Source: an uncultured Bacilli bacterium (GTDB lineage Bacteria > Bacillota_I > Bacilli_A > RF39 > UBA660). Taken from it: a stretch of DNA of 64,000 nucleotides. Within the stretch, counting starts at the first letter, position 1. Each line of letters begins with the position of its first letter. Shown one piece after another: positions 1 to 64,000 of the stretch. The position numbers and the translations under genes are program-made. Location of the stretch: assembly GCA_944358705.1 (NCBI GenBank), contig CALVRR010000004.1, positions 9,227 through 73,226 on the forward strand, given 5' to 3'. The notes under the pieces are model-generated. The model saw nothing but the letters and a program-made list of their open reading frames with translations, made no database searches and was not told the origin of the DNA.

Positions 1-697
1 TGTTACTATTTAATAATTCTAAAAAACGGGAACTGGTATTTAATTCTCTAGTACTAAGTAAATATTTAGAATCAGATAGCAAACGATCTTTATAATACAA
101 CTTATATGGTAATCGACAAGAACCTGCACACTCGCCGCGATTACCACTGCGTCCTCCAATCATAGAACTCATAAGACAACAACCAGAATAGGAAATACAC
201 AAAGCTCCGTGAATAAAAACTTCTTTTTCAATAGGAACATCAATTTCTTCTATTTCTTGCAAAGTCAATTCACGGGACATAACCACTCTTTTAACACCCA
301 TATCATAAAGCAATTTAACAACATCATAAGAAGAATTATTAAATTGGGTAGAGGCATGAACTTCTAAATTGGGATATTTTTTTAACACGTAAGAAATCAT
401 ACCAAAATCTTGCATTATAATAGCATCGACTCCATTTTTATATAAAAATTCTACCTGTTTTAAAAAATCAGAAACTTCTGCATCTTTCACCAAAGTATTC
501 ATAGTTACATAAAACTTAACATCATATAAATGACAAAGTCGAATTGCCTCTATCATTTCTTCATCGGTAAAATTTTTAGCAAATTTTCTGGCTCCAAAAT
601 TTTGACATCCACCATAAACAGCATCCGCTCCATTCGCAATAGCTTGCTTTAAACATTCCATATCTTGAACAGGTACCAAAAGTTCATGTTTCTTCAT
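1..697 (-). CDS. U32 family peptidase (RlhA-like RNA hydroxylation protein), 3' end outside window
   Basis: Own translation from ATG at 697 (RBS GAGGTG): MKKHELLVPVQDMECLKQAIANGADAVYGG..FGAR; later VDAIIMQDFG, HASTQ and NRGECAGSCR, typical U32 motifs. Confidence 0.85.
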   Translation of the reverse strand, partial: MKKHELLVPVQDMECLKQAIANGADAVYGGCQNFGARKFAKNFTDEEMIEAIRLCHLYDVKFYVTMNTLVKDAEVSDFLKQVEFLYKNGVDAIIMQDFGMISYVLKKYPNLEVHASTQFNNSSYDVVKLLYDMGVKRVVMSRELTLQEIEEIDVPIEKEVFIHGALCISYSGCCLMSSMIGGRSGNRGECAGSCRLPYKLYYKDRLLSDSKYLLSTRELNTSSRFLELLNSN

Positions 698-753
698 AAT
701 ATCACCTCTAACATTATATCATAAAAACACCCATTTTCGACATATACTGAAAT

Positions 754-1050
754 ATGAAAAACAACTTAACAAAAAAGAAAGAAACTTTTCTAAAATGGAT
801 AATAATCAGTATTTTTATAATTATTTTTTTAATCGAATATGGAAATCATCTCCAAAAAGAACCGTTTTATAATAAAGAAAAAGCAACAAAGAAATTAGGA
901 TGGACAATCACTTTTATTGTATTAATATGTATCTATATTGCAGAAAAAACAATAGTAACCATCGAAGAGCGAAGATTAATAAATAGTATGATAATATTTG
1001 CAGGAACTTTTTCATATCTTTATTTTCTTGCACAAAATAATGAATTATAA
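754..1050 (+). CDS. Small hypothetical membrane protein
   Basis: 98 aa ORF with about 3 hydrophobic segments; ends before a bidirectional hairpin. Confidence 0.5.
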   Translation: MKNNLTKKKETFLKWIIISIFIIIFLIEYGNHLQKEPFYNKEKATKKLGWTITFIVLICIYIAEKTIVTIEERRLINSMIIFAGTFSYLYFLAQNNEL

Positions 1051-1078
1051 AAAATGCCCTAAAGGATAACCAACACTA

Positions 1079-1115
1079 AAAAAGACTTCTAACGAACAAT
1101 GCTAGAAGTCTTTTT
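1079..1115. terminator. Probable bidirectional intrinsic terminator
   Basis: Perfect 13-bp inverted repeat aaaaagacttcta / tagaagtcttttt between convergent ORFs. Confidence 0.7.
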
Positions 1116-1865
1116 ATTGGTAGGTAACATCGTATATAAAGCTTTTGCTCTTTCTATGTTTGCTTCATGTTCAGAAAACAATTGACGATAATTAGAACTT
1201 TCACAAGACGAAAATCCAGAGTAGCCATCCATATCAGGAAATCCCTGATGCAAAATATCTTTCAAAGATACCCTAGGACTGTCCAATTGTACATCTTTTT
1301 CTACAAAACATTTATGTTTTGATTCAAAATCTCCAAAGAAACGACTAGTTAAATCTATCGGATAATCGCCAGTAGAAGTAATCAGACAATCCTCTTTTAT
1401 TTCCCCATTGATATTAGAAGCCATCCGTTCTATTTCAACACGATGAACACCATCTCCTGCAAACAAAGAATCACTAATAAAAGCTTCATGTTCTATTCCA
1501 TCAGGACGAACCCAAACAGTACTAGTACTCCTTTTTATATTATCTTCATTCTCCACTTTCAATAAGCATCCATCATCACCATAAGAAATAGTACAAACTA
1601 GTGGCTTTTTACCCATTTCATGAAATCCCAAAGATAAAGTTACTTCACCAGCACTCGTTGCTTTTCTATGATTAAGTAAAAATGTAATAACCTCTTTCTG
1701 TGTTGTATCATCCAAATCCCAAAATTCCATTCTGGCAAGACCTTCGTATTTCTTTTGTAATAAAGTATCGGAACTTTCTACAGAAGAATAGTTTTCACTA
1801 CTAGATAAAGAATTTTGTTGATTTCTTCTAACTTGCTCCATCGCAAGTGATAATACTAATGACAT
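1089..1865 (-). CDS. Hypothetical cytoplasmic protein
   Basis: ORF track 1089-1925; likely start MSLVLS at 1865 after AAAGGGG RBS; no motif recognised. Confidence 0.6.
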   Translation of the reverse strand: MSLVLSLAMEQVRRNQQNSLSSSENYSSVESSDTLLQKKYEGLARMEFWDLDDTTQKEVITFLLNHRKATSAGEVTLSLGFHEMGKKPLVCTISYGDDGCLLKVENEDNIKRSTSTVWVRPDGIEHEAFISDSLFAGDGVHRVEIERMASNINGEIKEDCLITSTGDYPIDLTSRFFGDFESKHKCFVEKDVQLDSPRVSLKDILHQGFPDMDGYSGFSSCESSNYRQLFSEHEANIERAKALYTMLPTNKKTSSIVR

Positions 1866-1923
1866 TTTTATACCCCTTTTCCATTTAAGTGAGCATATTA
1901 TATCACAAATATTGAAAAAAGTC

Positions 1924-1952
1924 AAAAAAAAACAACCTATAGGGTCGTTTTT
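1924..1952 (-). terminator. Intrinsic terminator of rubrerythrin gene
   Basis: Minus strand aaacgacc-ctata-ggttgttt followed by U tract. Confidence 0.65.
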
Positions 1953-1954
1953 TC

Positions 1955-2500
1955 TTATTCATAATTATCGGCTTTAACTTCCATAAAACTTTGTGGATGA
2001 GCACAAACTGGACAAACATTAAGTGCTTCTTTACCAGTATAAACGTATCCACAATTACGGCATACCCAAATTTTATCTCCATCCTTCTTGAATACTCTTT
2101 CATCTTTAATATTCTGAAGTAATGTTAAGTATCTCTTTTCATGTTCCTTCTCAATCTCGCCAACTTTTTCAAATAATGTAGCAAGTCTTGTAAATCCTTC
2201 TTCTCTTGCAGTTTCAGCAAAATTTTTATACATATCTGTCCATTCGTAGTTTTCACCAGCTGCAGCATCTTCTAAGTTCGTTGTTGTATCAGGAATATCT
2301 CCACCATGTAATTCTTTAAACCATAATTTTGCATGTTCTTTTTCATTATTAGCTGTTTCTTCAAATATAGCAGCTAATTGCTCAAAACCATCCTTACGAG
2401 CTTTCTTAGCATAAAAAGTATATTTATTTCTAGCTTGACTTTCTCCTGCAAAAGCAGTCATTAAATTTTGTTCTGTTTTTGTTCCTTTATAATTTTCCAT
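1955..2500 (-). CDS. rbr: Rubrerythrin
   Basis: [23 protein letters not shown] and EKEHE di-iron motifs; C-terminal CRNCG..CPVCAHP rubredoxin domain; start MENYKG after strong RBS. Confidence 0.95.
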
Positions 2501-2630
2501 TTCAATACCTTCCTTCCTCAATTTTTAATTAAGAATCAGTATGTAACATACCTATCACTTACATCATAGCACAAATAATAAAGTGTCACAACTATTCTCT
2601 ATAATTATTACTTTCTAAAAGCAAAACACA

Positions 2631-3008
2631 CTACTTACATTCATTACATATTCCTTCACATAAAATATGAATATCAGAAATTTGTAAATGATGCTTTTTT
2701 TCTATCTCTCCAAAAAGATAGTCCGCCTCATTTCCATATAAATCCACCAATCGATGACATTTTTGACAAACAAAATGATAATGTTTATTACAATTTCCGT
2801 CATAATGATCAATTCCATCATTCGTAGGGATTTTTTGAACTAAATTTTCTTTTACAAACTTTGAAACATTACGATATACCGTTGCTTGACCAATAGATGG
2901 ATCTATTTCATGAACTGCATCATAAAGTTCCAAAATCGTAGGATGAGTATTCATATTTTGCAAAGTATGAAGAATAATTTCCTTTTGTTTTGTATTTCGT
3001 GTATTCAT
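2631..3008 (-). CDS. Fur family transcriptional repressor (PerR-like)
   Basis: HPT, ATVYR, HYHFVCQKC, GICNEC motifs; adjacent to rubrerythrin. Confidence 0.9.
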   Translation of the reverse strand: MNTRNTKQKEIILHTLQNMNTHPTILELYDAVHEIDPSIGQATVYRNVSKFVKENLVQKIPTNDGIDHYDGNCNKHYHFVCQKCHRLVDLYGNEADYLFGEIEKKHHLQISDIHILCEGICNECK

Positions 3009-3021
3009 AAGCCTTCCTTAT

Positions 3022-3036
3022 CGATAATAATTATCA
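3022..3036. promoter_or_regulatory. Fur/Per-box-like 7-1-7 operator
   Basis: CGATAAT-A-ATTATCA, one mismatch to Bacillus Fur box TGATAATnATTATCA, overlapping the predicted start site of the Fur-family gene. Confidence 0.7.
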
Positions 3037-3041
3037 ATTAA

Positions 3042-3070
3042 ATTATAATAAATATTTATTCCCATGTCAA
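3042..3070 (-). promoter_or_regulatory. Sigma-A promoter of Fur-family gene
   Basis: Perfect TTGACA-17bp-TATAAT. Confidence 0.8.
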
Positions 3071-3109
3071 CCAAAAAAAATAAAAGCATAAATTATAATA
3101 GGTGATAAA

Positions 3110-3322
3110 ATGAAAACAAAACATAACTTATTTTGTCGCTGTAATTATTGCAAACAAAAAAGAAGAAATAGCATTTTTTACCTATTAGGAATTATAGCGA
3201 CATTAATTATCATTTTTTATCAAATTATTCTACTTATCTTTATAACAACAAGATTAAACGCTATAATTTTGCTAATCGAATTTGCTCTCATTTGTTTCTT
3301 GATCTTTCTGATTTTGTTTTAA
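3110..3322 (+). CDS. Small membrane protein
   Basis: 70 aa, RBS AGGTGA, N-terminal CxCxxC and two hydrophobic segments; overlaps end of ysxE-like gene. Confidence 0.4.
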   Translation: MKTKHNLFCRCNYCKQKRRNSIFYLLGIIATLIIIFYQIILLIFITTRLNAIILLIEFALICFLIFLILF

Positions 3323-4156
3323 AATAAAACTATTCACTTTAGAAGAATAAAAAATACTCTCATGAACAAGAATAGTATTCTTATAATGATCAGAAGAAAA
3401 AGATATTTCACAATCAAGCAATAACAAACTAAAAAACAAATACATTTCATCTTTTGTAAACTGAAACTTACTTTGATAAATCTGAAATAAAGAATTCATC
3501 TCCAAAATAGAATAATGTTGCTTAAAAAAATATAAAAAATCAGAAATAGGATAACCTTTTTCAGATAAATCCCAGTGTATAAAGTATGGTGTTTTACGAT
3601 CAACAAAATTAGATAAACAAGGCTGTTTATGAAGTAACACGACTCGTTCTCTTGTAGAATCTTTCTTTAAATCATACCAATCATCCAAATATCTTTTACT
3701 TAAAAATAAATTTTCATATAATAAACTAATATTACGAACCAATAAATATTCATCCGGTGCCATATAAATATGAGCTTCGATATCATCATGTAGCTTATGA
3801 TAATAAGCATCCAGTTGTTCTATTTTATTAGAAATATCTTCATACATTTTTTTTACAGAATCCATAGCAACTTCCTGGTAAGAAGTTGTTTTAATATGCA
3901 ATAAGCTCAAAATATGAACCAAATCAATTGCTTTATCCTCGAATAAAATATCATCTTCAACATAAGGATAAAGTTCATAAGAATCAGAAATAGAATTTTC
4001 CATAGGTAAAAAGAAAGGAAAATCTCTTTGCTCCAAATAACGAAATATTTTAACTTTATCATTTGACTTTGGAGTAATGATAAATTTTCCCCTTGGTGTT
4101 TCAATAAGTTTATCACCATGGATATAAGAACACTTAGAAATGTTAAACTTACTCAT
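3272..4156 (-). CDS. ysxE: YsxE/CotS-like spore coat protein (kinase-like fold, degenerate)
   Basis: IETPRGKF, LSLLHIKT, YHKLHDDIE..YMAPDEY; coupled to spoVID-like gene as in Bacillus. Confidence 0.65.
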   Translation of the reverse strand: MSKFNISKCSYIHGDKLIETPRGKFIITPKSNDKVKIFRYLEQRDFPFFLPMENSISDSYELYPYVEDDILFEDKAIDLVHILSLLHIKTTSYQEVAMDSVKKMYEDISNKIEQLDAYYHKLHDDIEAHIYMAPDEYLLVRNISLLYENLFLSKRYLDDWYDLKKDSTRERVVLLHKQPCLSNFVDRKTPYFIHWDLSEKGYPISDFLYFFKQHYSILEMNSLFQIYQSKFQFTKDEMYLFFSLLLLDCEISFSSDHYKNTILVHESIFYSSKVNSFILKQNQKDQETNESKFD

Positions 4157-4958
4157 GGTTATGAGTGGGAATAATTACTTTAGAACCGATAGACAAATTA
4201 GATAAATCATTATAACTTTCTAATTCTTCCTTAGTAACTTGATATTTATCCATAATCATCTCAATAGTATCGTTTTGTCTAAAAATATAAACAGAATAAG
4301 TAGCAAAGGTTTCATCACTATCTTTAAAAGAAGAAAATAAGGATCCTACATCTTCTCTAGCTGCTCCCTTTTCTTCCTTATTTAAATTTTTTTCAGGTTT
4401 TCCCTCCATCGCCGCAACCGCAACAGTTTTAGAATTGACCACTTCAAATTCAGGTTCATTATTAGAAATAGATTCCGTATCCGCAGTCATAGTATCAAGA
4501 GCAACAGTATTCATATCAGAAGAAATACCTTCATCACCATCACATTCACGAATGATTTTCGTATCGTTTTCCACTCTATCTTCTTCCACACTTCTTAAAC
4601 TATCTTCCAAACGAGTATCATCAACCACATCAATTATTTCTACCCCTTCAATCAACAATTCAATATGACATAAAATACTATCATCTTCCTGAATCTCATA
4701 TCGAAAATCTTCAATACTAACCTTTCTAGTTTCTTCCTCTAATTTCTCTGTAAGAACAATTTCAATAGGCAAATGAAAAGAAAAATCTTCTTCCAATCTA
4801 GAAGCCGCCGTTAACTTATATTTTCCAGAAACAACTAATTCTCCAGAAATCGTACTATCATCTGTAAAAGACAAATCTTGTTCCAAAGAAATAGAGGAAA
4901 TATCTCCAATCATAGTCTTAAATTCCAATTTTTTATCAAAAGAAATAACTTTTTGCAT
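4149..4958 (-). CDS. spoVID: SpoVID-like spore coat morphogenetic protein with C-terminal LysM
   Basis: N-terminal ISSISLE..ISGELVVSGKY..F.LPIEI domain, acidic linker, LysM (YIFRQNDTIEMIMDKY..LESYN..VIIP). Confidence 0.75.
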   Translation of the reverse strand: MQKVISFDKKLEFKTMIGDISSISLEQDLSFTDDSTISGELVVSGKYKLTAASRLEEDFSFHLPIEIVLTEKLEEETRKVSIEDFRYEIQEDDSILCHIELLIEGVEIIDVVDDTRLEDSLRSVEEDRVENDTKIIRECDGDEGISSDMNTVALDTMTADTESISNNEPEFEVVNSKTVAVAAMEGKPEKNLNKEEKGAAREDVGSLFSSFKDSDETFATYSVYIFRQNDTIEMIMDKYQVTKEELESYNDLSNLSIGSKVIIPTHNHE

Positions 4959-4975
4959 CTAATCCCTCCTAAAAA

Positions 4976-5003
4976 ATTATATGTAAAAGAAAAAAGTATA
5001 TGA
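4976..5003 (-). promoter_or_regulatory. Possible sigma-E sporulation promoter
   Basis: TCATATA-13bp-CATATAAT upstream of spoVID-like gene; resembles the Bacillus sigE consensus. Confidence 0.4.
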
Positions 5004-5013
5004 AAAAAAAGAA

Positions 5014-5691
5014 CTATTTTAGTCCTTTTAATTTTTGTATACTATCTTTGGCTTCTTTTGCATACTGATAAAACTTCCCTCTCCTTTTATAAAAAGAAAC
5101 ATCAACAAAAGAATCCAAGTAAGAAATTGTCCGTTGATAAAAGGAAGAATCATCAAAAAATCTTGGATAAACAGAGCAAAAATAATTCAAGCTAGACACA
5201 ACATCCCCTCTAGCAAGACCAAAACTTTCATTTTCAGAAAACATATGGTAAACCAAAATATCATTGGAATTAGCCACAACAAATTCTTCATGACTGCAAA
5301 AGGAAAACTTACGCATTTCTTCTTGCCACTCCCGGTAATGAAATAATTTAGAATTTTTAGAAATAATATCGATATTTGATAAACTATTTAAACCTAAAAG
5401 TACCTCATTAGAAACTTCCGTAAAATTAGAATCCTGAAATCGAAAACGACAGTTCTGAATAACTTCATAAACTTTTTCTGGATAAGAAGAATCTAACAAG
5501 AAAAACGTATCCTCACAATCAAGCATAATATTAGCTGAATCAATAACTTCTCCATAAAAACCAGGATCCAAACAATATTCACATAATTGTGAAGTAGAAA
5601 GTACAGTCAAATAATTCTTAAAATTCATCATTTGTACTAAATCATCCACAGAATAAGAATTAAAATCAACAATCTTAACGTCTCCCACCAT
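5014..5691 (-). CDS. Hypothetical protein
   Basis: ORF track 5014-5730; likely start MVGDVK at 5691 just after the lon stop. Confidence 0.6.
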   Translation of the reverse strand: MVGDVKIVDFNSYSVDDLVQMMNFKNYLTVLSTSQLCEYCLDPGFYGEVIDSANIMLDCEDTFFLLDSSYPEKVYEVIQNCRFRFQDSNFTEVSNEVLLGLNSLSNIDIISKNSKLFHYREWQEEMRKFSFCSHEEFVVANSNDILVYHMFSENESFGLARGDVVSSLNYFCSVYPRFFDDSSFYQRTISYLDSFVDVSFYKRRGKFYQYAKEAKDSIQKLKGLK

Positions 5692-5692
5692 C

Positions 5693-7999
5693 TTACCCCC
5701 TACCAAATAATCTTTGGTAAATATCACCATATTTTTCTACAAATACAAAGGTTATTTGTTTTTTTAATTCCTCTGGAATCTCATCTAAATCTTTTCTATT
5801 CTCTCTTGGTAAGAAAATTTTACGAATACCTGCTCTATGAGCACCGATTACTTTTTCACGAAGACCACCAATTTCTAAAATTCGACCACGTAACGTAATT
5901 TCACCCGTCATAGCCACATTATTTGCAACAGCATGATTTTTAAACAAGCTAACTAAAGCAGTAGTAATTGCAATCCCAGCCGAAGGTCCATCTTTAGCAA
6001 CGGCCCCCTCTGGAAAATGAATATGGATATCATTTTCAGAAAGTAAATTGGAATCAATCGAAAAGGAACCAGCATTAGCTTTAATATAACTAAAAGAAAT
6101 TTGGCAAGACTCTTGCATAACATCGCCCAAGGAACCCGTTAGAATAAGTTCACCCTTACCTGGAAACATAGTAACCTCAATTGGTAAAATATCTCCACCA
6201 AAAGCCGTATAAGCCATTCCGTTAACAACACCAACTTCACTTTTTTTACCAGTTTTTTCATAACTAAACTTTTTCTTCCCTAAAAATGCTTCCAAATCCT
6301 TCTCTCCAATAGGATAAAAAACTTGTTCCTTCTCTAATAACATTTTCTTAACAATTTTTCGGAACAAAGAAGCAATTCTACGATCCAATTCACGGACCCC
6401 TGCTTCTTTTGTATAATATCGAATAATAGCAAGAATAGCATCATCATCAAGTTGTACTTGTAAAGAGGTTAATCCGTGCTCTTCCAAAGCCCTAGGAATC
6501 AAATGGTTCTTAGCAATATCCAATTTTTCATACTCGGTATAGCTAGTAAGTTCAATAATTTCCAAACGATCACGAAGCTCATATGGAATCTGTTCAATAT
6601 AATTTGCAGTAGCAATAAACAATACTTTAGATAAATCAAATTCTTCTTCGATATAGTGATCAGAAAACTTATCATTTTGTTCTGGATCTAAAACCTCAAG
6701 CAAACTACTAGCAGGATCTCCTTTAATATCTTTTGTCATCTTATCAATTTCATCAATAATAAAGACTGGATTCGCCGTACCAGCTTTACGAATCCCTTGA
6801 ATAATTCGTCCAGGAATAGCTCCCACATAAGTTCTTCGATGCCCTACAATTTCTGCCTCATCATTAATACCACCAACACTAATTTTAGCAGTTTTCCTTC
6901 CTAGACTCTCAGCAATACTTAAAGCTAAAGAAGTTTTTCCAACCCCTGGAGGACCTACCAAACAAAGAATAGGACTACGCAAATTATTTGTATTCTGTTT
7001 TACTGCTAAATACTCTAAAATTCGAGATTTTACTTCCTCTAAAGCATAATGAGTAGAATTTAAAATCTGTTCTACCTTAACCAAATCTTTTGTATCCTTA
7101 GTATAAATATTCCAAGGTAAATGAAGCATCCAATCTAAATAATCACGAATCATTCCAAGTTCAGGGGAATGACTACTCATAGCTTCATATCTAGAAATTT
7201 CACTTTTAATTTTTTCCCGAACTTTATAATTACATTTTAACTTAGAAAGACGTTTCTTTAAATTTTCAATCTCATCTTCTTTACTATTGATATCACCAAG
7301 TTCTCGTTTAATAGCACGAAGCTTTTCTCTTAAAAAATATTCTTTCTGACTTTCTTCAATCTCCTGTTCAACTTCACTTTCAATTTTTCGCTCTAATTCA
7401 AGAAACTTTATCTCTTCATTCATATCTTCAATTAGTATACGTGCACGTTCTATAGGAGAAATTGTCATCACATACTTCTTCTTTTTATTATAATCAACCG
7501 GTAAAAAAGAACCAATTAAATCACAAAGTTCATTTAAACTTTCCACCGTATCCAATTGACTAATAATAGCATTACTCATATAGGGAGCTTTTTCAATATA
7601 TTTATCTAAAGACTTCATCAAAAGAGAATAATAATTCTTATCTTCCTCCGAAGAAGGAATTACCACTTCACTAATATCTGCTTGATAGAAATGGTTCTGA
7701 TAAAAATAATTAGAAACATGAACACGTTTTATTCCTTCAATAACTACTCTAGTTTTTCCATTAGGAACATTTAATTTTAATTTAATTTGCCCTAAAATAC
7801 CATAACTAGGAAGCGAAGTAACGTCAACAACATAATTGGAATCTATGGGATGAACAATTACTAAATATTTATCATCAGTGTTATCTGCATAATCAATACT
7901 AGCCTTTTCAAAAGAATCATCGTATTCAATACGAATCTCATTATTTGGAAAAACTACAACATCGTTCAAAGCCAAAACAGCTAGTTTTTGATTATTCAT
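5693..7999 (-). CDS. lon: ATP-dependent Lon protease
   Basis: Walker A GPPGVGKT, HRRTYVGAIPG, IDEIDK, catalytic KDGPSAG and IGGLREK. Confidence 0.97.
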   Translation of the reverse strand: MNNQKLAVLALNDVVVFPNNEIRIEYDDSFEKASIDYADNTDDKYLVIVHPIDSNYVVDVTSLPSYGILGQIKLKLNVPNGKTRVVIEGIKRVHVSNYFYQNHFYQADISEVVIPSSEEDKNYYSLLMKSLDKYIEKAPYMSNAIISQLDTVESLNELCDLIGSFLPVDYNKKKKYVMTISPIERARILIEDMNEEIKFLELERKIESEVEQEIEESQKEYFLREKLRAIKRELGDINSKEDEIENLKKRLSKLKCNYKVREKIKSEISRYEAMSSHSPELGMIRDYLDWMLHLPWNIYTKDTKDLVKVEQILNSTHYALEEVKSRILEYLAVKQNTNNLRSPILCLVGPPGVGKTSLALSIAESLGRKTAKISVGGINDEAEIVGHRRTYVGAIPGRIIQGIRKAGTANPVFIIDEIDKMTKDIKGDPASSLLEVLDPEQNDKFSDHYIEEEFDLSKVLFIATANYIEQIPYELRDRLEIIELTSYTEYEKLDIAKNHLIPRALEEHGLTSLQVQLDDDAILAIIRYYTKEAGVRELDRRIASLFRKIVKKMLLEKEQVFYPIGEKDLEAFLGKKKFSYEKTGKKSEVGVVNGMAYTAFGGDILPIEVTMFPGKGELILTGSLGDVMQESCQISFSYIKANAGSFSIDSNLLSENDIHIHFPEGAVAKDGPSAGIAITTALVSLFKNHAVANNVAMTGEITLRGRILEIGGLREKVIGAHRAGIRKIFLPRENRKDLDEIPEELKKQITFVFVEKYGDIYQRLFGRG

Positions 8000-8097
8000 A
8001 GATAGTTCACCTCCAAATTTTAAATACTGCTTACTATTATATAATAAAAGAACTTCTACATCAAGAAATTAACTAACATTTTCAGAAATTACCAAAC

Positions 8098-8120
8098 AAA
8101 AAGGATAAATAATTTATCCT
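8098..8120 (-). terminator. Intrinsic terminator after VWA gene
   Basis: aggataaa/tttatcct stem plus U tract. Confidence 0.6.
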
Positions 8121-8131
8121 AACTCTATAAA

Positions 8132-10747
8132 TCAAACGACAAGTTCTACTTCATATGGATTCGTACTACTTCCATCTCCATTTACTACCATAACGTCAGC
8201 TGAAAGAGAAACAGACGGACGAACACCACTCGAATTACTTACCCTAAGATTACCAACAGAACCAACAGAATCCATACGAAATGTAAGAGCACTATACCGA
8301 TAGAAATAATCAGGGGAAAGTGACCAATAATATCGACCTATATCTAAATAGGAATTCCCACTATATTCACTTATATGACCAGCTAATGTAAACTCATCTA
8401 CCGTCAATAGTGCTATAGGATAAGTCAGAGCACCATTTCCTTTCTCATTACTTACTGTAAAAGAATCATTTAAATTTGAACAACTCACACTTGGATTTTT
8501 TGAATATATATTATTACCAAATGCAGTGAAATAACTAACATCAGTTCCTGCATCTACATCCTTGCCTTTTAAACTTCCACTAAAAAATTTTCTGTCATTA
8601 CACCATACCGTATCTTCTAAGTATTTTGTATATTCTATCATATTTTCCGAATACCAAACATCTAACATCGTTTTAATAGTAGAATCAGTTGTATTAGAAA
8701 ACATTTCATTCTTAATATCTTCTATATTATTCCCCTGATTTAATGTCAAATAGTAAATAACAGTAGAGTCCCCAAAGAAATGAATATAATAAACACTATC
8801 ACAAGTATTATCAGCAGACAAACATGTATAATGATACCTTTTAGCTAAATTTACCCTATCATTTGCCCAATCATTACTTTCTATAGTATCTACCAAAGTA
8901 TATTGACTACCATCCCAAATTATATCATTTCCATAGATAACTGTTCCCAAATCCTTTGCATCTATACTAGAATACTCGTATCTCGTCCCATACATATAAC
9001 CTACATCTGCTGGTGACGTACTATCTAAGTTAAAAGAAGTTTTTCCTATCATAGATTCTGTACCAGTATTATTACAATATCCATTATCATCAGGATGTCC
9101 GTCATAAATTAATTTTACACCACCTGTTTCTGTCGTTATAACTGCTTTCCAACAAAAATTAGCAAACTTAACATGATTATTATCAATATCTCCTCGATAA
9201 TAATGAATTGGATATTCATCCTCTTCAGTCCCAGCTCTTGTGTAAACACCCTTACCATTTGTATTTGATGGTATAGAAGCAAAATCAATCCCACTACTTG
9301 CTGATACAAATTCGCTAGCAACGTTATCCATTACTGCTTGATCTTGCATTATTTTATACAAAGTTTGAACTTTGGAAACTACTCCATCCATTGACTTTGC
9401 CAAAGTGAACTCTGACCAAATTGCTCTAATAGTAACATCCTTTTCTGGCATGACAAAGTAATCATCATTAATAGAAGTAACATTTTCCGTAACAATCTCC
9501 CACCCTTTAAATTGATAACCTACACAAATTGGTTTTTCCTCTTCAATTGATACCGAATTAAATACAGAATAAGTTTTAGAATTTGGAATATTACTTACAG
9601 TACAACCGCTTGGTGCATTCCCATCATAAATAACAGAATACCCTTCTTGCAATCTTGGACTATCAACACTGATTACATCTTCATCTTGCTCTTCAATCTT
9701 ACTAAACACTTCTGTGCTTTCATTTGTAGAATATACTCCGCCCTGTCCTATATACTCTTCTTTTAAATCGATATCCATCGTAAGTTTTGCATTTCTTCCA
9801 GATTTAAAATTATCAATCGTCCAAGTAATTTTTTGTTTACCATTTTCCTCTTCTAATTTTATTGTCCCTTCACTAACAGTAATATCATCTTTACTATCTA
9901 ATTTAAAATAACGTTGATCAATATAATCCACAATTTCAAACTTTTCATAAGGGATAGGCACAACACTTGCATCAAATAACACATTACTTAAAGTTTCCAT
10001 ATCAGCAAAAAACTGATTATCACTAACTTCTTGAATAGGTTTTAAAATTGCATTCCCCATCTCATACTGTATTCCATTCACAGTAATATAAGGATACTTC
10101 GTTTTTAAATATTGATATTGCGTAATCTGATTAGGAGTATTGACATTAGGATAACCATCCGTTAAGAATAAAACAATCGCATCTCTATTATCTTGCTTTG
10201 TATAGTCTTTTAAAATATTATCAACATTTACTAATGCTTGATAATAATTAGTATTACCCTGAACTTGTAAATCATTAATTTGACTTATTAACTTATCTTT
10301 ATCACTCGTAAAATCAGATACTATAGTAGAAGTAGTATCAAAAATAATAAGAGCTACTTGATTATTTCCATTAGAAAGTAAACTATCAACTAATTCTGTA
10401 GAATCCTGTTTCACTCTATCTAATTTATCACCAGACATAGAACCAGAAATATCTAATACCATAATAATATCCGTACTTTTATTTTCTGTCATTAAAGTAG
10501 TATCCACATCAAAAACAACTCTAGCTCTACCTTTACTAATCCATTTACCACTTTTTTTTATTTGCCAAGAACCAACTTCTTTTGATTCAAAACTAGTATT
10601 CTTAGAAGTAATAATGATACTTTTTAAAGGAGTTTCCAAAGCAAAAGAGGAAAGTAAAAAAAAACTAAAAATCGCAATAAAAAAAACACTCATAGCTATA
10701 ATTTGCTTGGTATAATTACGTATAAATATCTGTATCTTTTTTAACAT
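8132..10747 (-). CDS. Secreted VWA-domain adhesin-like protein with InlB-B-like repeat and C-terminal GVRP..GxG..PY domain (DUF6273-like)
   Basis: Signal peptide; MIDAS LDISGSM and FLTDG; YDGN..GYQFKGW..AIW repeat; terminal YWSLSP..GVRPSVSL..GDGSSTNPY. Confidence 0.75.
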   Translation of the reverse strand: MLKKIQIFIRNYTKQIIAMSVFFIAIFSFFLLSSFALETPLKSIIITSKNTSFESKEVGSWQIKKSGKWISKGRARVVFDVDTTLMTENKSTDIIMVLDISGSMSGDKLDRVKQDSTELVDSLLSNGNNQVALIIFDTTSTIVSDFTSDKDKLISQINDLQVQGNTNYYQALVNVDNILKDYTKQDNRDAIVLFLTDGYPNVNTPNQITQYQYLKTKYPYITVNGIQYEMGNAILKPIQEVSDNQFFADMETLSNVLFDASVVPIPYEKFEIVDYIDQRYFKLDSKDDITVSEGTIKLEEENGKQKITWTIDNFKSGRNAKLTMDIDLKEEYIGQGGVYSTNESTEVFSKIEEQDEDVISVDSPRLQEGYSVIYDGNAPSGCTVSNIPNSKTYSVFNSVSIEEEKPICVGYQFKGWEIVTENVTSINDDYFVMPEKDVTIRAIWSEFTLAKSMDGVVSKVQTLYKIMQDQAVMDNVASEFVSASSGIDFASIPSNTNGKGVYTRAGTEEDEYPIHYYRGDIDNNHVKFANFCWKAVITTETGGVKLIYDGHPDDNGYCNNTGTESMIGKTSFNLDSTSPADVGYMYGTRYEYSSIDAKDLGTVIYGNDIIWDGSQYTLVDTIESNDWANDRVNLAKRYHYTCLSADNTCDSVYYIHFFGDSTVIYYLTLNQGNNIEDIKNEMFSNTTDSTIKTMLDVWYSENMIEYTKYLEDTVWCNDRKFFSGSLKGKDVDAGTDVSYFTAFGNNIYSKNPSVSCSNLNDSFTVSNEKGNGALTYPIALLTVDEFTLAGHISEYSGNSYLDIGRYYWSLSPDYFYRYSALTFRMDSVGSVGNLRVSNSSGVRPSVSLSADVMVVNGDGSSTNPYEVELVV

Positions 10748-10987
10748 ATATTCTCTCCTTTAAAACCAAACATATTACAATCAAAAAGAAAGATACTTTA
10801 GGGTACCGAATTTAAGTATTATTTCTATCTTTATTACTCTAAATATACTATATTTTTTACTTTTTGACAATGTAATTCATTTTATTTTTATAGTTAATAC
10901 TTAACTTTTTAAAACAAAATTTGTAACTAAAAATGGTATTACAAATTTAGCTTATCTAAAAATTAAAAAATATATATAAATTTAGAA

Positions 10988-11015
10988 CAAAAAAGCAGTA
11001 CCTAAGTACCACTTT
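10988..11015 (-). terminator. Intrinsic terminator of tig
   Basis: aaagtggtac-ttag-gtactgcttt plus U tract. Confidence 0.65.
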
Positions 11016-11018
11016 CTA

Positions 11019-12347
11019 TTACTTATTTGCCTCTTTCAAAAGTTCAATAGTCTTTCTCATTTCTAAATCATATTGAACCATATCAATTCCACCAAATTGT
11101 TTTAAGAATTCCTCTTTTTCTAATTGATATTTCTTGGCTAATTCTTCTGCTTCTTTTTCAGCTTCTTCTACAGATACTTCAATCTTTTCTAAATTCATAA
11201 TCTCTTCTAACATTAAACGATAAAGTACATTAGAATAAGCTTCTTTTTCTAATTGACTTCTAAGGTCTGCTTCACTAGATTGTGTAAATTGATAATATAA
11301 ATCTAAAGAAATTCCTTGCATTCTCATTTGTTCTTCAAAACGTCTCATTAAACGAGTAACTTCTTCTTCTACCATCTCTTCTGGAATATCTACTTCAACA
11401 TTTTTAGAAACTCCTTCTAAAATAGCATCAATATATTTATTCTCAGCATCCATTTCCTTTTGAGCAAGAATACTCTTCTTAATTTCTTCTTTTAAGCTCT
11501 CTTCAGAATTAACGCCTTCCATTCCTAAATCTTCAAAGAAATCTTCATCTAATTCTCTATTTTGTTTTTCTTTAATTTCATGAACTTTTACCTTAAAGAT
11601 AGCTTTTGCTCCAGCCAAATCTTTAGCACCATAATCTTCTGGGAAAGTAACTTCAATCTCTTTTTCTTCTCCAGTCTTCATTCCAACTACTTGTTCTTCA
11701 AATCCAGGAATAAATGTGTGACTTCCAATCTCTAAAGAGTAGTTTTCTCCTTTTCCACCATCAAAAGCAACACCATCTTTAAATCCTTCAAAATCGATTA
11801 CTGCAGTATTTCCTTCTTCAACAACACCATCTTCCTTAGTAACAAGTTCTGTATATCTTTCTAATAAATGACCAAGTTCATGATTTACTTCATCAGAACT
11901 AACTTCTACTTTCTCAGGTTTAATATTTAATCCTTTATACTTTTTAACCTTTACTTCTGGTTTCGTAACAATTTTAAAAGTAAATTCTACACCATCTTCA
12001 TTTAAACTCTTTAAATCAACTGCAGGTTGTACTACTGGAACTAATTTAGACTCTTCCATTGCTTTTGTATAAGCATCTTGTAACACACTATCTGCTGCAT
12101 CAATAAATAAAGATTCTTTACCAAAATGTTTCTCATAAATCTCTCTTGGTACTTTACCTTTTCTAAATCCATCCACTTTCGCAGTTTTTTGTTTTTTACG
12201 AAAAGCTCCATCAAGTGCTTTTTGCCAAGCTTCTCCATCTATTTTAATAACTACTTCATGAATATTTTTCTTAACATCTTTCTTTTCTTCTTTTTTAGTT
12301 TCTTTCTTTACAGTTGTTTTTTCTTTCTTTTCTTCTTTTTTTGCCAT
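11019..12347 (-). CDS. tig: Trigger factor
   Basis: GFRKGKVP ribosome-binding motif; FKBP domain IDFEG..FIPGFEEQ..FPEDY. Confidence 0.97.
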   Translation of the reverse strand: MAKKEEKKEKTTVKKETKKEEKKDVKKNIHEVVIKIDGEAWQKALDGAFRKKQKTAKVDGFRKGKVPREIYEKHFGKESLFIDAADSVLQDAYTKAMEESKLVPVVQPAVDLKSLNEDGVEFTFKIVTKPEVKVKKYKGLNIKPEKVEVSSDEVNHELGHLLERYTELVTKEDGVVEEGNTAVIDFEGFKDGVAFDGGKGENYSLEIGSHTFIPGFEEQVVGMKTGEEKEIEVTFPEDYGAKDLAGAKAIFKVKVHEIKEKQNRELDEDFFEDLGMEGVNSEESLKEEIKKSILAQKEMDAENKYIDAILEGVSKNVEVDIPEEMVEEEVTRLMRRFEEQMRMQGISLDLYYQFTQSSEADLRSQLEKEAYSNVLYRLMLEEIMNLEKIEVSVEEAEKEAEELAKKYQLEKEEFLKQFGGIDMVQYDLEMRKTIELLKEANK

Positions 12348-12369
12348 TTCTATCCCTCCAACGTCTTAT

Positions 12370-12441
12370 ATTATACCCTACAATTTTATTTAAGACAACA
12401 CTTTATGTCAATTTGACAAAAGAAATAAAATATAGTATAAT
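12370..12441. promoter_or_regulatory. Divergent sigma-A promoters (tig / metallophosphoesterase)
   Basis: Plus: TTGACA(12413)-17-TATAAT(12436). Minus: TTGACA(12411)-17-TAAAAT and TTGTCT(12398)-17-TATAAT. Confidence 0.7.
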
Positions 12442-12470
12442 AACCAATCAAAGAAAAGGGGGAAATATAT

Positions 12471-13367
12471 ATGGGAAAAATTAGATACCTTACGATATAT
12501 TCCAGAAAAATTCCAACAGAAATGAAAATAGTAGTTATTTCAGATATTCACAAAGAAAAAACGATTGGAGAAAAAAATTTAGAAAAGTTAGCAAATAAGA
12601 TTGATATGGCCGAAATAAGTCATATAATAATTGCCGGAGATAGTGTAAATAGTGTAAATGATTTAAAAGAAAAAGACTTCAAATATCAATTTCAAAAAAT
12701 GTTTGATGAATTTTCAAAAGGAAAACCAACGATTGTAGGATATGGAAATCATGATCAGATGACAAGAAAAAACAATATATGGGTTCCAGGAAATAAAGAA
12801 ATTCTAAAACAAACACTAGAAGAACTACCAAATTTTATGGTATTAGAAAATGGCGAAAAAGTAACTATAAACAATATTGAGTATAGTGCCTTATCTCCAG
12901 ATTTTGATTATTACGAAAATAAAGAAAAAAGAAAATGTGATCGTGAATCTCCTGAAGATTATAAAAAACTAATCGAAAAACACTATAATCCAAATCTATT
13001 TAGTGAAGATAAATATAGTATTTTAGTAACACACGAGCCACAATCTCCAATCATAGTAAGTAAAGAATTAGGAGAATGTTTCCAACCAAATACGAACCTT
13101 GTCGTATCTGGACATTATCATGGCGGACTAGTACCAACAGAATTACAAACAATAGTAGAAAACACACCTTTAAATCGATGGTTAGAAAATAGAGGTCTAC
13201 TTTCTCCACAAATGCAAATAGCTCCTAAATACGCCTGGGGAACAGAACAAATAGGAGAAACCACATTCCTTATCAACAACCCAGTAAATACACGCGTAGA
13301 AACACCTTTAATAAATAATTTATATGGAGCAAGTGCAACAATATTAACACTAAAGAAAATGCGATAA
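12471..13367 (+). CDS. Calcineurin-like metallophosphoesterase
   Basis: SDIH, AGD, GNHD, THEP, SGHYHGG motifs. Confidence 0.9.
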   Translation: MGKIRYLTIYSRKIPTEMKIVVISDIHKEKTIGEKNLEKLANKIDMAEISHIIIAGDSVNSVNDLKEKDFKYQFQKMFDEFSKGKPTIVGYGNHDQMTRKNNIWVPGNKEILKQTLEELPNFMVLENGEKVTINNIEYSALSPDFDYYENKEKRKCDRESPEDYKKLIEKHYNPNLFSEDKYSILVTHEPQSPIIVSKELGECFQPNTNLVVSGHYHGGLVPTELQTIVENTPLNRWLENRGLLSPQMQIAPKYAWGTEQIGETTFLINNPVNTRVETPLINNLYGASATILTLKKMR

Positions 13368-13425
13368 AATCGCTTTTTTTATACCTCAAAATATGCTAAA
13401 ATGAAAAAAGAAAGAAAGTGATAAT

Positions 13426-14430
13426 ATGAAAAAAACAATTTTAACAGGATTAAGACCAACAGGAAATCTTCACCTAGGTCATTATTTTGGAGCTGGAAAA
13501 AATTATTTAAAAATGCAAAATGATTATGATTTCTATTTAGAAATTGCCGATGTACAAGCTCTAACAGATAATTTCAACAATCCAGAAAAAGTTAGAAAAA
13601 ATGTAACCGAAATTACAATAGACTTATTATCGATTGGTCTAGACCCTAAAAAAGTAAATTTCTTTATTCAATCAAAAATACCTGAAATTGCAGAACTTAC
13701 TGTATTCTACTCCAATCTTGTAACAGTAGCTAGACTAGAAAGAAATCCTACAGTAAAAACTGAAATTGCTCAGAAAAAAGAATTATTTGGTAACAAAGGA
13801 GAATCCATCACCTATGGATTTTTAGGTTACCCAGTTTCCCAAGCAGCCGATATCACAGCCTTTGATGGAGAAGTAGTACCTGTAGGAGAAGATCAACTTC
13901 CCCTACTAGAACAATGCCGCGAAATTGTTAGAAAATTCAACTCCATTTATGGAACCACACTAAAAGAACCAAGTGCAATACTAAGTGAAGTAAAACGAGT
14001 AAAAGGTCTAGATGGAAATGATAAAATGGGAAAAAGTCTAGGAAATGCCATATTCCTAAACGACAATGAAGAAACAATAAAGAAAAAAATTATGGGAGCA
14101 GTAACAGACCCTAATAAAATTAAAAAAGACGACCCTGCAAATCCAGACATCTGTATGGTTTACTACTATCATAACTTAGTAAATAAGAAAGAAAATATAG
14201 AAAAGATTTGCACGGAATGCAAAAAAGGTTCCCGTGGTTGTGTACAATGTAAAAAAGAGCTAGTAGAAGCAATGAATAACTTCTTAAAACCAATCAAAGA
14301 AAAAAGAAAATATTATGAAGAAAATCCTGAAATTGTAAAAGAAATTTTAGAAAAAGGAACAAAAAAAGCCAAGGAAAAAGCAGAAGCACAAATGAAAGAA
14401 GTAAAAAAAGCAATGAAAATAGACTACTAA
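13426..14430 (+). CDS. trpS: Tryptophan--tRNA ligase
   Basis: TGLRPTGNLHLGH, YPVSQAADI, VPVGEDQ, KMGKS. Confidence 0.97.
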   Translation: MKKTILTGLRPTGNLHLGHYFGAGKNYLKMQNDYDFYLEIADVQALTDNFNNPEKVRKNVTEITIDLLSIGLDPKKVNFFIQSKIPEIAELTVFYSNLVTVARLERNPTVKTEIAQKKELFGNKGESITYGFLGYPVSQAADITAFDGEVVPVGEDQLPLLEQCREIVRKFNSIYGTTLKEPSAILSEVKRVKGLDGNDKMGKSLGNAIFLNDNEETIKKKIMGAVTDPNKIKKDDPANPDICMVYYYHNLVNKKENIEKICTECKKGSRGCVQCKKELVEAMNNFLKPIKEKRKYYEENPEIVKEILEKGTKKAKEKAEAQMKEVKKAMKIDY

Positions 14431-14454
14431 AAAAGCATCAAGTAAGATGCTTTT
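14431..14454. terminator. Bidirectional terminator trpS / yjbA-like
   Basis: aaaagcatc-aagtaa-gatgctttt between convergent genes. Confidence 0.75.
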
Positions 14455-15097
14455 ATTTTTTAGAATAACTAAGACGTACAATATCAAATAACCGACGATA
14501 TCGAAAATCAAAATGATAAGTTAAATCATCAAATAACCGTTCATATTTAGAAACAACATTACGACTATCCTTACCGAAAACCTCTTCATATAAATAAATA
14601 AGTTTATCAAAATTCTTTTTCTGAAATAAGAAAGAAACCTCTTTTAACAAATACTTTTTTTGAAACTCCTCTTCCCGAGTAAGAAAAAACAAACTTCTAT
14701 CTTTTTTTATGACCTTATAAGAAATACTTTCTTCTTCAAAATCCACTGCTCCCTGTATAACTTCACTTTCCTCATCTAACAATAGACAACTTCGAGCAAT
14801 AATTTCTCCTTGTTCAGAAAACTCTATCGCAACAACGCGATTTAAGTCACAAAACAAACTAGCATACGATATGGTTTTCTTTTTTTTATAAAGTAAAGTT
14901 TTACCCTTAATCTTATCTAAAAATTCCTTACTTATCTTAATATCTGCAAAACAAAAATTATCCATATCAATAGACGAAACCCTTACAATAGGGATTTTTT
15001 TTACATGTTCTAAAACATCGTATTTTGACCATTCAAAAAATTCAACCAATCTTTCTTTATCTTGAAAATTAAGTAATAAGTCATAAATATAAGTCAT
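14453..15097 (-). CDS. DUF3603 / YjbA-like protein
   Basis: MTYIYDLLLNF..FFEW..D..EH..KIP, S.LL.DEE, LTR.E; next to trpS as in Bacillus. Confidence 0.65.
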   Translation of the reverse strand: MTYIYDLLLNFQDKERLVEFFEWSKYDVLEHVKKIPIVRVSSIDMDNFCFADIKISKEFLDKIKGKTLLYKKKKTISYASLFCDLNRVVAIEFSEQGEIIARSCLLLDEESEVIQGAVDFEEESISYKVIKKDRSLFFLTREEEFQKKYLLKEVSFLFQKKNFDKLIYLYEEVFGKDSRNVVSKYERLFDDLTYHFDFRYRRLFDIVRLSYSKK

Positions 15098-15300
15098 GAA
15101 TGCCTCCCCTTTCTAATCAAAGAAATATATACCAAAGAAGATCCTAAAATAAAAAGATAACATTCCCCTCGCTGTAATAAAAATAAAATATATTCTAAAA
15201 AACTATACCCAAAGACAAACAAATTAAAATATAAAATAGAAAAAGTACATCCAATTACCATAAAAATAAAACCAATAAAAAACAATATAATATGTTTCAT
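15094..15300 (-). CDS. Small membrane protein
   Basis: Hydrophobic ORF overlapping (ATGA) with the downstream gene; start uncertain (15300 or 15357). Confidence 0.55.
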   Translation of the reverse strand: MKHIILFFIGFIFMVIGCTFSILYFNLFVFGYSFLEYILFLLQRGECYLFILGSSLVYISLIRKGRHS

Positions 15301-15384
15301 ATTAAACTTTATGAACGAACTATTTTTAGTATACGAATAATCTAAAAAAATATTCAAAAAAAACTATTTAGAAAACCTAAATAG

Positions 15385-16050
15385 TTAATATTTTCTTCTC
15401 TGTTGCTCAGAAGAATCCTCCTGCATTCTATGTAATTCCAAAATATTAGTAATTACATTTTTCATATAGTATTCAAATTCAAACGGATAAGTAACCTGCA
15501 TATGTTGTAGTCTTTGTTCTTTAAAAGATTCTACAATACAAAAAGAAGAATTTTCAACCATATAAGTATTAGGCATCATCTCTATAAGATTTCCATTTGT
15601 AAAAATCTTATCTCCTTCATCCAAGGAATAAATTCCATTAGAATTGTCTTTCCTATAAGTGCCTGTTGCTCCTTCTTTTTTCAACATATCATTTAACTGA
15701 TGAGTACTGTTCACTTCATCTATTAACTCTTGCATCTTATGAATAGAATCTTGATTAAAGTGCTCCATAAAAGAATTAGGATGAGAAATGAGCTTTCTTA
15801 TATCAATAATTCCATTCTTATTATCCTGTTGTTTAAAATCAATATATCCCTCACGCGACAATATTTTTAATCTAGGAACAAAATCTAAATCAGATAAATT
15901 TTGGAAAAAAGAAAAAAACTCACTATATTTTCTATTACTCATGATAGAAATAAAATCATCAGGCAATTGAAACGAAGATATTAAAAATCCACTTTCTGCA
16001 AGTGCAATCAAAAACAAATCAATAAATTCATTTTGTGATTTAATTTTCAC
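15385..16050 (-). CDS. Hypothetical protein
   Basis: 221 aa, GTG start with GGGGAG RBS, followed by hairpin at 15362-15386. Confidence 0.6.
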   Translation of the reverse strand: MKIKSQNEFIDLFLIALAESGFLISSFQLPDDFISIMSNRKYSEFFSFFQNLSDLDFVPRLKILSREGYIDFKQQDNKNGIIDIRKLISHPNSFMEHFNQDSIHKMQELIDEVNSTHQLNDMLKKEGATGTYRKDNSNGIYSLDEGDKIFTNGNLIEMMPNTYMVENSSFCIVESFKEQRLQHMQVTYPFEFEYYMKNVITNILELHRMQEDSSEQQRRKY

Positions 16051-16110
16051 TATAACTCCCCCTTATTCACAAAACATATTTTACTATAAATAGATAAAAA
16101 AAGAAAGAAA

Positions 16111-17181
16111 CTATTCATCCTTGCTCTCTAACAACCCTACTTCTACCTTATTAATACTATCAAACTTTTTAGAAATTTTATCTGTAGTAATAGATACATT
16201 CTCAACATCTTTATTTACTGTCTGAATACTACGAGCTAACTTATCCCAACGTTCCTTATATCTAGCAAATTCTAATCCTAATTTATTTAACTCCTCATGA
16301 ATAACTGAAGTATATTTATCACGTTCCATATTTTTAATAATCATCTCAATAACAGTTAAAGTAGAAATCAAAGTAGTAGGACTAGTAATCCATACTCTCT
16401 TTTTATAAGCGTATTCAATAATATCTGAATGATAAGCATTAATCTCTGCAAATATCGCTTCTGCTGGTAAAAATAAAATCGCTTGATCAGCCGTTTCTCC
16501 AGGAATGATATATTTACTACTAATTGCATCAATATGTTTCTTCATATCCTGTTTAAACATCTTTTCGTAATTATCACGCATCTCTACCGCCAACTTTTTA
16601 TCCACCATCCTTTGATAATGTTCCAAAGGAAATTTAGAGTCGATAGCAATCGTACCTAAAGGCTCTGGAGCAAACAACACACAATCAGCGATCACTCCCG
16701 TACTAAGAGTATATTGTAATCGATAAATAGAATCGTTTTTTTCTCCAAAGACATTCGTTAAAATATGCTTTAAATTTACCTCACCAAAAATACCACGTGT
16801 CTTTTTATCCGTCAAAATACTTTGTAAACTAACAATATCCGTAGATAAATTTTCAATTTTCTTCTGTGCTTCATCAATCTTAGATAATCGTTCTATAACA
16901 TTCATAAAAGTCTTATTTGTCTTCTCAAAATTCTGATCCAATCTTTCATTTACTTTTTCATTAACTGCAAGTAATCGACGCTCTACTTGCTCATTTAACT
17001 TTGTAAAATCATCATTTAAACTACGAGACAAGTCACTTTTAAAATCACCCATCTCCTTCATCAAATTTACTTCTAAACGACCAAGTCTTTCCGTAATATT
17101 ACTTTCATTAATATTCTTAAATAACGATATCACTACCAAAATCAAAATAACAACTAACAATCCTATAATAATATAATCCAT
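16111..17181 (-). CDS. rmuC: DNA recombination protein RmuC
   Basis: N-terminal TM and coiled coil, KTRGIFGE, IDSKFP, AILFLPAEAIF, SPTTL. Confidence 0.92.
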   Translation of the reverse strand: MDYIIIGLLVVILILVVISLFKNINESNITERLGRLEVNLMKEMGDFKSDLSRSLNDDFTKLNEQVERRLLAVNEKVNERLDQNFEKTNKTFMNVIERLSKIDEAQKKIENLSTDIVSLQSILTDKKTRGIFGEVNLKHILTNVFGEKNDSIYRLQYTLSTGVIADCVLFAPEPLGTIAIDSKFPLEHYQRMVDKKLAVEMRDNYEKMFKQDMKKHIDAISSKYIIPGETADQAILFLPAEAIFAEINAYHSDIIEYAYKKRVWITSPTTLISTLTVIEMIIKNMERDKYTSVIHEELNKLGLEFARYKERWDKLARSIQTVNKDVENVSITTDKISKKFDSINKVEVGLLESKDE

Positions 17182-17190
17182 AAAAACCTC

Positions 17191-17778
17191 CTACTCCAAA
17201 TCTACTTTTTTACTAACAAATTTTGAAATAACATAAGCAACAATTAACATAAGAGAAACAATAATAATAGTATTAATATCTGTCATACTTTCAATTAAAC
17301 TCTTACTGACATACCCCCAGAAAAGAATCATAAATACTTTACCAATAAAAATAGAAAATAAAAATTTACGTTTACTAACTCTAGCAATACCACAAATAAT
17401 ATTAACTAAAAAAGCAGGAGTAAATGGTAAAGAAATAACTAATACTAAATTAGAAAACGATATCTTTTGAAATTTACTCATTGCCTTTTCTACTTGTGCA
17501 AGTGTTTTTTTAGAGAGAACACGAGTAAGTAATTTATCCGATAAAAATGAAAAAAAAGTATAAGAAATAAAACACCCCAAGCAAGTAGCACACCAAGATA
17601 AACCAATACCGAGAACATCACCAAAAGCATTTACATTTAAAGCAACAAACACTCCAAGTGGCAAAACTGGCAAAAAAGATTCTAATAAGATAAGGATGAA
17701 ACCAAAAATAAGTCCTCCATCACTAATAAAATCAGTACAAAACTGAATAAAAGACTCTACTACATCCATTAGCATCAC
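17191..17778 (-). CDS. TVP38/VTT (SNARE-associated, DedA-like) membrane protein
   Basis: ESFLPVLPL, PFTPAFLVN..G..F..GK motifs. Confidence 0.85.
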   Translation of the reverse strand: MMLMDVVESFIQFCTDFISDGGLIFGFILILLESFLPVLPLGVFVALNVNAFGDVLGIGLSWCATCLGCFISYTFFSFLSDKLLTRVLSKKTLAQVEKAMSKFQKISFSNLVLVISLPFTPAFLVNIICGIARVSKRKFLFSIFIGKVFMILFWGYVSKSLIESMTDINTIIIVSLMLIVAYVISKFVSKKVDLE

Positions 17779-17800
17779 CTTATACTATTATAGTACAAAT

Positions 17801-18085
17801 TTATCTCTTAAACAAGTAATTCTGATATCCTCCAAGAATAGAAATAGCACGATATCCACGCATTCTTAATCGCATACAAACATCTTCACTAAGATAACCA
17901 ACATCACAATAAATATAATACGTATGATTAAAATCCAAATAAGTAGATGGATGATAAATAAGTTCCGAACTTACAATATTCTTAGCCCCTGGAATATGCC
18001 CTTTCTGATAACTATCAACATCACGAATATCAATCAAAAAAATAGGTTTCTTTAAAGATAACAATTCATCAACAGTAATTTTCAA
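17801..18085 (-). CDS. Rhodanese-like protein
   Basis: IDIR..Y..GHIPGA, YCDVG, GGY; TTG start. Confidence 0.9.
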   Translation of the reverse strand: MKITVDELLSLKKPIFLIDIRDVDSYQKGHIPGAKNIVSSELIYHPSTYLDFNHTYYIYCDVGYLSEDVCMRLRMRGYRAISILGGYQNYLFKR

Positions 18086-18110
18086 TAGACATCACCTAAT
18101 ATAAAATATG

Positions 18111-18141
18111 AAAAAAAAGAATCTATCATCATAATAGATTC
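18111..18141 (-). terminator. Terminator closing the T4SS/Tad locus
   Basis: gaatctat/atagattc stem plus 8-U tract directly after the 18142 stop. Confidence 0.7.
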
Positions 18142-19329
18142 CTATTTCACTTTATATGGTTTACTTTCTGTACCCTTACCACTCTTAAACAATACATTAG
18201 AATCCAACATAATCACCGCTCTAGGATACATATAACTAGAAGTAGTAGTGTTTTCTAAAATTCCACTAGTACTAATACTATAAGCTTCACTGGTATTCTC
18301 ACTAGAAGCAGTAACTAACCACCATTTATAAGAAGAAACTAAATAATTATAATTTTGACAAGAGTAATCTACTGTAGTTTTACAATTTGAATCAAGACTA
18401 GCTGTCATATAATCAGAAACTGTAAGTAACCCTATCTTTTGATTTTGTAAAACTTCAGAACATTCTAAAGAATTATCCTTCAAAGTATCGGTTGTTTTTC
18501 TTTTTCCAATACATAAATCAAAACTAACTGTCTTACTACGATCATCATCAGATAAAATAGCATTATCTTCATCATTCGTTTTATAATATGTCTCTAACGA
18601 ATCACGAATACGACTAGCTGAATAAGTATTAATTCCTAAATTATAACCAACCACGGAATTATAACGATCATCCCAGGTAACGGATTCAAAAGTAGGAGCA
18701 TCTAAAATTAACATCAATTCTCCCTCTTCCGTAACTTTTACAATTCTCCATAGAGATTGCTCTAACTGAAGATAATTATTAACATTTTCTCCACGATACA
18801 CATAATTATTACCTAATTGGTAAAGTCCATCTCCCTCAGTAACAACTTTTTTAGTAACAACTTCATTTAAAGATTGTGTAACATAATCGTCTCCGCATTC
18901 CAATCTTGGAATATATAAGTACTCACTACCATTCGATTGCACAGCAACTTTACCCGTACAAGTAAGCTCTTCCCCTGTATATTCTACCATTTCATCCATA
19001 TATTCATAAGAAACCAACGTATCCACATCAATTTCTACTCTTTGATTAGGGGAAGATGGTAACTTTTTAGGATGATCTTCAAAATATTCCTTCGCAGCAT
19101 TAGTCATTATTTTCTCAATATCATCATAAGAATATGTTTTCTGCATAAACAAAGAAAGAAGAAATAAGATAAGAAATAAAAGAATAGCGCCACCTAAAAC
19201 AACTCCACCAAAAAGAAGCAATCTCTTTCGTAATTCATCATTAGAACCATGAGATTTATTAGATTTTGGCTTTTTTTCTTCACTTGTATTAATAGCATTA
19301 AAACTACCAACATTAAAATTTGTACCCAT
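18142..19329 (-). CDS. Membrane-anchored protein: pilin-like head plus DUF6273-like C-terminal domain
   Basis: TM, AAKEYF..LP..L...Y..C..Y.YIPRLEC; YVYRGENVNNY..WRIVK..GKGTESKPY. Confidence 0.6.
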   Translation of the reverse strand: MGTNFNVGSFNAINTSEEKKPKSNKSHGSNDELRKRLLLFGGVVLGGAILLFLILFLLSLFMQKTYSYDDIEKIMTNAAKEYFEDHPKKLPSSPNQRVEIDVDTLVSYEYMDEMVEYTGEELTCTGKVAVQSNGSEYLYIPRLECGDDYVTQSLNEVVTKKVVTEGDGLYQLGNNYVYRGENVNNYLQLEQSLWRIVKVTEEGELMLILDAPTFESVTWDDRYNSVVGYNLGINTYSASRIRDSLETYYKTNDEDNAILSDDDRSKTVSFDLCIGKRKTTDTLKDNSLECSEVLQNQKIGLLTVSDYMTASLDSNCKTTVDYSCQNYNYLVSSYKWWLVTASSENTSEAYSISTSGILENTTTSSYMYPRAVIMLDSNVLFKSGKGTESKPYKVK

Positions 19330-19340
19330 ATATATACCTC

Positions 19341-21785
19341 CTAATTATCAAAGAAATCATCAAAAAATTCATCATCATCGTCGTCATCATCTAAGGTTAA
19401 ATTAGTAGGACTTACTTCTTTGACATCTTTCTTCTCCTCTGTTACCACAGCACTCTTTTGTACTTCTTGTGGATTAAATGGTTTCTTAGTATCCTCAATA
19501 ATAGAAGAATCTTTTTTCTCAGTAATAGAATCAGGCAAAGAGGAATCTTTTTTATCATTAACGGAAGGAATCGTAGAATTCTTTTTCGCCTCTTGTTCTT
19601 TATTTCTCTTTTCTTCTTCTTCCAGTTCTGCTATTTTCGCATCAATCTTACGTACTAATTCATCCACATCAAATCCTAAACCATCATCTTTAGGAGCGGG
19701 CTTTGCCGAGGTTGGTGCAACTGTAGGATTAGGAACAGGAATAGGACTACTTCCAGGAGAAACTTGTGAAGTAGGATTTGGCATTCCATGAGGCATACCA
19801 GACATATTACCACCATGATTAGAAGGAGCAAAAGGATTAGACGATGGCATCGTATTAGGTCTAGCACCTCCCATTGGATTAGTAGAAGGAGCAAAAGGAG
19901 AATTACCTCCACCCATCATTGGATTTGAAGAAGAACCCATCATAGGATTAGATGGTAAACCACCAAACGGAGCTCTAGGAACACCACCACCCATTGGCGG
20001 AAAACCTCCACCAAACATATCTTTAGGAGCACCACCAGAGTTATTTCCATTATCAGCAGCATTCATCATCTCAAGTAACTTTTTCTTCTTCTGTGCCTTA
20101 ACAAACTCTTTTATATCAAAAGTATGTACTTCTTCCTTCTTACGTGTAGGATAATCAGCCTGTGGATACTTGCGTCCCCAATCCAATTGAAAATATGGAG
20201 TGAATCTTGTTTTAAAAGGTTGTTTTCTCATACGTAGAATGATAACTTCAAATTGCTTCATACGTTGTAAATCAGAAACTGTAACAAGTGGTGTAGAAGC
20301 AGTCTTTTCATCCTTCTTCGACTTAACTTCACCACACATCTTAGAAATTTCTTCCAACGCTTTCAACTCTGTAGTAATCAAATAAATAATATTACCACAG
20401 TTACCTCGAATAGTTTCTGCATTTTCTTTACCATAAACTTGATCAAGCTGAGCAAAGTTTTGAATAATCATAGTAAATCGAATATGTCTGGAACGAGCAG
20501 CCGTAATCATGGTAGTAACATCTTTTAAAGGGGGCATATTAGCAAACTCATCTAACAAGAAATTAGTACGAACAGGTAATTTTCCACCATGCATTTGTGC
20601 AACACCAATTAAGGTTTCATAAATTTGTTTCAATAAAATAGTAACCAAAGAGTGATAAGTCTTTTTCTCATCTTGAATAACAATGAAAACAGCGGTAGGA
20701 CGTTCCCCTATACTTTTTAAATCGATATCACTATGAGATAACATTTCACTTAAATTATCACGAGAAGCAAATAATTTTACTTTTTGCTTAAATACAGATA
20801 AAATGGATCCCTTAGTTTCTGTAGGAGCCATAATTGTACTAGAAGCATTAATTGCTGCAGCACTAGCTGGATCTTTTGCTGAGAAATATTCTTTAATATA
20901 AGTACTACCACCAAATTTTTCTTCACCAACCGTAGTAGCCAAAGAAATACTATTAATGTTAATTTCTTCTTCCTTAGCATCTTCAAAAAGACCTAAAGCA
21001 ACACCAGAGAAATAATCGGCAGATGTTTTTTCCCAGAATGGGTCAGCATTTTGATTAGATTCATCATACAAAATATTTAAAGCTAAGTCATCTAACAACT
21101 CAATCGCTTTATCTTGATTTCCATCTTTATACATTTGATAAGGTAAAGACATCGGATTCCAAGCATTACCATTTTGTGGATCACGGAAATTTAAAAGTAA
21201 AATCTGATAACCACGAGCACGAAGCATATTACTTGTTTTTTCATAAATTTCACCTTTAGGGTCCGTAATAATCATAGACTCTTTTGCCTTAGCTAAACTG
21301 TGAACCAAAGGTAAAATAACAGTCTGTGTTTTACCAGAACCAGTAGCACCAATAACTAATGAGTGATACTCACTATTATCTACCCACATTTCATTTTCAT
21401 TAAGAATAAGTGGAACTCCAGCAGCCGTAGAATTCTCTTGCTTAATCTCTACTCGCTCCAATTCCTCTTTAATTTCCTTTTCTTTTGCCCATCTAGAATA
21501 ACCTTTATCTTTCTTATCGGTAGTAAAACCAAATCCCTTTTCACGGTCAAAAAAGTAAGAACTAACACTTATTAATAAACCACCCAAAGCAAGAAAATAA
21601 AAAGTTAAAGTGGCAGCTATATATTTAGGTCCAAAAGCAGGAAACGGATTAAGACCAAACAAATAACCTTCCGTTGCAAAAGAAGACAAATTTAAAACAC
21701 CAATACAAACAATATATAACAAAAATATCGCAAATAAGACAAACATTAAAATATCTTCTGGATCTGCTCTAAATTTAAATTTCAT
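19341..21785 (-). CDS. VirD4/TraG type IV coupling protein with long low-complexity C-tail
   Basis: Two N-terminal TMs, GATGSGKT, TDPKGE, WNP, DPFW, LLDEFAN, ARSR..IIQ..QL...YG. Confidence 0.92.
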   Translation of the reverse strand: MKFKFRADPEDILMFVLFAIFLLYIVCIGVLNLSSFATEGYLFGLNPFPAFGPKYIAATLTFYFLALGGLLISVSSYFFDREKGFGFTTDKKDKGYSRWAKEKEIKEELERVEIKQENSTAAGVPLILNENEMWVDNSEYHSLVIGATGSGKTQTVILPLVHSLAKAKESMIITDPKGEIYEKTSNMLRARGYQILLLNFRDPQNGNAWNPMSLPYQMYKDGNQDKAIELLDDLALNILYDESNQNADPFWEKTSADYFSGVALGLFEDAKEEEININSISLATTVGEEKFGGSTYIKEYFSAKDPASAAAINASSTIMAPTETKGSILSVFKQKVKLFASRDNLSEMLSHSDIDLKSIGERPTAVFIVIQDEKKTYHSLVTILLKQIYETLIGVAQMHGGKLPVRTNFLLDEFANMPPLKDVTTMITAARSRHIRFTMIIQNFAQLDQVYGKENAETIRGNCGNIIYLITTELKALEEISKMCGEVKSKKDEKTASTPLVTVSDLQRMKQFEVIILRMRKQPFKTRFTPYFQLDWGRKYPQADYPTRKKEEVHTFDIKEFVKAQKKKKLLEMMNAADNGNNSGGAPKDMFGGGFPPMGGGVPRAPFGGLPSNPMMGSSSNPMMGGGNSPFAPSTNPMGGARPNTMPSSNPFAPSNHGGNMSGMPHGMPNPTSQVSPGSSPIPVPNPTVAPTSAKPAPKDDGLGFDVDELVRKIDAKIAELEEEEKRNKEQEAKKNSTIPSVNDKKDSSLPDSITEKKDSSIIEDTKKPFNPQEVQKSAVVTEEKKDVKEVSPTNLTLDDDDDDDEFFDDFFDN

Positions 21786-21808
21786 ATGATTACTCCCTTT
21801 CGCACTAT

Positions 21809-21837
21809 ATTATAACATCAAAATTACAAATCGTCAT
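21809..21837 (-). promoter_or_regulatory. Internal promoter for VirD4 gene
   Basis: ATGACG-17-TATAAT with extended TG (TGtTATAAT). Confidence 0.5.
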
Positions 21838-21840
21838 TAA

Positions 21841-22623
21841 TTATTGATTAGAAATTGCAATTTTAAACGCATTATCTCGAAATTCATACAACATCATTAC
21901 TGGTATTTGATTACTATACCTAGAACACATAAGAATCAATTCATATTGTTCATCATTATCAACATCCGCAACCGTATATAAATTTGGTTTGCAACCATTC
22001 ACTCCCTCATTCTTATCTACATCTTCATAAAGCATATAAATTTGATTATTATCTACCATAAATACAAAGGAAAAGTAAGTTTCTGGGAAAAAATCAATGG
22101 CAAAAACATTACTAACCACGTAAAAAGTTTCATTAACTCCATCCTTATCAAAATCAAAAGAAGATTGAGTTGCTAAAGTATAAGCAGTATCTGTATTAAG
22201 ATTATGTTCTTTTAAGACTTGATTAACATACGTATAATCCATAATTTGCGAAGTAGTAAAAGGTAAAATATCCATATCAAAATCAGCATCATAAGCAAAC
22301 AAATTTCCCTGATAAGTAACCGCATTTCTATTATCATCAAACAAATACCAACGATCATCTAACCATACAGAATAATTACCAAAATATTCATTATCAACAT
22401 ATACTTTAAATTTTTGCCAATTAACATCGGAAAGCAATTGCTGGTTAGTAACATTCATCCAATCCCTAGAAGAATAATTCCAAACCGTAGAATCACCAAC
22501 TAACAAGGTGGTCGTGGTATTACGTTCCTTGGTTTCAGAAACACCAAAAATAAGATACATTCCTACACAATAAATAATTAAAATAACAATGATAACAATA
22601 TATTTTACTTTTCCCTTTTTCAT
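21841..22623 (-). CDS. Bitopic membrane protein with DxDxDG-type Ca-binding motifs
   Basis: N-terminal TM; DFDKDG and DVDNDE loops (FG-GAP-like). Confidence 0.55.
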   Translation of the reverse strand: MKKGKVKYIVIIVILIIYCVGMYLIFGVSETKERNTTTTLLVGDSTVWNYSSRDWMNVTNQQLLSDVNWQKFKVYVDNEYFGNYSVWLDDRWYLFDDNRNAVTYQGNLFAYDADFDMDILPFTTSQIMDYTYVNQVLKEHNLNTDTAYTLATQSSFDFDKDGVNETFYVVSNVFAIDFFPETYFSFVFMVDNNQIYMLYEDVDKNEGVNGCKPNLYTVADVDNDEQYELILMCSRYSNQIPVMMLYEFRDNAFKIAISNQ

Positions 22624-22634
22624 ATTCTTTTCTC

Positions 22635-24923
22635 CTATTGAGTAACTGCAAAATAAGCTAATTCGCTAGTATTCTGCCAGTTATATTCACTCCACATATT
22701 TGTAGATTGACTAGCTGGATCCATCATTAAAATTGTATTACCATCAACACCATCAACAGCTACCCAGTGTTGACCAGTATTTCCTTTTACTTCAACAACA
22801 ACATAATATCCTTGATTAACTAAGTTTCGAATTGTTTCCAGTTTTTGTGATTGTGATTGACCAGCAAGAGTTCTCTTGGTTTGGAAAACAAAGTTTGGTG
22901 CCGCATTACTAACCGCAGCCCAGATTAAGTTCGCTCCAGAGAATCCTCCCGTAGCATTTAACTTTTGTACAAAAGTACCAGGATTAAAATCTCCATCCAC
23001 CGTAGTAGCTACACCACTTTTCGCAATTAACATAGAAACAGAAGTAGCCAAGCATCCAACACCAGCAATAGTTTTATTCGTATTACCAATGGTTATCGTA
23101 CCCCAGGCAGGATCTCCTTGTTTCCAACCAGAATAAGGCCCAGTACTACCAGTACTATTACAACCATCACCAGATCCAGTATTACATGTCATCTTATCGA
23201 TATTAGAAGCTCCATAAACTTGTAATAAGATTTGCTTATAATTAAGCCCCTGTTCAGCAAGAGAAATAAACTGATTTTGAACAGCACTCGCGTAATTTGT
23301 AGAAATAACATTTCCTTGTTCATTTACTAAAACTTCTCCCATGGTATCATTGGCTAAAGTACGCATTTTATGATCCGCAGGCAAAGGATCTTTAAATTTA
23401 ACACCATGATCAACACCACTACGAACCGTTCCGTATTGTTCCCCATCATTCATCGCCGAACATCCAAGATTAGGATTACAGTATACTTGGTCAGCAACAC
23501 AAGAAGAAAGTTGCAATATCCATTGACCATCTTCCTGCTCTAATTTTTTTCCATTTGCATTTCCCATAGACAAAGGTCGTGCCAAAGAAAAACTACGTGC
23601 CGCAACCATCTGTGCTTTAATCGCTTCATCCGGAGCAGTAGGACCAATTTCTTGATAAGCAACACCTAAAACATATTGCTCAAAAGGAACCAATTCTTCC
23701 CCTTCCAAAGGAGTATTCCAATCACCACTACCAAAAGATCCACCACATTCCATTAACCGAACTTTCAAATCATTAATTGTCATAGCTTGGCTGACATTAC
23801 CACGTCCGGAAATATAAAAACCTTTAATTTCATAAACACAAGAACCCAAACTAGCACAATTAGAAGCCGTAGAACCTATTAAACTAAAATAATCATCATA
23901 GTATTCAAAAACCTCATCTGCCCAGACTTCATAAGTACTAGCATTACCTCCAGACGTATACTTCGGAAAAATAGAATTAATTAAATTTTGTCGAAAGGTT
24001 TCCTCACTAAAACTATTACCAGAAAACATACTATTGGCAATCTCAGTAATAAATGCAGTTGTCATATCTTCATAAGTAAAATCCGCACCATGTTGATTTA
24101 AAATAATATAGACAGCAGAAATATAAACAGGATTAAAAGTTTTTCCTTGAGCTTGAAAACTATTTTTTATTTCTGCCACTCTATCAAAAAAAGCCTGAGC
24201 CAAGGGATCAGAAGTACTATAATCAATTCCACCAGTTTCTCCACCGGTAGCATCACTAACACCAAGAGCTTCATCATAACTAGCAATAACTCCTCCACCC
24301 TGAGCAACTGCTATGGAAAAGAGAAAAATGAAAAACCCACCAAGAACTGCACCAAAAATAGTCATCTTAACAGCAAGTTTACCAGAAAAAATACCTTCAA
24401 AGAAACTAGGCTTCTGTGATTTATCGTCATCATCATTACCATTATCTAAAAAATTAGGTTTTGACTTTTTAGGCCCTCCAACTCCTCCACTCGAAGAATT
24501 AGAAGCACCATCAACGCCAGATTTAGCTTTCTGTATTCGTTCTGGAGAAAGACCACTCTTTGGATCAGCACTGGCAATATCAACTGCTTTATCTGCAGCA
24601 TCTAATACTTTTTTATCATCCAGCTTCTTCATGGTCTTTCCAATACCAGGAATTTTATTTAATAATTGTGCACCCTTATTAAATACTTTGTCACCTAACT
24701 TAGTTTTTCCTAGCATATCCACAGCTTTACCAGCCGCTGGACTACCAAAGGCAGTAGCCGCACCTTTTGCCGTAGTTTTTAAAGCTTTTTTCGTAGAATC
24801 ATTTTGTTGTGCTTTATCTCTAGCACGTTTAGCTTGATAGGAAGAGTCGTCATGACCATTACTAGAATCATCACTTCGTTGTACACGATTACCATTTAGA
24901 TTTGTACCTTTCATTATGGACAT
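22635..24923 (-). CDS. VirB1-analog cell wall hydrolase: SpoIID/LytB domain plus C39-like peptidase
   Basis: TM near residue 190; FEQYVLGVAYQEI..EAIKAQMVAARSF (SpoIID); KQGD.W..GCLATSVSM..HWVAV..DP (C39_2-type). Confidence 0.75.
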   Translation of the reverse strand: MSIMKGTNLNGNRVQRSDDSSNGHDDSSYQAKRARDKAQQNDSTKKALKTTAKGAATAFGSPAAGKAVDMLGKTKLGDKVFNKGAQLLNKIPGIGKTMKKLDDKKVLDAADKAVDIASADPKSGLSPERIQKAKSGVDGASNSSSGGVGGPKKSKPNFLDNGNDDDDKSQKPSFFEGIFSGKLAVKMTIFGAVLGGFFIFLFSIAVAQGGGVIASYDEALGVSDATGGETGGIDYSTSDPLAQAFFDRVAEIKNSFQAQGKTFNPVYISAVYIILNQHGADFTYEDMTTAFITEIANSMFSGNSFSEETFRQNLINSIFPKYTSGGNASTYEVWADEVFEYYDDYFSLIGSTASNCASLGSCVYEIKGFYISGRGNVSQAMTINDLKVRLMECGGSFGSGDWNTPLEGEELVPFEQYVLGVAYQEIGPTAPDEAIKAQMVAARSFSLARPLSMGNANGKKLEQEDGQWILQLSSCVADQVYCNPNLGCSAMNDGEQYGTVRSGVDHGVKFKDPLPADHKMRTLANDTMGEVLVNEQGNVISTNYASAVQNQFISLAEQGLNYKQILLQVYGASNIDKMTCNTGSGDGCNSTGSTGPYSGWKQGDPAWGTITIGNTNKTIAGVGCLATSVSMLIAKSGVATTVDGDFNPGTFVQKLNATGGFSGANLIWAAVSNAAPNFVFQTKRTLAGQSQSQKLETIRNLVNQGYYVVVEVKGNTGQHWVAVDGVDGNTILMMDPASQSTNMWSEYNWQNTSELAYFAVTQ

Positions 24924-24949
24924 GACACATCACCACCTCAATTTAACTT

Positions 24950-26740
24950 CTAAAAACCACCACTAGAACCAAAGGAATCTAACTCTTCCTTAGTTACCGC
25001 AATATTAATACGCATACGTCTATTACCACAGACAAATAATGCTTCACCTTGAGAATATCTCTTAATACTCTCCTTTTCACTATCATTCAAATCAATTAAT
25101 AAACTTAAATCTTCAACCGCTTGCTTCTTAAGTCCCATAACCAAATAATAAGACGCATTATCAAAGATTGCTTTACCATGCATAATAACACCAGGATCAG
25201 CAAAGTCACTTGGTTGTTGCGTAATAATAATGGTACCAGTATTATATTTACGAGCACGTCTTTGTACCTGTGCTAAGAATTCTGCACCTAAACGGTTATT
25301 AGAACCAAGTAAGACATGGGCTTCATCAACCATCAAAATTGTATCCACATTAAAATCCAAACAAAGACCCCAAGCATACTTTAATACGTTAAAGAACAAA
25401 GCATCACGAATATTAGAATCCGTATTCATCAACTCTTTGATATTAAATACCATAAAATCACTATCACGACGAATGGTTGTATGACCGTCGAAATAAAAAC
25501 GTAACTCTTTCGTAATAGGACGAATCTTTAATTCCAAACGTTCCATAACATCACGTTCTTTGGTCTGTTCCGTCATAGACATCAAACGTCCTTTAATAGT
25601 TGCATAAACATCGGAAAACGTTGGATAATCTTTCGATGTATATTTAGAAAAATCAGTATTAAAATCAATTCCAAAACGTTTATAAGTATCTTGAGCAACA
25701 TCACTAAACATGGTTAATACATCTTCTTCAATCGTTGAATCATAATAAGTTAAAAATGCTTTTAAAAACTGTAAGGTACGAGTTAATACGGTATAACCAA
25801 GTCCTTGTTTAATCTCTTCTTCATCCGCATCAATAACAATTTCTAACGGATTAATTAAACCAAATTCTCCACCCTTACCAATATCAATGGTATCTCCACC
25901 ATACGTTTGTGTAATCTCACGTAATTCATCCTCTGGGTCAATAGCAACAATTTGACAACCATTACGAATATGCGTACGAAGCATAACTTTAGCAGCCGTA
26001 GATTTACCAGATCCAGAAGTACCAAGTATGATCATATTGGCATTATTACGATTATTTTCTTTACGAATTTTATATAAAAATTGATTAAATAAGATAACAC
26101 CACCAGAAAAATCTACTCCTAGTAACGTAGAAAGCCCTGGATCTTTAATACTATCAAAAATAAAAGGATACATAGCCGCAATAGTAACGGATGGTATCGG
26201 AGTACCTATTCTTTGTTCAACATCTTGAGATGGGAAAATTGGTAAAATACTCTTTAATACTTTTTCCTGCTCAAAACGTAAAGAAATAGCTTTTAACTCC
26301 ATAGCGTCCAAATAGTTCTTAACATTAACTTTCTTTAATTCTAATTCCTCTTTCGTATCCGCAGTAATCATAATGTGCATCTGAAAATCAAAGATACGAG
26401 CTTGACTACCTGCCAACATAGAAGTAAAGTATTCCAAACTTTCTGCATCCTGACGATATCTTTCACGAGTCGTTTGATCACGTTCATGTTGATATTTTTC
26501 TCTTAAATCAGCAACTTGTCTGTTCAACATCTTAGACATTGTCTGAAATGGTACAGGAATATGTTTAATAACAACTTTAATACCAGGCATATTCGTTAAA
26601 GAAGATAAATAACCAGGAGTGATATATTTAGGAAAAGAAACCACCGTCATAATAGTAGCATAATGATCACTAATATAAAAATCACTAGGATTAAAACTAA
26701 GCCCCTTAGGAGCCAATTGACTTCTTATACTTGTACTCAT
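24950..26740 (-). CDS. VirB4/TraE-like T4SS ATPase
   Basis: NANMIILGTSGSGKS, IDPEDE, INPL, MVDEAH, RRARKY..IITQQ. Confidence 0.92.
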   Translation of the reverse strand: MSTSIRSQLAPKGLSFNPSDFYISDHYATIMTVVSFPKYITPGYLSSLTNMPGIKVVIKHIPVPFQTMSKMLNRQVADLREKYQHERDQTTRERYRQDAESLEYFTSMLAGSQARIFDFQMHIMITADTKEELELKKVNVKNYLDAMELKAISLRFEQEKVLKSILPIFPSQDVEQRIGTPIPSVTIAAMYPFIFDSIKDPGLSTLLGVDFSGGVILFNQFLYKIRKENNRNNANMIILGTSGSGKSTAAKVMLRTHIRNGCQIVAIDPEDELREITQTYGGDTIDIGKGGEFGLINPLEIVIDADEEEIKQGLGYTVLTRTLQFLKAFLTYYDSTIEEDVLTMFSDVAQDTYKRFGIDFNTDFSKYTSKDYPTFSDVYATIKGRLMSMTEQTKERDVMERLELKIRPITKELRFYFDGHTTIRRDSDFMVFNIKELMNTDSNIRDALFFNVLKYAWGLCLDFNVDTILMVDEAHVLLGSNNRLGAEFLAQVQRRARKYNTGTIIITQQPSDFADPGVIMHGKAIFDNASYYLVMGLKKQAVEDLSLLIDLNDSEKESIKRYSQGEALFVCGNRRMRINIAVTKEELDSFGSSGGF

Positions 26741-27288
26741 ACAGGAATCACCGTCCCAAATTCAGTAGTTTTACCCCCATTTAAGAAATTATCTAAAATA
26801 ATTCTCAAATCATCATCGGTCGTTTGTGAAGCATTAAGTCCACAACTAGCAAGACCATTAATTAACATACGAACTTTCTTTTGAACATTATTAGGATCTT
26901 TTTCTTTAAATAAAATATAATACTCAGTATCTACAATATTATTAGTAATAAACGTATTACCCTTATCAATATCTTGCATAATAAGTTTTCTTATCGCAGG
27001 TGATTGTGCTTCATTATATAATAGTTGCAACTGCGACATATAAACAGAAATATCTACAGGTCGATCAGCAACCACTAACCAAAATTCAAAATCTATCATA
27101 TTATAAAAGTTCTTTAAACTGATAATAACATTATTTTGAGATTGATAATCTAAGATAAAAATATTACGTGGAGAAATTTTAACACCAGAGATTTTAAAAT
27201 TATCCGTAGTGATAATCATACCATTTTGAATATTTTTTACAGGTAACCAGTTTTCTGTATAATTAGTTCCGACGATTTTCTTTTTCAT
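26737..27288 (-). CDS. T4SS accessory protein resembling the N-terminal part of TraE/VirB4
   Basis: WLPVKNIQNGMIIT..SPRNIFILD..; lies between PrgI-like and VirB4 genes. Confidence 0.55.
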   Translation of the reverse strand: MKKKIVGTNYTENWLPVKNIQNGMIITTDNFKISGVKISPRNIFILDYQSQNNVIISLKNFYNMIDFEFWLVVADRPVDISVYMSQLQLLYNEAQSPAIRKLIMQDIDKGNTFITNNIVDTEYYILFKEKDPNNVQKKVRMLINGLASCGLNASQTTDDDLRIILDNFLNGGKTTEFGTVIPV

Positions 27289-27580
27289 TCATGAAACACC
27301 AACCTTTCCAATGATAAGTCTGAGTAGAAGTAAAAAACTCATACATTTCCATAATAACATTTAAGATATTATGATAGTAAGGTACTGGCATAACCAAAAA
27401 ACCACAGATAACCGCAGGGCTTACTACCAAAATAGTAACCCAGGTATCTGTCAAAGGCATAAATGCCAATAAAATAATCGTAACCATAACCCCTGATAAA
27501 AACAATACTAAATCAAAAGGACGAAACAACCCCAGAATTAATTGTCCTTTTTTGGTATTCGCTGGTATCAAATAATTCAC
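27263..27580 (-). CDS. PrgI/VirB3-like membrane protein
   Basis: YLIPAN..ILGLF..D, two TMs, position upstream of VirB4. Confidence 0.65.
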   Translation of the reverse strand: MNYLIPANTKKGQLILGLFRPFDLVLFLSGVMVTIILLAFMPLTDTWVTILVVSPAVICGFLVMPVPYYHNILNVIMEMYEFFTSTQTYHWKGWCFMNEKENRRN

Positions 27581-27606
27581 TAATAATCACCTTCCTATTC
27601 ATCATC

Positions 27607-29736
27607 TCATCTAAAATAATCGTCATCCAATGAATCACCGCCAAATTCCTGATTCTTGCCGGTCCAATCATGATAATCTTTACCATCTTCTGCCCAAGCA
27701 CGACCCTCAGATCTTTCCGTATTTCTCGAATCAGTTAAATCTTGTTGATACTGGAATTCATGAGCTTGACGGTTTTCAACACGGTTATCAATACCATGCC
27801 AATTAACTGCATCTTTCGCGGCATCCGCAACTGTTCCTGCCCCATTACTTACCATATGTTTCAAATCCTCTCCAAAATAGGAAGCGGTTCTACCAGCATT
27901 TCGAACACTATCAAAGAAAGTTGCATTAGACTGCTTTGACTGTTTTGCTTTATAACCAGGTGCAGCACCCCAGCGTTTCATCTCAGCTTCCATCTTAGAA
28001 TCCGCAGATTGAAGTTTACCAACTCTCTTCGTTTGATCAGATATAGCATCAATTAATTTATCTCTCTTAAGAGTCTTAGTATCTCCATTTTTATCTTTAT
28101 ACACAAAATCGCCCTGTCCATAAGCAAGATGATTTTTCATCTTCTCTAATAGGTTTTGTTCGGCTAACATTTCATCATGTAAATTATCATATCGATCTTG
28201 TGAAATACCTTCACTACGTAAGAATCCACGTCCACGATTTCTTTTAGCAGCTGTCATATGATCATCTCCTGTAAGCATTTTAGCAGCCAAGTCTGCTCCC
28301 ATATTCCAATTATCACCAAGTCCAGGAAGTGGTTTTCCTTGATTATAAGCCTGTGTCTGTGCTCTTGCCGAATCTTGAGCAGCATACATGGCATTACGAA
28401 GTCCCCCACCTTGTTTTAAGGCACCAGCCGCAGCTAAGAAACCACCCAATCCAAAGTTAGTCATGCTACTACCTTTAATTCCAAGAACATCTTTAATAAA
28501 TTTAGGTGCCATCTTAGCAAAGAAGAATAAACCAATCCAAATAAAGATAACAGAAATAATTCCTACAATACCAGAAGCTTCATTCATAATGATACCGTTT
28601 GCAATCATATCTTGAATTAAGAAAATAACAAAATATACAATAGCAAGTCTTAAAAACAAATCTAAATAAGTAGAAGTCAAAGCTTTTACCCAGGAAGAAA
28701 ACATTCCTCCATCCTTAGACGATTTCGGTTCAATATAACTAATAACCGGAATTGGTGCAAGTAATCTTAAAATAGAAAGTTTAATAGATCGAATAGCAAT
28801 ATCTACCGTAAACAAAGCTAATAAAACTAAAAATACAACACCAATAACTAAAGATAAAATCCAGTTAAAAGCAAATACATAACGAGATTTTCCACCAATA
28901 CTAAAGATTGGAATAATATTACTAGCTAAATTCGCAGCATTCTGAAAAATATTACCACTAATATTACAATCTGCATGAATAATAGCACTACTCATCAAAG
29001 TTTCAGGAGCAATATCTAACTGACTATAAGTATCTATAGCCGTACTCGCATCCGAACTGATATCATGTCCACAATACCAATTATCCTGATTCGTCTCATC
29101 ACTATCTACCCTAGATTCTTCTGGAAGTAAATTAATTCTTAAAAAAGACTTTAAAATCGTAGAAGTAAAAATACGAGCTGATTTCTGCAATTTCTGATTT
29201 TGTATGTCCGCCTGCGTCATACCAGCAGTAGACCCTGAATTTGAATTATCGACGGCTTGATCCGTCATTTCAGTTCCCAGGATTAATCGTCCCAGAGTAT
29301 TATTCGATAAAATACGATCTTGTAAAGAATACAAAGTACCAAATAATAAACCATTATTATTAATATATTTTTCAAAGGAATTTGCATCTTGTACATTAGG
29401 AATATTAATAGGAACAAGAACCGTTAATAAAGCCAAAGAAATAACAACTCGGGTAATAAAATTACCAAAGCCTTCTTTCTGACTAGCAAACTGTTCTGGA
29501 TTCATAATTCCTTGCAATATCGTAACAGCTAACTTAAAGATCATAAATACACCAATGATAAGTTGGATACGACTATAAAAATTCTTAATTGTTTCATTTT
29601 CAAATAATTGAGCACTAGAAACATTAAAGAAAATCTGATACATAAGTCCCAATAAGAAGTAAATTCCACTATTAAGAACCGCACCAAGAGTTCGAAATAA
29701 ATCACCAATTGTATCCGCATTTGCGTTATCTGTCAT
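27607..29736 (-). CDS. VirB6/TrbL-like polytopic T4SS channel protein
   Basis: IRSIKLSILRLLAPIPVISY..F.SW signature, multiple TMs, Gly/Ala-rich cytoplasmic tail. Confidence 0.75.
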   Translation of the reverse strand: MTDNANADTIGDLFRTLGAVLNSGIYFLLGLMYQIFFNVSSAQLFENETIKNFYSRIQLIIGVFMIFKLAVTILQGIMNPEQFASQKEGFGNFITRVVISLALLTVLVPINIPNVQDANSFEKYINNNGLLFGTLYSLQDRILSNNTLGRLILGTEMTDQAVDNSNSGSTAGMTQADIQNQKLQKSARIFTSTILKSFLRINLLPEESRVDSDETNQDNWYCGHDISSDASTAIDTYSQLDIAPETLMSSAIIHADCNISGNIFQNAANLASNIIPIFSIGGKSRYVFAFNWILSLVIGVVFLVLLALFTVDIAIRSIKLSILRLLAPIPVISYIEPKSSKDGGMFSSWVKALTSTYLDLFLRLAIVYFVIFLIQDMIANGIIMNEASGIVGIISVIFIWIGLFFFAKMAPKFIKDVLGIKGSSMTNFGLGGFLAAAGALKQGGGLRNAMYAAQDSARAQTQAYNQGKPLPGLGDNWNMGADLAAKMLTGDDHMTAAKRNRGRGFLRSEGISQDRYDNLHDEMLAEQNLLEKMKNHLAYGQGDFVYKDKNGDTKTLKRDKLIDAISDQTKRVGKLQSADSKMEAEMKRWGAAPGYKAKQSKQSNATFFDSVRNAGRTASYFGEDLKHMVSNGAGTVADAAKDAVNWHGIDNRVENRQAHEFQYQQDLTDSRNTERSEGRAWAEDGKDYHDWTGKNQEFGGDSLDDDYFR

Positions 29737-29752
29737 AAAGCATCACCACCTT

Positions 29753-30964
29753 TTATTTTAAACCACATATAGCATCTGTTGTAATTCCAAACGTATCAAG
29801 TAAAACACTAACAAGTGTAGGTATTAAAAATAATGCAATAGCTAAAACTAAACGAATTGCTAATTTTTTTTCTGCCTTTTTCATACTTTCATCATCACTA
29901 GTAATAATAGCTTTTGCAAAATCTAAACTACTAAGAATAACTACTAAAATAGGTCCTAATATTTTAATATAATTTAAAAGTTGTTGCAATAACCAAGCAA
30001 CAGATTCTTCATCTTCCGTACTACCTAAAATAGAATTACATTCTGCATCTTGATTATAAGAATTTAAATCTTCTCTTAAATCATCAATAGTAACAGAACC
30101 TGGTTGATAATTATCATTAGAAGAACTTGAATCACTATCTGGATCTCCAAAAGATCCATTATAATAACTAGAACCAAAAGCTTGTCCATCTTCAGTACTA
30201 AGCTCATCATTCGTACAATAACCAGCAGAAGTAGATAATTCATAAGAATAACCATCCTCTGTTTTGCTAACGCAACGATAAATACTAGTAGGACAACTAG
30301 TCTTAGAAGAACCATAAATAGTATCTAATAAAGAATCATTCACAGAGATAGAAAACTTCTCTCCATTCACACTTCCCGTAATAGAATCCGTTACAGGTAC
30401 ATAAACTTCTCCCCCAATTGACCACTCTTTAGTACCATCAGAATAAAGTCTGAAATAAGGAAAAACATAACTCTTACGATTATAAAATCCCATACTAGAA
30501 CCAACACAAGTAGAAGAAACCTTCTTAGATTTTATCCCCTGATTCTTTGCCCATTTTGATAATTTAGGAGTACTAGAAGTAATATTATAACAACGTCCAG
30601 AACAAGAATCACGATACACGGGATTAGAATAAACCGTAACACCCAAATCATTTTCTTGTACATAAATAGAAGGACAAGTAATAGTAGAATTATTAATTTT
30701 AGCAATATTATAATAAGTATCTGAAAATTTATCACTATGATACCAAGCACGACCATCATTAGAAAATAAACTTCCATCACCAAAAGGAAGCCCTACACTT
30801 CCATCTGAAAAAATCTGATAATTTAATTCTATTTTCTTACCATTTTCATTTGTAAATTGATAATCACAACTAACAACCTCTTTAGCTAAAGCATTCGTAT
30901 TATATGGAATACAAAACAAAAAACCAAAGATAAAAATAAACAAAGAAATTTGCAACTTTCTCAC
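29753..30964 (-). CDS. Minor pilin: secreted Cys-containing domain fused to C-terminal VirB2/TrbC-like pilin domain
   Basis: Likely GTG start at 30964 (GGAG RBS), signal peptide ending ALA; C-terminal PILVVILSSLDFAKAI..DD..KKA..RLVLAIALFLIP. Confidence 0.65.
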   Translation of the reverse strand: MRKLQISLFIFIFGFLFCIPYNTNALAKEVVSCDYQFTNENGKKIELNYQIFSDGSVGLPFGDGSLFSNDGRAWYHSDKFSDTYYNIAKINNSTITCPSIYVQENDLGVTVYSNPVYRDSCSGRCYNITSSTPKLSKWAKNQGIKSKKVSSTCVGSSMGFYNRKSYVFPYFRLYSDGTKEWSIGGEVYVPVTDSITGSVNGEKFSISVNDSLLDTIYGSSKTSCPTSIYRCVSKTEDGYSYELSTSAGYCTNDELSTEDGQAFGSSYYNGSFGDPDSDSSSSNDNYQPGSVTIDDLREDLNSYNQDAECNSILGSTEDEESVAWLLQQLLNYIKILGPILVVILSSLDFAKAIITSDDESMKKAEKKLAIRLVLAIALFLIPTLVSVLLDTFGITTDAICGLK

Positions 30965-31011
30965 TGTCACCACTCCATATAAACATTCATACAGAATAAG
31001 TATAACAAAAT

Positions 31012-31040
31012 AAAAAAAAAATAGCAATTATTTTGCTATT
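31012..31040 (-). terminator. Terminator after VirB2-like major pilin
   Basis: aatagcaa/ttgctatt stem plus long U tract. Confidence 0.7.
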
Positions 31041-31047
31041 TAATTTA

Positions 31048-31410
31048 TTATTTAATACTATTCCAACAATTAGCCCAGCTAGTAGTATCAGCTTCACCAT
31101 CACCAGCTTCAGCTCCTGTAGTAACTAGTGACATAAGTAAACTTACTAATGTAGTAATGAAGAAGATAGCTACTGCATAAATACATCTTTTAATTAAACG
31201 GCTTTGTGCTTGTTTAACTTCTTTTTCATCACTAGAAATAACAGCTTTACCTAAATCAATAGTACCAAAAACAATTAATAAAATTGGAATACCAATTTGA
31301 ACAATAGGGAATACACCTTTTTTAATAATTCTAACGATTGGTTCTAATCCCCCGCAGTTGTCATTAACATTTCCAACTACACCTATTTGAAATAAATCTA
31401 ACATAAACAA
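31048..31410 (-). CDS. VirB2/TrbC-like T4SS pilin (probable major subunit)
   Basis: 120 aa; two hydrophobic helices separated by KAVISSDEKEVKQAQSR; TTG start, strong RBS. Confidence 0.7.
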   Translation of the reverse strand: MFMLDLFQIGVVGNVNDNCGGLEPIVRIIKKGVFPIVQIGIPILLIVFGTIDLGKAVISSDEKEVKQAQSRLIKRCIYAVAIFFITTLVSLLMSLVTTGAEAGDGEADTTSWANCWNSIK

Positions 31411-31430
31411 CTCTCCTTCAACATAAATTA

Positions 31431-31459
31431 ATATTATCTTAAAAACAAAAATTTGTCAA
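31431..31459 (-). promoter_or_regulatory. Sigma-A promoter of the VirB2-like pilin
   Basis: TTGACA-17-TAATAT. Confidence 0.6.
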
Positions 31460-31461
31460 CA

Positions 31462-32451
31462 TTACCTACGAAATAATCCAAAGATTTTACCAGATTCCTT
31501 CTTTTCTGCTTTCGCAGAAATTAACCCCATACGAGATAAAAAATCATCAAAAATAGGATTTCTTTTTCTCTCATCTAACGGAGGCATATTATAAAACACC
31601 TTCGTCTTTGCTTCATATTCAAAATCAGTAATATCTTTATTCGTAAGCAAACTTTTATTCAAAATGATTTTTTTCTGCTGAAGTTTAGAAAAAATATTAC
31701 GATTTCTTCGCATCAATCGATTAAGCTTTATTGTAGAAGGTTCTAATAAATATAAAACATCTCCACAACAAGAATCATCTGGATAATCATTCAAATCAAT
31801 TAAAATAACCGAAGCACCAGCATACCGAGTAAGAGCCGCTTGTACTTGATCAGCAGTAATAGATAACATGTTTTTATCTCCAAAATATTGAAAGTCATTC
31901 TTATTAATTTCTAAAGCAATAATTGTATCACCAAAATGAACTTTCAACTCTTTCTTTAATATATATATAAATGTGGTAGCACCAGCATGTTCTGTAACAT
32001 TGCGAATACCAATAATTTTAGAACCACTCTCGACTTTTTCAACAATCGTATTAGAAACATCATTAAGTTGCTGAATATGAGCCACTTGCTTATAAGAATT
32101 AGGATGTTCTAGTAAATATTTAACACCTTCAATATTAGTTGTAAAGTTATAAATCCCCATAGAAACAAGTTTAGATAAAAAATTAGAAGTACAAACATCA
32201 GACCCCTCTGGCAAAAAGAAAACAATCTTTTCAACATCAAGTCCCATAGCAATGACTTGAAAACTTTTTATATTATGAAAATCTTTAATAGCAGTAACAT
32301 CCAAAACCATCTTGTTATAAAAAAAGTTTTTAAACATTTCTACTATTTCATTTGCTTCATATTCCCCAGAAATACTTTTTATAACATCAATATCTAACCC
32401 AGCTAAAAGATTTCGTTGTGTATTACTAACTATTACATTCATAAGAATCAC
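31462..32451 (-). CDS. TadZ/CpaE-like protein (receiver-like plus degenerate ParA/MinD domain)
   Basis: KIIGIRNVTEHAGATTF (degenerate Walker A), VILIDL, ILNK, C-terminal amphipathic KIFGLFRR. Confidence 0.55.
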   Translation of the reverse strand: MILMNVIVSNTQRNLLAGLDIDVIKSISGEYEANEIVEMFKNFFYNKMVLDVTAIKDFHNIKSFQVIAMGLDVEKIVFFLPEGSDVCTSNFLSKLVSMGIYNFTTNIEGVKYLLEHPNSYKQVAHIQQLNDVSNTIVEKVESGSKIIGIRNVTEHAGATTFIYILKKELKVHFGDTIIALEINKNDFQYFGDKNMLSITADQVQAALTRYAGASVILIDLNDYPDDSCCGDVLYLLEPSTIKLNRLMRRNRNIFSKLQQKKIILNKSLLTNKDITDFEYEAKTKVFYNMPPLDERKRNPIFDDFLSRMGLISAKAEKKESGKIFGLFRR

Positions 32452-32457
32452 CCTATT

Positions 32458-32907
32458 CTATTCAAACGGTGTAATCAATTTGGTATTACCAGAAACCTGA
32501 AAAATTTTTAAACCTGGCATTATTTTATTAATAATTGGAATATCAATATTAATCTGTGTTACAACTTTAAAATAGATTTGATTATCGCCTTCAGAAACAA
32601 CCCCTTCTGGCTTTTCATCAGCAACATCAAAACGTTGATAACAATATCCTTCATGACAAGTATAACCATCTATTTTAAAATCGGGAGCACTATACCCAAT
32701 TTGATGTATATAATTAGAAATTTTTTGAGCACAAGCGGTATTTTCTCCCTCACAATTTCCTTCATACTGTTCCATTGTCGTAATAATGTAATTTTTGACA
32801 CGAAATGCTTTTGTATAATTAACATTAAATGCCAAATAGCCACATACCAAAACTAAAAATATAACAATCATTGATAAATTGACGATTCCACCAAAAGCAT
32901 CCCGCAT
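32458..32907 (-). CDS. TadE-like pseudopilin
   Basis: N-terminal hydrophobic helix, terminal YFKVVT...IDIPII..F.VSG.T strands; follows Flp-like gene. Confidence 0.5.
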   Translation of the reverse strand: MRDAFGGIVNLSMIVIFLVLVCGYLAFNVNYTKAFRVKNYIITTMEQYEGNCEGENTACAQKISNYIHQIGYSAPDFKIDGYTCHEGYCYQRFDVADEKPEGVVSEGDNQIYFKVVTQINIDIPIINKIMPGLKIFQVSGNTKLITPFE

Positions 32908-32925
32908 CTTTTACACCTACCCTTT

Positions 32926-33102
32926 TTATCTGTTATGATCAATAACAATATAAGTTTTCTTATAATTACCAGAAATATTACCCCATTGACTATTGATAGA
33001 TTGCTGAATATTAGGCCACATAATCCAGAAAAACCCAATAATTGCTGCAATTGCAATTAAAGTAATAACTGTTAAGTTTAATTCTCCTGTTGCTGCTTTC
33101 AT
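32926..33102 (-). CDS. Flp-like pilin
   Basis: 58 aa from ATG 33102: ATGELNLTVITLIAIAAIIGFFW..P.I...I; directly after TadC-like gene. Confidence 0.6.
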   Translation of the reverse strand: MKAATGELNLTVITLIAIAAIIGFFWIMWPNIQQSINSQWGNISGNYKKTYIVIDHNR

Positions 33103-33140
33103 AAATACATACACATCCTTTCCTATTGTATACAATATAT

Positions 33141-33169
33141 ATTATAACAAGATTATTTATTTTTAACAA
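33141..33169 (-). promoter_or_regulatory. Promoter of Flp-like pilin
   Basis: TTGTTA-17-TATAAT with extended TG. Confidence 0.55.
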
Positions 33170-33185
33170 TACGTTTTAAATTATT

Positions 33186-33971
33186 TTACATATTAAACAT
33201 CATCATCATAGAAATCAAAATAACTAACATAGTACCAGCACCAGTAACAACAAGCATAACCATCGTTTGACTCTCCATATGATTTAGACGTTCTTTATAT
33301 TTTGTTTCACGTGCTTTATTTTGCAAGTTAGAAACAGTTCTAGAAAACATCATTAATCGTTCTTGTTTTCTTTCTTGAGAACCAAGTCCCAAACGATATA
33401 ACAAACGCATCATACGCATAGAATCACGAACTGGATAAGTATTGGCAAATTCCATATAAGGATCAATAGAAGAATCTCCTGAATTAATACGGTCAATTAA
33501 TTTACGAAGACCAGGTTTAAAAATATCTGGAGCATCATCAATAGATTTACCTAAAGCAACTGGTACAGTATAATGTTGAATTAAAATTTCCAAACTTTTT
33601 AAATAGTATGGCAACATTACATCAATATCATGCAAATGTGCTTTATAAAAAGATTTTAATTGTGTATATGGCATTTTAAAAACTAGTACTGCAACCACAA
33701 CACAAAATACTACATTTAGAAAAGATAATTGATTTAAAAAAATAAATAAGAAAATAATTGCCACGATAATTGCATAAAAAATTCTTTTTCGAAATAATTG
33801 ATTGGGATCAACTTCTTCTCCATATCTTGCATAAACCAAAAAGTTATAATCATCTTCTCTTAAAATATCAAAATACTTTTCATTGTCAGCAATAAATTTA
33901 TTTTTATCAATCGTATTATTATATATTAGGATAAATATAATAATAGCTCCTACAACAATAACCTCAACCAT
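33186..33971 (-). CDS. TadC-like pilus platform protein (T2SSF family)
   Basis: TMs, LPYYLKSLEILI..VPVAL, C-terminal TM; tandem with TadB-like gene. Confidence 0.7.
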   Translation of the reverse strand: MVEVIVVGAIIIFILIYNNTIDKNKFIADNEKYFDILREDDYNFLVYARYGEEVDPNQLFRKRIFYAIIVAIIFLFIFLNQLSFLNVVFCVVVAVLVFKMPYTQLKSFYKAHLHDIDVMLPYYLKSLEILIQHYTVPVALGKSIDDAPDIFKPGLRKLIDRINSGDSSIDPYMEFANTYPVRDSMRMMRLLYRLGLGSQERKQERLMMFSRTVSNLQNKARETKYKERLNHMESQTMVMLVVTGAGTMLVILISMMMMFNM

Positions 33972-34873
33972 TATTCAGCACCTACATTCTCATTATAATA
34001 TTTCTCACCCTTTAATAAGAAAATAGTATTAATTATTAAAACACCGTGCAATAAAACTTTAATATACCAACGATCAAGTAATATCAAATAAGTTTCTCTT
34101 CCTAACAAATATTGTACTAACATAACCATCAAATAAAGCATAATACCAAACTGCAAAAAAGATTTATGAAAAGAAGCTCTTTCAATACGATCTCGATAAA
34201 CACTCTCAACTAACATATCGATATCCAGTTGCATATTATCTAAAGACTCCATAGAGTTTCTTGCACCTTCTTTGGTAATCTGTAAAAACAACTGATGCAT
34301 GTTTTTTACAATATAATAAGGATATAACTGACTCATATAAATAAGTGACTCCTCAATACTACCATTTTGATAAGCAAGTTCTATCATATGATCAACATCA
34401 CTTTTTACAGGGTCTTCTAAAATACCAGAATTACGTACACCTTCTAGTGCTTTAACAAAAGACTGAGTCGTTGCAAATTCCATAATCGTATTCGAAGTAT
34501 AAACTTGAATTTGTTCAAAAATAAATTCACTATAAATACGTTTACAACGTAAATAAGATAGATATGGAATAAACATAACAACAACAATAATATAAATCAA
34601 AGAAATAAATAAGTTATAAAAATATAAATAACTAACCACTCCAGTAAAAGAAGCCATAACAAGAACTTGAATCATATATTGTCTAGGCGTATATTCTTGC
34701 CCTAACTCTTTTGTTTTTTCACGAACTACTTTAAAAGAATAAGGAGCGAATCGATTATATACATCTTGTACTTGATCAGTAATAAATTTACTAACATTTT
34801 GTCCTTTATAATTACGATAAAGAACAATAAGAACAACGACGACAACAAGAAAAATTAACTCTTCTAAATACAT
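33971..34873 (-). CDS. TadB-like pilus platform protein
   Basis: TMs, F.EQ..SFVKALE, two C-terminal TMs; follows CpaF. Confidence 0.7.
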   Translation of the reverse strand: MYLEELIFLVVVVVLIVLYRNYKGQNVSKFITDQVQDVYNRFAPYSFKVVREKTKELGQEYTPRQYMIQVLVMASFTGVVSYLYFYNLFISLIYIIVVVMFIPYLSYLRCKRIYSEFIFEQIQVYTSNTIMEFATTQSFVKALEGVRNSGILEDPVKSDVDHMIELAYQNGSIEESLIYMSQLYPYYIVKNMHQLFLQITKEGARNSMESLDNMQLDIDMLVESVYRDRIERASFHKSFLQFGIMLYLMVMLVQYLLGRETYLILLDRWYIKVLLHGVLIINTIFLLKGEKYYNENVGAE

Positions 34874-34889
34874 AAAAATTCACTCCTTT

Positions 34890-36536
34890 CTATTCCAAAC
34901 TACTTAAAGAAGAAAAATCGACTGTTGGTGTAATTGGTGTAGCATTAATATCTGTCGGTGGATTGGTACTCGCCGGTACTTCTTGAGAAACCGCAGGTAC
35001 CGTTAACACCGGAGAAGCACTTGGAACATTGACTGATGGTTGATTAGTAACATTCGTAGTTTCTATAGAAGAATCTGCAGAAGGTACTACAACATCCGGT
35101 GCAGAAGAAACTTCTGAAACAGGAGCAACATCTGGTACAGAAGAAACTTCCGGAACCGGTGTAGAAACTGCTTCAGGAACAGCTGCAGAACCTTCAACAT
35201 TTGTAGCATCTACCACTGGAGCCTCGGATGGACTATCAGCAATATTAACCGTTGGAACTATTGGAACTGAATTTACTGGAGCAGGAGCAACAGCAACTTC
35301 AGTATCTTGCGAACTCGATTCTTGAGTGTTCACCACTGCAACCGAAGAACCATCACCGGCACTACCATCATTTGAAGAATCAGAATCATCAGAATCATCA
35401 GAAGACTCTTCAGAATTATCAGACGAATGTTGTTCCATATATTCTTCTCGCTCAAGATCATCTTTAAAAGGTAAGTCATCACTTAAATGTTCTGTAATAG
35501 AACTAATATCAATATTTTGATTTTCTAGATATTCAATTAAATGTGGACTAGGTTTACGTAAAACAGGTTCTTGACCAAATAGCTTCTGATAAATAATCCT
35601 ACTCTGCGGTTTATTATTTTCATCAACATAAAATTCAACAACCTCATCAACTTCACGATGGAATTTACCCTTTTCTTTACTATAATATGCTTTAATATGA
35701 ACACCTAATTGAATATATCGATAAATAGTATTTAAAAATTGATTAACATCCAAATCTGTTTCCATCAAACTATACATACGATACGGAATAGCCGAAGCTT
35801 TATCCGCATGAATCGTTGATAAAATATTATGTCCAGAAGAAATTGAATTACGTACGGCAGAAACAGCTTCTGCACTACGAACTTCGGATAACAATATCCA
35901 TTTTGGATTTTGACGCATACAAGTAACAAGAACATCCGTATAACTAGCAACATTATTTGTTTTCATAGCAACAATATCACGTTGTGGAAAAATACGATCC
36001 AAATGAAGTTCCAAAGTATCTTCGATAGTAATAATTTTTTCACTCGTACGAGTATGACTAGCCAAGTATTTAACAAACTCTGTTTTACCAGAACCAGTTT
36101 CACCACAAACAATAATATTACAATGTCCTTCCACACATTTAATCAAAATATCATGAATATCCTGAGTAAAGTAATCATCCTTCAACAACTTGTCTTTCTC
36201 TAATCTAATCTTTGCTGGAGTTTTACGAATAACCATAGCAATACCATTCGTAGCAATGGAAGGATGAACAAAGTTTAAACGTAACTCAGATGATTCTGCA
36301 TCCAAAAATGGTTTCGCATTATTAAACGTTGTCCCCATAACATTAGAACACTGAAAAGCAAGTTTTTCCACAAACTCAGGAGTAAGACCTTGCACTTCTA
36401 CTCTTAAAGAACCTTGAGTTAGAGAACGAACCCATATTTGACCATTATTATCAAAAGAAATATCCGTAATATCATCATTATCTAGTAAAGGACGCAACGG
36501 TCCAAAATCAAGTTTATCAAAAATATTCTCGTTCAT
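34890..36536 (-). CDS. CpaF/TadA (VirB11-family) pilus assembly ATPase with acidic Pro/Ser/Val-rich tail
   Basis: GPLRPLLDNDDITDI, GETGSGKT, ITIEDTLEL, RQNP..SEVR..EA, SGH..STIHA. Confidence 0.92.
   Translation of the reverse strand: MNENIFDKLDFGPLRPLLDNDDITDISFDNNGQIWVRSLTQGSLRVEVQGLTPEFVEKLAFQCSNVMGTTFNNAKPFLDAESSELRLNFVHPSIATNGIAMVIRKTPAKIRLEKDKLLKDDYFTQDIHDILIKCVEGHCNIIVCGETGSGKTEFVKYLASHTRTSEKIITIEDTLELHLDRIFPQRDIVAMKTNNVASYTDVLVTCMRQNPKWILLSEVRSAEAVSAVRNSISSGHNILSTIHADKASAIPYRMYSLMETDLDVNQFLNTIYRYIQLGVHIKAYYSKEKGKFHREVDEVVEFYVDENNKPQSRIIYQKLFGQEPVLRKPSPHLIEYLENQNIDISSITEHLSDDLPFKDDLEREEYMEQHSSDNSEESSDDSDDSDSSNDGSAGDGSSVAVVNTQESSSQDTEVAVAPAPVNSVPIVPTVNIADSPSEAPVVDATNVEGSAAVPEAVSTPVPEVSSVPDVAPVSEVSSAPDVVVPSADSSIETTNVTNQPSVNVPSASPVLTVPAVSQEVPASTNPPTDINATPITPTVDFSSLSSLE
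35091..35162. repeat. Imperfect 36-bp tandem duplication in TadA tail
   Basis: aacatc(c/t)ggt(g/a)cagaagaaacttc.. x2, encoding PV(P/S)EVSS(V/A)PDV. Confidence 0.7.
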
Positions 36537-36566
36537 CTAACCCATCTCCTTTTTATTCTTTAACTT

Positions 36567-37385
36567 CTACCCCATACTTTCTTCCCAGTAAGTAACAGTA
36601 TCAATCCACTCACGTAGACTTTCACTACTCATTTCCAAATCATCTGGTTCATCTTGTAAACTTTCATTCGTTGGTACTGGAACCAATTCAGAATTATATA
36701 ATGATAAATAACTAGCCTTTTTTAGTAATATATAATATTCTTCAGGTAAAGCAAACACAAGCATAGCTGGTGTTCTTTGCTCATCCAAATTAGAGAATAC
36801 TGGTTGACCAGAAGAATCTTTAACAGCTAAAACTTTAACATTCTCAATAAATTTACCATATTGCATTAACTCACGATCATTTGCTGAAGTTGCAGCTTCA
36901 TTACCAGTAGTTTTTCTAGTAATTCTTAAATAAATATCAATATAATTACCAGGATAAATCGAATTACCATAAGTACTTTCAATACTAACTGGCATATTAT
37001 ATAAAACATAACCTTTTGGATAATCCAAAATAATATTCGCTGGTAATTGTTCTTTTTCTACCACTTGTCTAGTATAAAACAAACTACCTTCAGGAATTAA
37101 TGTATCTGCATTAGAATATTTATCAATTACATCTGCTTGATTCGTAATAACATCACCTTCAAGCATAGAAGGAGGAACATCTCTAACTCCTACCATATCT
37201 TCCGTAATTTGTATTCCTGGACTAATTTGTTGTTTTGCATATGGAACACTAACTGGGTTAACAGCAGCATTGACACGCATATTATAAGCAATATAAAGTA
37301 CAAGAACTGCTACAACAACACCAACAACAGTTACTGTGTTCTTATTCGATAGAAATTTTTTAATTCCAACACTAAGATTTCCCAT
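36567..37385 (-). CDS. CpaB/RcpC-like SAF-domain pilus protein
   Basis: TM, YAKQQISPGIQITEDM (SAF), IYPGNYIDIY, ENVKVLAVKD. Confidence 0.8.
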   Translation of the reverse strand: MGNLSVGIKKFLSNKNTVTVVGVVVAVLVLYIAYNMRVNAAVNPVSVPYAKQQISPGIQITEDMVGVRDVPPSMLEGDVITNQADVIDKYSNADTLIPEGSLFYTRQVVEKEQLPANIILDYPKGYVLYNMPVSIESTYGNSIYPGNYIDIYLRITRKTTGNEAATSANDRELMQYGKFIENVKVLAVKDSSGQPVFSNLDEQRTPAMLVFALPEEYYILLKKASYLSLYNSELVPVPTNESLQDEPDDLEMSSESLREWIDTVTYWEESMG

Positions 37386-37404
37386 TCTATTCTCTCCTTC
37401 CTTT

Positions 37405-37869
37405 TTATTCTTCTACAGGTTTACCAAAATCACTATTAAGATCTTTCAATTCATTGGTAACAAGAGGATCACTGTCATAAGTATTCTCTAAAATAGCATC
37501 AAGTTGTGTAGACATTTCCAAATTAGAACCTTTAAAACTTAATACTGTAGACGAATCCACTTTAACACTAACTTTTGGTGGAACTTCGTTTAAATCATAA
37601 AAAGATACTTGATAATTTCTAGTATTATCCACAGCGTCCGCAAATCTACGAACAAAACTTTCAACAAATTTTTCTTTATCAATACGAAGTAATCCATTTT
37701 CACGATAATATTTAACATCAATCGCATCAATCATAGCAGCTTCTGAAGTTTCCTTCACCAGGTAGTAATCTAACTCACTACCTGATGAATAATTGGAAAT
37801 AATATTAATCATTAACAAAGTTGCTAAACTTAAAATAATGATACCAACAGTCAACATTGCTTTATTCAT
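37405..37869 (-). CDS. TadE/G-like pseudopilin (DUF5411-like)
   Basis: N-terminal helix, YYLVKETSEAAMIDA..FVESFVRRFA..PPKVSV. Confidence 0.55.
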   Translation of the reverse strand: MNKAMLTVGIIILSLATLLMINIISNYSSGSELDYYLVKETSEAAMIDAIDVKYYRENGLLRIDKEKFVESFVRRFADAVDNTRNYQVSFYDLNEVPPKVSVKVDSSTVLSFKGSNLEMSTQLDAILENTYDSDPLVTNELKDLNSDFGKPVEE

Positions 37870-37875
37870 AAATAA

Positions 37876-40788
37876 TTATTCCCCCTCTCCTTCATTATTA
37901 ACACCGATTTCACCACGTTCACGAACAACACCAGAACCTAGTTCAGTTAAAAGTTTACTATAATAAACCGTAACTCCATTAACAACCTTAGTATCACCAG
38001 TATATTCGGTATATTCCTTATCATTATTAAAATCTCTTATTTTAGCTAACGTTTCCTTATCCAAAACCAATTGATAATCGATATATTTATCATTACCATA
38101 AATAGAATCTCCTCGATCTTGGATAGTATTAATCAATGCCAAAGGATCAACATGATAAGAAGAATTCTTAGCATTTAGAGAAGTTAAAATCGAAGTATCA
38201 TCATCCGTCATACCTAAGGTCCAGTTATAACCAGGTTGACGCCCTACAGAACTTATTGATGCGTTATTATTATCAGTAGATTTTTCTGCTTTAGGGAACA
38301 ACTCAGTCGTATCTACAATTCTAAAGGTATAATCACGAAGATTTGTAGTTTCAGGCGTATCATCATCATCAGGTTTTGGACAATCAGCTTCACCTGGAAC
38401 ACAATCCTTACAGCAACCTTTTTCATCAAGATCACAAGTTTCATTTCTTAGTCCATAGAAACATTCAATATCAAAATTCCATCCAAAATAACCAAAATCT
38501 CTAGTAGTAGCATGAATGTTATATTCTATCGTATCTTCGATATCACCGGTATAACATTTATCATTAACTTCGCTCCATTCCCACCAAATAGTATTAACAC
38601 TTCGAGCATCTAATGGAATACAGAATTTATCTTCTTTATAATGCCATGCATTATTACCAGTTTTATCTTGATAAGATATCTCACCAGTTTTATTATTAAT
38701 CCATGTACCAGGGAAACTCCATTCTGCTTGATACCAGTTTCTAGCACTTCCATTTTCATAACATCCAGCGTATCCATTTGGATTCGTATCTGGTATAAAG
38801 ATTTCTGTACCAGATTGAGGTTTATTTTGACCAGAACCCAAACTTGGTAAAGTAGCATTGTCTACCTTAGAGCTTTCCAATGGGAAAGATTTTGTTACTT
38901 TCTTACCTTCACCATCCGTATAATCAACACTAATAGTAAATACCCCTGTCTTTGTCGTACATGATGCTGCAGCATTACATTGAGCAACTGCTTGATTATA
39001 AACATTTAAGTTTCTAACCGTATCATCAGCAGCATCTTCTTCGTTTAGATATGTATTCTTTCCACAACCAGACCAATAACAGTTATCCTGACAAACATTA
39101 CCATTACCATAAATACGTTTTTTAAATCCAGAAAAAACTCCGTATCTACCATGATCATTTTCTGTTCTAGTTTTTTCAAATTCTTCATACCAACGACCAT
39201 AACCAGAACCACTCCATGCTATAGAACCATTACTCCAATAATATCTTCCCTCAAACCCAGGGAAAGAATTAGAAACTTTTTTAACAATACTATCATCGCC
39301 ATAACGAATTGCTAATGGATCAATAGAAGAATCATCTTCACCATAAACTTCATTATAACATTTATTACTACAAGCTTCACTGTATTCTCCACCATCACAT
39401 TCTTGAATACATTGCTCGAAATCTTCATTAGGTCCACCTTGATGAGTATGACCAGAAACCTGATTACAATAAGGAGTTGGTGTACAAATACTAGGAGTAG
39501 TTGGAGGAGTAATCTTTGGAGAAGAAGTACATACCACTCTACTAGTTACTCGAACTTTATATTCAAAACATAAACCAGCTTTAGAAGCAACTGGAGGACC
39601 ATATTCAACAACAACCGACTCTTCACACTCTCTAGTACAAGAACCACCTTTAACAGTTTCAACACTACCAGAAGTATAATTATAAGTATAATTTATATCT
39701 GTATATTCAGTTTCTTTTGCATAATAGTAATCCTTATTAACATAATAAGCATCACCCTTAGTACCAGTAGCTTTCTTTTGCCAATCACAAGTCAAACCAA
39801 ATGTTTCATCAACTTCAGTACCATTAGGACCATCCACAAGCTTACTAGAAAAATCATGTTTTAATGCTAATGCATTTTTCTTCGCTTCATTAAATGCATC
39901 CATGAATTCTTTACTTGGTTGTGAAGAAGCAGCATCTCCTACCAATTCTTCAGCTCGCCAAATTTCTATTGCTGTACTAATCATAGAAGCAACCTGAGAT
40001 TTTGTATAATTAAAATTAACATTATCCGCTTGGAAACAGTAAGGAATTAATTCTTCATATTTTTGTTTTCCTTCACTGCTAACTGCAGCATAATTATACT
40101 TATCAAAAATCGATTTAGAAACAGCTACACTCTTATTACCCTCAGAATCAGTTACAGTAAAATCATCTGCATTATAACCTTGCCCCGTACGAAAAACAGC
40201 GCAAATACCATTATAATTTGTATTAGATTTTTTAGGTGTTTCTCCCTGTTTTCTAAATTGTAGCGTCATATCAAATTCATAAGTTCCAACCTTTTTACCT
40301 TCAGAATTTGTAGACGCTTCATCATAAGCCAAACACTTTTCATCCGTTTCTGTCATTATAAAATGTAAAACAACATCCCCAGAACCATTCTGATAACTTA
40401 ATTTCATCGGATTATTTGGTGTTACCACACCACTTTCCATCGGATTTGTAGTCAAAATAGACATAGGATCAATCGAATAAGAATTACCATTATCGTCATA
40501 ATTAACTCCACTCATACTAGTAACTCGAAAAGATCCATTTTGAACGGTAATCGTCGCAACTTTATTTTCTGGATCCCAAGATACCGAAGGAACATAATGT
40601 TCATTCATCTCCTCATCATTATTACATGAGGCACCATCTGTAGTCTTCGCTGAGGTCTCTGTTTTAGAAACATCGGCTGTACGAACAGAATCCAAAACAC
40701 TTCGAACACCAAAGAAAACAACAGCAACAATGACTAAAACAACAACCCCTAATATCTTTTTCTTATGCTTTTGCATTTTCTTCCCCAC
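37876..40788 (-). CDS. Large cysteine-rich extracellular protein
   Basis: 970 aa, N-terminal TM/signal, about 29 Cys counted. Confidence 0.7.
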   Translation of the reverse strand: MGKKMQKHKKKILGVVVLVIVAVVFFGVRSVLDSVRTADVSKTETSAKTTDGASCNNDEEMNEHYVPSVSWDPENKVATITVQNGSFRVTSMSGVNYDDNGNSYSIDPMSILTTNPMESGVVTPNNPMKLSYQNGSGDVVLHFIMTETDEKCLAYDEASTNSEGKKVGTYEFDMTLQFRKQGETPKKSNTNYNGICAVFRTGQGYNADDFTVTDSEGNKSVAVSKSIFDKYNYAAVSSEGKQKYEELIPYCFQADNVNFNYTKSQVASMISTAIEIWRAEELVGDAASSQPSKEFMDAFNEAKKNALALKHDFSSKLVDGPNGTEVDETFGLTCDWQKKATGTKGDAYYVNKDYYYAKETEYTDINYTYNYTSGSVETVKGGSCTRECEESVVVEYGPPVASKAGLCFEYKVRVTSRVVCTSSPKITPPTTPSICTPTPYCNQVSGHTHQGGPNEDFEQCIQECDGGEYSEACSNKCYNEVYGEDDSSIDPLAIRYGDDSIVKKVSNSFPGFEGRYYWSNGSIAWSGSGYGRWYEEFEKTRTENDHGRYGVFSGFKKRIYGNGNVCQDNCYWSGCGKNTYLNEEDAADDTVRNLNVYNQAVAQCNAAASCTTKTGVFTISVDYTDGEGKKVTKSFPLESSKVDNATLPSLGSGQNKPQSGTEIFIPDTNPNGYAGCYENGSARNWYQAEWSFPGTWINNKTGEISYQDKTGNNAWHYKEDKFCIPLDARSVNTIWWEWSEVNDKCYTGDIEDTIEYNIHATTRDFGYFGWNFDIECFYGLRNETCDLDEKGCCKDCVPGEADCPKPDDDDTPETTNLRDYTFRIVDTTELFPKAEKSTDNNNASISSVGRQPGYNWTLGMTDDDTSILTSLNAKNSSYHVDPLALINTIQDRGDSIYGNDKYIDYQLVLDKETLAKIRDFNNDKEYTEYTGDTKVVNGVTVYYSKLLTELGSGVVRERGEIGVNNEGEGE

Positions 40789-41578
40789 CTTCCATGATAT
40801 CTTCTATTTCTTGATACTTACCACTTTTCTCTACACCATAATTGGTTTTTATCTCACCATCTCGAACCAATCTAGCATCTACACGAAATTCAATATTTTG
40901 ATAATGACCAAACATACGTGTACAAGTAATCAAAGAAAGAATTTTATCATTTTCATCAACATCTATATTAAACTCAAAGATACTATCTTCAAGAGATTGC
41001 TGAATATAATCCTTCATCTCTTTCTTAGAAAAATCTTCACGAGTAAATTTAGGTATATCACTACGTTTTTCAAAACTTACAGAAAAGATTTTATAAACAT
41101 AATCTTTTCCATTAAACGTATATTGAACATACTTATTTTCTTTAACAAAATCTAAATAAACAAAACTCATTAACTGTTCAAATCTACGATGATTTTTATC
41201 TGTAACTGCTGGATTGGATGACAAATTTAAAATATTATGTCCACTAATACTTACTTGATTTAAAAGCTTATCACTATGAACCTCATTCCAAAGGAAATCA
41301 TCCGTTTTCCCACTAAAATCATACTCAGGAGCATAAATGACTGGATAATCAATATTAGTTCCCTGTACTCGAAGCCATCCAATAGTGGTATAATCTTCGG
41401 TATCATTTTTCGCATATTCTTTCATCTTATCCACTCTAGATTCCACTGGATAATAGTCATAAATCAGCAAAAAGAAAATTGCACCAAGTAAGCAGAAAAA
41501 AGATAGCACCCCTATCAATAGAAATACTTTCTTTTTCTTTGAAATCAAATTCTTTGTTCTCTTTCTCATACTTCTCAC
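40763..41578 (-). CDS. Class B sortase
   Basis: N-terminal TM, IGWLRVQGTNIDYPV, GHN, YKIFS, LSLITCTR, downstream Arg. Confidence 0.85.
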   Translation of the reverse strand: MRSMRKRTKNLISKKKKVFLLIGVLSFFCLLGAIFFLLIYDYYPVESRVDKMKEYAKNDTEDYTTIGWLRVQGTNIDYPVIYAPEYDFSGKTDDFLWNEVHSDKLLNQVSISGHNILNLSSNPAVTDKNHRRFEQLMSFVYLDFVKENKYVQYTFNGKDYVYKIFSVSFEKRSDIPKFTREDFSKKEMKDYIQQSLEDSIFEFNIDVDENDKILSLITCTRMFGHYQNIEFRVDARLVRDGEIKTNYGVEKSGKYQEIEDIMEGGEENAKA

Positions 41579-41581
41579 CTA

Positions 41582-43387
41582 CTATTTCGTAATAATATAT
41601 GGATTTTCACGAGTACCTTTACCACGCACAATAGTACAAGATTTATCCAAATATCCCACTGGACGAATACCATACTTTCCATAATCATAAAGATCTCCAT
41701 ACATCACAACACCAATATCAGAAATAACAGCTTTCGTATATTGTTTTCTAGAAGAATTAATCAACCAATATGATTTCATCATTTCAGAATTATAATCAAA
41801 TGCACTAAACATTTCATACATATTCGGAGCAGAAAGTCGAACTTTATATTTCTTCGTAGTTGATTCTTCTCCATATTTAATCGCTGTTTTATAAATAGGA
41901 ACTTCAATCTCTTTATTTACAAAATAATCGACATCAATATATTGTGACGCTTGATTATTAATAAAGTATCCAATATTTCCTTTTTGCTTCGGATTATATA
42001 TTTTAGCTTTATTATCCGTATCATAGAATGTTTGTACACGATCACCATTATTATAAATAGTAGTATCAGCGATTACTTTTGTAGTTCCATCATTATCAAC
42101 ATCAATAATTCTCCATAATGTACCAGAAAAAGAAACATATTCACCAGTATACCTAGAATTAACTTTATCACTAGCTTTACCAGATTTAAAATCGCCAATA
42201 GAATATGGATTTTCATAAGTACCATTTCCAGAGACTACCAAAGTATCTCCTTTAATCGTAATCACTGGGCGAATACCAAAGTTATAATTTTTATTAAATG
42301 CCATATATTGAGTACCATATCCATAGAAAACATCTCTAGTAGCATAAACATTTTTATCATCTTTTTCATTTCTTATCCAAGAAATACTTTTTGGAAATAA
42401 ATAGCTATCTCCATTCTTATCTTTCGTCTGATTAATATCACTAGCAGATAAAATAGAAACTGTTAACTCTTTCGTATAAGAAGAACACTCTTTAATGGTA
42501 GCGACATTTTTATCTGTTGCTTTCATATCACAATATTTACTATCAACAACATACTTTTTAGATTCCTTAGTAATATGACTATAATAATATTCTAACCACT
42601 CATCAATAGCAGAATAATTAACATTACTAACATCTTGTTCAGCAACAATTCGTACATTATCTCCCTCAAGATCTAAAATTCGAAATAACATACCGGAAAA
42701 ATAAATATAATTATTAGGAGTAAGACCTGTATAAACACCAGTATTATTTGTCGCTTGTTTTACAATATTTTCTAATCTAGATACAACTTTTACTTTACGA
42801 ACTTTTTCAGTTTTATTATTTAGACTATCTTTAGCCGTATAAACAACTTCATAAGTACCAGTCACATTAGTATTAACATCGCTAGAATCAATTTCAACAT
42901 CTTTAACATCCATTTTTCCATCAGAACTATCTACAACACTTTTTACACCTAACTCTTCGTATTTTTCACCCTTATCAATGGTAATCTCATCATCACCATT
43001 CAAAGTAATTACTGGACCTTTATGATCAACAACAGAAGAAATAACACCACATTTTAAATAAGTATAATATTTATATTCTCCATCTTCCTTTCTTACCTTT
43101 ACCCAACTTTCTGTAATAGAACAAGGCTTTTTAGAAAGTGGAACATAAAAATCTTCTTTTAAATACGCTTGATCAAATAACTCCTGTACTGACAAAGTTT
43201 TAACTCTAGTACCTGTAGGTAATTGACTAGAATTAATTTCATAATATCTTTTCGCAGCCTCTTCTACTTGATTTTCATACCCTCGAAATGTAAACAAAGG
43301 ATTTAATACTAAAAACCATAAGAACAACGCTACAACAATACATACGCCAGCAATTTTAAGATATTTAATTAATTTCTTATTATCCAT
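41582..43387 (-). CDS. Membrane-anchored protein: pilin-like head, DUF5011 Ig-like domain, two DUF6273-like domains
   Basis: AAKRYY..LP; PVITLNG..GTYEVVY.A.D..N; GIRP..GxGTxENPY twice. Confidence 0.65.
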   Translation of the reverse strand: MDNKKLIKYLKIAGVCIVVALFLWFLVLNPLFTFRGYENQVEEAAKRYYEINSSQLPTGTRVKTLSVQELFDQAYLKEDFYVPLSKKPCSITESWVKVRKEDGEYKYYTYLKCGVISSVVDHKGPVITLNGDDEITIDKGEKYEELGVKSVVDSSDGKMDVKDVEIDSSDVNTNVTGTYEVVYTAKDSLNNKTEKVRKVKVVSRLENIVKQATNNTGVYTGLTPNNYIYFSGMLFRILDLEGDNVRIVAEQDVSNVNYSAIDEWLEYYYSHITKESKKYVVDSKYCDMKATDKNVATIKECSSYTKELTVSILSASDINQTKDKNGDSYLFPKSISWIRNEKDDKNVYATRDVFYGYGTQYMAFNKNYNFGIRPVITIKGDTLVVSGNGTYENPYSIGDFKSGKASDKVNSRYTGEYVSFSGTLWRIIDVDNDGTTKVIADTTIYNNGDRVQTFYDTDNKAKIYNPKQKGNIGYFINNQASQYIDVDYFVNKEIEVPIYKTAIKYGEESTTKKYKVRLSAPNMYEMFSAFDYNSEMMKSYWLINSSRKQYTKAVISDIGVVMYGDLYDYGKYGIRPVGYLDKSCTIVRGKGTRENPYIITK

Positions 43388-43398
43388 AACTTATCTCC

Positions 43399-44955
43399 TT
43401 ATTTTAACCTATATGTATATTCTTTATTTCGAACTGTATATACCAACCGAATCTCACTGGCCTCACTTAAGCTCTGTGGAACTTCTAAATACATATAATT
43501 CCCATCATAATCACGACGAACCGCACTAACAATAGAAAGCTCCCGACTCTTACCTTTATTATCTATATAAACAATTTTACCATATTCCTTAGAAAAGTCA
43601 ACGAAATCTTTCCCCTGAAATGTATCGGAAGAAAAGAAGATTTGTAATAACAATTTCCCACTTCTCGCTTTCAAAATATTTTCACTAGAATAACAATTAT
43701 GATTCCTAGAACAAACTCTATAATTATATGTTGTTTGAGAAGTAAGAGTAACATCTTCAATAGAGAAAGTATTTTCTTCTTCTCCAATCTTAATAGTTTC
43801 TTCTTCCCCTATCTTCTTTGGATCTTGCTTATCAATTTTTGATAAATCTTCTACTTTTAATTTTATTTTTCTTAAATATGGCTGATTATTATCTAACTCT
43901 TGATAATAAAGTACAAATTTAGAAGGATCCAAATCCTTGGCTACCTTATAAATCATAATAAATCTCTCGGATTCCCCATTTTTTAAAGTAAGCTTATCAT
44001 AAGTCTTACCTAAATCCTGAAAATCAATACTATAAGTCCGATAAGTCTGAGAATAATTTTCTACACCATTCATAACATGAAACCGATTAAAATTAACATC
44101 TCTTTCATTAACATTATTAGTAAGAGTAAGATCTAAAATAACAAAATTACTATCTTTAGAAATAACATTTCCATGTGAATCTTTATCTGTAAAATAACTA
44201 TGATGAATCATAATCGAATATCCACTACTATTGATAACGTCTCCCTCATTATAAGATTTATGAACAATAAAGACATATCGATAAATAGAAACAATACTAA
44301 AAACAACCAAAACAACCGCAAGAGTATGAACAATAAATTTATGTTCTTGATAAACATAACCAAGATTTCTTTTTAATCTTTTAAAGGTTCGTTTAAAACT
44401 CTCTTTATCAATATTAACACTAATTTCAATTTCTTCTCTATCTTCACTACTTAATTCTAAATATTCTTGATCAGATTTAAAATCAAACTTATTCAAATCA
44501 ATTCCAAAAATACGAATCAACCAAATAATAATAACTACATACTGAGGCAATGTCGCCATAAACAACAAATCATTAACCGCTCGAATACCTGTAGTACCAC
44601 TTCCTGTTTCATAACTAGAAAAAAGAGCAATAGTAAATAAAAAAACAATCAATAAAAAAGTATAAGAAAGAACCGGAATTAGATATAATTTCCATGGTTT
44701 TTTCTTATGCCTTAAAACAATAACAAGTACTCCAGATAAAATAATAGTAATAATAAGAAAAAAGATAGCTAAATAACTAGCATAATCTGTAATAGGTTCG
44801 TTATAAGCATCATAACTTCCTAACTGTAAAAAATCAGACACAAAAGAACGAGTCTGCATATTTTTATAATAAATATAACCACACAAAAGTAACAAAAAAA
44901 CATGAATCTTTCGAAAGTTTTTAATTAAAAAAGCATACGGTTTCCTAATAATCAT
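43399..44955 (-). CDS. Polytopic membrane protein with large extracellular Ig-like (DUF4352-like) region; first gene of the locus
   Basis: About 5 TMs then FVILDLTLTN..F..L..GES..F..IY.V. Confidence 0.55.
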   Translation of the reverse strand: MIIRKPYAFLIKNFRKIHVFLLLLCGYIYYKNMQTRSFVSDFLQLGSYDAYNEPITDYASYLAIFFLIITIILSGVLVIVLRHKKKPWKLYLIPVLSYTFLLIVFLFTIALFSSYETGSGTTGIRAVNDLLFMATLPQYVVIIIWLIRIFGIDLNKFDFKSDQEYLELSSEDREEIEISVNIDKESFKRTFKRLKRNLGYVYQEHKFIVHTLAVVLVVFSIVSIYRYVFIVHKSYNEGDVINSSGYSIMIHHSYFTDKDSHGNVISKDSNFVILDLTLTNNVNERDVNFNRFHVMNGVENYSQTYRTYSIDFQDLGKTYDKLTLKNGESERFIMIYKVAKDLDPSKFVLYYQELDNNQPYLRKIKLKVEDLSKIDKQDPKKIGEEETIKIGEEENTFSIEDVTLTSQTTYNYRVCSRNHNCYSSENILKARSGKLLLQIFFSSDTFQGKDFVDFSKEYGKIVYIDNKGKSRELSIVSAVRRDYDGNYMYLEVPQSLSEASEIRLVYTVRNKEYTYRLK

Positions 44956-45022
44956 ATAAGCACCCTCTATTCTTATTCTCTATCAGTATACCGTACTTTT
45001 TTTTATTTTTAAAGTGTTTTTC

Positions 45023-45060
45023 AAAAAAAAAAATAAATGAAGAATTAACCTTCATTTATT
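45023..45060 (-). terminator. Intrinsic terminator of greA
   Basis: aataaatgaag/cttcatttatt stem plus long U tract. Confidence 0.75.
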
Positions 45061-45526
45061 GAATAGCAATAATTTCTACTTGATAAGCACCATTAGGGCT
45101 ATCTACAGTAACAACATCTCCAACTTTATGATTAAATAAAGCTTTAGCAATAGGACTTTCATTGGAAATCTTACTTTCAAATGGATCTGCTTCTTGACTT
45201 CCAACAATTTTGTATTCATCCTCTTCATCATCATCGACATATTTAATAGAAACCGTATTACCAATTCCAACAGAATCAGTAGAAACATCAGCAATAATAG
45301 AAACGTTTTCTAACATTTTTTCAAGTTGCTTAATTCTTGCCTCAATGACTGCTTGTTCATTACGAGCAGCATCATATTCAGCATTCTCAGATAAATCACC
45401 TAACGCACGAGCCTCTTTAATAGCTTGAACATTCTCAGGACGACGAACATTAATTAAATCATCCAATTCTTTCTTTAAATTATCCAAACCCTCTTGTGTT
45501 AAATAAACTGTATTTTTATTTTTCAT
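45056..45526 (-). CDS. greA: Transcription elongation factor GreA
   Basis: ARALGDLSENAEYDAAR, ISNESPIAKAL. Confidence 0.97.
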   Translation of the reverse strand: MKNKNTVYLTQEGLDNLKKELDDLINVRRPENVQAIKEARALGDLSENAEYDAARNEQAVIEARIKQLEKMLENVSIIADVSTDSVGIGNTVSIKYVDDDEEDEYKIVGSQEADPFESKISNESPIAKALFNHKVGDVVTVDSPNGAYQVEIIAIQ

Positions 45527-45612
45527 AATATCACCTCATTATGTTTATTTTTAAACTCAACTTGCGATAGTATATCACATTTAAAAAATATATGCAAGCA
45601 GTATCAAAAAAA

Positions 45613-46362
45613 TTATTTATTACCTCTTCCTTTTACAACATCTTGATAAGAATAACCACCTTGATAAACAAGACCTAAAGTTTTCTCCCTAGCACGACGT
45701 GTTAATAAACGATCCATCTCTTCATTTGTAACACCTTCACCAGTTTCTAACGATAGTAAAGAAAAAGGATCTTTTTCCTGATACATAGCATCAAATAACA
45801 TACCAGCACGATTAATCTTTTCTTCCTCATTTTTTCCATCTAAAGAAAGATAAGCGTTAGGTGACGTTTTTAAATACCTTTGAGCTTCTTCAGAGTTTGA
45901 CAATCGAAAATTAACATTATCAATTTCTTGAATGATTTCATCATATTTTTTCTTCATTTGATATCCCTTAACGGTTAAAATAACACCACCAATAGCAATT
46001 GCACCAGCCGCACATAACGTCATAATAGAATCAGCAGAATTACTATAAGAAGCAATAGTATTAACAGCAAGCACAGGACCAGCAACAAAACAACTAATTC
46101 CTGCTCCTAACCTAGAAATTACTCCTTGTTTCTTCTTTTTAACTAATTGAGCACGATCCATAATTACCTCTTTTGCTTGAACACAAAGTCGTTCATTTAA
46201 TTTTTCAGCATTTTCACTGATATATTTAACATTGGAATCCTGATCTCCGTTCGCATAAGAAACAACATATCTTTTATTCTTATCCTTATTTTCTACAACA
46301 AAAACATCAGTAATATAAGTGCTTTTTTTACTTTCATTACTTGAATCACCGTAATATTTCAT
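45613..46362 (-). CDS. Hypothetical protein with central Gly/Ala-rich two-helix hydrophobic hairpin
   Basis: 249 aa, no signal peptide, GAGISCFVAGPVLAV and CAAGAIAIGGVIL. Confidence 0.6.
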   Translation of the reverse strand: MKYYGDSSNESKKSTYITDVFVVENKDKNKRYVVSYANGDQDSNVKYISENAEKLNERLCVQAKEVIMDRAQLVKKKKQGVISRLGAGISCFVAGPVLAVNTIASYSNSADSIMTLCAAGAIAIGGVILTVKGYQMKKKYDEIIQEIDNVNFRLSNSEEAQRYLKTSPNAYLSLDGKNEEEKINRAGMLFDAMYQEKDPFSLLSLETGEGVTNEEMDRLLTRRAREKTLGLVYQGGYSYQDVVKGRGNK

Positions 46363-46427
46363 AAAATCCCTCGTTTCAATAAAGTAGCAACATTATACCA
46401 TAAATTATAAAAAAAAGCAAGTAACAT

Positions 46428-48197
46428 TTACTGCACTCGCTCTATTTCTCTTATAAACATATCATCCGTCATACCAGCAATAAAATCAATGACTTTTCGC
46501 TTATCCCTTGTAGAATTTAAATAACGAGAACTCTGAAAATTTAAAAATATAGTATAAATAATACTATCGGTATTATGTTTTAAAATATCTTCTAAATAGC
46601 TGTGATAAAGTCTATTCATTCCATTTCTATAATATGCAATATCTTCTTGACTCATACTCTTACTATAGATATTTTTTCCATTAAATTTTTTCAAAGCAAA
46701 TAAAGCTTGATAAACTTCTTGACTTAAAGCAATATAAGGACGATCCAAACTATTTTCTATAATATCTAAAATGACAGTATTCATAATAGAACTATTCGTA
46801 TTTCCTAATACATCCGTAATTTCTTTAGGAAGTTCTTCTCGACGAAACAAACCAAGTTCAATCGCATCTTCAATATCTCGACCAATATAACCGACAATAT
46901 CACTAATACGAACAACACACCCTTCCATAGTCATTGGATGATTACGACTAGATTCTTCCAAATCATAATAAGAATTTTTATATTGTGCTAAAAATTCTTC
47001 TTTAGTCTTAGAAACCGGAGTATAAATATTTGATAACATCTCTCCGTTATGACACATAATTCCATCAAGAACCTGTACCGTTAAATTAAGACCTCTTCCG
47101 TGATTTTCTACTTCCATATAATGACGAACCCCTTGAATATTATGACTAAAAGCTTCCCCTAACTCTTGCAAAGAAATCTCATTTAACAACATCTCCCCGG
47201 TATGTCCCAAAGGAGTATGACCAACGTCATGTCCTAAAGCGATAGCTTCAATTAAATCACAATTTAAATTTAAAGCTCTTCCAATAGTACGGGCAACCTT
47301 ACTCACCAACTGTACATGAAGCATTCTTTCACTAATATGATCATTTTCTTTAAAAGAATACACCTGTGTCTTATCCGCATATCTAGTATAGCTAAGAGCA
47401 TGAATAATTCGATCAACATCTCGAAAAAAAGGAGCACGTATATCATCATCAATCTTCTCAAATCGAATAGCAGCACCACTCTTCGTAGCATAAGAAGAAT
47501 AAGTATCCTCAATTTTTAAGAAATTATTTTTTATCTTCTCTAACTCCAAAGAAGAACAAACCCGTTTTTTTATTCGCTCTATAACAAGCATCATATCTTT
47601 GATAAATTGCTTATCCTCCTCTCCTCGTCTTACAACAAAATCAAACCAAGTATCATCAAAAACAATCTCTTTTCTCTTTTTTATCTCAAAATAAACTTCA
47701 CGAGGATAACTACTAACATAAAAAACATTGTCACCAATAACCGAGAACTCTCTATTAGAATAATCCATCTTTCTCTGACCAATCGTATGAATATTCAAAG
47801 AATCCTCTGAATGAATACGAATCTTTATAATTTGATAAGAATGCTTTAATAACTTCTCCTCTATTTTTTGAAAACATGAAAAATTATTTACATTTTGATC
47901 ATAAACAAAAGAAATACCATGAGAAAGTAAATACTCCAATCTCTCATTATTAATATTCGTAACTTTATCTTCAATCTCCAAACGAACATCTTCACTAAAC
48001 TCTTTACTAAATTGATAAAAATAATTTCGAACATAATCATTACTAAGTAAAAAGATAGATAACTTTTTGGATAATTCTCTAGCAAATTCAAACTTTAAAG
48101 AACCAGGATAAGCAGTAAATAAAATAACGAATGGCTCCGGATATTTTTTTACTCTTTCAACCTCACTTTTCATCTCCAACATAAAGTCTTTTTTCAT
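46428..48197 (-). CDS. dGTPase-like HD protein with N-terminal degenerate P-loop kinase domain
   Basis: RDVDRIIH..R..DKTQV, LGHDVGHTPLGHTGE, HNIQG, DFIAGMTD; N-terminal ILFTAYPGSLK..LSNDYVR. Confidence 0.8.
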   Translation of the reverse strand: MKKDFMLEMKSEVERVKKYPEPFVILFTAYPGSLKFEFARELSKKLSIFLLSNDYVRNYFYQFSKEFSEDVRLEIEDKVTNINNERLEYLLSHGISFVYDQNVNNFSCFQKIEEKLLKHSYQIIKIRIHSEDSLNIHTIGQRKMDYSNREFSVIGDNVFYVSSYPREVYFEIKKRKEIVFDDTWFDFVVRRGEEDKQFIKDMMLVIERIKKRVCSSLELEKIKNNFLKIEDTYSSYATKSGAAIRFEKIDDDIRAPFFRDVDRIIHALSYTRYADKTQVYSFKENDHISERMLHVQLVSKVARTIGRALNLNCDLIEAIALGHDVGHTPLGHTGEMLLNEISLQELGEAFSHNIQGVRHYMEVENHGRGLNLTVQVLDGIMCHNGEMLSNIYTPVSKTKEEFLAQYKNSYYDLEESSRNHPMTMEGCVVRISDIVGYIGRDIEDAIELGLFRREELPKEITDVLGNTNSSIMNTVILDIIENSLDRPYIALSQEVYQALFALKKFNGKNIYSKSMSQEDIAYYRNGMNRLYHSYLEDILKHNTDSIIYTIFLNFQSSRYLNSTRDKRKVIDFIAGMTDDMFIREIERVQ

Positions 48198-48222
48198 AAG
48201 ATTCCTCCCATATCATTTGACA

Positions 48223-48555
48223 CTACTTTTGCATTACTTTTGGAACACTACTCGCAAAAACAGAAGAAGCTACTAGATTTTTCTTCGACAAATCTTCTTG
48301 TAAACAACAATAATAAGTACCGAAAGCTTCTATAAATTGATGATACTTATAATTTCGAGAAGTATCTTTATCAGACAAATACAAATTTCTAGAAATACTT
48401 TCTAACTCATAAGACGAAATAACATCAACCGGAATAGAATCAGAAGCAAAAAATACTCGACCGAAAACATCTCTAGAAACAATGGCATTACCACATGGTT
48501 CTAACTTTTTAATTGTAGTATTTCCCTGATAAATAGGAACATTATAATATTTCAT
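48223..48555 (-). CDS. Hypothetical protein
   Basis: 110 aa ORF, GAGGT RBS, coupled to U32 gene. Confidence 0.55.
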   Translation of the reverse strand: MKYYNVPIYQGNTTIKKLEPCGNAIVSRDVFGRVFFASDSIPVDVISSYELESISRNLYLSDKDTSRNYKYHQFIEAFGTYYCCLQEDLSKKNLVASSVFASSVPKVMQK

Positions 48556-48557
48556 AC

Positions 48558-49745
48558 TTACACCTCATTTAACATACGAATCATAGAATACTCTTCAATA
48601 TCAATATCCGTATCCAAAAATAAATAATAGATATTATCTGGATGTCTAGCAACATCCAAACAATTCATATCTTCATCATACAACTTTTCTACCACGAAAG
48701 AAATTCTTTCTCCCCTTGGCGTAAATAATTCAACATAATCTCCAACTTTAAAATAATTCCTTTCATAGAACTTTACAAGTTTCTGTTTTTTATCAAAAGA
48801 AATAACTTGTCCCAAATAATCTTGATTACTAGCTTCATTTCTACCAGTAAAATATTGATCCTTAGCACCAGCTTCTTTAAGTAAATAATGTGTGGAAACG
48901 GCACGATTAGCAACTCTAGCAAGTCTTTTTTCTAAAACTTCCAATTTTTCCTCAGTTAAACTTCCAGCATAATAACAATCAATAATCTCACGATAAGTAC
49001 CAATAACTGTTGCTAAATAATACAAAGAACGCATTCTTCCTTCTACTTTTAAACTAGTAACACCAATATCAATAAGATTTCCAATATACCTAGCTAAGTT
49101 ATTATCTTTTGTTGCAAAAGTAAAATCTTTTTTACCATCCACTGCAAAAGCAAATCTACATACTTGTGCACATCCTCCACGGTTAGCATCACGATTCGTA
49201 ACATAATTCGATAAAGCACAACGCCCACTATAACAAGTACACATAGCCCCATGAATAAATACTTCTATATCAATTCCTGTTTTATCGATAATCTCTTTCA
49301 TCTCGTTAAGAGAAACTTCACGAGCAAGAACCACTCGATCAACACCTTGGTTCTGAAAGTATTCTACACTTTTATAATTAGTAGTAGAATCCTGTGTAGA
49401 TAAATGTACTTCTACCTGTGGAAAATTTTTCTTAATGTAAGAAATAATAAATGGGTCACTGACAATAAAAGCATCAATTCCCGCATCTACAACTGAAGCA
49501 ATATACTCTTCTACACCATCCATATCTTCATTATGAAAAACAATATTTAAAGTAAGATAAACTTTTTTACCAAGTTTATGAGCAAAACTACAACCTTCTC
49601 TTATCTGTTCTATCGTAAAATTAGTAGCATTAGCTCGTAACCCATATTTTTCTCCTCCAATATAGACAGCATCCGCCCCGTACAACAAAGTAACCTTTAA
49701 ACGCTCCAAATCTCCAGCCGGAGAAAGTAACTCTATTTTCCTCAT
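48558..49745 (-). CDS. U32 family tRNA hydroxylation protein (YrrO/TrhP2-like)
   Basis: ELLSPAG, GADAVYIGG, HGAMC..YSGRC, NRGGCAQVCR, KVEGRMRS. Confidence 0.92.
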   Translation of the reverse strand: MRKIELLSPAGDLERLKVTLLYGADAVYIGGEKYGLRANATNFTIEQIREGCSFAHKLGKKVYLTLNIVFHNEDMDGVEEYIASVVDAGIDAFIVSDPFIISYIKKNFPQVEVHLSTQDSTTNYKSVEYFQNQGVDRVVLAREVSLNEMKEIIDKTGIDIEVFIHGAMCTCYSGRCALSNYVTNRDANRGGCAQVCRFAFAVDGKKDFTFATKDNNLARYIGNLIDIGVTSLKVEGRMRSLYYLATVIGTYREIIDCYYAGSLTEEKLEVLEKRLARVANRAVSTHYLLKEAGAKDQYFTGRNEASNQDYLGQVISFDKKQKLVKFYERNYFKVGDYVELFTPRGERISFVVEKLYDEDMNCLDVARHPDNIYYLFLDTDIDIEEYSMIRMLNEV

Positions 49746-50596
49746 TTTTTCACCCTATAGATAGTTTTCTTGAAAAAGAATCCTGTACTATCCCCTAACT
49801 TTTTATATTTTTCTACATAAGAAACATCACTACATCCACCAGCAATATATTTCTTAGTATCACGAATAAGTTCTAAGAAAGAAGGTATTCCCTCTTCTCT
49901 AAATAAAACATAATCCACATTAGCCTGATATAAATCTGAAATAACAGAAGTACCATTTAATACTTCATCTAGTAAAAATCCAGTTCCACTATTTTCTTCT
50001 TTAACTAAGTATTTTTTATTAGTAATTTTTTCCAAAACGGAAAGCGTAGAACTACCAGTATCACCTAAATCTTCATAATAATTATGAACTAATTTTCTTC
50101 TACTATATCCAACACTTGGTAAACTAACAACCTCCACAATAGTACCAATAGCTGACTCTTTAGCAATAGAAGTAATCTCATCTAAAGTAATTTCTTTCGA
50201 AAGTAACGCATAACGAACCCCTTGATGATAATAATAATCACAAGTACGAGAATTGGTAACCATATGTGTTTGACTCCAAACCAAAGGAATAGATAAATTT
50301 AATTCCTGCTTTAACTGTAGCAAAGACAAATCATAGAAAAAAATACCACAAACAGACATCTGCTCTAACTCTAAAAGCACACGTCTAACTTCCTCTACTT
50401 CACTATTAAATATATTTTTATCCATTTTAACAAAGACTTCTATCTTCGGATATTGCTTCACAATTTCTTTTATTTCATTGAAAGAGAAAGTAACAGAATT
50501 TAAAACAGAAAAATTTTCTAATCCTAATAATAAAGCATCACAAGAATCTATATAATTAGAAATTTCTTTGCTCATAACTTCTACTAATACCTTCAT
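49742..50596 (-). CDS. Short U32 family protein (YrrN/TrhP1-like)
   Basis: LSKEITLDEI, SRRKLV.NY, TGFFFKKTIY; tandem with YrrO-like gene. Confidence 0.8.
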   Translation of the reverse strand: MKVLVEVMSKEISNYIDSCDALLLGLENFSVLNSVTFSFNEIKEIVKQYPKIEVFVKMDKNIFNSEVEEVRRVLLELEQMSVCGIFFYDLSLLQLKQELNLSIPLVWSQTHMVTNSRTCDYYYHQGVRYALLSKEITLDEITSIAKESAIGTIVEVVSLPSVGYSRRKLVHNYYEDLGDTGSSTLSVLEKITNKKYLVKEENSGTGFLLDEVLNGTSVISDLYQANVDYVLFREEGIPSFLELIRDTKKYIAGGCSDVSYVEKYKKLGDSTGFFFKKTIYRVKK

Positions 50597-50623
50597 ACGC
50601 CACCTCTGCCCTTATTATATAGC

Positions 50624-50664
50624 AAAAAAAAAAAAAAGAAAAGACTACCTGCTCGCAGTCTTTT
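50624..50664 (-). terminator. Terminator with 14-nt homopolymer
   Basis: aaaagact/agtctttt stem followed by T14 on the minus strand. Confidence 0.55.
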
Positions 50665-51546
50665 TTACTTTTTTAATTGTAATGGATTCGTCATATCTAA
50701 AGTTTGATTACTAATAGCCGTTTGAATCATTTCTTGAACTCTAGTTGTTCTATTAGAAATCATCGCTTGTTCTTCCTCTGGAGTTTGAAAAGAAACATTT
50801 TGATAGAAACTACCATTCAATTGCATTAATAAGGAAAAATAGTCTTGTAAAATCTTATTATTATCTTTTTTATAAATTAAATCAAAAGAAACAACTTCAT
50901 TATTATTTACATAATTATTAATATAATCATTCATAATTTCTAGAGCTTTTACTTTCAACTGATACATCTTGGCTAATTCTTCCTCTGTTAAATCTCTCAC
51001 TAACATCTCAGAATAATTAGTAAATACATTAGGCATTAAACGATTCATAATCTCATTTAAATCCCCTAAATATAGCTGATAGTAATATGTCCTATAACGA
51101 AATTCCTGAACAATATCTCCCTCTTCAGAAACAATATATTCACCCAACTGATAATCCAAATTATCTCTCATAAGTTTTTCAACATTAGAAACATAGATAT
51201 CTTGTTTTTCCCTATATTCATCTAACTTATAAGTATTCATTATCTTTTTAGAAGGCATTTCTCTTAAATAAGAATCTTTTCCTATAAAAAGCATTTCACT
51301 ACCGACATCAGAACCAGTAAATTTTTCTACTTTTTCTACTGTAACATCATCGCTATATAACAATTCAATATATTTAGTTATTTCATCTTTAGTTACTTCT
51401 TCGGTTTGGATATCCTTTAATTCTCCGGAAGGATTTTTAGGATTCTTTTTCTCAGAAGAAGGAGCAGAAAAAGAAAGTACCGCTCCACCAATCAATAAAC
51501 CGATTCCTAACACCGCAATACAAATTAGAATAATTTTCTTCTTCAT
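50665..51546 (-). CDS. Membrane-anchored hypothetical protein
   Basis: MKKK plus hydrophobic anchor, 293 aa. Confidence 0.6.
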   Translation of the reverse strand: MKKKIILICIAVLGIGLLIGGAVLSFSAPSSEKKNPKNPSGELKDIQTEEVTKDEITKYIELLYSDDVTVEKVEKFTGSDVGSEMLFIGKDSYLREMPSKKIMNTYKLDEYREKQDIYVSNVEKLMRDNLDYQLGEYIVSEEGDIVQEFRYRTYYYQLYLGDLNEIMNRLMPNVFTNYSEMLVRDLTEEELAKMYQLKVKALEIMNDYINNYVNNNEVVSFDLIYKKDNNKILQDYFSLLMQLNGSFYQNVSFQTPEEEQAMISNRTTRVQEMIQTAISNQTLDMTNPLQLKK

Positions 51547-51562
51547 AACTCACCATTCTTTC

Positions 51563-53749
51563 TTATGCAGATCTACTACCACAACGTCCCGCATTATTAC
51601 ATGCAGTAGCAGTGATAGAAGGTTTACTAGAACGTGCAAACCAGTACTGTGAAGTAGACCAAGCCGCACAACCAAACTCACGACCACTAGAAACACGGGA
51701 AGAACCATAATTATAAGTACCCGTACCAACACCACTAATAGTAACTACCATTCTAGAACCACTTGCTCTAAAACCAGAGGCAGTATTAGAAATATTAAAT
51801 ATATACCGGTAATCCAACCAATTATAAGCAGAACCACCAGGACATTGGGTAGCTCCTGCAGCCCCTGCATAACTAACAGAAGGAGTACCAGAATCAATTC
51901 GATAAACATAAAAACTACAAGATTTCGTGGCTCCATTCGAACCAGTAATAGTAATAGACTTACTATAAGAACTAGAAGTAGAAGTCGTATAAGTAGCAGA
52001 TTTCGAAGGACAGGCTGTACCATCAGGATTTTTACATCCTACCGTAACTGTACGTGACGATGCCCAACCAGAAGAACTAGAACCATTACCACTGATTGTT
52101 CCACACGTTGGAGGAGTAGCAGACCACTTAGCATATAAGTCAATATCTCCTGTTGCTGTAGCAGAAATACTAGTAACCTTCGTCGTAAATTTACTATCCG
52201 TATACCATCCCTCAAAAGTATAATTCTTTTTCGTCGCATCATATAATTTAGTACCAGTTCCTTCAATATAAGTAGCTGGATTAGAAGAACTATTCGTACC
52301 ATCATTTAAATGATAAGTAATTTTATATTCCTTTACAAATTCATCAACATCAACACTACAAGTACCAACATTACCAGCATTATCCTTAACATAAGCAGTA
52401 TATTTACCATCTTCAGTAACGGTAGTAATCTTAGAACTAGAATATTTTTTTCCATCAAAAGAATATCCGTTACTATCAACACCAGATTGATCTTTACCAT
52501 CACTAGCTGAAACCACTAACTGTAAAGAAGTTTCTGTAATATTTTGTTTTGATATAGTACAAGTAGGAAGCACTTGATCAACATAAACATTAACATCGCA
52601 CTCTTTCGTATTTCCAGCAACATCCTCAATTGTAATTTTATCCTTTTTAATAACCGTACCCTCTTTACCAAATAAAGTAGAAAATTCATTTTCACTACAA
52701 CCACTAGTAGCATCTTCACAAACAACAGAAACCTCACGATTTTCACTAGTCCATACTGTACTGTCTTTGGTATCACCACAAGATGGTGCTGTCTTATCAA
52801 TCATAACTGGAACCATACACTCATGCGTTTTTCCATTGGTTCCTTCAATCGTAATATAACCTTCAGCAGTATCTTCAGTAAAAGTTTTACTAGCTGATTT
52901 TTTCTTACATGCAACCGAAGTATTGTTACACTTAACGGTTATTTTTCTACTAGCACTCTTAGAATTTGTCCAATCTTTCGCTTTTTCTAAATCATATAGT
53001 GGAGATATTTTTCCACAACTTGGAACATCATCATTTTGAATATCAACGAAATTACTTTGTGTTTTCGAATTTCCATGAATATCGTACGCAGTAACAACCA
53101 CTTTAATATTTCCAGGAACATATTTCTTTAATTTTATAGTCTTTTCTAACTCTTCCACATTAGAAGCAGAAACACTGGTAGAATTATATACTAATTGCCC
53201 ATTTTTATAAATAGAATATTGGTAACTAGCAATCTTACTAATAGAACCATTTACAGATATCTTAATATTAGCCTTCGAAGCTTCTACTTTTGTACTATCC
53301 CAGTCAAAAGTGATTTTAATATTTAAACTTTTTGCCGCCGTTTTATCATGATCAATAGTCTTGGCAGGACATATCAAATGTAAAGTATAAATATAATCAG
53401 ACTTAGAAGTTTTTGTAACGGTAACATAACTATTAGCAGTATCACATTCTCCTTTACCATAATCAACAACAGAACCTTTTTTTAAATAATTGTTTTTAAT
53501 TAAAGTCTGTAAGGTAACTCTTCTTTTTTGACCAATAGCCTGAGGTAAAGACCCTCTGTGATCTGCATAATAACTTTCCGCAGCCATAATAACTTGCTTT
53601 TCTAAACTTTCATAAAAATTCTCTTCAGAAGAATTTAAAACCAAAGACACAGCACCAATAGCAACGGCCATCAATAAACCCAAAACCACAATAGTAGCAA
53701 GTAGCTCTACCATGGTAAAACCCTTATTATTCACTTTCAATAAAATCAC
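51563..53749 (-). CDS. Large type IV pilin-like adhesin (class III signal) with Cys-containing Ig-like repeats and InlB-B-like repeat
   Basis: NNKG|FTMVELL prepilin motif; D..P.C repeats; ITYHLNDG..YTFEGWY..LYAKW. Confidence 0.8.
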   Translation of the reverse strand: MILLKVNNKGFTMVELLATIVVLGLLMAVAIGAVSLVLNSSEENFYESLEKQVIMAAESYYADHRGSLPQAIGQKRRVTLQTLIKNNYLKKGSVVDYGKGECDTANSYVTVTKTSKSDYIYTLHLICPAKTIDHDKTAAKSLNIKITFDWDSTKVEASKANIKISVNGSISKIASYQYSIYKNGQLVYNSTSVSASNVEELEKTIKLKKYVPGNIKVVVTAYDIHGNSKTQSNFVDIQNDDVPSCGKISPLYDLEKAKDWTNSKSASRKITVKCNNTSVACKKKSASKTFTEDTAEGYITIEGTNGKTHECMVPVMIDKTAPSCGDTKDSTVWTSENREVSVVCEDATSGCSENEFSTLFGKEGTVIKKDKITIEDVAGNTKECDVNVYVDQVLPTCTISKQNITETSLQLVVSASDGKDQSGVDSNGYSFDGKKYSSSKITTVTEDGKYTAYVKDNAGNVGTCSVDVDEFVKEYKITYHLNDGTNSSSNPATYIEGTGTKLYDATKKNYTFEGWYTDSKFTTKVTSISATATGDIDLYAKWSATPPTCGTISGNGSSSSGWASSRTVTVGCKNPDGTACPSKSATYTTSTSSSYSKSITITGSNGATKSCSFYVYRIDSGTPSVSYAGAAGATQCPGGSAYNWLDYRYIFNISNTASGFRASGSRMVVTISGVGTGTYNYGSSRVSSGREFGCAAWSTSQYWFARSSKPSITATACNNAGRCGSRSA

Positions 53750-53794
53750 ACCCTATTTTATTATCTATAATAATATAATAAAGGAAAATAAAAG

Positions 53795-53817
53795 AAAAAA
53801 CAAGTGAAAACTTGTTT
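53795..53817 (-). terminator. Terminator after the pilin-hydrolase cassette
   Basis: aaacaagt-tttc-acttgttt plus U tract. Confidence 0.6.
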
Positions 53818-54592
53818 AACCTACAATATAAAATTCATAACTTTCATCAGTGAAATACTCTTCTTCTCCATAAACAGAATAGATAGAAAACGCCCGATAA
53901 GCAATCAATTTTCCATGATCAATATAATAATAAACAGAGTCCATATAATCGTCAATACCTCTCCACTTTAGAAAGCAATCATAATCACATTCTTGACGAA
54001 TAAGATAGCCCTTGGAAACTTCATCATTATAATATGATTGAAGTTGTCCCTTAATTTTTTTTGAAACATCATCATCAGAAACCCCAAATAAATCTAAAAC
54101 TTCTTCCTCTTCCATCAACGTTTGATTTTTCAAATTAAAATTATACGTATGAAAACTAACCGTCGGAAAAGAATAACCATCTTCATAATCCAACATTTTT
54201 AATAAAACAGATAAAACTTCCCCATTTACCTGAGAATCATAAACAAATAAATTATTCTTATTCTTTAAAAAGTCTTCTGCATAGTTTTGAATTGCTTTAT
54301 TAACTAAATCTGCATCCTTACTATCGATGTTAATCTCTGGTATTTCATTTTTCATATTTTGATTATTAGTAGAACTAGACTTCGTATAAACCAGGTATTG
54401 AGAAGAATCTTTTTTTATATAATTATAATTACTATAATAATTCTTATATAAATAATAAAAAACTAACAAAATAATCAAAAGAAAAACAAAAATCCATGGT
54501 AATATTTTCTTCCATCGAAAAGAAAGAAATTGTTTTCTTGGACTTTTTCTTTTCTTTACCGATTTTTTTCTCTCTTGTACCACACCAAACAT
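53816..54592 (-). CDS. Membrane-anchored protein, RsiV/PdaC-like fold suspected; paralog of 56565-57317
   Basis: TM; IPEINI..VN..I, VLSVL, TYNFNL, ECDYDCF, EEEYFT.ES. Confidence 0.55.
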   Translation of the reverse strand: MFGVVQERKKSVKKRKSPRKQFLSFRWKKILPWIFVFLLIILLVFYYLYKNYYSNYNYIKKDSSQYLVYTKSSSTNNQNMKNEIPEINIDSKDADLVNKAIQNYAEDFLKNKNNLFVYDSQVNGEVLSVLLKMLDYEDGYSFPTVSFHTYNFNLKNQTLMEEEEVLDLFGVSDDDVSKKIKGQLQSYYNDEVSKGYLIRQECDYDCFLKWRGIDDYMDSVYYYIDHGKLIAYRAFSIYSVYGEEEYFTDESYEFYIVG

Positions 54593-54600
54593 AAATCCTC

Positions 54601-55443
54601 CTAATTTACACCATTAATACGCATAATCCCCCAGACATTACGATATTTATAAGACTCCGTTATTTTTACTCCACCGGCAGGATAAGGTCTTGAGTTACTA
54701 GCATGAACCATCTCTTCCCCATTACCAGTTAAAATACCAACATGACTACCGTACATAACAACATCCCCAGCCTTAATATTACCATCCGTAACCAAAGTAT
54801 ACGTATTAGTAGCTGCCCATTGAGCATAAGTAGTACGTGGTAAACTAATTCCAAAGTGAGCAAAAACACCTTGCACAAACCCACTACAATCCGTAGGTGT
54901 ATATGGCCTTTCTCCATTCCAAGAACCACCATAAGAATAACTTTGTCCTACAAACTCTTTCGCATAAGCAACAATAGCACGTCCAGTAGCACTACCATTA
55001 CCACCATTAACTTCTGGATTATCATAATCCTCTGGCATCAAAATAAAAGATTGGGGTGTTTTATTCGTGGTAGAAACATAAGTACTATTTTCTTGCTTCA
55101 ATACTTCTCGTGTTATCCTAGCGGTATCCCAACAAGCGCCTAATTGAAAACTTCCAATATCACTAGGAATCATACCTAAAGCTAAATCAACAAAAAAAGG
55201 AACAAAAAAGCAAAGTAAAGCAGCAATAAACTTATTTAATAAACTCTTTTTCTTTTTATCATCATCCGGATTAACTAATAATTGAGTAAATTGAATTGCT
55301 AATGCGGTCATTAAAATAATAGGAGCAACTAACTGAATTAAATTTAATATTTGCCTTAAAATATCCAAAATATTTAACAAACCATAATCTGTACAACAAG
55401 TACCCAAGGCTTCACTACAATCCAAAATATGAAAAAACCGCAT
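54601..55443 (-). CDS. VirB2-like pilin domain fused to NlpC/P60 peptidoglycan peptidase
   Basis: N-terminal helical hairpin with NPDDDKKKK loop; DCSGFV, LPRT, GDVV, HVGI, VHAS. Confidence 0.8.
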   Translation of the reverse strand: MRFFHILDCSEALGTCCTDYGLLNILDILRQILNLIQLVAPIILMTALAIQFTQLLVNPDDDKKKKSLLNKFIAALLCFFVPFFVDLALGMIPSDIGSFQLGACWDTARITREVLKQENSTYVSTTNKTPQSFILMPEDYDNPEVNGGNGSATGRAIVAYAKEFVGQSYSYGGSWNGERPYTPTDCSGFVQGVFAHFGISLPRTTYAQWAATNTYTLVTDGNIKAGDVVMYGSHVGILTGNGEEMVHASNSRPYPAGGVKITESYKYRNVWGIMRINGVN

Positions 55444-55495
55444 AATATCACCTGCCTATATTTTAATACATTTCAAAAGAAAAAGAAAGACCAGA

Positions 55496-56551
55496 TTATC
55501 CATAATACTGTTTAATAGCACTAGCAATATCTTTGGCAATCTTTTCTTTCTTACTACTATAATTATCCATAGCACTTTTATTATCATAAAATTCTGTTTC
55601 CAAATAAGTAATAGGAATTCCCAAATTCATAAAATAACCTATATCAAAAGCACTATACACATAATCTGAATAATGTCTTTTACCAGTATTAGAAATAACT
55701 GCATTAACAATCGCTTGATCAACAGGAGTACTATAACTAGAACTCTTTTTAACCAACTGAGTACCAGCGGCACTACCATTACTTGAAGCATTAAAATGTA
55801 CCTCTAAAACATATTTATAACGACTCCAATCAAACCGATTACACAAACTAGTATTATTCCTACACTCTTTATAAAAAGATGTATTCATCTGATTAGAATC
55901 ACCAGCCATCAAAGCATTTGCAATGTCTGCTTCTACTCCTAAAGCACTAAGTTCGGATTTAATAAGTTTCACCAAAATACGAGTCTGATCAGTTTCATCA
56001 TATCCAGAAGAAAGCATTCCTCGACAATCATTGGGAGAACCATTACAATAAGGAGGATAAGCATGACCAGCAATCAATAAAATAGTTCCATTTCCTGTAC
56101 TAGGACTAGTAGAAGTATCATCCCTAGTAATCTCCGTATCGTATTCACTAGGATCAGTAATAATAGAGGATGGCTCTCTTCCACTAATATCAATATATGT
56201 GTTTTCCGTTGCCATACTAATTTGATCTATCTCATTAGACGCTTCCCAACAAGCACCAATACTAAAACCAGAAAAAACCCAGTTAATTACAACATTAACA
56301 ATCGTAGGTAATAAAAAGACCACAACCGCCGCAATAAACTTATTAAGTAAAGCCTTTATCTTTTTCTTATCATCAGGACTAACCATTAACTGTGTAAACT
56401 GAATCGCTAACGCAACCATTAATAAGATAGGCACAATAATGTGAATGATATTTAAGAATCGTTGAATAATACCTAGAAATCTCGCAAGCGCAAAATCACT
56501 ACAACAAGTATTAATATCACCAGCACAATTTAAAACCTGCAAAAAAGGCAT
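55496..56551 (-). CDS. VirB2-like pilin domain fused to N-acetylmuramoyl-L-alanine amidase (Amidase_3)
   Basis: Same N-terminal hairpin; IAGH, YDE, EVHFNA, YLETEF zinc/catalytic residues. Confidence 0.8.
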   Translation of the reverse strand: MPFLQVLNCAGDINTCCSDFALARFLGIIQRFLNIIHIIVPILLMVALAIQFTQLMVSPDDKKKIKALLNKFIAAVVVFLLPTIVNVVINWVFSGFSIGACWEASNEIDQISMATENTYIDISGREPSSIITDPSEYDTEITRDDTSTSPSTGNGTILLIAGHAYPPYCNGSPNDCRGMLSSGYDETDQTRILVKLIKSELSALGVEADIANALMAGDSNQMNTSFYKECRNNTSLCNRFDWSRYKYVLEVHFNASSNGSAAGTQLVKKSSSYSTPVDQAIVNAVISNTGKRHYSDYVYSAFDIGYFMNLGIPITYLETEFYDNKSAMDNYSSKKEKIAKDIASAIKQYYG

Positions 56552-56564
56552 AAAATCACCTCAA

Positions 56565-57317
56565 TTATTCCTTAACTACAAAATGAAAAGACTCTTCTGT
56601 AAAGTAATTTTCCTCATTATATGGAGAATAAATATTAAAACTCTTATAAAGTTCCAATCGACCATCATGAATATAATAAGAATTATCCTCCATAAAATCA
56701 ACAATTCCTTTAGAATCAACAAAACATTGAAAATCACACTCGTCTTCTGTAAAATACCCCTCGTCTACTAAATCATTATAATAATTAAGAAATTTATAAG
56801 TAATAAAATAACGTAAATCATCTTCCTTAATATCAAACATTTCAAATAAATCCTGATCAGAAAGAACTTCTAGAGTTTCTAAATCTAAATTATAAGTTTG
56901 ATAATGAATATCATAGTTCGAAGCATCTACATATCGTTGTTTTGAACGAATCAAAAGAGATAAAACATGACCAGAAACATCAAAATCATATTCAAACTCA
57001 TCTGTAAACTTCGTTAAATATTCTTGATAGATTTCCATAATCTCCGCATTTATTTCTGAAACATTAGGATGATTAATATTAATAACAGGAACACGATCTT
57101 CTTCTTTTACTATAGTATTAGAAGAAGAATATACAATATCAAAATCCTGATCTTCTAATAGATTTTGATAATCAATAGTATCTGTATCAAAATAATGAAC
57201 AAGTCCTAAAATAACAAAAACAAAAAGTACAAGAACAAAAAATACAATCAATATTTTTTTATAAGAATTATAACTTTTATGTTTTTTTTCTTCAAAAGTA
57301 TGAAACATAAAAAACAC
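56565..57317 (-). CDS. Membrane-anchored protein, paralog of 53816-54592
   Basis: TM; VPVINI..IN..I, VLSLL, TYNLDL, ECDFQCF, EENYFT.ES. Confidence 0.55.
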   Translation of the reverse strand: MFFMFHTFEEKKHKSYNSYKKILIVFFVLVLFVFVILGLVHYFDTDTIDYQNLLEDQDFDIVYSSSNTIVKEEDRVPVININHPNVSEINAEIMEIYQEYLTKFTDEFEYDFDVSGHVLSLLIRSKQRYVDASNYDIHYQTYNLDLETLEVLSDQDLFEMFDIKEDDLRYFITYKFLNYYNDLVDEGYFTEDECDFQCFVDSKGIVDFMEDNSYYIHDGRLELYKSFNIYSPYNEENYFTEESFHFVVKE

Positions 57318-57324
57318 CTCTAAC

Positions 57325-57924
57325 TTATTTTTTTATACTAACAGAAATTCCATCTCCAACATCAAAAAACTCAGTATCATACTTCTTATTCTCTTCAAGA
57401 AAAGAAATATAGTTTTTAATTTTTCGAACCAATCCACGTAAATTCCTACTTTTAATCTCTTCTTCTTTTTTCGCAACTAATCCATGAAATTTTAAATTAT
57501 CAGTAACAATAGCCCCACCATCATTTAAATTATGTTCAAACTGCTCAAAAAACTTAATACTTTGAGCCTTAGCTGCATCAATAAAAATTAAATCAAATTT
57601 TTCTTCTAATCGAACATTAAGGGCATCATTATAAATTAAAGTAATACGATCTTCCAATTCAAATTCCTTAACATTTTTTAATGCTTCCAAATATCTTTTC
57701 TCATCACGTTCTATCGTAGTAACTCTAATATTCGGATCTACCATCGCCATCATAATAGCAGAATACCCAATAGCAGTACCAATCTCTAAAACAGAAGATA
57801 CATGTTTCTTTAAAATAAACGTAGTTAAAAAATCAATACCATCATCAACCATAATAGGAATATTTTCTTTTTTCGCATACTCCTTAATTTTTCGAATCAT
57901 AGAATAATTTCCTACCATATCCAA
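57325..57924 (-). CDS. trmR: O-methyltransferase (YrrM/TrmR-like tRNA 5-hydroxyuridine methyltransferase)
   Basis: LEIGTAIGYS, FDLIFIDAAKAQ, DNL.FHG, VGDG; follows mltG. Confidence 0.85.
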   Translation of the reverse strand: MDMVGNYSMIRKIKEYAKKENIPIMVDDGIDFLTTFILKKHVSSVLEIGTAIGYSAIMMAMVDPNIRVTTIERDEKRYLEALKNVKEFELEDRITLIYNDALNVRLEEKFDLIFIDAAKAQSIKFFEQFEHNLNDGGAIVTDNLKFHGLVAKKEEEIKSRNLRGLVRKIKNYISFLEENKKYDTEFFDVGDGISVSIKK

Positions 57925-58982
57925 TCACCTTTATCTTTAATTTCCTGTACTTTTGTTTCATGTTCGGCTAACGTACTAGTATAAAAAATATTACCATGCT
58001 TATCAGCAACAAAATACAAATATGAATTCTCTGTAGGCTCAATGCTAGCTTTTAAACTAGATAAACTAGGATTACAGATGGGCCCAATTGGCATCTTTCC
58101 ACCCATATTAGCAGCCCTTGTATTATATGGATTCAACGTTGCAAATTGCTCTGTCGTTAAATCACTAGTCATTGGATATTGTAATGCATAATAAGTAGTT
58201 ACATCACTTCCAAGATTCATATTAGAATGAAGTCTATTTTCAAAAACACCAGCAATCATCTTTCGATTTTTGGTATTTGTCCCTTCCAACTCTAACATCG
58301 ATGCCATAGTAATATAATAATGAACGTTATTAGCAATCTTATCTTTATAAGGAGTAAGTTCACTATCCATTTCACTTAACATGGTTTCTACAATTTCAGT
58401 AATGCTAACATCCTTATTTTCAAATTGATAAGTATCTGGAGCTAAATACCCCTCCAATGGATAATAAATTCCTTCTTGTAAAATAGAGTCTGTTAAAAAC
58501 CAGTATTTTTTCATCAAACCAGTTAAAAATTCACGATCATTAAGTGTATTTAACACTTCCGCTTGCGAATGATTCGTTGCATTAGCAATCTCTGTTGCAA
58601 AATCAGTAATCCGCTCCCCTTCTTTAAAGGTAATAGAAATAGTATTAGGATTATAACTATTACCAGAAACCAATTCCTCAATAATCTGCTCCATAGACAT
58701 ATCTCTACTAAATTGATAAGTAGAAGCTTGCAAATAAATATTAGCTTTTGTCTTCACTGTAACAGTAAACAAAAACTCACTACGAATCAAATCATTATTT
58801 TTTAATATCTGTGCAACGCCACGAACACCAGTACCACTTGGAATAACAACATCTATTTTTTCATGATCACTTCGATCTACAGGACTTGTTAAAAATAAAT
58901 AAATTGCCGATAATAAAATCAAAAAAGAACCAGTAACAACCAAAAAAATAAGTAATGGTTTGGGTCTTCTTCTCACTGCCAT
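57912..58982 (-). CDS. mltG: Endolytic transglycosylase MltG
   Basis: LEGYLAPDTY, ASMLELE, IAGVFENRL, L.SD.T, PYNT, P.GPICNP, YLYFV. Confidence 0.93.
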   Translation of the reverse strand: MAVRRRPKPLLIFLVVTGSFLILLSAIYLFLTSPVDRSDHEKIDVVIPSGTGVRGVAQILKNNDLIRSEFLFTVTVKTKANIYLQASTYQFSRDMSMEQIIEELVSGNSYNPNTISITFKEGERITDFATEIANATNHSQAEVLNTLNDREFLTGLMKKYWFLTDSILQEGIYYPLEGYLAPDTYQFENKDVSITEIVETMLSEMDSELTPYKDKIANNVHYYITMASMLELEGTNTKNRKMIAGVFENRLHSNMNLGSDVTTYYALQYPMTSDLTTEQFATLNPYNTRAANMGGKMPIGPICNPSLSSLKASIEPTENSYLYFVADKHGNIFYTSTLAEHETKVQEIKDKGDWIW

Positions 58983-59008
58983 AAATACCCCTCCAGAAAA
59001 ATAAAGAG

Positions 59009-59305
59009 CTATTGCTCATTATCTTGATTATTGTCTTGTGCTTTTCTAACCTCTTCTTGTAAAGTTTCAAGAATCGTTTCAATAACTTTCCATTCTTTTT
59101 CTGTTTCAATCGCCTCTAATTTACTATGAGGATCATTAGGATCATAAATAGAAGCGTATACTTCTATATTTCCTGCTTCATCTTTCGTATTATCTGTATA
59201 TACTATATAGTTTTTATGAGTTTCTTCACTTTCAAAAGTAAATAACACATCATAAACTATTTCATTTCCATTCTCATCAATCATAGAAAAACTATTTTTC
59301 TTCAT
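59009..59305 (-). CDS. DUF1292 (YrzB-like) protein
   Basis: IDENGNE..VLFTFES..IETEKEW; conserved position after ruvX. Confidence 0.85.
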   Translation of the reverse strand: MKKNSFSMIDENGNEIVYDVLFTFESEETHKNYIVYTDNTKDEAGNIEVYASIYDPNDPHSKLEAIETEKEWKVIETILETLQEEVRKAQDNNQDNEQ

Positions 59306-59306
59306 A

Positions 59307-59723
59307 TTATTTTCTCTCCTTATCTAAATATGTTTGTAATATTATAGCGGCAGCCACTCCATCCACTACTTTTTTACGTCCCTTCCTAGAAACATCCGCA
59401 GAAATCAACATATCAGTAGCACTTTTCGTAGAAAGTCTTTCATCTTGTAAATAAATAGGAATCGATAATACCTTTTCTAATTCACTCTTAAATTTTAAAC
59501 TAAGTTCTCCCTTAGGACCAATAGAATTATTCATATTCTTAGGAAATCCCAAGACAATAGCATCAATCTTTAATTCCTCGACCAAAGAACAAACTTCACG
59601 AACCAATCTAGCGTATTCTTCTTGATGACGAATCACTTGATAACTAGACGCAATTAGACCAGTAGAATCACTAGTTGCAATTCCTAAAGTTCGACTTCCT
59701 AAATCCAAACCCAAATATTTCAT
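59307..59723 (-). CDS. ruvX: Holliday junction resolvase-like / pre-16S rRNA nuclease RuvX (YqgF)
   Basis: LGLDLGSRTLGIA.SD, VLGFPKNMN, DERLST, VD..AA..ILQ.YLD. Confidence 0.93.
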   Translation of the reverse strand: MKYLGLDLGSRTLGIATSDSTGLIASSYQVIRHQEEYARLVREVCSLVEELKIDAIVLGFPKNMNNSIGPKGELSLKFKSELEKVLSIPIYLQDERLSTKSATDMLISADVSRKGRKKVVDGVAAAIILQTYLDKERK

Positions 59724-59974
59724 TTTTTATGTTTATAAAACTCCTGCAATAAGACTTCTATAATTTTTGCGCGATCAATTTGTTGAATATTACTACGTGC
59801 GTCTTTATAACTAGAAATATATCCAGGATCTCCACTAATCAAATATCCGACAATCTGATTACTAGGATTGTATCCTCTTTCTTCTAACGCATCCCAAACT
59901 TCACTAAGAATAGTACGAACTAACTCATTATCAATATCTTTAATACTAAATAAACTAGTCTTATCTTGTGACAT
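59720..59974 (-). CDS. IreB/ReoM family regulatory phosphoprotein
   Basis: DKT..F, ALEERGYNP.NQIVGYLISGDP.YI. Confidence 0.92.
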   Translation of the reverse strand: MSQDKTSLFSIKDIDNELVRTILSEVWDALEERGYNPSNQIVGYLISGDPGYISSYKDARSNIQQIDRAKIIEVLLQEFYKHKK

Positions 59975-60033
59975 AAAATCACCTCACTATAATATTTAAT
60001 TCTATTTTATCATTCTTTAAAATCAATTACAAG

Positions 60034-60062
60034 AAAAAGAATATTACCAAAGTAATATTCTT
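60034..60062 (-). terminator. Terminator after rhomboid gene
   Basis: aagaatattac/gtaatattctt 11-bp stem. Confidence 0.7.
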
Positions 60063-61212
60063 AACCAAGATAAACAAAAGCCATGTAAACAGAGAACACT
60101 AAGAAGATAATAGTAATAATCCAACCATTAATTCTCTCAAACCAACTACTCTTATCTTTTACACCTAAAGCAATGGACATTAAAGTACCTCCAATAAGTC
60201 CTCCGATATGAGCAAAGTTATCAATACCTGTCATTGTAAATCCAAAAATTAAGTTTAAAAGAATAAGTGGTATAATCTGACTTTTCACTACATTTCCTAA
60301 ATAAACACGATAGTGATATCCAAAATAAACAAGAGCTCCCATAAGTCCAAAGATAGCACCACTAGCACCAATCGATGCAGAGTTTCCACCAAACATCATA
60401 GAAAATAATGCACCACTAATACCAGCTACTAAATAAATAACTAAAAATTTAAATTTGCCTAGAAAATTCTCGACCTGTGCCCCAATAACATACAACGCAT
60501 AACAGTTAAATAATAAATGTAGAAAACCACCATGTAAAAAGATACCTGTAAATAAACGATAAGTTTGTCCTTCACGAATCGCTGGTCCCCAAATAGAATA
60601 ATTAGCAATTAAATCATCATATAACCCAAATAAGATAGGAACAACATATAAAATAACATTAACAGCAATTAACCAATAAGTAATCATTGGAAATTTATTC
60701 TTAAAAACAGCATTTATCTTTTTTGCATCTTTTTTATTATGCTCATTAATATCACTAGTGATTTTGGCAAACAAAGCAATTCCTTTTTCATTAAACTTTA
60801 ATTTCTTTGATAAATCTGGAAATACTTTCTTTATCACATCACTCTTCTTAAAATCTGCTTCCGTATCAATCTTAACACACTCAACATTAGGAATAGCATG
60901 AATATCTTGACTAACATTCTCTCCCAAATCTAAGAAAATACTTAAAGTATTCATACGAAAAGATAAAGTCTTTTTCTTAATCTTTTTAACAATTCTTTTC
61001 GTCTTAAACATATCAAAATTAAACTGTTCATCATTATGTATATAAGAGGAAACAATTCGAACGACTTTATAATCTTCATCCAAATTCTCTAACCAAATTT
61101 CATTTTCAACCCCTTGTAAGATAATAGGATTATAGTTTTTATCAATAATAAAATAATGAAGCAATTTCATCACAAGAATATTCTTGTCATCCATTAAAAT
61201 TTCATTTTCCAT
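60061..61212 (-). CDS. Rhomboid intramembrane serine protease (GluP/YqgP-like)
   Basis: YRLFTGIFLH..HLLFN, GASGAIFG, AHIGG. Confidence 0.92.
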   Translation of the reverse strand: MENEILMDDKNILVMKLLHYFIIDKNYNPIILQGVENEIWLENLDEDYKVVRIVSSYIHNDEQFNFDMFKTKRIVKKIKKKTLSFRMNTLSIFLDLGENVSQDIHAIPNVECVKIDTEADFKKSDVIKKVFPDLSKKLKFNEKGIALFAKITSDINEHNKKDAKKINAVFKNKFPMITYWLIAVNVILYVVPILFGLYDDLIANYSIWGPAIREGQTYRLFTGIFLHGGFLHLLFNCYALYVIGAQVENFLGKFKFLVIYLVAGISGALFSMMFGGNSASIGASGAIFGLMGALVYFGYHYRVYLGNVVKSQIIPLILLNLIFGFTMTGIDNFAHIGGLIGGTLMSIALGVKDKSSWFERINGWIITIIFLVFSVYMAFVYLG

Positions 61213-61277
61213 CTAATCCCTCCAAAAATACTAATAATATTATATACTAAAACATAAAATAAAGAAAGAGGTGTTTT

Positions 61278-61736
61278 ATGAAAGCTTTTTTTAAATTCAT
61301 AATTATTCTATTTCCATGGTTCCTATCTTCTTCTATACCAATAGATAAAACATATTATAATTCTCTAACTTTACCATTCTTTACACCACCACCAATAGCC
61401 TATGGTATAATATGGTCCATTATTTATATTGGTATCAGTATTAGTATTTATCAAATATTAAATGCCAAAAAAAGAAAAGATATACCTAACTCCTATAAGT
61501 ATACCTTATTCATAAATTATCTTGCTAATCAATCTTTTCAGCCAATATTTTTCTTATTAAAAAATACATTCTTAAGTTTTATCTCCTGCATCGCAACTTT
61601 TCTTACTTCTTTATTTTTATATAAAGAAACCAAAGACCAAAAAGAAAGTAGTGCTAAATTTTTAATAATATATATTCTATTTAGTTTATTCGCAAGTATT
61701 CTTTCTTTAGCAATTTATTTATTAAATCTTAATTAA
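61278..61736 (+). CDS. TspO/MBR tryptophan-rich sensory protein
   Basis: [24 protein letters not shown] terminus. Confidence 0.8.
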
Positions 61737-64000
61737 CATGTTGACTATAAGGTCGAACAACCTCTAAATATTTTTGTAACTCTTTTTCTAATTCAGAAAA
61801 ATGTTCTACACAATAATCATAATTATTCTCTTTACTTTTTAATTCATGTTGATAACAAATATCTGCATAAGATAGAAAACCTAAATATTTCGCATCACTT
61901 TTCATAGAATGAACCAAGATAGCATAATTAGGCATATCATGAACATCTAAATATCCTTTTAACTGTTTTAACTTATCATCAATTTCTTCCAAATAATCAT
62001 GAAGAGTCATATGATACATATCCATATCTCCTAAAAGATCCAAAGCATAATCAATATCAACTCCATGACTTCTTAAATAATCCTGATTATAAATCGTCTT
62101 AGAAGACGGAGAGAAAACAGTATTAACATCGTCATCAACCGTTAAAAGCTCTGTTGTTTCAAACAACTTCTCTGTAGTATCCTCATTCAAATGTAAAATA
62201 GAAGCAAATATACGGATCATCTCATCTTTTTCAATAGGTTTAGCCAAGTAATCATCAAAACCATCACCAATGTACTTTTCTCTCATACCAGTAATAGCAT
62301 TCGCAGTTAATGCAACAACAGGAGTAGAAAAATTAGGTATTTCTTTTAATTTATGTAACGTTTCAACACCACTCATCTTTGGCATCATATCATCTAGTAA
62401 AATAATATCATATTGCTTCCCAGCTTTTACATTATCAACACAACGAAAACCACTATCAACACATTCAATATCAGCATGATATCTTTCAAATAACTTAGAA
62501 GCCACCTTTAAGTTCAAGGTATTGTCATCTACAACCAATATTTTAACCCCAGACAAGTCTAAATGTGTCAAATTTGGCCCCGTATTTTTTTGTAGTGCAC
62601 TTTCTTTTTCAATTGGTTGATCCAAAATAATAGTAAATTTAGAACCTTCTCCATAAACCGTATGAACAATAACTTTACCACCCATTAACTCCACCAATTG
62701 TTTTGTAATTGCAAGACCAAGACCAGTTCCTTCAACAGTAGTATTACGATCTTCTTCTAATCTTTGAAACTTCGTAAATAATTTATCGATATTTTCCTTC
62801 TTAATTCCACGTCCGGAATCTTCAACAGAAATTATTAAACGACAACGATTTTCATTATTAACACAATTAACTTCATACCGGACAAATCCCTTATCCGTAT
62901 ATTTAGAAGCATTACTTAAAATATTAGTAACAACCTTTTTGACATTCGTATGATCACCATACAAAGCTCTAGGCAAATCTGGCGCGATATAAACTTGAAA
63001 ATCAAGACCTTTTTCATCCATTCTAGGCTTAATAAGTTTCGCAAGACTAGAAAATAATTCTTTCGCATCATAAGGAGAATTAACAATCTCCAATTTTCCA
63101 GCTTCTATCTTAGAAATATCTAAAATACCATTTACGATTTCAAGTAAAGTATTAGAAGCATTTACAATATCTTTCGCATTATCTTTTGCTTCATCCAAAG
63201 TTTTTGCATGTCGAACACAATCACTAAATCCAACAATCGCATTAAGTGGAGTACGTATTTCATGAGACATACTAGACAAGAAATCCGTTTTTGCTTGATT
63301 TGCTTTTTCCGCTTGCTCTTTCGCAAGCTCTAATTGTTGAATCATTTTTATATCTGGATTTTCAATTGTGAAATACATTAAAAACGTAATGAAAGTTTGA
63401 GTTGGTATCATTAAAGTCAATTCTGGATGAGAAGATTGAACAAAAAGCATCACAATTCCTAGTAAAATAAAGCAAAAAATTGGAATATATTTCTTTTCCT
63501 TAATTTTTTTACGATTTTTATATAATAAAACAACCCATATTACAATAAATACACCACTTACTAAATATACCAAACTAGCCGCCGGTCCATAAGTATAAGC
63601 AGCTCCTCCTTTTCGATAAGAATACAATGGAAGGAAAAAGATAAGAATGCCACTAGCGAAAAAAACTATTCTTAAAAATAAGCGGTAAAAGGGAAGTTTA
63701 GTTGAACGAGACTCTAATTTACTCTTATCAACACAAATTATAATTATATATTTTGTAAACAAAGCTAACCAACCTATAAAATAAATCAAAATTAACTTTA
63801 ATATAAAAATTGCAAGTGTTGGATTAGTTTTTATTAAAATTGCCGAAGCATATGTAGCCGGAAAAACTTCCACCAACAATCCAATAAAATTAACAATTAT
63901 CATCCATTTATACACATTGTTTTCAAGACTATCAAATCTTTTTTTACTAAAAAATACAATCACCAATAATAAACTATAAACTAAACTTAAAATTGAAAAA
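61729..64000 (-). CDS. Hybrid sensor histidine kinase (TM sensor-HisKA-HATPase-REC-Hpt), 5' end outside window
   Basis: [49 protein letters not shown]; the frame stays open to the window edge. Confidence 0.93.

Follow-up and report, generated by a model that had tools for sequence, protein, structure and literature searches.

Whether the hairpin of a VirB2-like pilin can be closed by a means other than cyclization, and what such a hairpin might serve for if both of its termini stay free, is the question raised by the locus analyzed here. The RP4 pilin TrbC is joined head to tail. For VirB2 of Agrobacterium, the background given in a preliminary description of this DNA agrees with the available part of the literature, which reports a cleaved leader and a head-to-tail peptide bond (PMC2653234). 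The window, i.e., the whole stretch of 64,000 nucleotides from an uncultured Bacilli bacterium, carries on its minus strand the genes of four hairpin proteins, here designated A, B, C, and D. The preliminary description had stated that in each of them one cysteine precedes and another follows the hydrophobic hairpin; this proved correct, and a fifth copy, E, on another contig of the genome (L001:1417-1836; DACGS...AKCW), conforms to the same pattern. Given a Cys content of 1.1% and one Cys per 15-residue flank on two flanks, the chance of finding the pair in five of five copies is about 7e-9. With moderate confidence, we favor the reading that a clamped VirB2-like hairpin serves both as a T4SS pilin or channel subunit and as an anchor of wall enzymes.

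Anatomy of the hairpin proteins

A (31048..31404, minus strand) is a stand-alone pilin-like hairpin of 118 aa, the ATG of which at 31404 is preceded by GAAGGAG. Its outer pair, Cys17 (NDNCGG) and Cys113 (ANCW), brackets two helices (residues 21-57 and 60-98), and a further cysteine, Cys74, lies within helix 2. Homologs of A numbered 1176 at E<=1e-3. Upstream of the gene, a promoter-like site (TTGACA-17-TAATAT; 31431..31459, minus strand) was recognized by consensus match only, the scan of the region returning 12 sites where 10.8 were expected. Directly 3' of the stop codon, a hairpin with a U-run (31012..31041, minus strand; -9.2 kcal/mol, z -3.1) resembles a terminator or attenuator; it was overlooked by the terminator consensus scan because its stem is too poor in G-C pairs. 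A is covered by RNA-library contigs of three studies, which cannot rank expression, and the contig coverage of B and of the VirB6-like gene is scant, which proves nothing about their expression.

B (29753..30964, minus strand; 403 aa, with GTG at 30964 taken as the start) carries the hairpin at its C terminus. A signal peptide (residues 1-27) precedes a 280-residue ectodomain, which is beta-rich and Cys-rich over residues ∼29-260 and is followed by a disordered linker (271-311). The two hairpin helices (322-355 and 358-391) lie between Cys309 (AECNS, codon 30040-30038) and Cys400 (AICGLK), and the ectodomain holds eight more cysteines. C (54601..55443, minus strand; 280 aa) consists of an N-terminal hairpin and an NlpC/P60 endopeptidase, with cysteines at positions 9, 16, and 17 (DC..TCC) and at position 104 (GACW). 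In D (55496..56551, minus strand; 351 aa), the N-terminal hairpin is joined to an Amidase_3 N-acetylmuramoyl-L-alanine amidase, and the corresponding cysteines are Cys9, Cys16, Cys17, and Cys101 (GACW). The first cysteine of A, C, and D is located 8-16 residues from the N terminus, and a signal-peptide-like segment is absent from these three proteins.

The domain appears to be a VirB2-like two-helix membrane hairpin of the Pfam T4SS_pilin type (PF18895), with weak Pfam matches: A, B, C, and D scored 20.9, 16.9, 20.4, and 23.0 bits, respectively, all below the gathering cut-off of 26.6. A six-frame search gave 26.1 bits for D (26.6 with its neighbors) and 34.4 bits for E, and PF18895 was matched by 95 of 148 cluster representatives (E<=1e-3). 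The family comprises 9017 cluster representatives at E<=1e-3. AF2 models contain two long antiparallel helices (mean pLDDT 74.8 for A and 78.1 for B), and the mean hydropathy is 2.4 for each hairpin helix; the pLDDT is low around the cysteines of A (58 for block 11-20, 57 for block 101-110) and below 50 in B at 271-311 and 393-403, the regions of Cys309 and Cys400. Fold searches returned generic helical hairpins only, both for A (Foldseek PDB best E 2.2, VIA wide best Z 7.1) and for B (best E of 0.06 with Foldseek and best Z of 7.7 with VIA, where every match fell on the hairpin), and the B ectodomain, searched as part of whole B, had no fold match. When the family profile was searched against PDB sequences, only chance matches to membrane proteins were obtained (E>=0.017), and an ESM Atlas search with A retrieved its own kind only, together with one PF18895 cluster.

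The TrbC/VirB2 profile PF04956 had no match in A-D at E<=0.1 and matched one of the 148 representatives (1.4e-5). N_methyl, the class III signal of type IV pilins, had no match in A-D either; this motif was found in another protein of the window (51563-53749). Weak NCBIfam matches, far under the cut-offs, connect the hairpins of C, D, and E with pLS20_p028, Mbov_0395, and Mbov_0396 (3.6e-7 to 7e-4 for E). These matches show that related hairpins occur in Firmicute and Mollicute conjugation, including the 'pilin-like conjugal transfer protein' Mbov_0395 and Mbov_0396 of a mycoplasma ICE; the pLS20 and Mbov proteins differ in being encoded on mobile elements, and the scores lie well below the curated cut-offs.

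Conservation and lineage restriction of the cysteine pair

The cysteine pair is lineage-specific and close to invariant. Among the top 150 cluster representatives, a set that is biased because the retrieving profile itself contains the cysteines, profile position 17 was occupied by Cys in 147 and position 102 in 148, the five apparent misses being two truncated sequences and three trimmed or shifted alignments. Trp directly follows the second cysteine in 139 of the 150. The close homologs of the A type (n = 120) have three cysteines in 103 cases, two in 13, and four in 4, and both outer cysteines were found in all 20 that were inspected. In named genomes, both were present at 57 of 58 A-type loci, and the sole miss runs off its contig. 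B-type homologs retained Cys309 in 120/121 and Cys400 in 120/121, all ten cysteines of B being conserved, and the hydrolase fusions of relatives had both cysteines in 31/31 proteins (16 loci). The disulfide originally proposed from the four window proteins had been made dependent on such conservation in homologs, and these counts speak for it.

A cysteine-independent test was provided by the PF18895 model, which does not span the cysteines and was run across the class. Both cysteines were present in 13 of 14 matches in the bacterial family of the window but in 0 of 15 matches from 9 other Bacilli families, a small comparison (14 versus 15) among kin that are not independent. The mycoplasma-type PF18895 matches that were inspected (L007 and L008) were likewise without the pair. 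In a sister family, one of two tandem, near-identical paralogs has a cysteine on both sides and the other on neither. We propose that the hairpin gained one cysteine before helix 1 and one after helix 2 in this family of small-genome gut Bacilli, the nearest named relatives of which are Candidatus Faecimonas. The pattern C ... hairpin ... C-W is a practical sequence signature for finding the family.

The T4SS locus and the wall-enzyme fusions

A and B adjoin VirB6, VirB3/4, and VirD4 genes, and C, D, and E are encoded elsewhere. Directly downstream of B lies the gene for a VirB6/TrbL-like polytopic membrane protein (27607..29736, minus strand; TrbL_4 24.3 bits with a cut-off of 27), which also has a weak Mbov_0396 match. 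It is followed by three overlapping ORFs (24950..27580, minus strand) encoding a VirB3-like protein (27263-27580), an N-terminal part of VirB4 (26737-27288), and a VirB4-like ATPase (24950-26740), by a 762-aa SpoIID-domain protein (22635..24923, minus strand), which is a candidate wall-cutting enzyme inside the T4SS locus, and by a VirD4-type coupling protein (19341..21785, minus strand; T4SS-DNA_transf, 1.1e-55).

The VirB4-like ATPase is present with 63-89% identity in 113 of the 121 genomes of the order, and the hairpin profile matched 117 of the 121. Among 150 of 441 matches, which were compared by hand, a hairpin gene and VirB4 were no more than ∼7 kb apart on one contig, in the order seen for A and B, in at least 47 other genomes. 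All four genomes without a hairpin are also without VirB4, and in two of the four VirB4-negative genomes with a hairpin match, this match is at a contig end. Since almost every genome of the lineage has both hairpin and T4SS, their co-occurrence tests nothing. VirB2-type hairpins are kept beside a vertically conserved T4SS throughout a family of uncultured gut Bacilli with small genomes, and A and B are likely the pilin or channel subunit and a decorated partner of this chromosomal, lineage-wide system.

The closest described counterpart is found in Patescibacteria, for which the available text of a recent paper presents PF18895 proteins as VirB2-like pilins that are often arranged in tandem arrays (Microb Genom 2025, PMC12102498). 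In the systems described there as in the one analyzed here, two helices and a charged loop make up the hairpin, small genomes each encode several divergent paralogs of it, and the T4SS is chromosomal, lineage-wide, and of monoderm type, its locus lacking a relaxase. The host differs, being here a Bacilli family. The available portions of PMC12102498 and PMC8557374 state for the Gram-positive T4SS classes that they have no virB2 homologues or VirB2-type pilins.

The hairpin is also joined to other domains. As the preliminary description had proposed for the window proteins, cargo is fused at either terminus. In B it is an N-terminal ectodomain, whereas C, D, and numerous homologs carry an enzyme at the C terminus, and it is always located beyond the cysteines. 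The fusions among the 148 representatives include NlpC/P60 (36), C39_2 (7), CHAP (5), and M23 (3), and others. C and D are flanked by genes for a yrrM-like methyltransferase and U32 peptidases, at a distance of ∼23 kb from VirB6 and the T4SS locus. Of 16 loci of other genera, which were hand-picked as top-scoring rows with adjacent fusions and are a non-random sample, 9 have the hydrolase fusions at a conserved place beside mltG/yceG and housekeeping genes. A ∼250-aa one-TM protein with a C-x3-C motif (53816..54592, minus strand; cluster cl2, 11 members) is a partner conserved beside the hairpin-hydrolases, and a paralog of it is encoded at 56565..57317 (minus strand); an Atlas search linked the former to DUF3298/PdaC at 0.90, which is a lead only. 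A toxin/immunity island consisting of C, D, and the 250-aa neighbors was rejected, as the arrangement is syntenic across genera and lies beside mltG.

PrgK, CwlT, and TcpG are examples of VirB1-like hydrolases. Such T4SS-associated wall hydrolases of Gram-positive bacteria are described as a class in the available text of PMC12102498. C and D resemble them in their NlpC/P60-, amidase-, or CHAP-type enzymes, in the tie to a T4SS, and in the N-terminal membrane anchor. They differ in that C and D lie outside the T4SS operon, in the housekeeping row at the mltG side, and in that their anchor is a pilin-type hairpin rather than a single TM helix or a lipobox.

In an alternative reading, put forward in the preliminary description, the proteins would form a modular display pilus, in which A polymerises into a VirB2-type filament that crosses the wall and B, C, D, and E co-polymerise with it by way of their hairpins, so that adhesin-like and wall-cutting cargo is borne on the filament surface or tip. 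The same clamped hairpin is indeed common to all paralogs (21-32% identity to A), the cargo is placed past the cysteines at either terminus, genomes carry 1 to 16 hairpin copies, and the four genomes lacking the hairpin also lack VirB4; A itself has its own promoter-like site, terminator-like hairpin, and RNA contigs. However, the hydrolase fusions lie next to mltG and away from the T4SS genes, and a tree of the domain splits into an A type, a B type, and a fused type, with well-supported A and B clades. The filament itself is hypothetical, and the co-occurrence of hairpin and T4SS is uninformative in this respect. The conserved housekeeping position beside mltG favors a membrane anchor, and we regard the display pilus as unlikely. 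The same low probability applies to its fullest form, a wall-spanning VirB2-type filament of a leaderless, disulfide-closed pilin in a monoderm lineage, into which adhesin-like and wall-cutting paralogs could co-polymerise because both pilin termini stay free. If true, Gram-positive bacteria would possess a modular pilus of the conjugation type that is armed with enzymes, and it could be a Firmicute-side relative of the essential T4SS of Patescibacteria.

In the favored reading of the fused type, the hairpin would act as a leaderless N-terminal anchor, helix 2 of which exports the C-terminal wall enzymes, and it would keep NlpC/P60, amidase, SGNH, and other enzymes at the outer face of the membrane. 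At the conserved housekeeping locus, the enzymes that carry this hairpin module are peptidoglycan endopeptidases, amidases, and esterases. These findings therefore bear on how monoderm T4SSs cross the wall, on how wall remodelling is organized in reduced bacteria, and on extracellular disulfide formation in anaerobic Firmicutes without DsbA/DsbB.

Topology and proposed closure of the hairpin

Averaged over the 150 representatives, the net charge amounts to +2.7 for the loop, +0.4 for the N-flank, and -1.4 for the C-flank, and in 129 of them the highest positive charge falls on the loop. Judged from these charges by the positive-inside rule, both hairpin ends are predicted to be outside the cell and the lysine-rich loop in the cytoplasm. 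Both cysteines would accordingly reside on the outer face of the membrane, the same-side arrangement that the disulfide proposal had presupposed.

We infer that an intramolecular disulfide clamp is most likely the best reading of the cysteine pair. It would close the hairpin at its open end, outside the cell, and do the topological job of the head-to-tail cyclisation of VirB2 and TrbC, while leaving both termini free. The resemblance to VirB2/TrbC (PF04956) includes a hairpin of helices whose loop faces inward and whose two ends face outward, the genes for VirB3/4/6 encoded with it, and, with a predicted disulfide in the present case, hairpin ends that are tied together. The differences are the absence from A, C, and D of a leader, which in the cyclic pilins is cleaved, along with C-terminal trimming, ahead of ring closure, the lack of a PF04956 match in A-D, and the nature of the tie, which here would be a side-chain disulfide with termini free for fusions. 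As an alternative to pilin cyclisation, the cysteine pair is both simple and testable. Among the papers retrieved by a literature search, covering mostly titles and abstract openings, none dealt with a disulfide-closed VirB2-like pilin or with Bacilli pilin-hydrolase fusions.

For the enzyme-fused subfamily, helix 2, with the lysine-rich loop ahead of it, could instead be a long lipoprotein signal, Lgt lipidating the second cysteine of an L/I-G/S-A-C motif and LspA possibly cutting before it, so that the enzyme would be anchored by a lipid. The pattern [LVI][ASTVI][GAS]C was found in 70 of 148 representatives (49/84 fused, 21/64 unfused), the motif reading LGAC in C and IGAC in D, and both Lgt and LspA are encoded in the genome. 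However, a lipobox is present in 0 of 120 A-type proteins and absent from B, and yet the cysteine is invariant there; the residues do not fit in A (WANC), B (DAIC), or E (LAKC). A usual lipobox ends the hydrophobic core, but at least one charged residue occurs at profile positions 92-101, ahead of the cysteine, in 139 of 150 representatives, and in most of the proteins the helix is separated from the cysteine by a polar or charged spacer. The entire N-terminal helix is conserved, which is unexpected for a leader, and lipidation leaves the equally conserved first cysteine and the following Trp unexplained. We consider a lipoprotein very unlikely.

The cysteines could also act between subunits, either in disulfides that join separate molecules head to tail or in a metal site common to them, and would then yield a covalently or metal-linked oligomer or filament. 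According to the AF2 models, both would lie on the exposed hairpin end, at which neighbors in a pilin lattice meet, and conservation of both or none fits such a bond equally well as an intramolecular one. On the other hand, the pair is kept in single-copy anchors such as C and D, which have no need to polymerise, the extra C-x6-C pair resembles a local loop, and no conserved His or Asp partners for a metal lie beside the cysteines. We consider bonding between subunits highly doubtful.

Similarly low is the probability that no bond is formed and that the cysteines stay reduced in the anoxic gut, kept for interface packing or transient redox sensing. This would agree with the reducing habitat, with the finding that the 95% complete genome contains no family member of DsbA, DsbB, VKOR, or Thioredoxin_4, and with a genome-wide comparison of Cys parity in exported and cytoplasmic proteins (crude signal-peptide rule), which gave no clear even-number bias. 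Against it, two residues are near-absolutely invariant in flanks that otherwise vary in sequence and length, cysteines are gained and lost in pairs, and the extracellular Cys counts are even in B (10), D (8), and C (4, excluding catalytic and in-membrane Cys). Moreover, Pfam-based searches found three exported or anchored thioredoxin-fold CxxC proteins as well as a CcdA-redoxin fusion in the genome, and one exported thioredoxin-fold type is retained in 102 of the 121 reduced genomes of the order.

An intramolecular clamp would recall those type IV pilins and pseudopilins that have a disulfide in a C-terminal D-region loop; ComGC of B. subtilis needs BdbDC. Common to both would be a conserved cysteine pair that stabilises an extracytoplasmic pilin and a reliance on exported thiol-disulfide enzymes. 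The fold and machinery of type IV pilins are unrelated; these pilins are made with a leader of class III (N-methyl) and have a single helix at the N terminus, and their disulfide closes a loop of the globular head and not a hairpin.

A subfamily may add a second, small C-x6-C loop beside the clamp. Both extra cysteines, Cys9 and Cys16, are present in 57 representatives and one without the other in 2, the respective numbers in relatives being 6 and 0, and the amidase domain of D contains two additional C-x6-C pairs.

Hairpin proteins and conservation of their flanking cysteines

The four minus-strand proteins A to D contain a two-helix, VirB2-like membrane domain (hairpin), and in each of them the flanking cysteines listed in the preliminary description are present, a first one before helix 1 and a second one after helix 2. 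Protein A (31048-31404, 118 aa, ATG start preceded by GAAGGAG) carries Cys17 and Cys113, while B (29753-30964, 403 aa, GTG start) consists of a signal peptide, a Cys-rich ectodomain and a C-terminal hairpin with Cys309 and Cys400. In C (54601-55443) and D (55496-56551) the hairpin is N-terminal and fused to NlpC/P60 and Amidase_3 domains, respectively; both have Cys9, Cys16 and Cys17, followed by Cys104 in C and Cys101 in D. A fifth paralog, E (DACGS...AKCW), was found on another contig of the genome (G000 contig C11, L001:1417-2353) with an SGNH (GDSL) hydrolase domain (GDS...DGLH) in the +1 frame, the two being separated by a one-base frame shift within an A/C-rich run. E is thus a hairpin-esterase fusion broken by this shift, which may reflect an assembly error or a pseudogene. 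The chance of finding Cys in both flanks of five out of five copies is p ~7e-9. Overall, the initial observation is confirmed and strongly extended. The source genome comprises 1.70 Mb (29.4% G+C, 95% complete), and A shares 91-93% identity with proteins of Candidatus Faecimonas, placed by NCBI in Bacilli incertae sedis, and of MAGs from uncultured gut bacteria labelled 'Bacilli' or 'Tenericutes'.

The cysteines had been proposed to staple VirB2-like pilins, a proposal tied to their conservation in homologs, and the outer pair is indeed kept in A-type and B-type proteins and in hydrolase fusions. Among 120 listed A-type homologs (62-100% identity), 103 have three Cys, 13 have two and 4 have four. 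Both outer Cys occur in 20/20 A-type homologs inspected, even though the stretch leading from helix 2 to the Cys is variable in both length and sequence, and in 57 of 58 loci of named species genomes, the lone miss being cut by a contig end. Across 121 B-type sequences, each of the 10 mature Cys is retained in 111-120 (in 120 for Cys309 as well as for Cys400), and both outer Cys are present in all 31 hydrolase fusions from 16 loci of relatives.

A profile of the five paralogs matched 9017 cluster representatives at E<=1e-3. In the best 150 of these, a list biased by the inclusion of the cysteines in the profile, Cys occupies position 17 in 147 and position 102 in 148, with Trp at 103 in 139; the five apparent Cys misses are truncations or alignment trims, and only Pro41 (150/150) is more constant. 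A second test used the Pfam model PF18895 (T4SS_pilin), in which the Cys positions lie outside the model. Among its best 29 distinct matches across the class, both Cys were found in 13/14 from this family versus 0/15 from nine other families. The sole family exception is a 105-aa protein, near-identical to one in another family; these two proteins without the Cys pair (L023, G035:C8, and L024, G128:C28), from two different Bacilli families, are probably encoded on a shared conjugative or mobile element distinct from the chromosomal, Cys-paired system. The profile of this system matched 34/34 genomes of the family and elsewhere only 2 among ~265 genomes. In these two sister-family genomes, three hairpins have Cys on both sides and a tandem, near-identical paralog has neither.

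Fold, topology and secretion gene neighborhood

All copies match PF18895 weakly (A-D, 17-23 bits, under the 26.6 cut-off; E, 34.4 bits), and the hairpins of C, D and E also weakly match the pLS20_p028 and mycoplasma ICE 'pilin-like' NCBIfam models. AlphaFold2 models built with family alignments predict a pair of long antiparallel helices in both A (mean pLDDT 74.8; H21-57 and H60-98, with a further helix at 107-116) and B (H322-355 and H358-391, preceded by a confident beta-rich ectodomain at 29-260 and a disordered linker at 271-311; mean pLDDT 78.1). Fold searches and a PDB sequence search returned generic hairpins only. Since the mean net charge of 150 representatives is +2.7 in the lysine-rich loop, +0.4 in the N-flank and -1.4 in the C-flank, the positive-inside rule places the loop in the cytoplasm and both Cys-bearing ends outside, rather than on opposite membrane sides, the arrangement named beforehand as speaking against a staple.

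VirB2 shares this topology, and VirB2/TrbC resembles the hairpin also in fold and gene neighborhood. However, the hairpin falls outside PF04956 (VirB2/TrbC), lacks the leader present there and, when fused, cannot be cyclised like VirB2/TrbC; it is a loose member of PF18895. According to PMC12102498, PF18895 is mostly found in Patescibacteria and VirB2 homologues are missing in Gram-positive T4SS classes; PMC8557374 likewise has the pLS20 family without one.

A and B are located immediately upstream of VirB6/TrbL-like (27607-29736), VirB3/VirB4 (24950-27580), SpoIID-domain and VirD4 (19341-21785) genes. The VirB3/VirB4 unit consists of three overlapping ORFs (VirB3-like, VirB4-N and VirB4-ATPase; 105, 183 and 596 aa), which the mycoplasma ICE model has as one protein of 894 aa, and the VirB6-like protein has two Cys (YCGHD ... 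HADCNISG), apparently in a long extracellular loop. On the other side the T4SS genes adjoin a minus-strand Tad/Flp-like pilus cluster (31462-37385) with a T2SSE ATPase (34890-36536), an RcpC/CpaB-like protein (36567-37385), a DUF5411 protein and a 69-aa Flp-like gene (32926-33135), the last covered by RNA-library contigs from 4 runs. A has a promoter-like TTGACA-17-TAATAT site (consensus match only), an RNA hairpin and U-run directly 3' of its stop (-9.2 kcal/mol, z -3.1) and coverage by RNA-library contigs from three studies, which give no expression ranking.

No relaxase is encoded at the T4SS locus, and searches for three families genome-wide yielded one off-locus Mob_Pre only (contig C3:23582-24247). 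VirB4 ATPase (63-89% identity) occurs in 113 and the hairpin profile (1-16 copies each) in 117 of the 121 genomes sampled from the order (0.6-1.6 Mb); all four hairpin-less genomes also lack VirB4. Because both are this widespread, and a hairpin gene lies <= ~7 kb from VirB4 in at least 47 other genomes (hand comparison of the matches listed), the T4SS is a core system vertically kept in the lineage, recalling the situation reported for Patescibacteria in PMC12102498.

A probable disulfide between the outer cysteines

A disulfide clamp between the outer Cys is somewhat likely but unproven. Indirect evidence favors it, namely the location of the pair on the outer side, its invariance amid drifting surroundings, its all-or-none occurrence, the pairing of Cys9 with Cys16 and the even extracellular Cys counts. 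Both members of the extra pair (C-x6-C, beside Cys17) are present in 57 representatives and only one of them in 2 (relatives, 6 versus 0), and extracellular Cys number 10 in B, 8 in D and 4 in C, the last without the catalytic and in-membrane Cys. Against a disulfide count the low confidence of the Cys-bearing stretches in the AlphaFold2 models, a genome-wide parity test without clear even-number bias, and the reducing habitat.

Disulfide-stabilised pilins are known from type IV pili. DsbB, VKOR, Thioredoxin_4 and DSBA were not found in the 95% complete genome; it encodes three exported or membrane-anchored thioredoxin-fold proteins (motifs CGYC, CEHC and CGYC) and a CcdA-like membrane domain fused to redoxin (C10:23549-24094, C11:44401-44628, C27:10843-11115, C19:31370-31723). 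One type of these thiol proteins is present in 102/121 genomes of the order, and together they may make up an unusual thiol-disulfide pathway outside the cell. T4SS-encoded disulfide enzymes are known, as PMC12624023 indicates. Our literature search turned up neither a report of a VirB2-type hairpin closed by a disulfide nor one of pilin-anchored hydrolases in Bacilli.

Hydrolase fusions and their chromosomal slot

The stapled pilins had been suggested to leave their termini free for cargo, forming a modular display pilus. The cargo part holds, as fusion to the hairpin is real and frequent: 148 representatives include NlpC/P60 (36), Peptidase_C39_2 (7), CHAP (5), M23 (3), C70 (3), Amidase_5 (3), glucosaminidase (2), GDSL (2-3) and other domains, and B-type proteins combine variable Cys-rich N-terminal ectodomains with a C-terminus 1-4 residues past the second Cys. 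The domain tree resolves the A type and the B type as distinct clades with good support (0.98 and 1.0); C/D/E-type hairpins, fused and unfused, are mixed together. The pilus part fared worse. C and D are located away from the T4SS genes, and in 9 of 16 loci hand-picked from other genera one and the same gene order surrounds the hairpin-hydrolases, IreB-RuvX-DUF1292-YceG/MltG-methyltransferase-[~250-aa one-TM protein]-[hairpin-hydrolase x1-3]-U32-U32, a row resembling the B. subtilis order ruvX-mltG-yrrM-yrrNO. Since this slot is conserved beside housekeeping genes, it weakens the pilus-cargo reading and speaks for housekeeping, membrane-anchored wall enzymes; a display pilus is possible but disfavored.

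Slightly less probable still is that in enzyme-fused hairpins the second Cys is a lipoprotein cysteine. Its context is lipobox-like in 70/148 representatives, C with LGAC and D with IGAC among them, and the genome encodes Lgt and LspA, but a lipobox occurs in 0/120 A-type proteins and not in B, and lipidation does not explain the first Cys and the Trp, which are invariant to the same degree. A toxin/immunity island was rejected, as the conserved housekeeping slot speaks against it.

The ~250-aa one-TM paralogs (53816-54592 and 56565-57317) lie on either side of C and D. Proteins of this kind are found again next to hairpin-hydrolases of other genera (11 members) and have a conserved C-x3-C motif; they may regulate or inhibit the hydrolases, and an Atlas match to DUF3298/PdaC (RsiV-like; 0.90) serves as a lead only. 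Also adjoining C/D, a 728-aa protein (51563-53749) with 20 Cys combines Listeria-Bacteroides repeats with the N-methyl motif of type IV pilins. Together with a 970-aa exported protein with 29 Cys (37876-40788), which adjoins a sortase (40763-41578), it makes up the two most Cys-rich exported proteins genome-wide.
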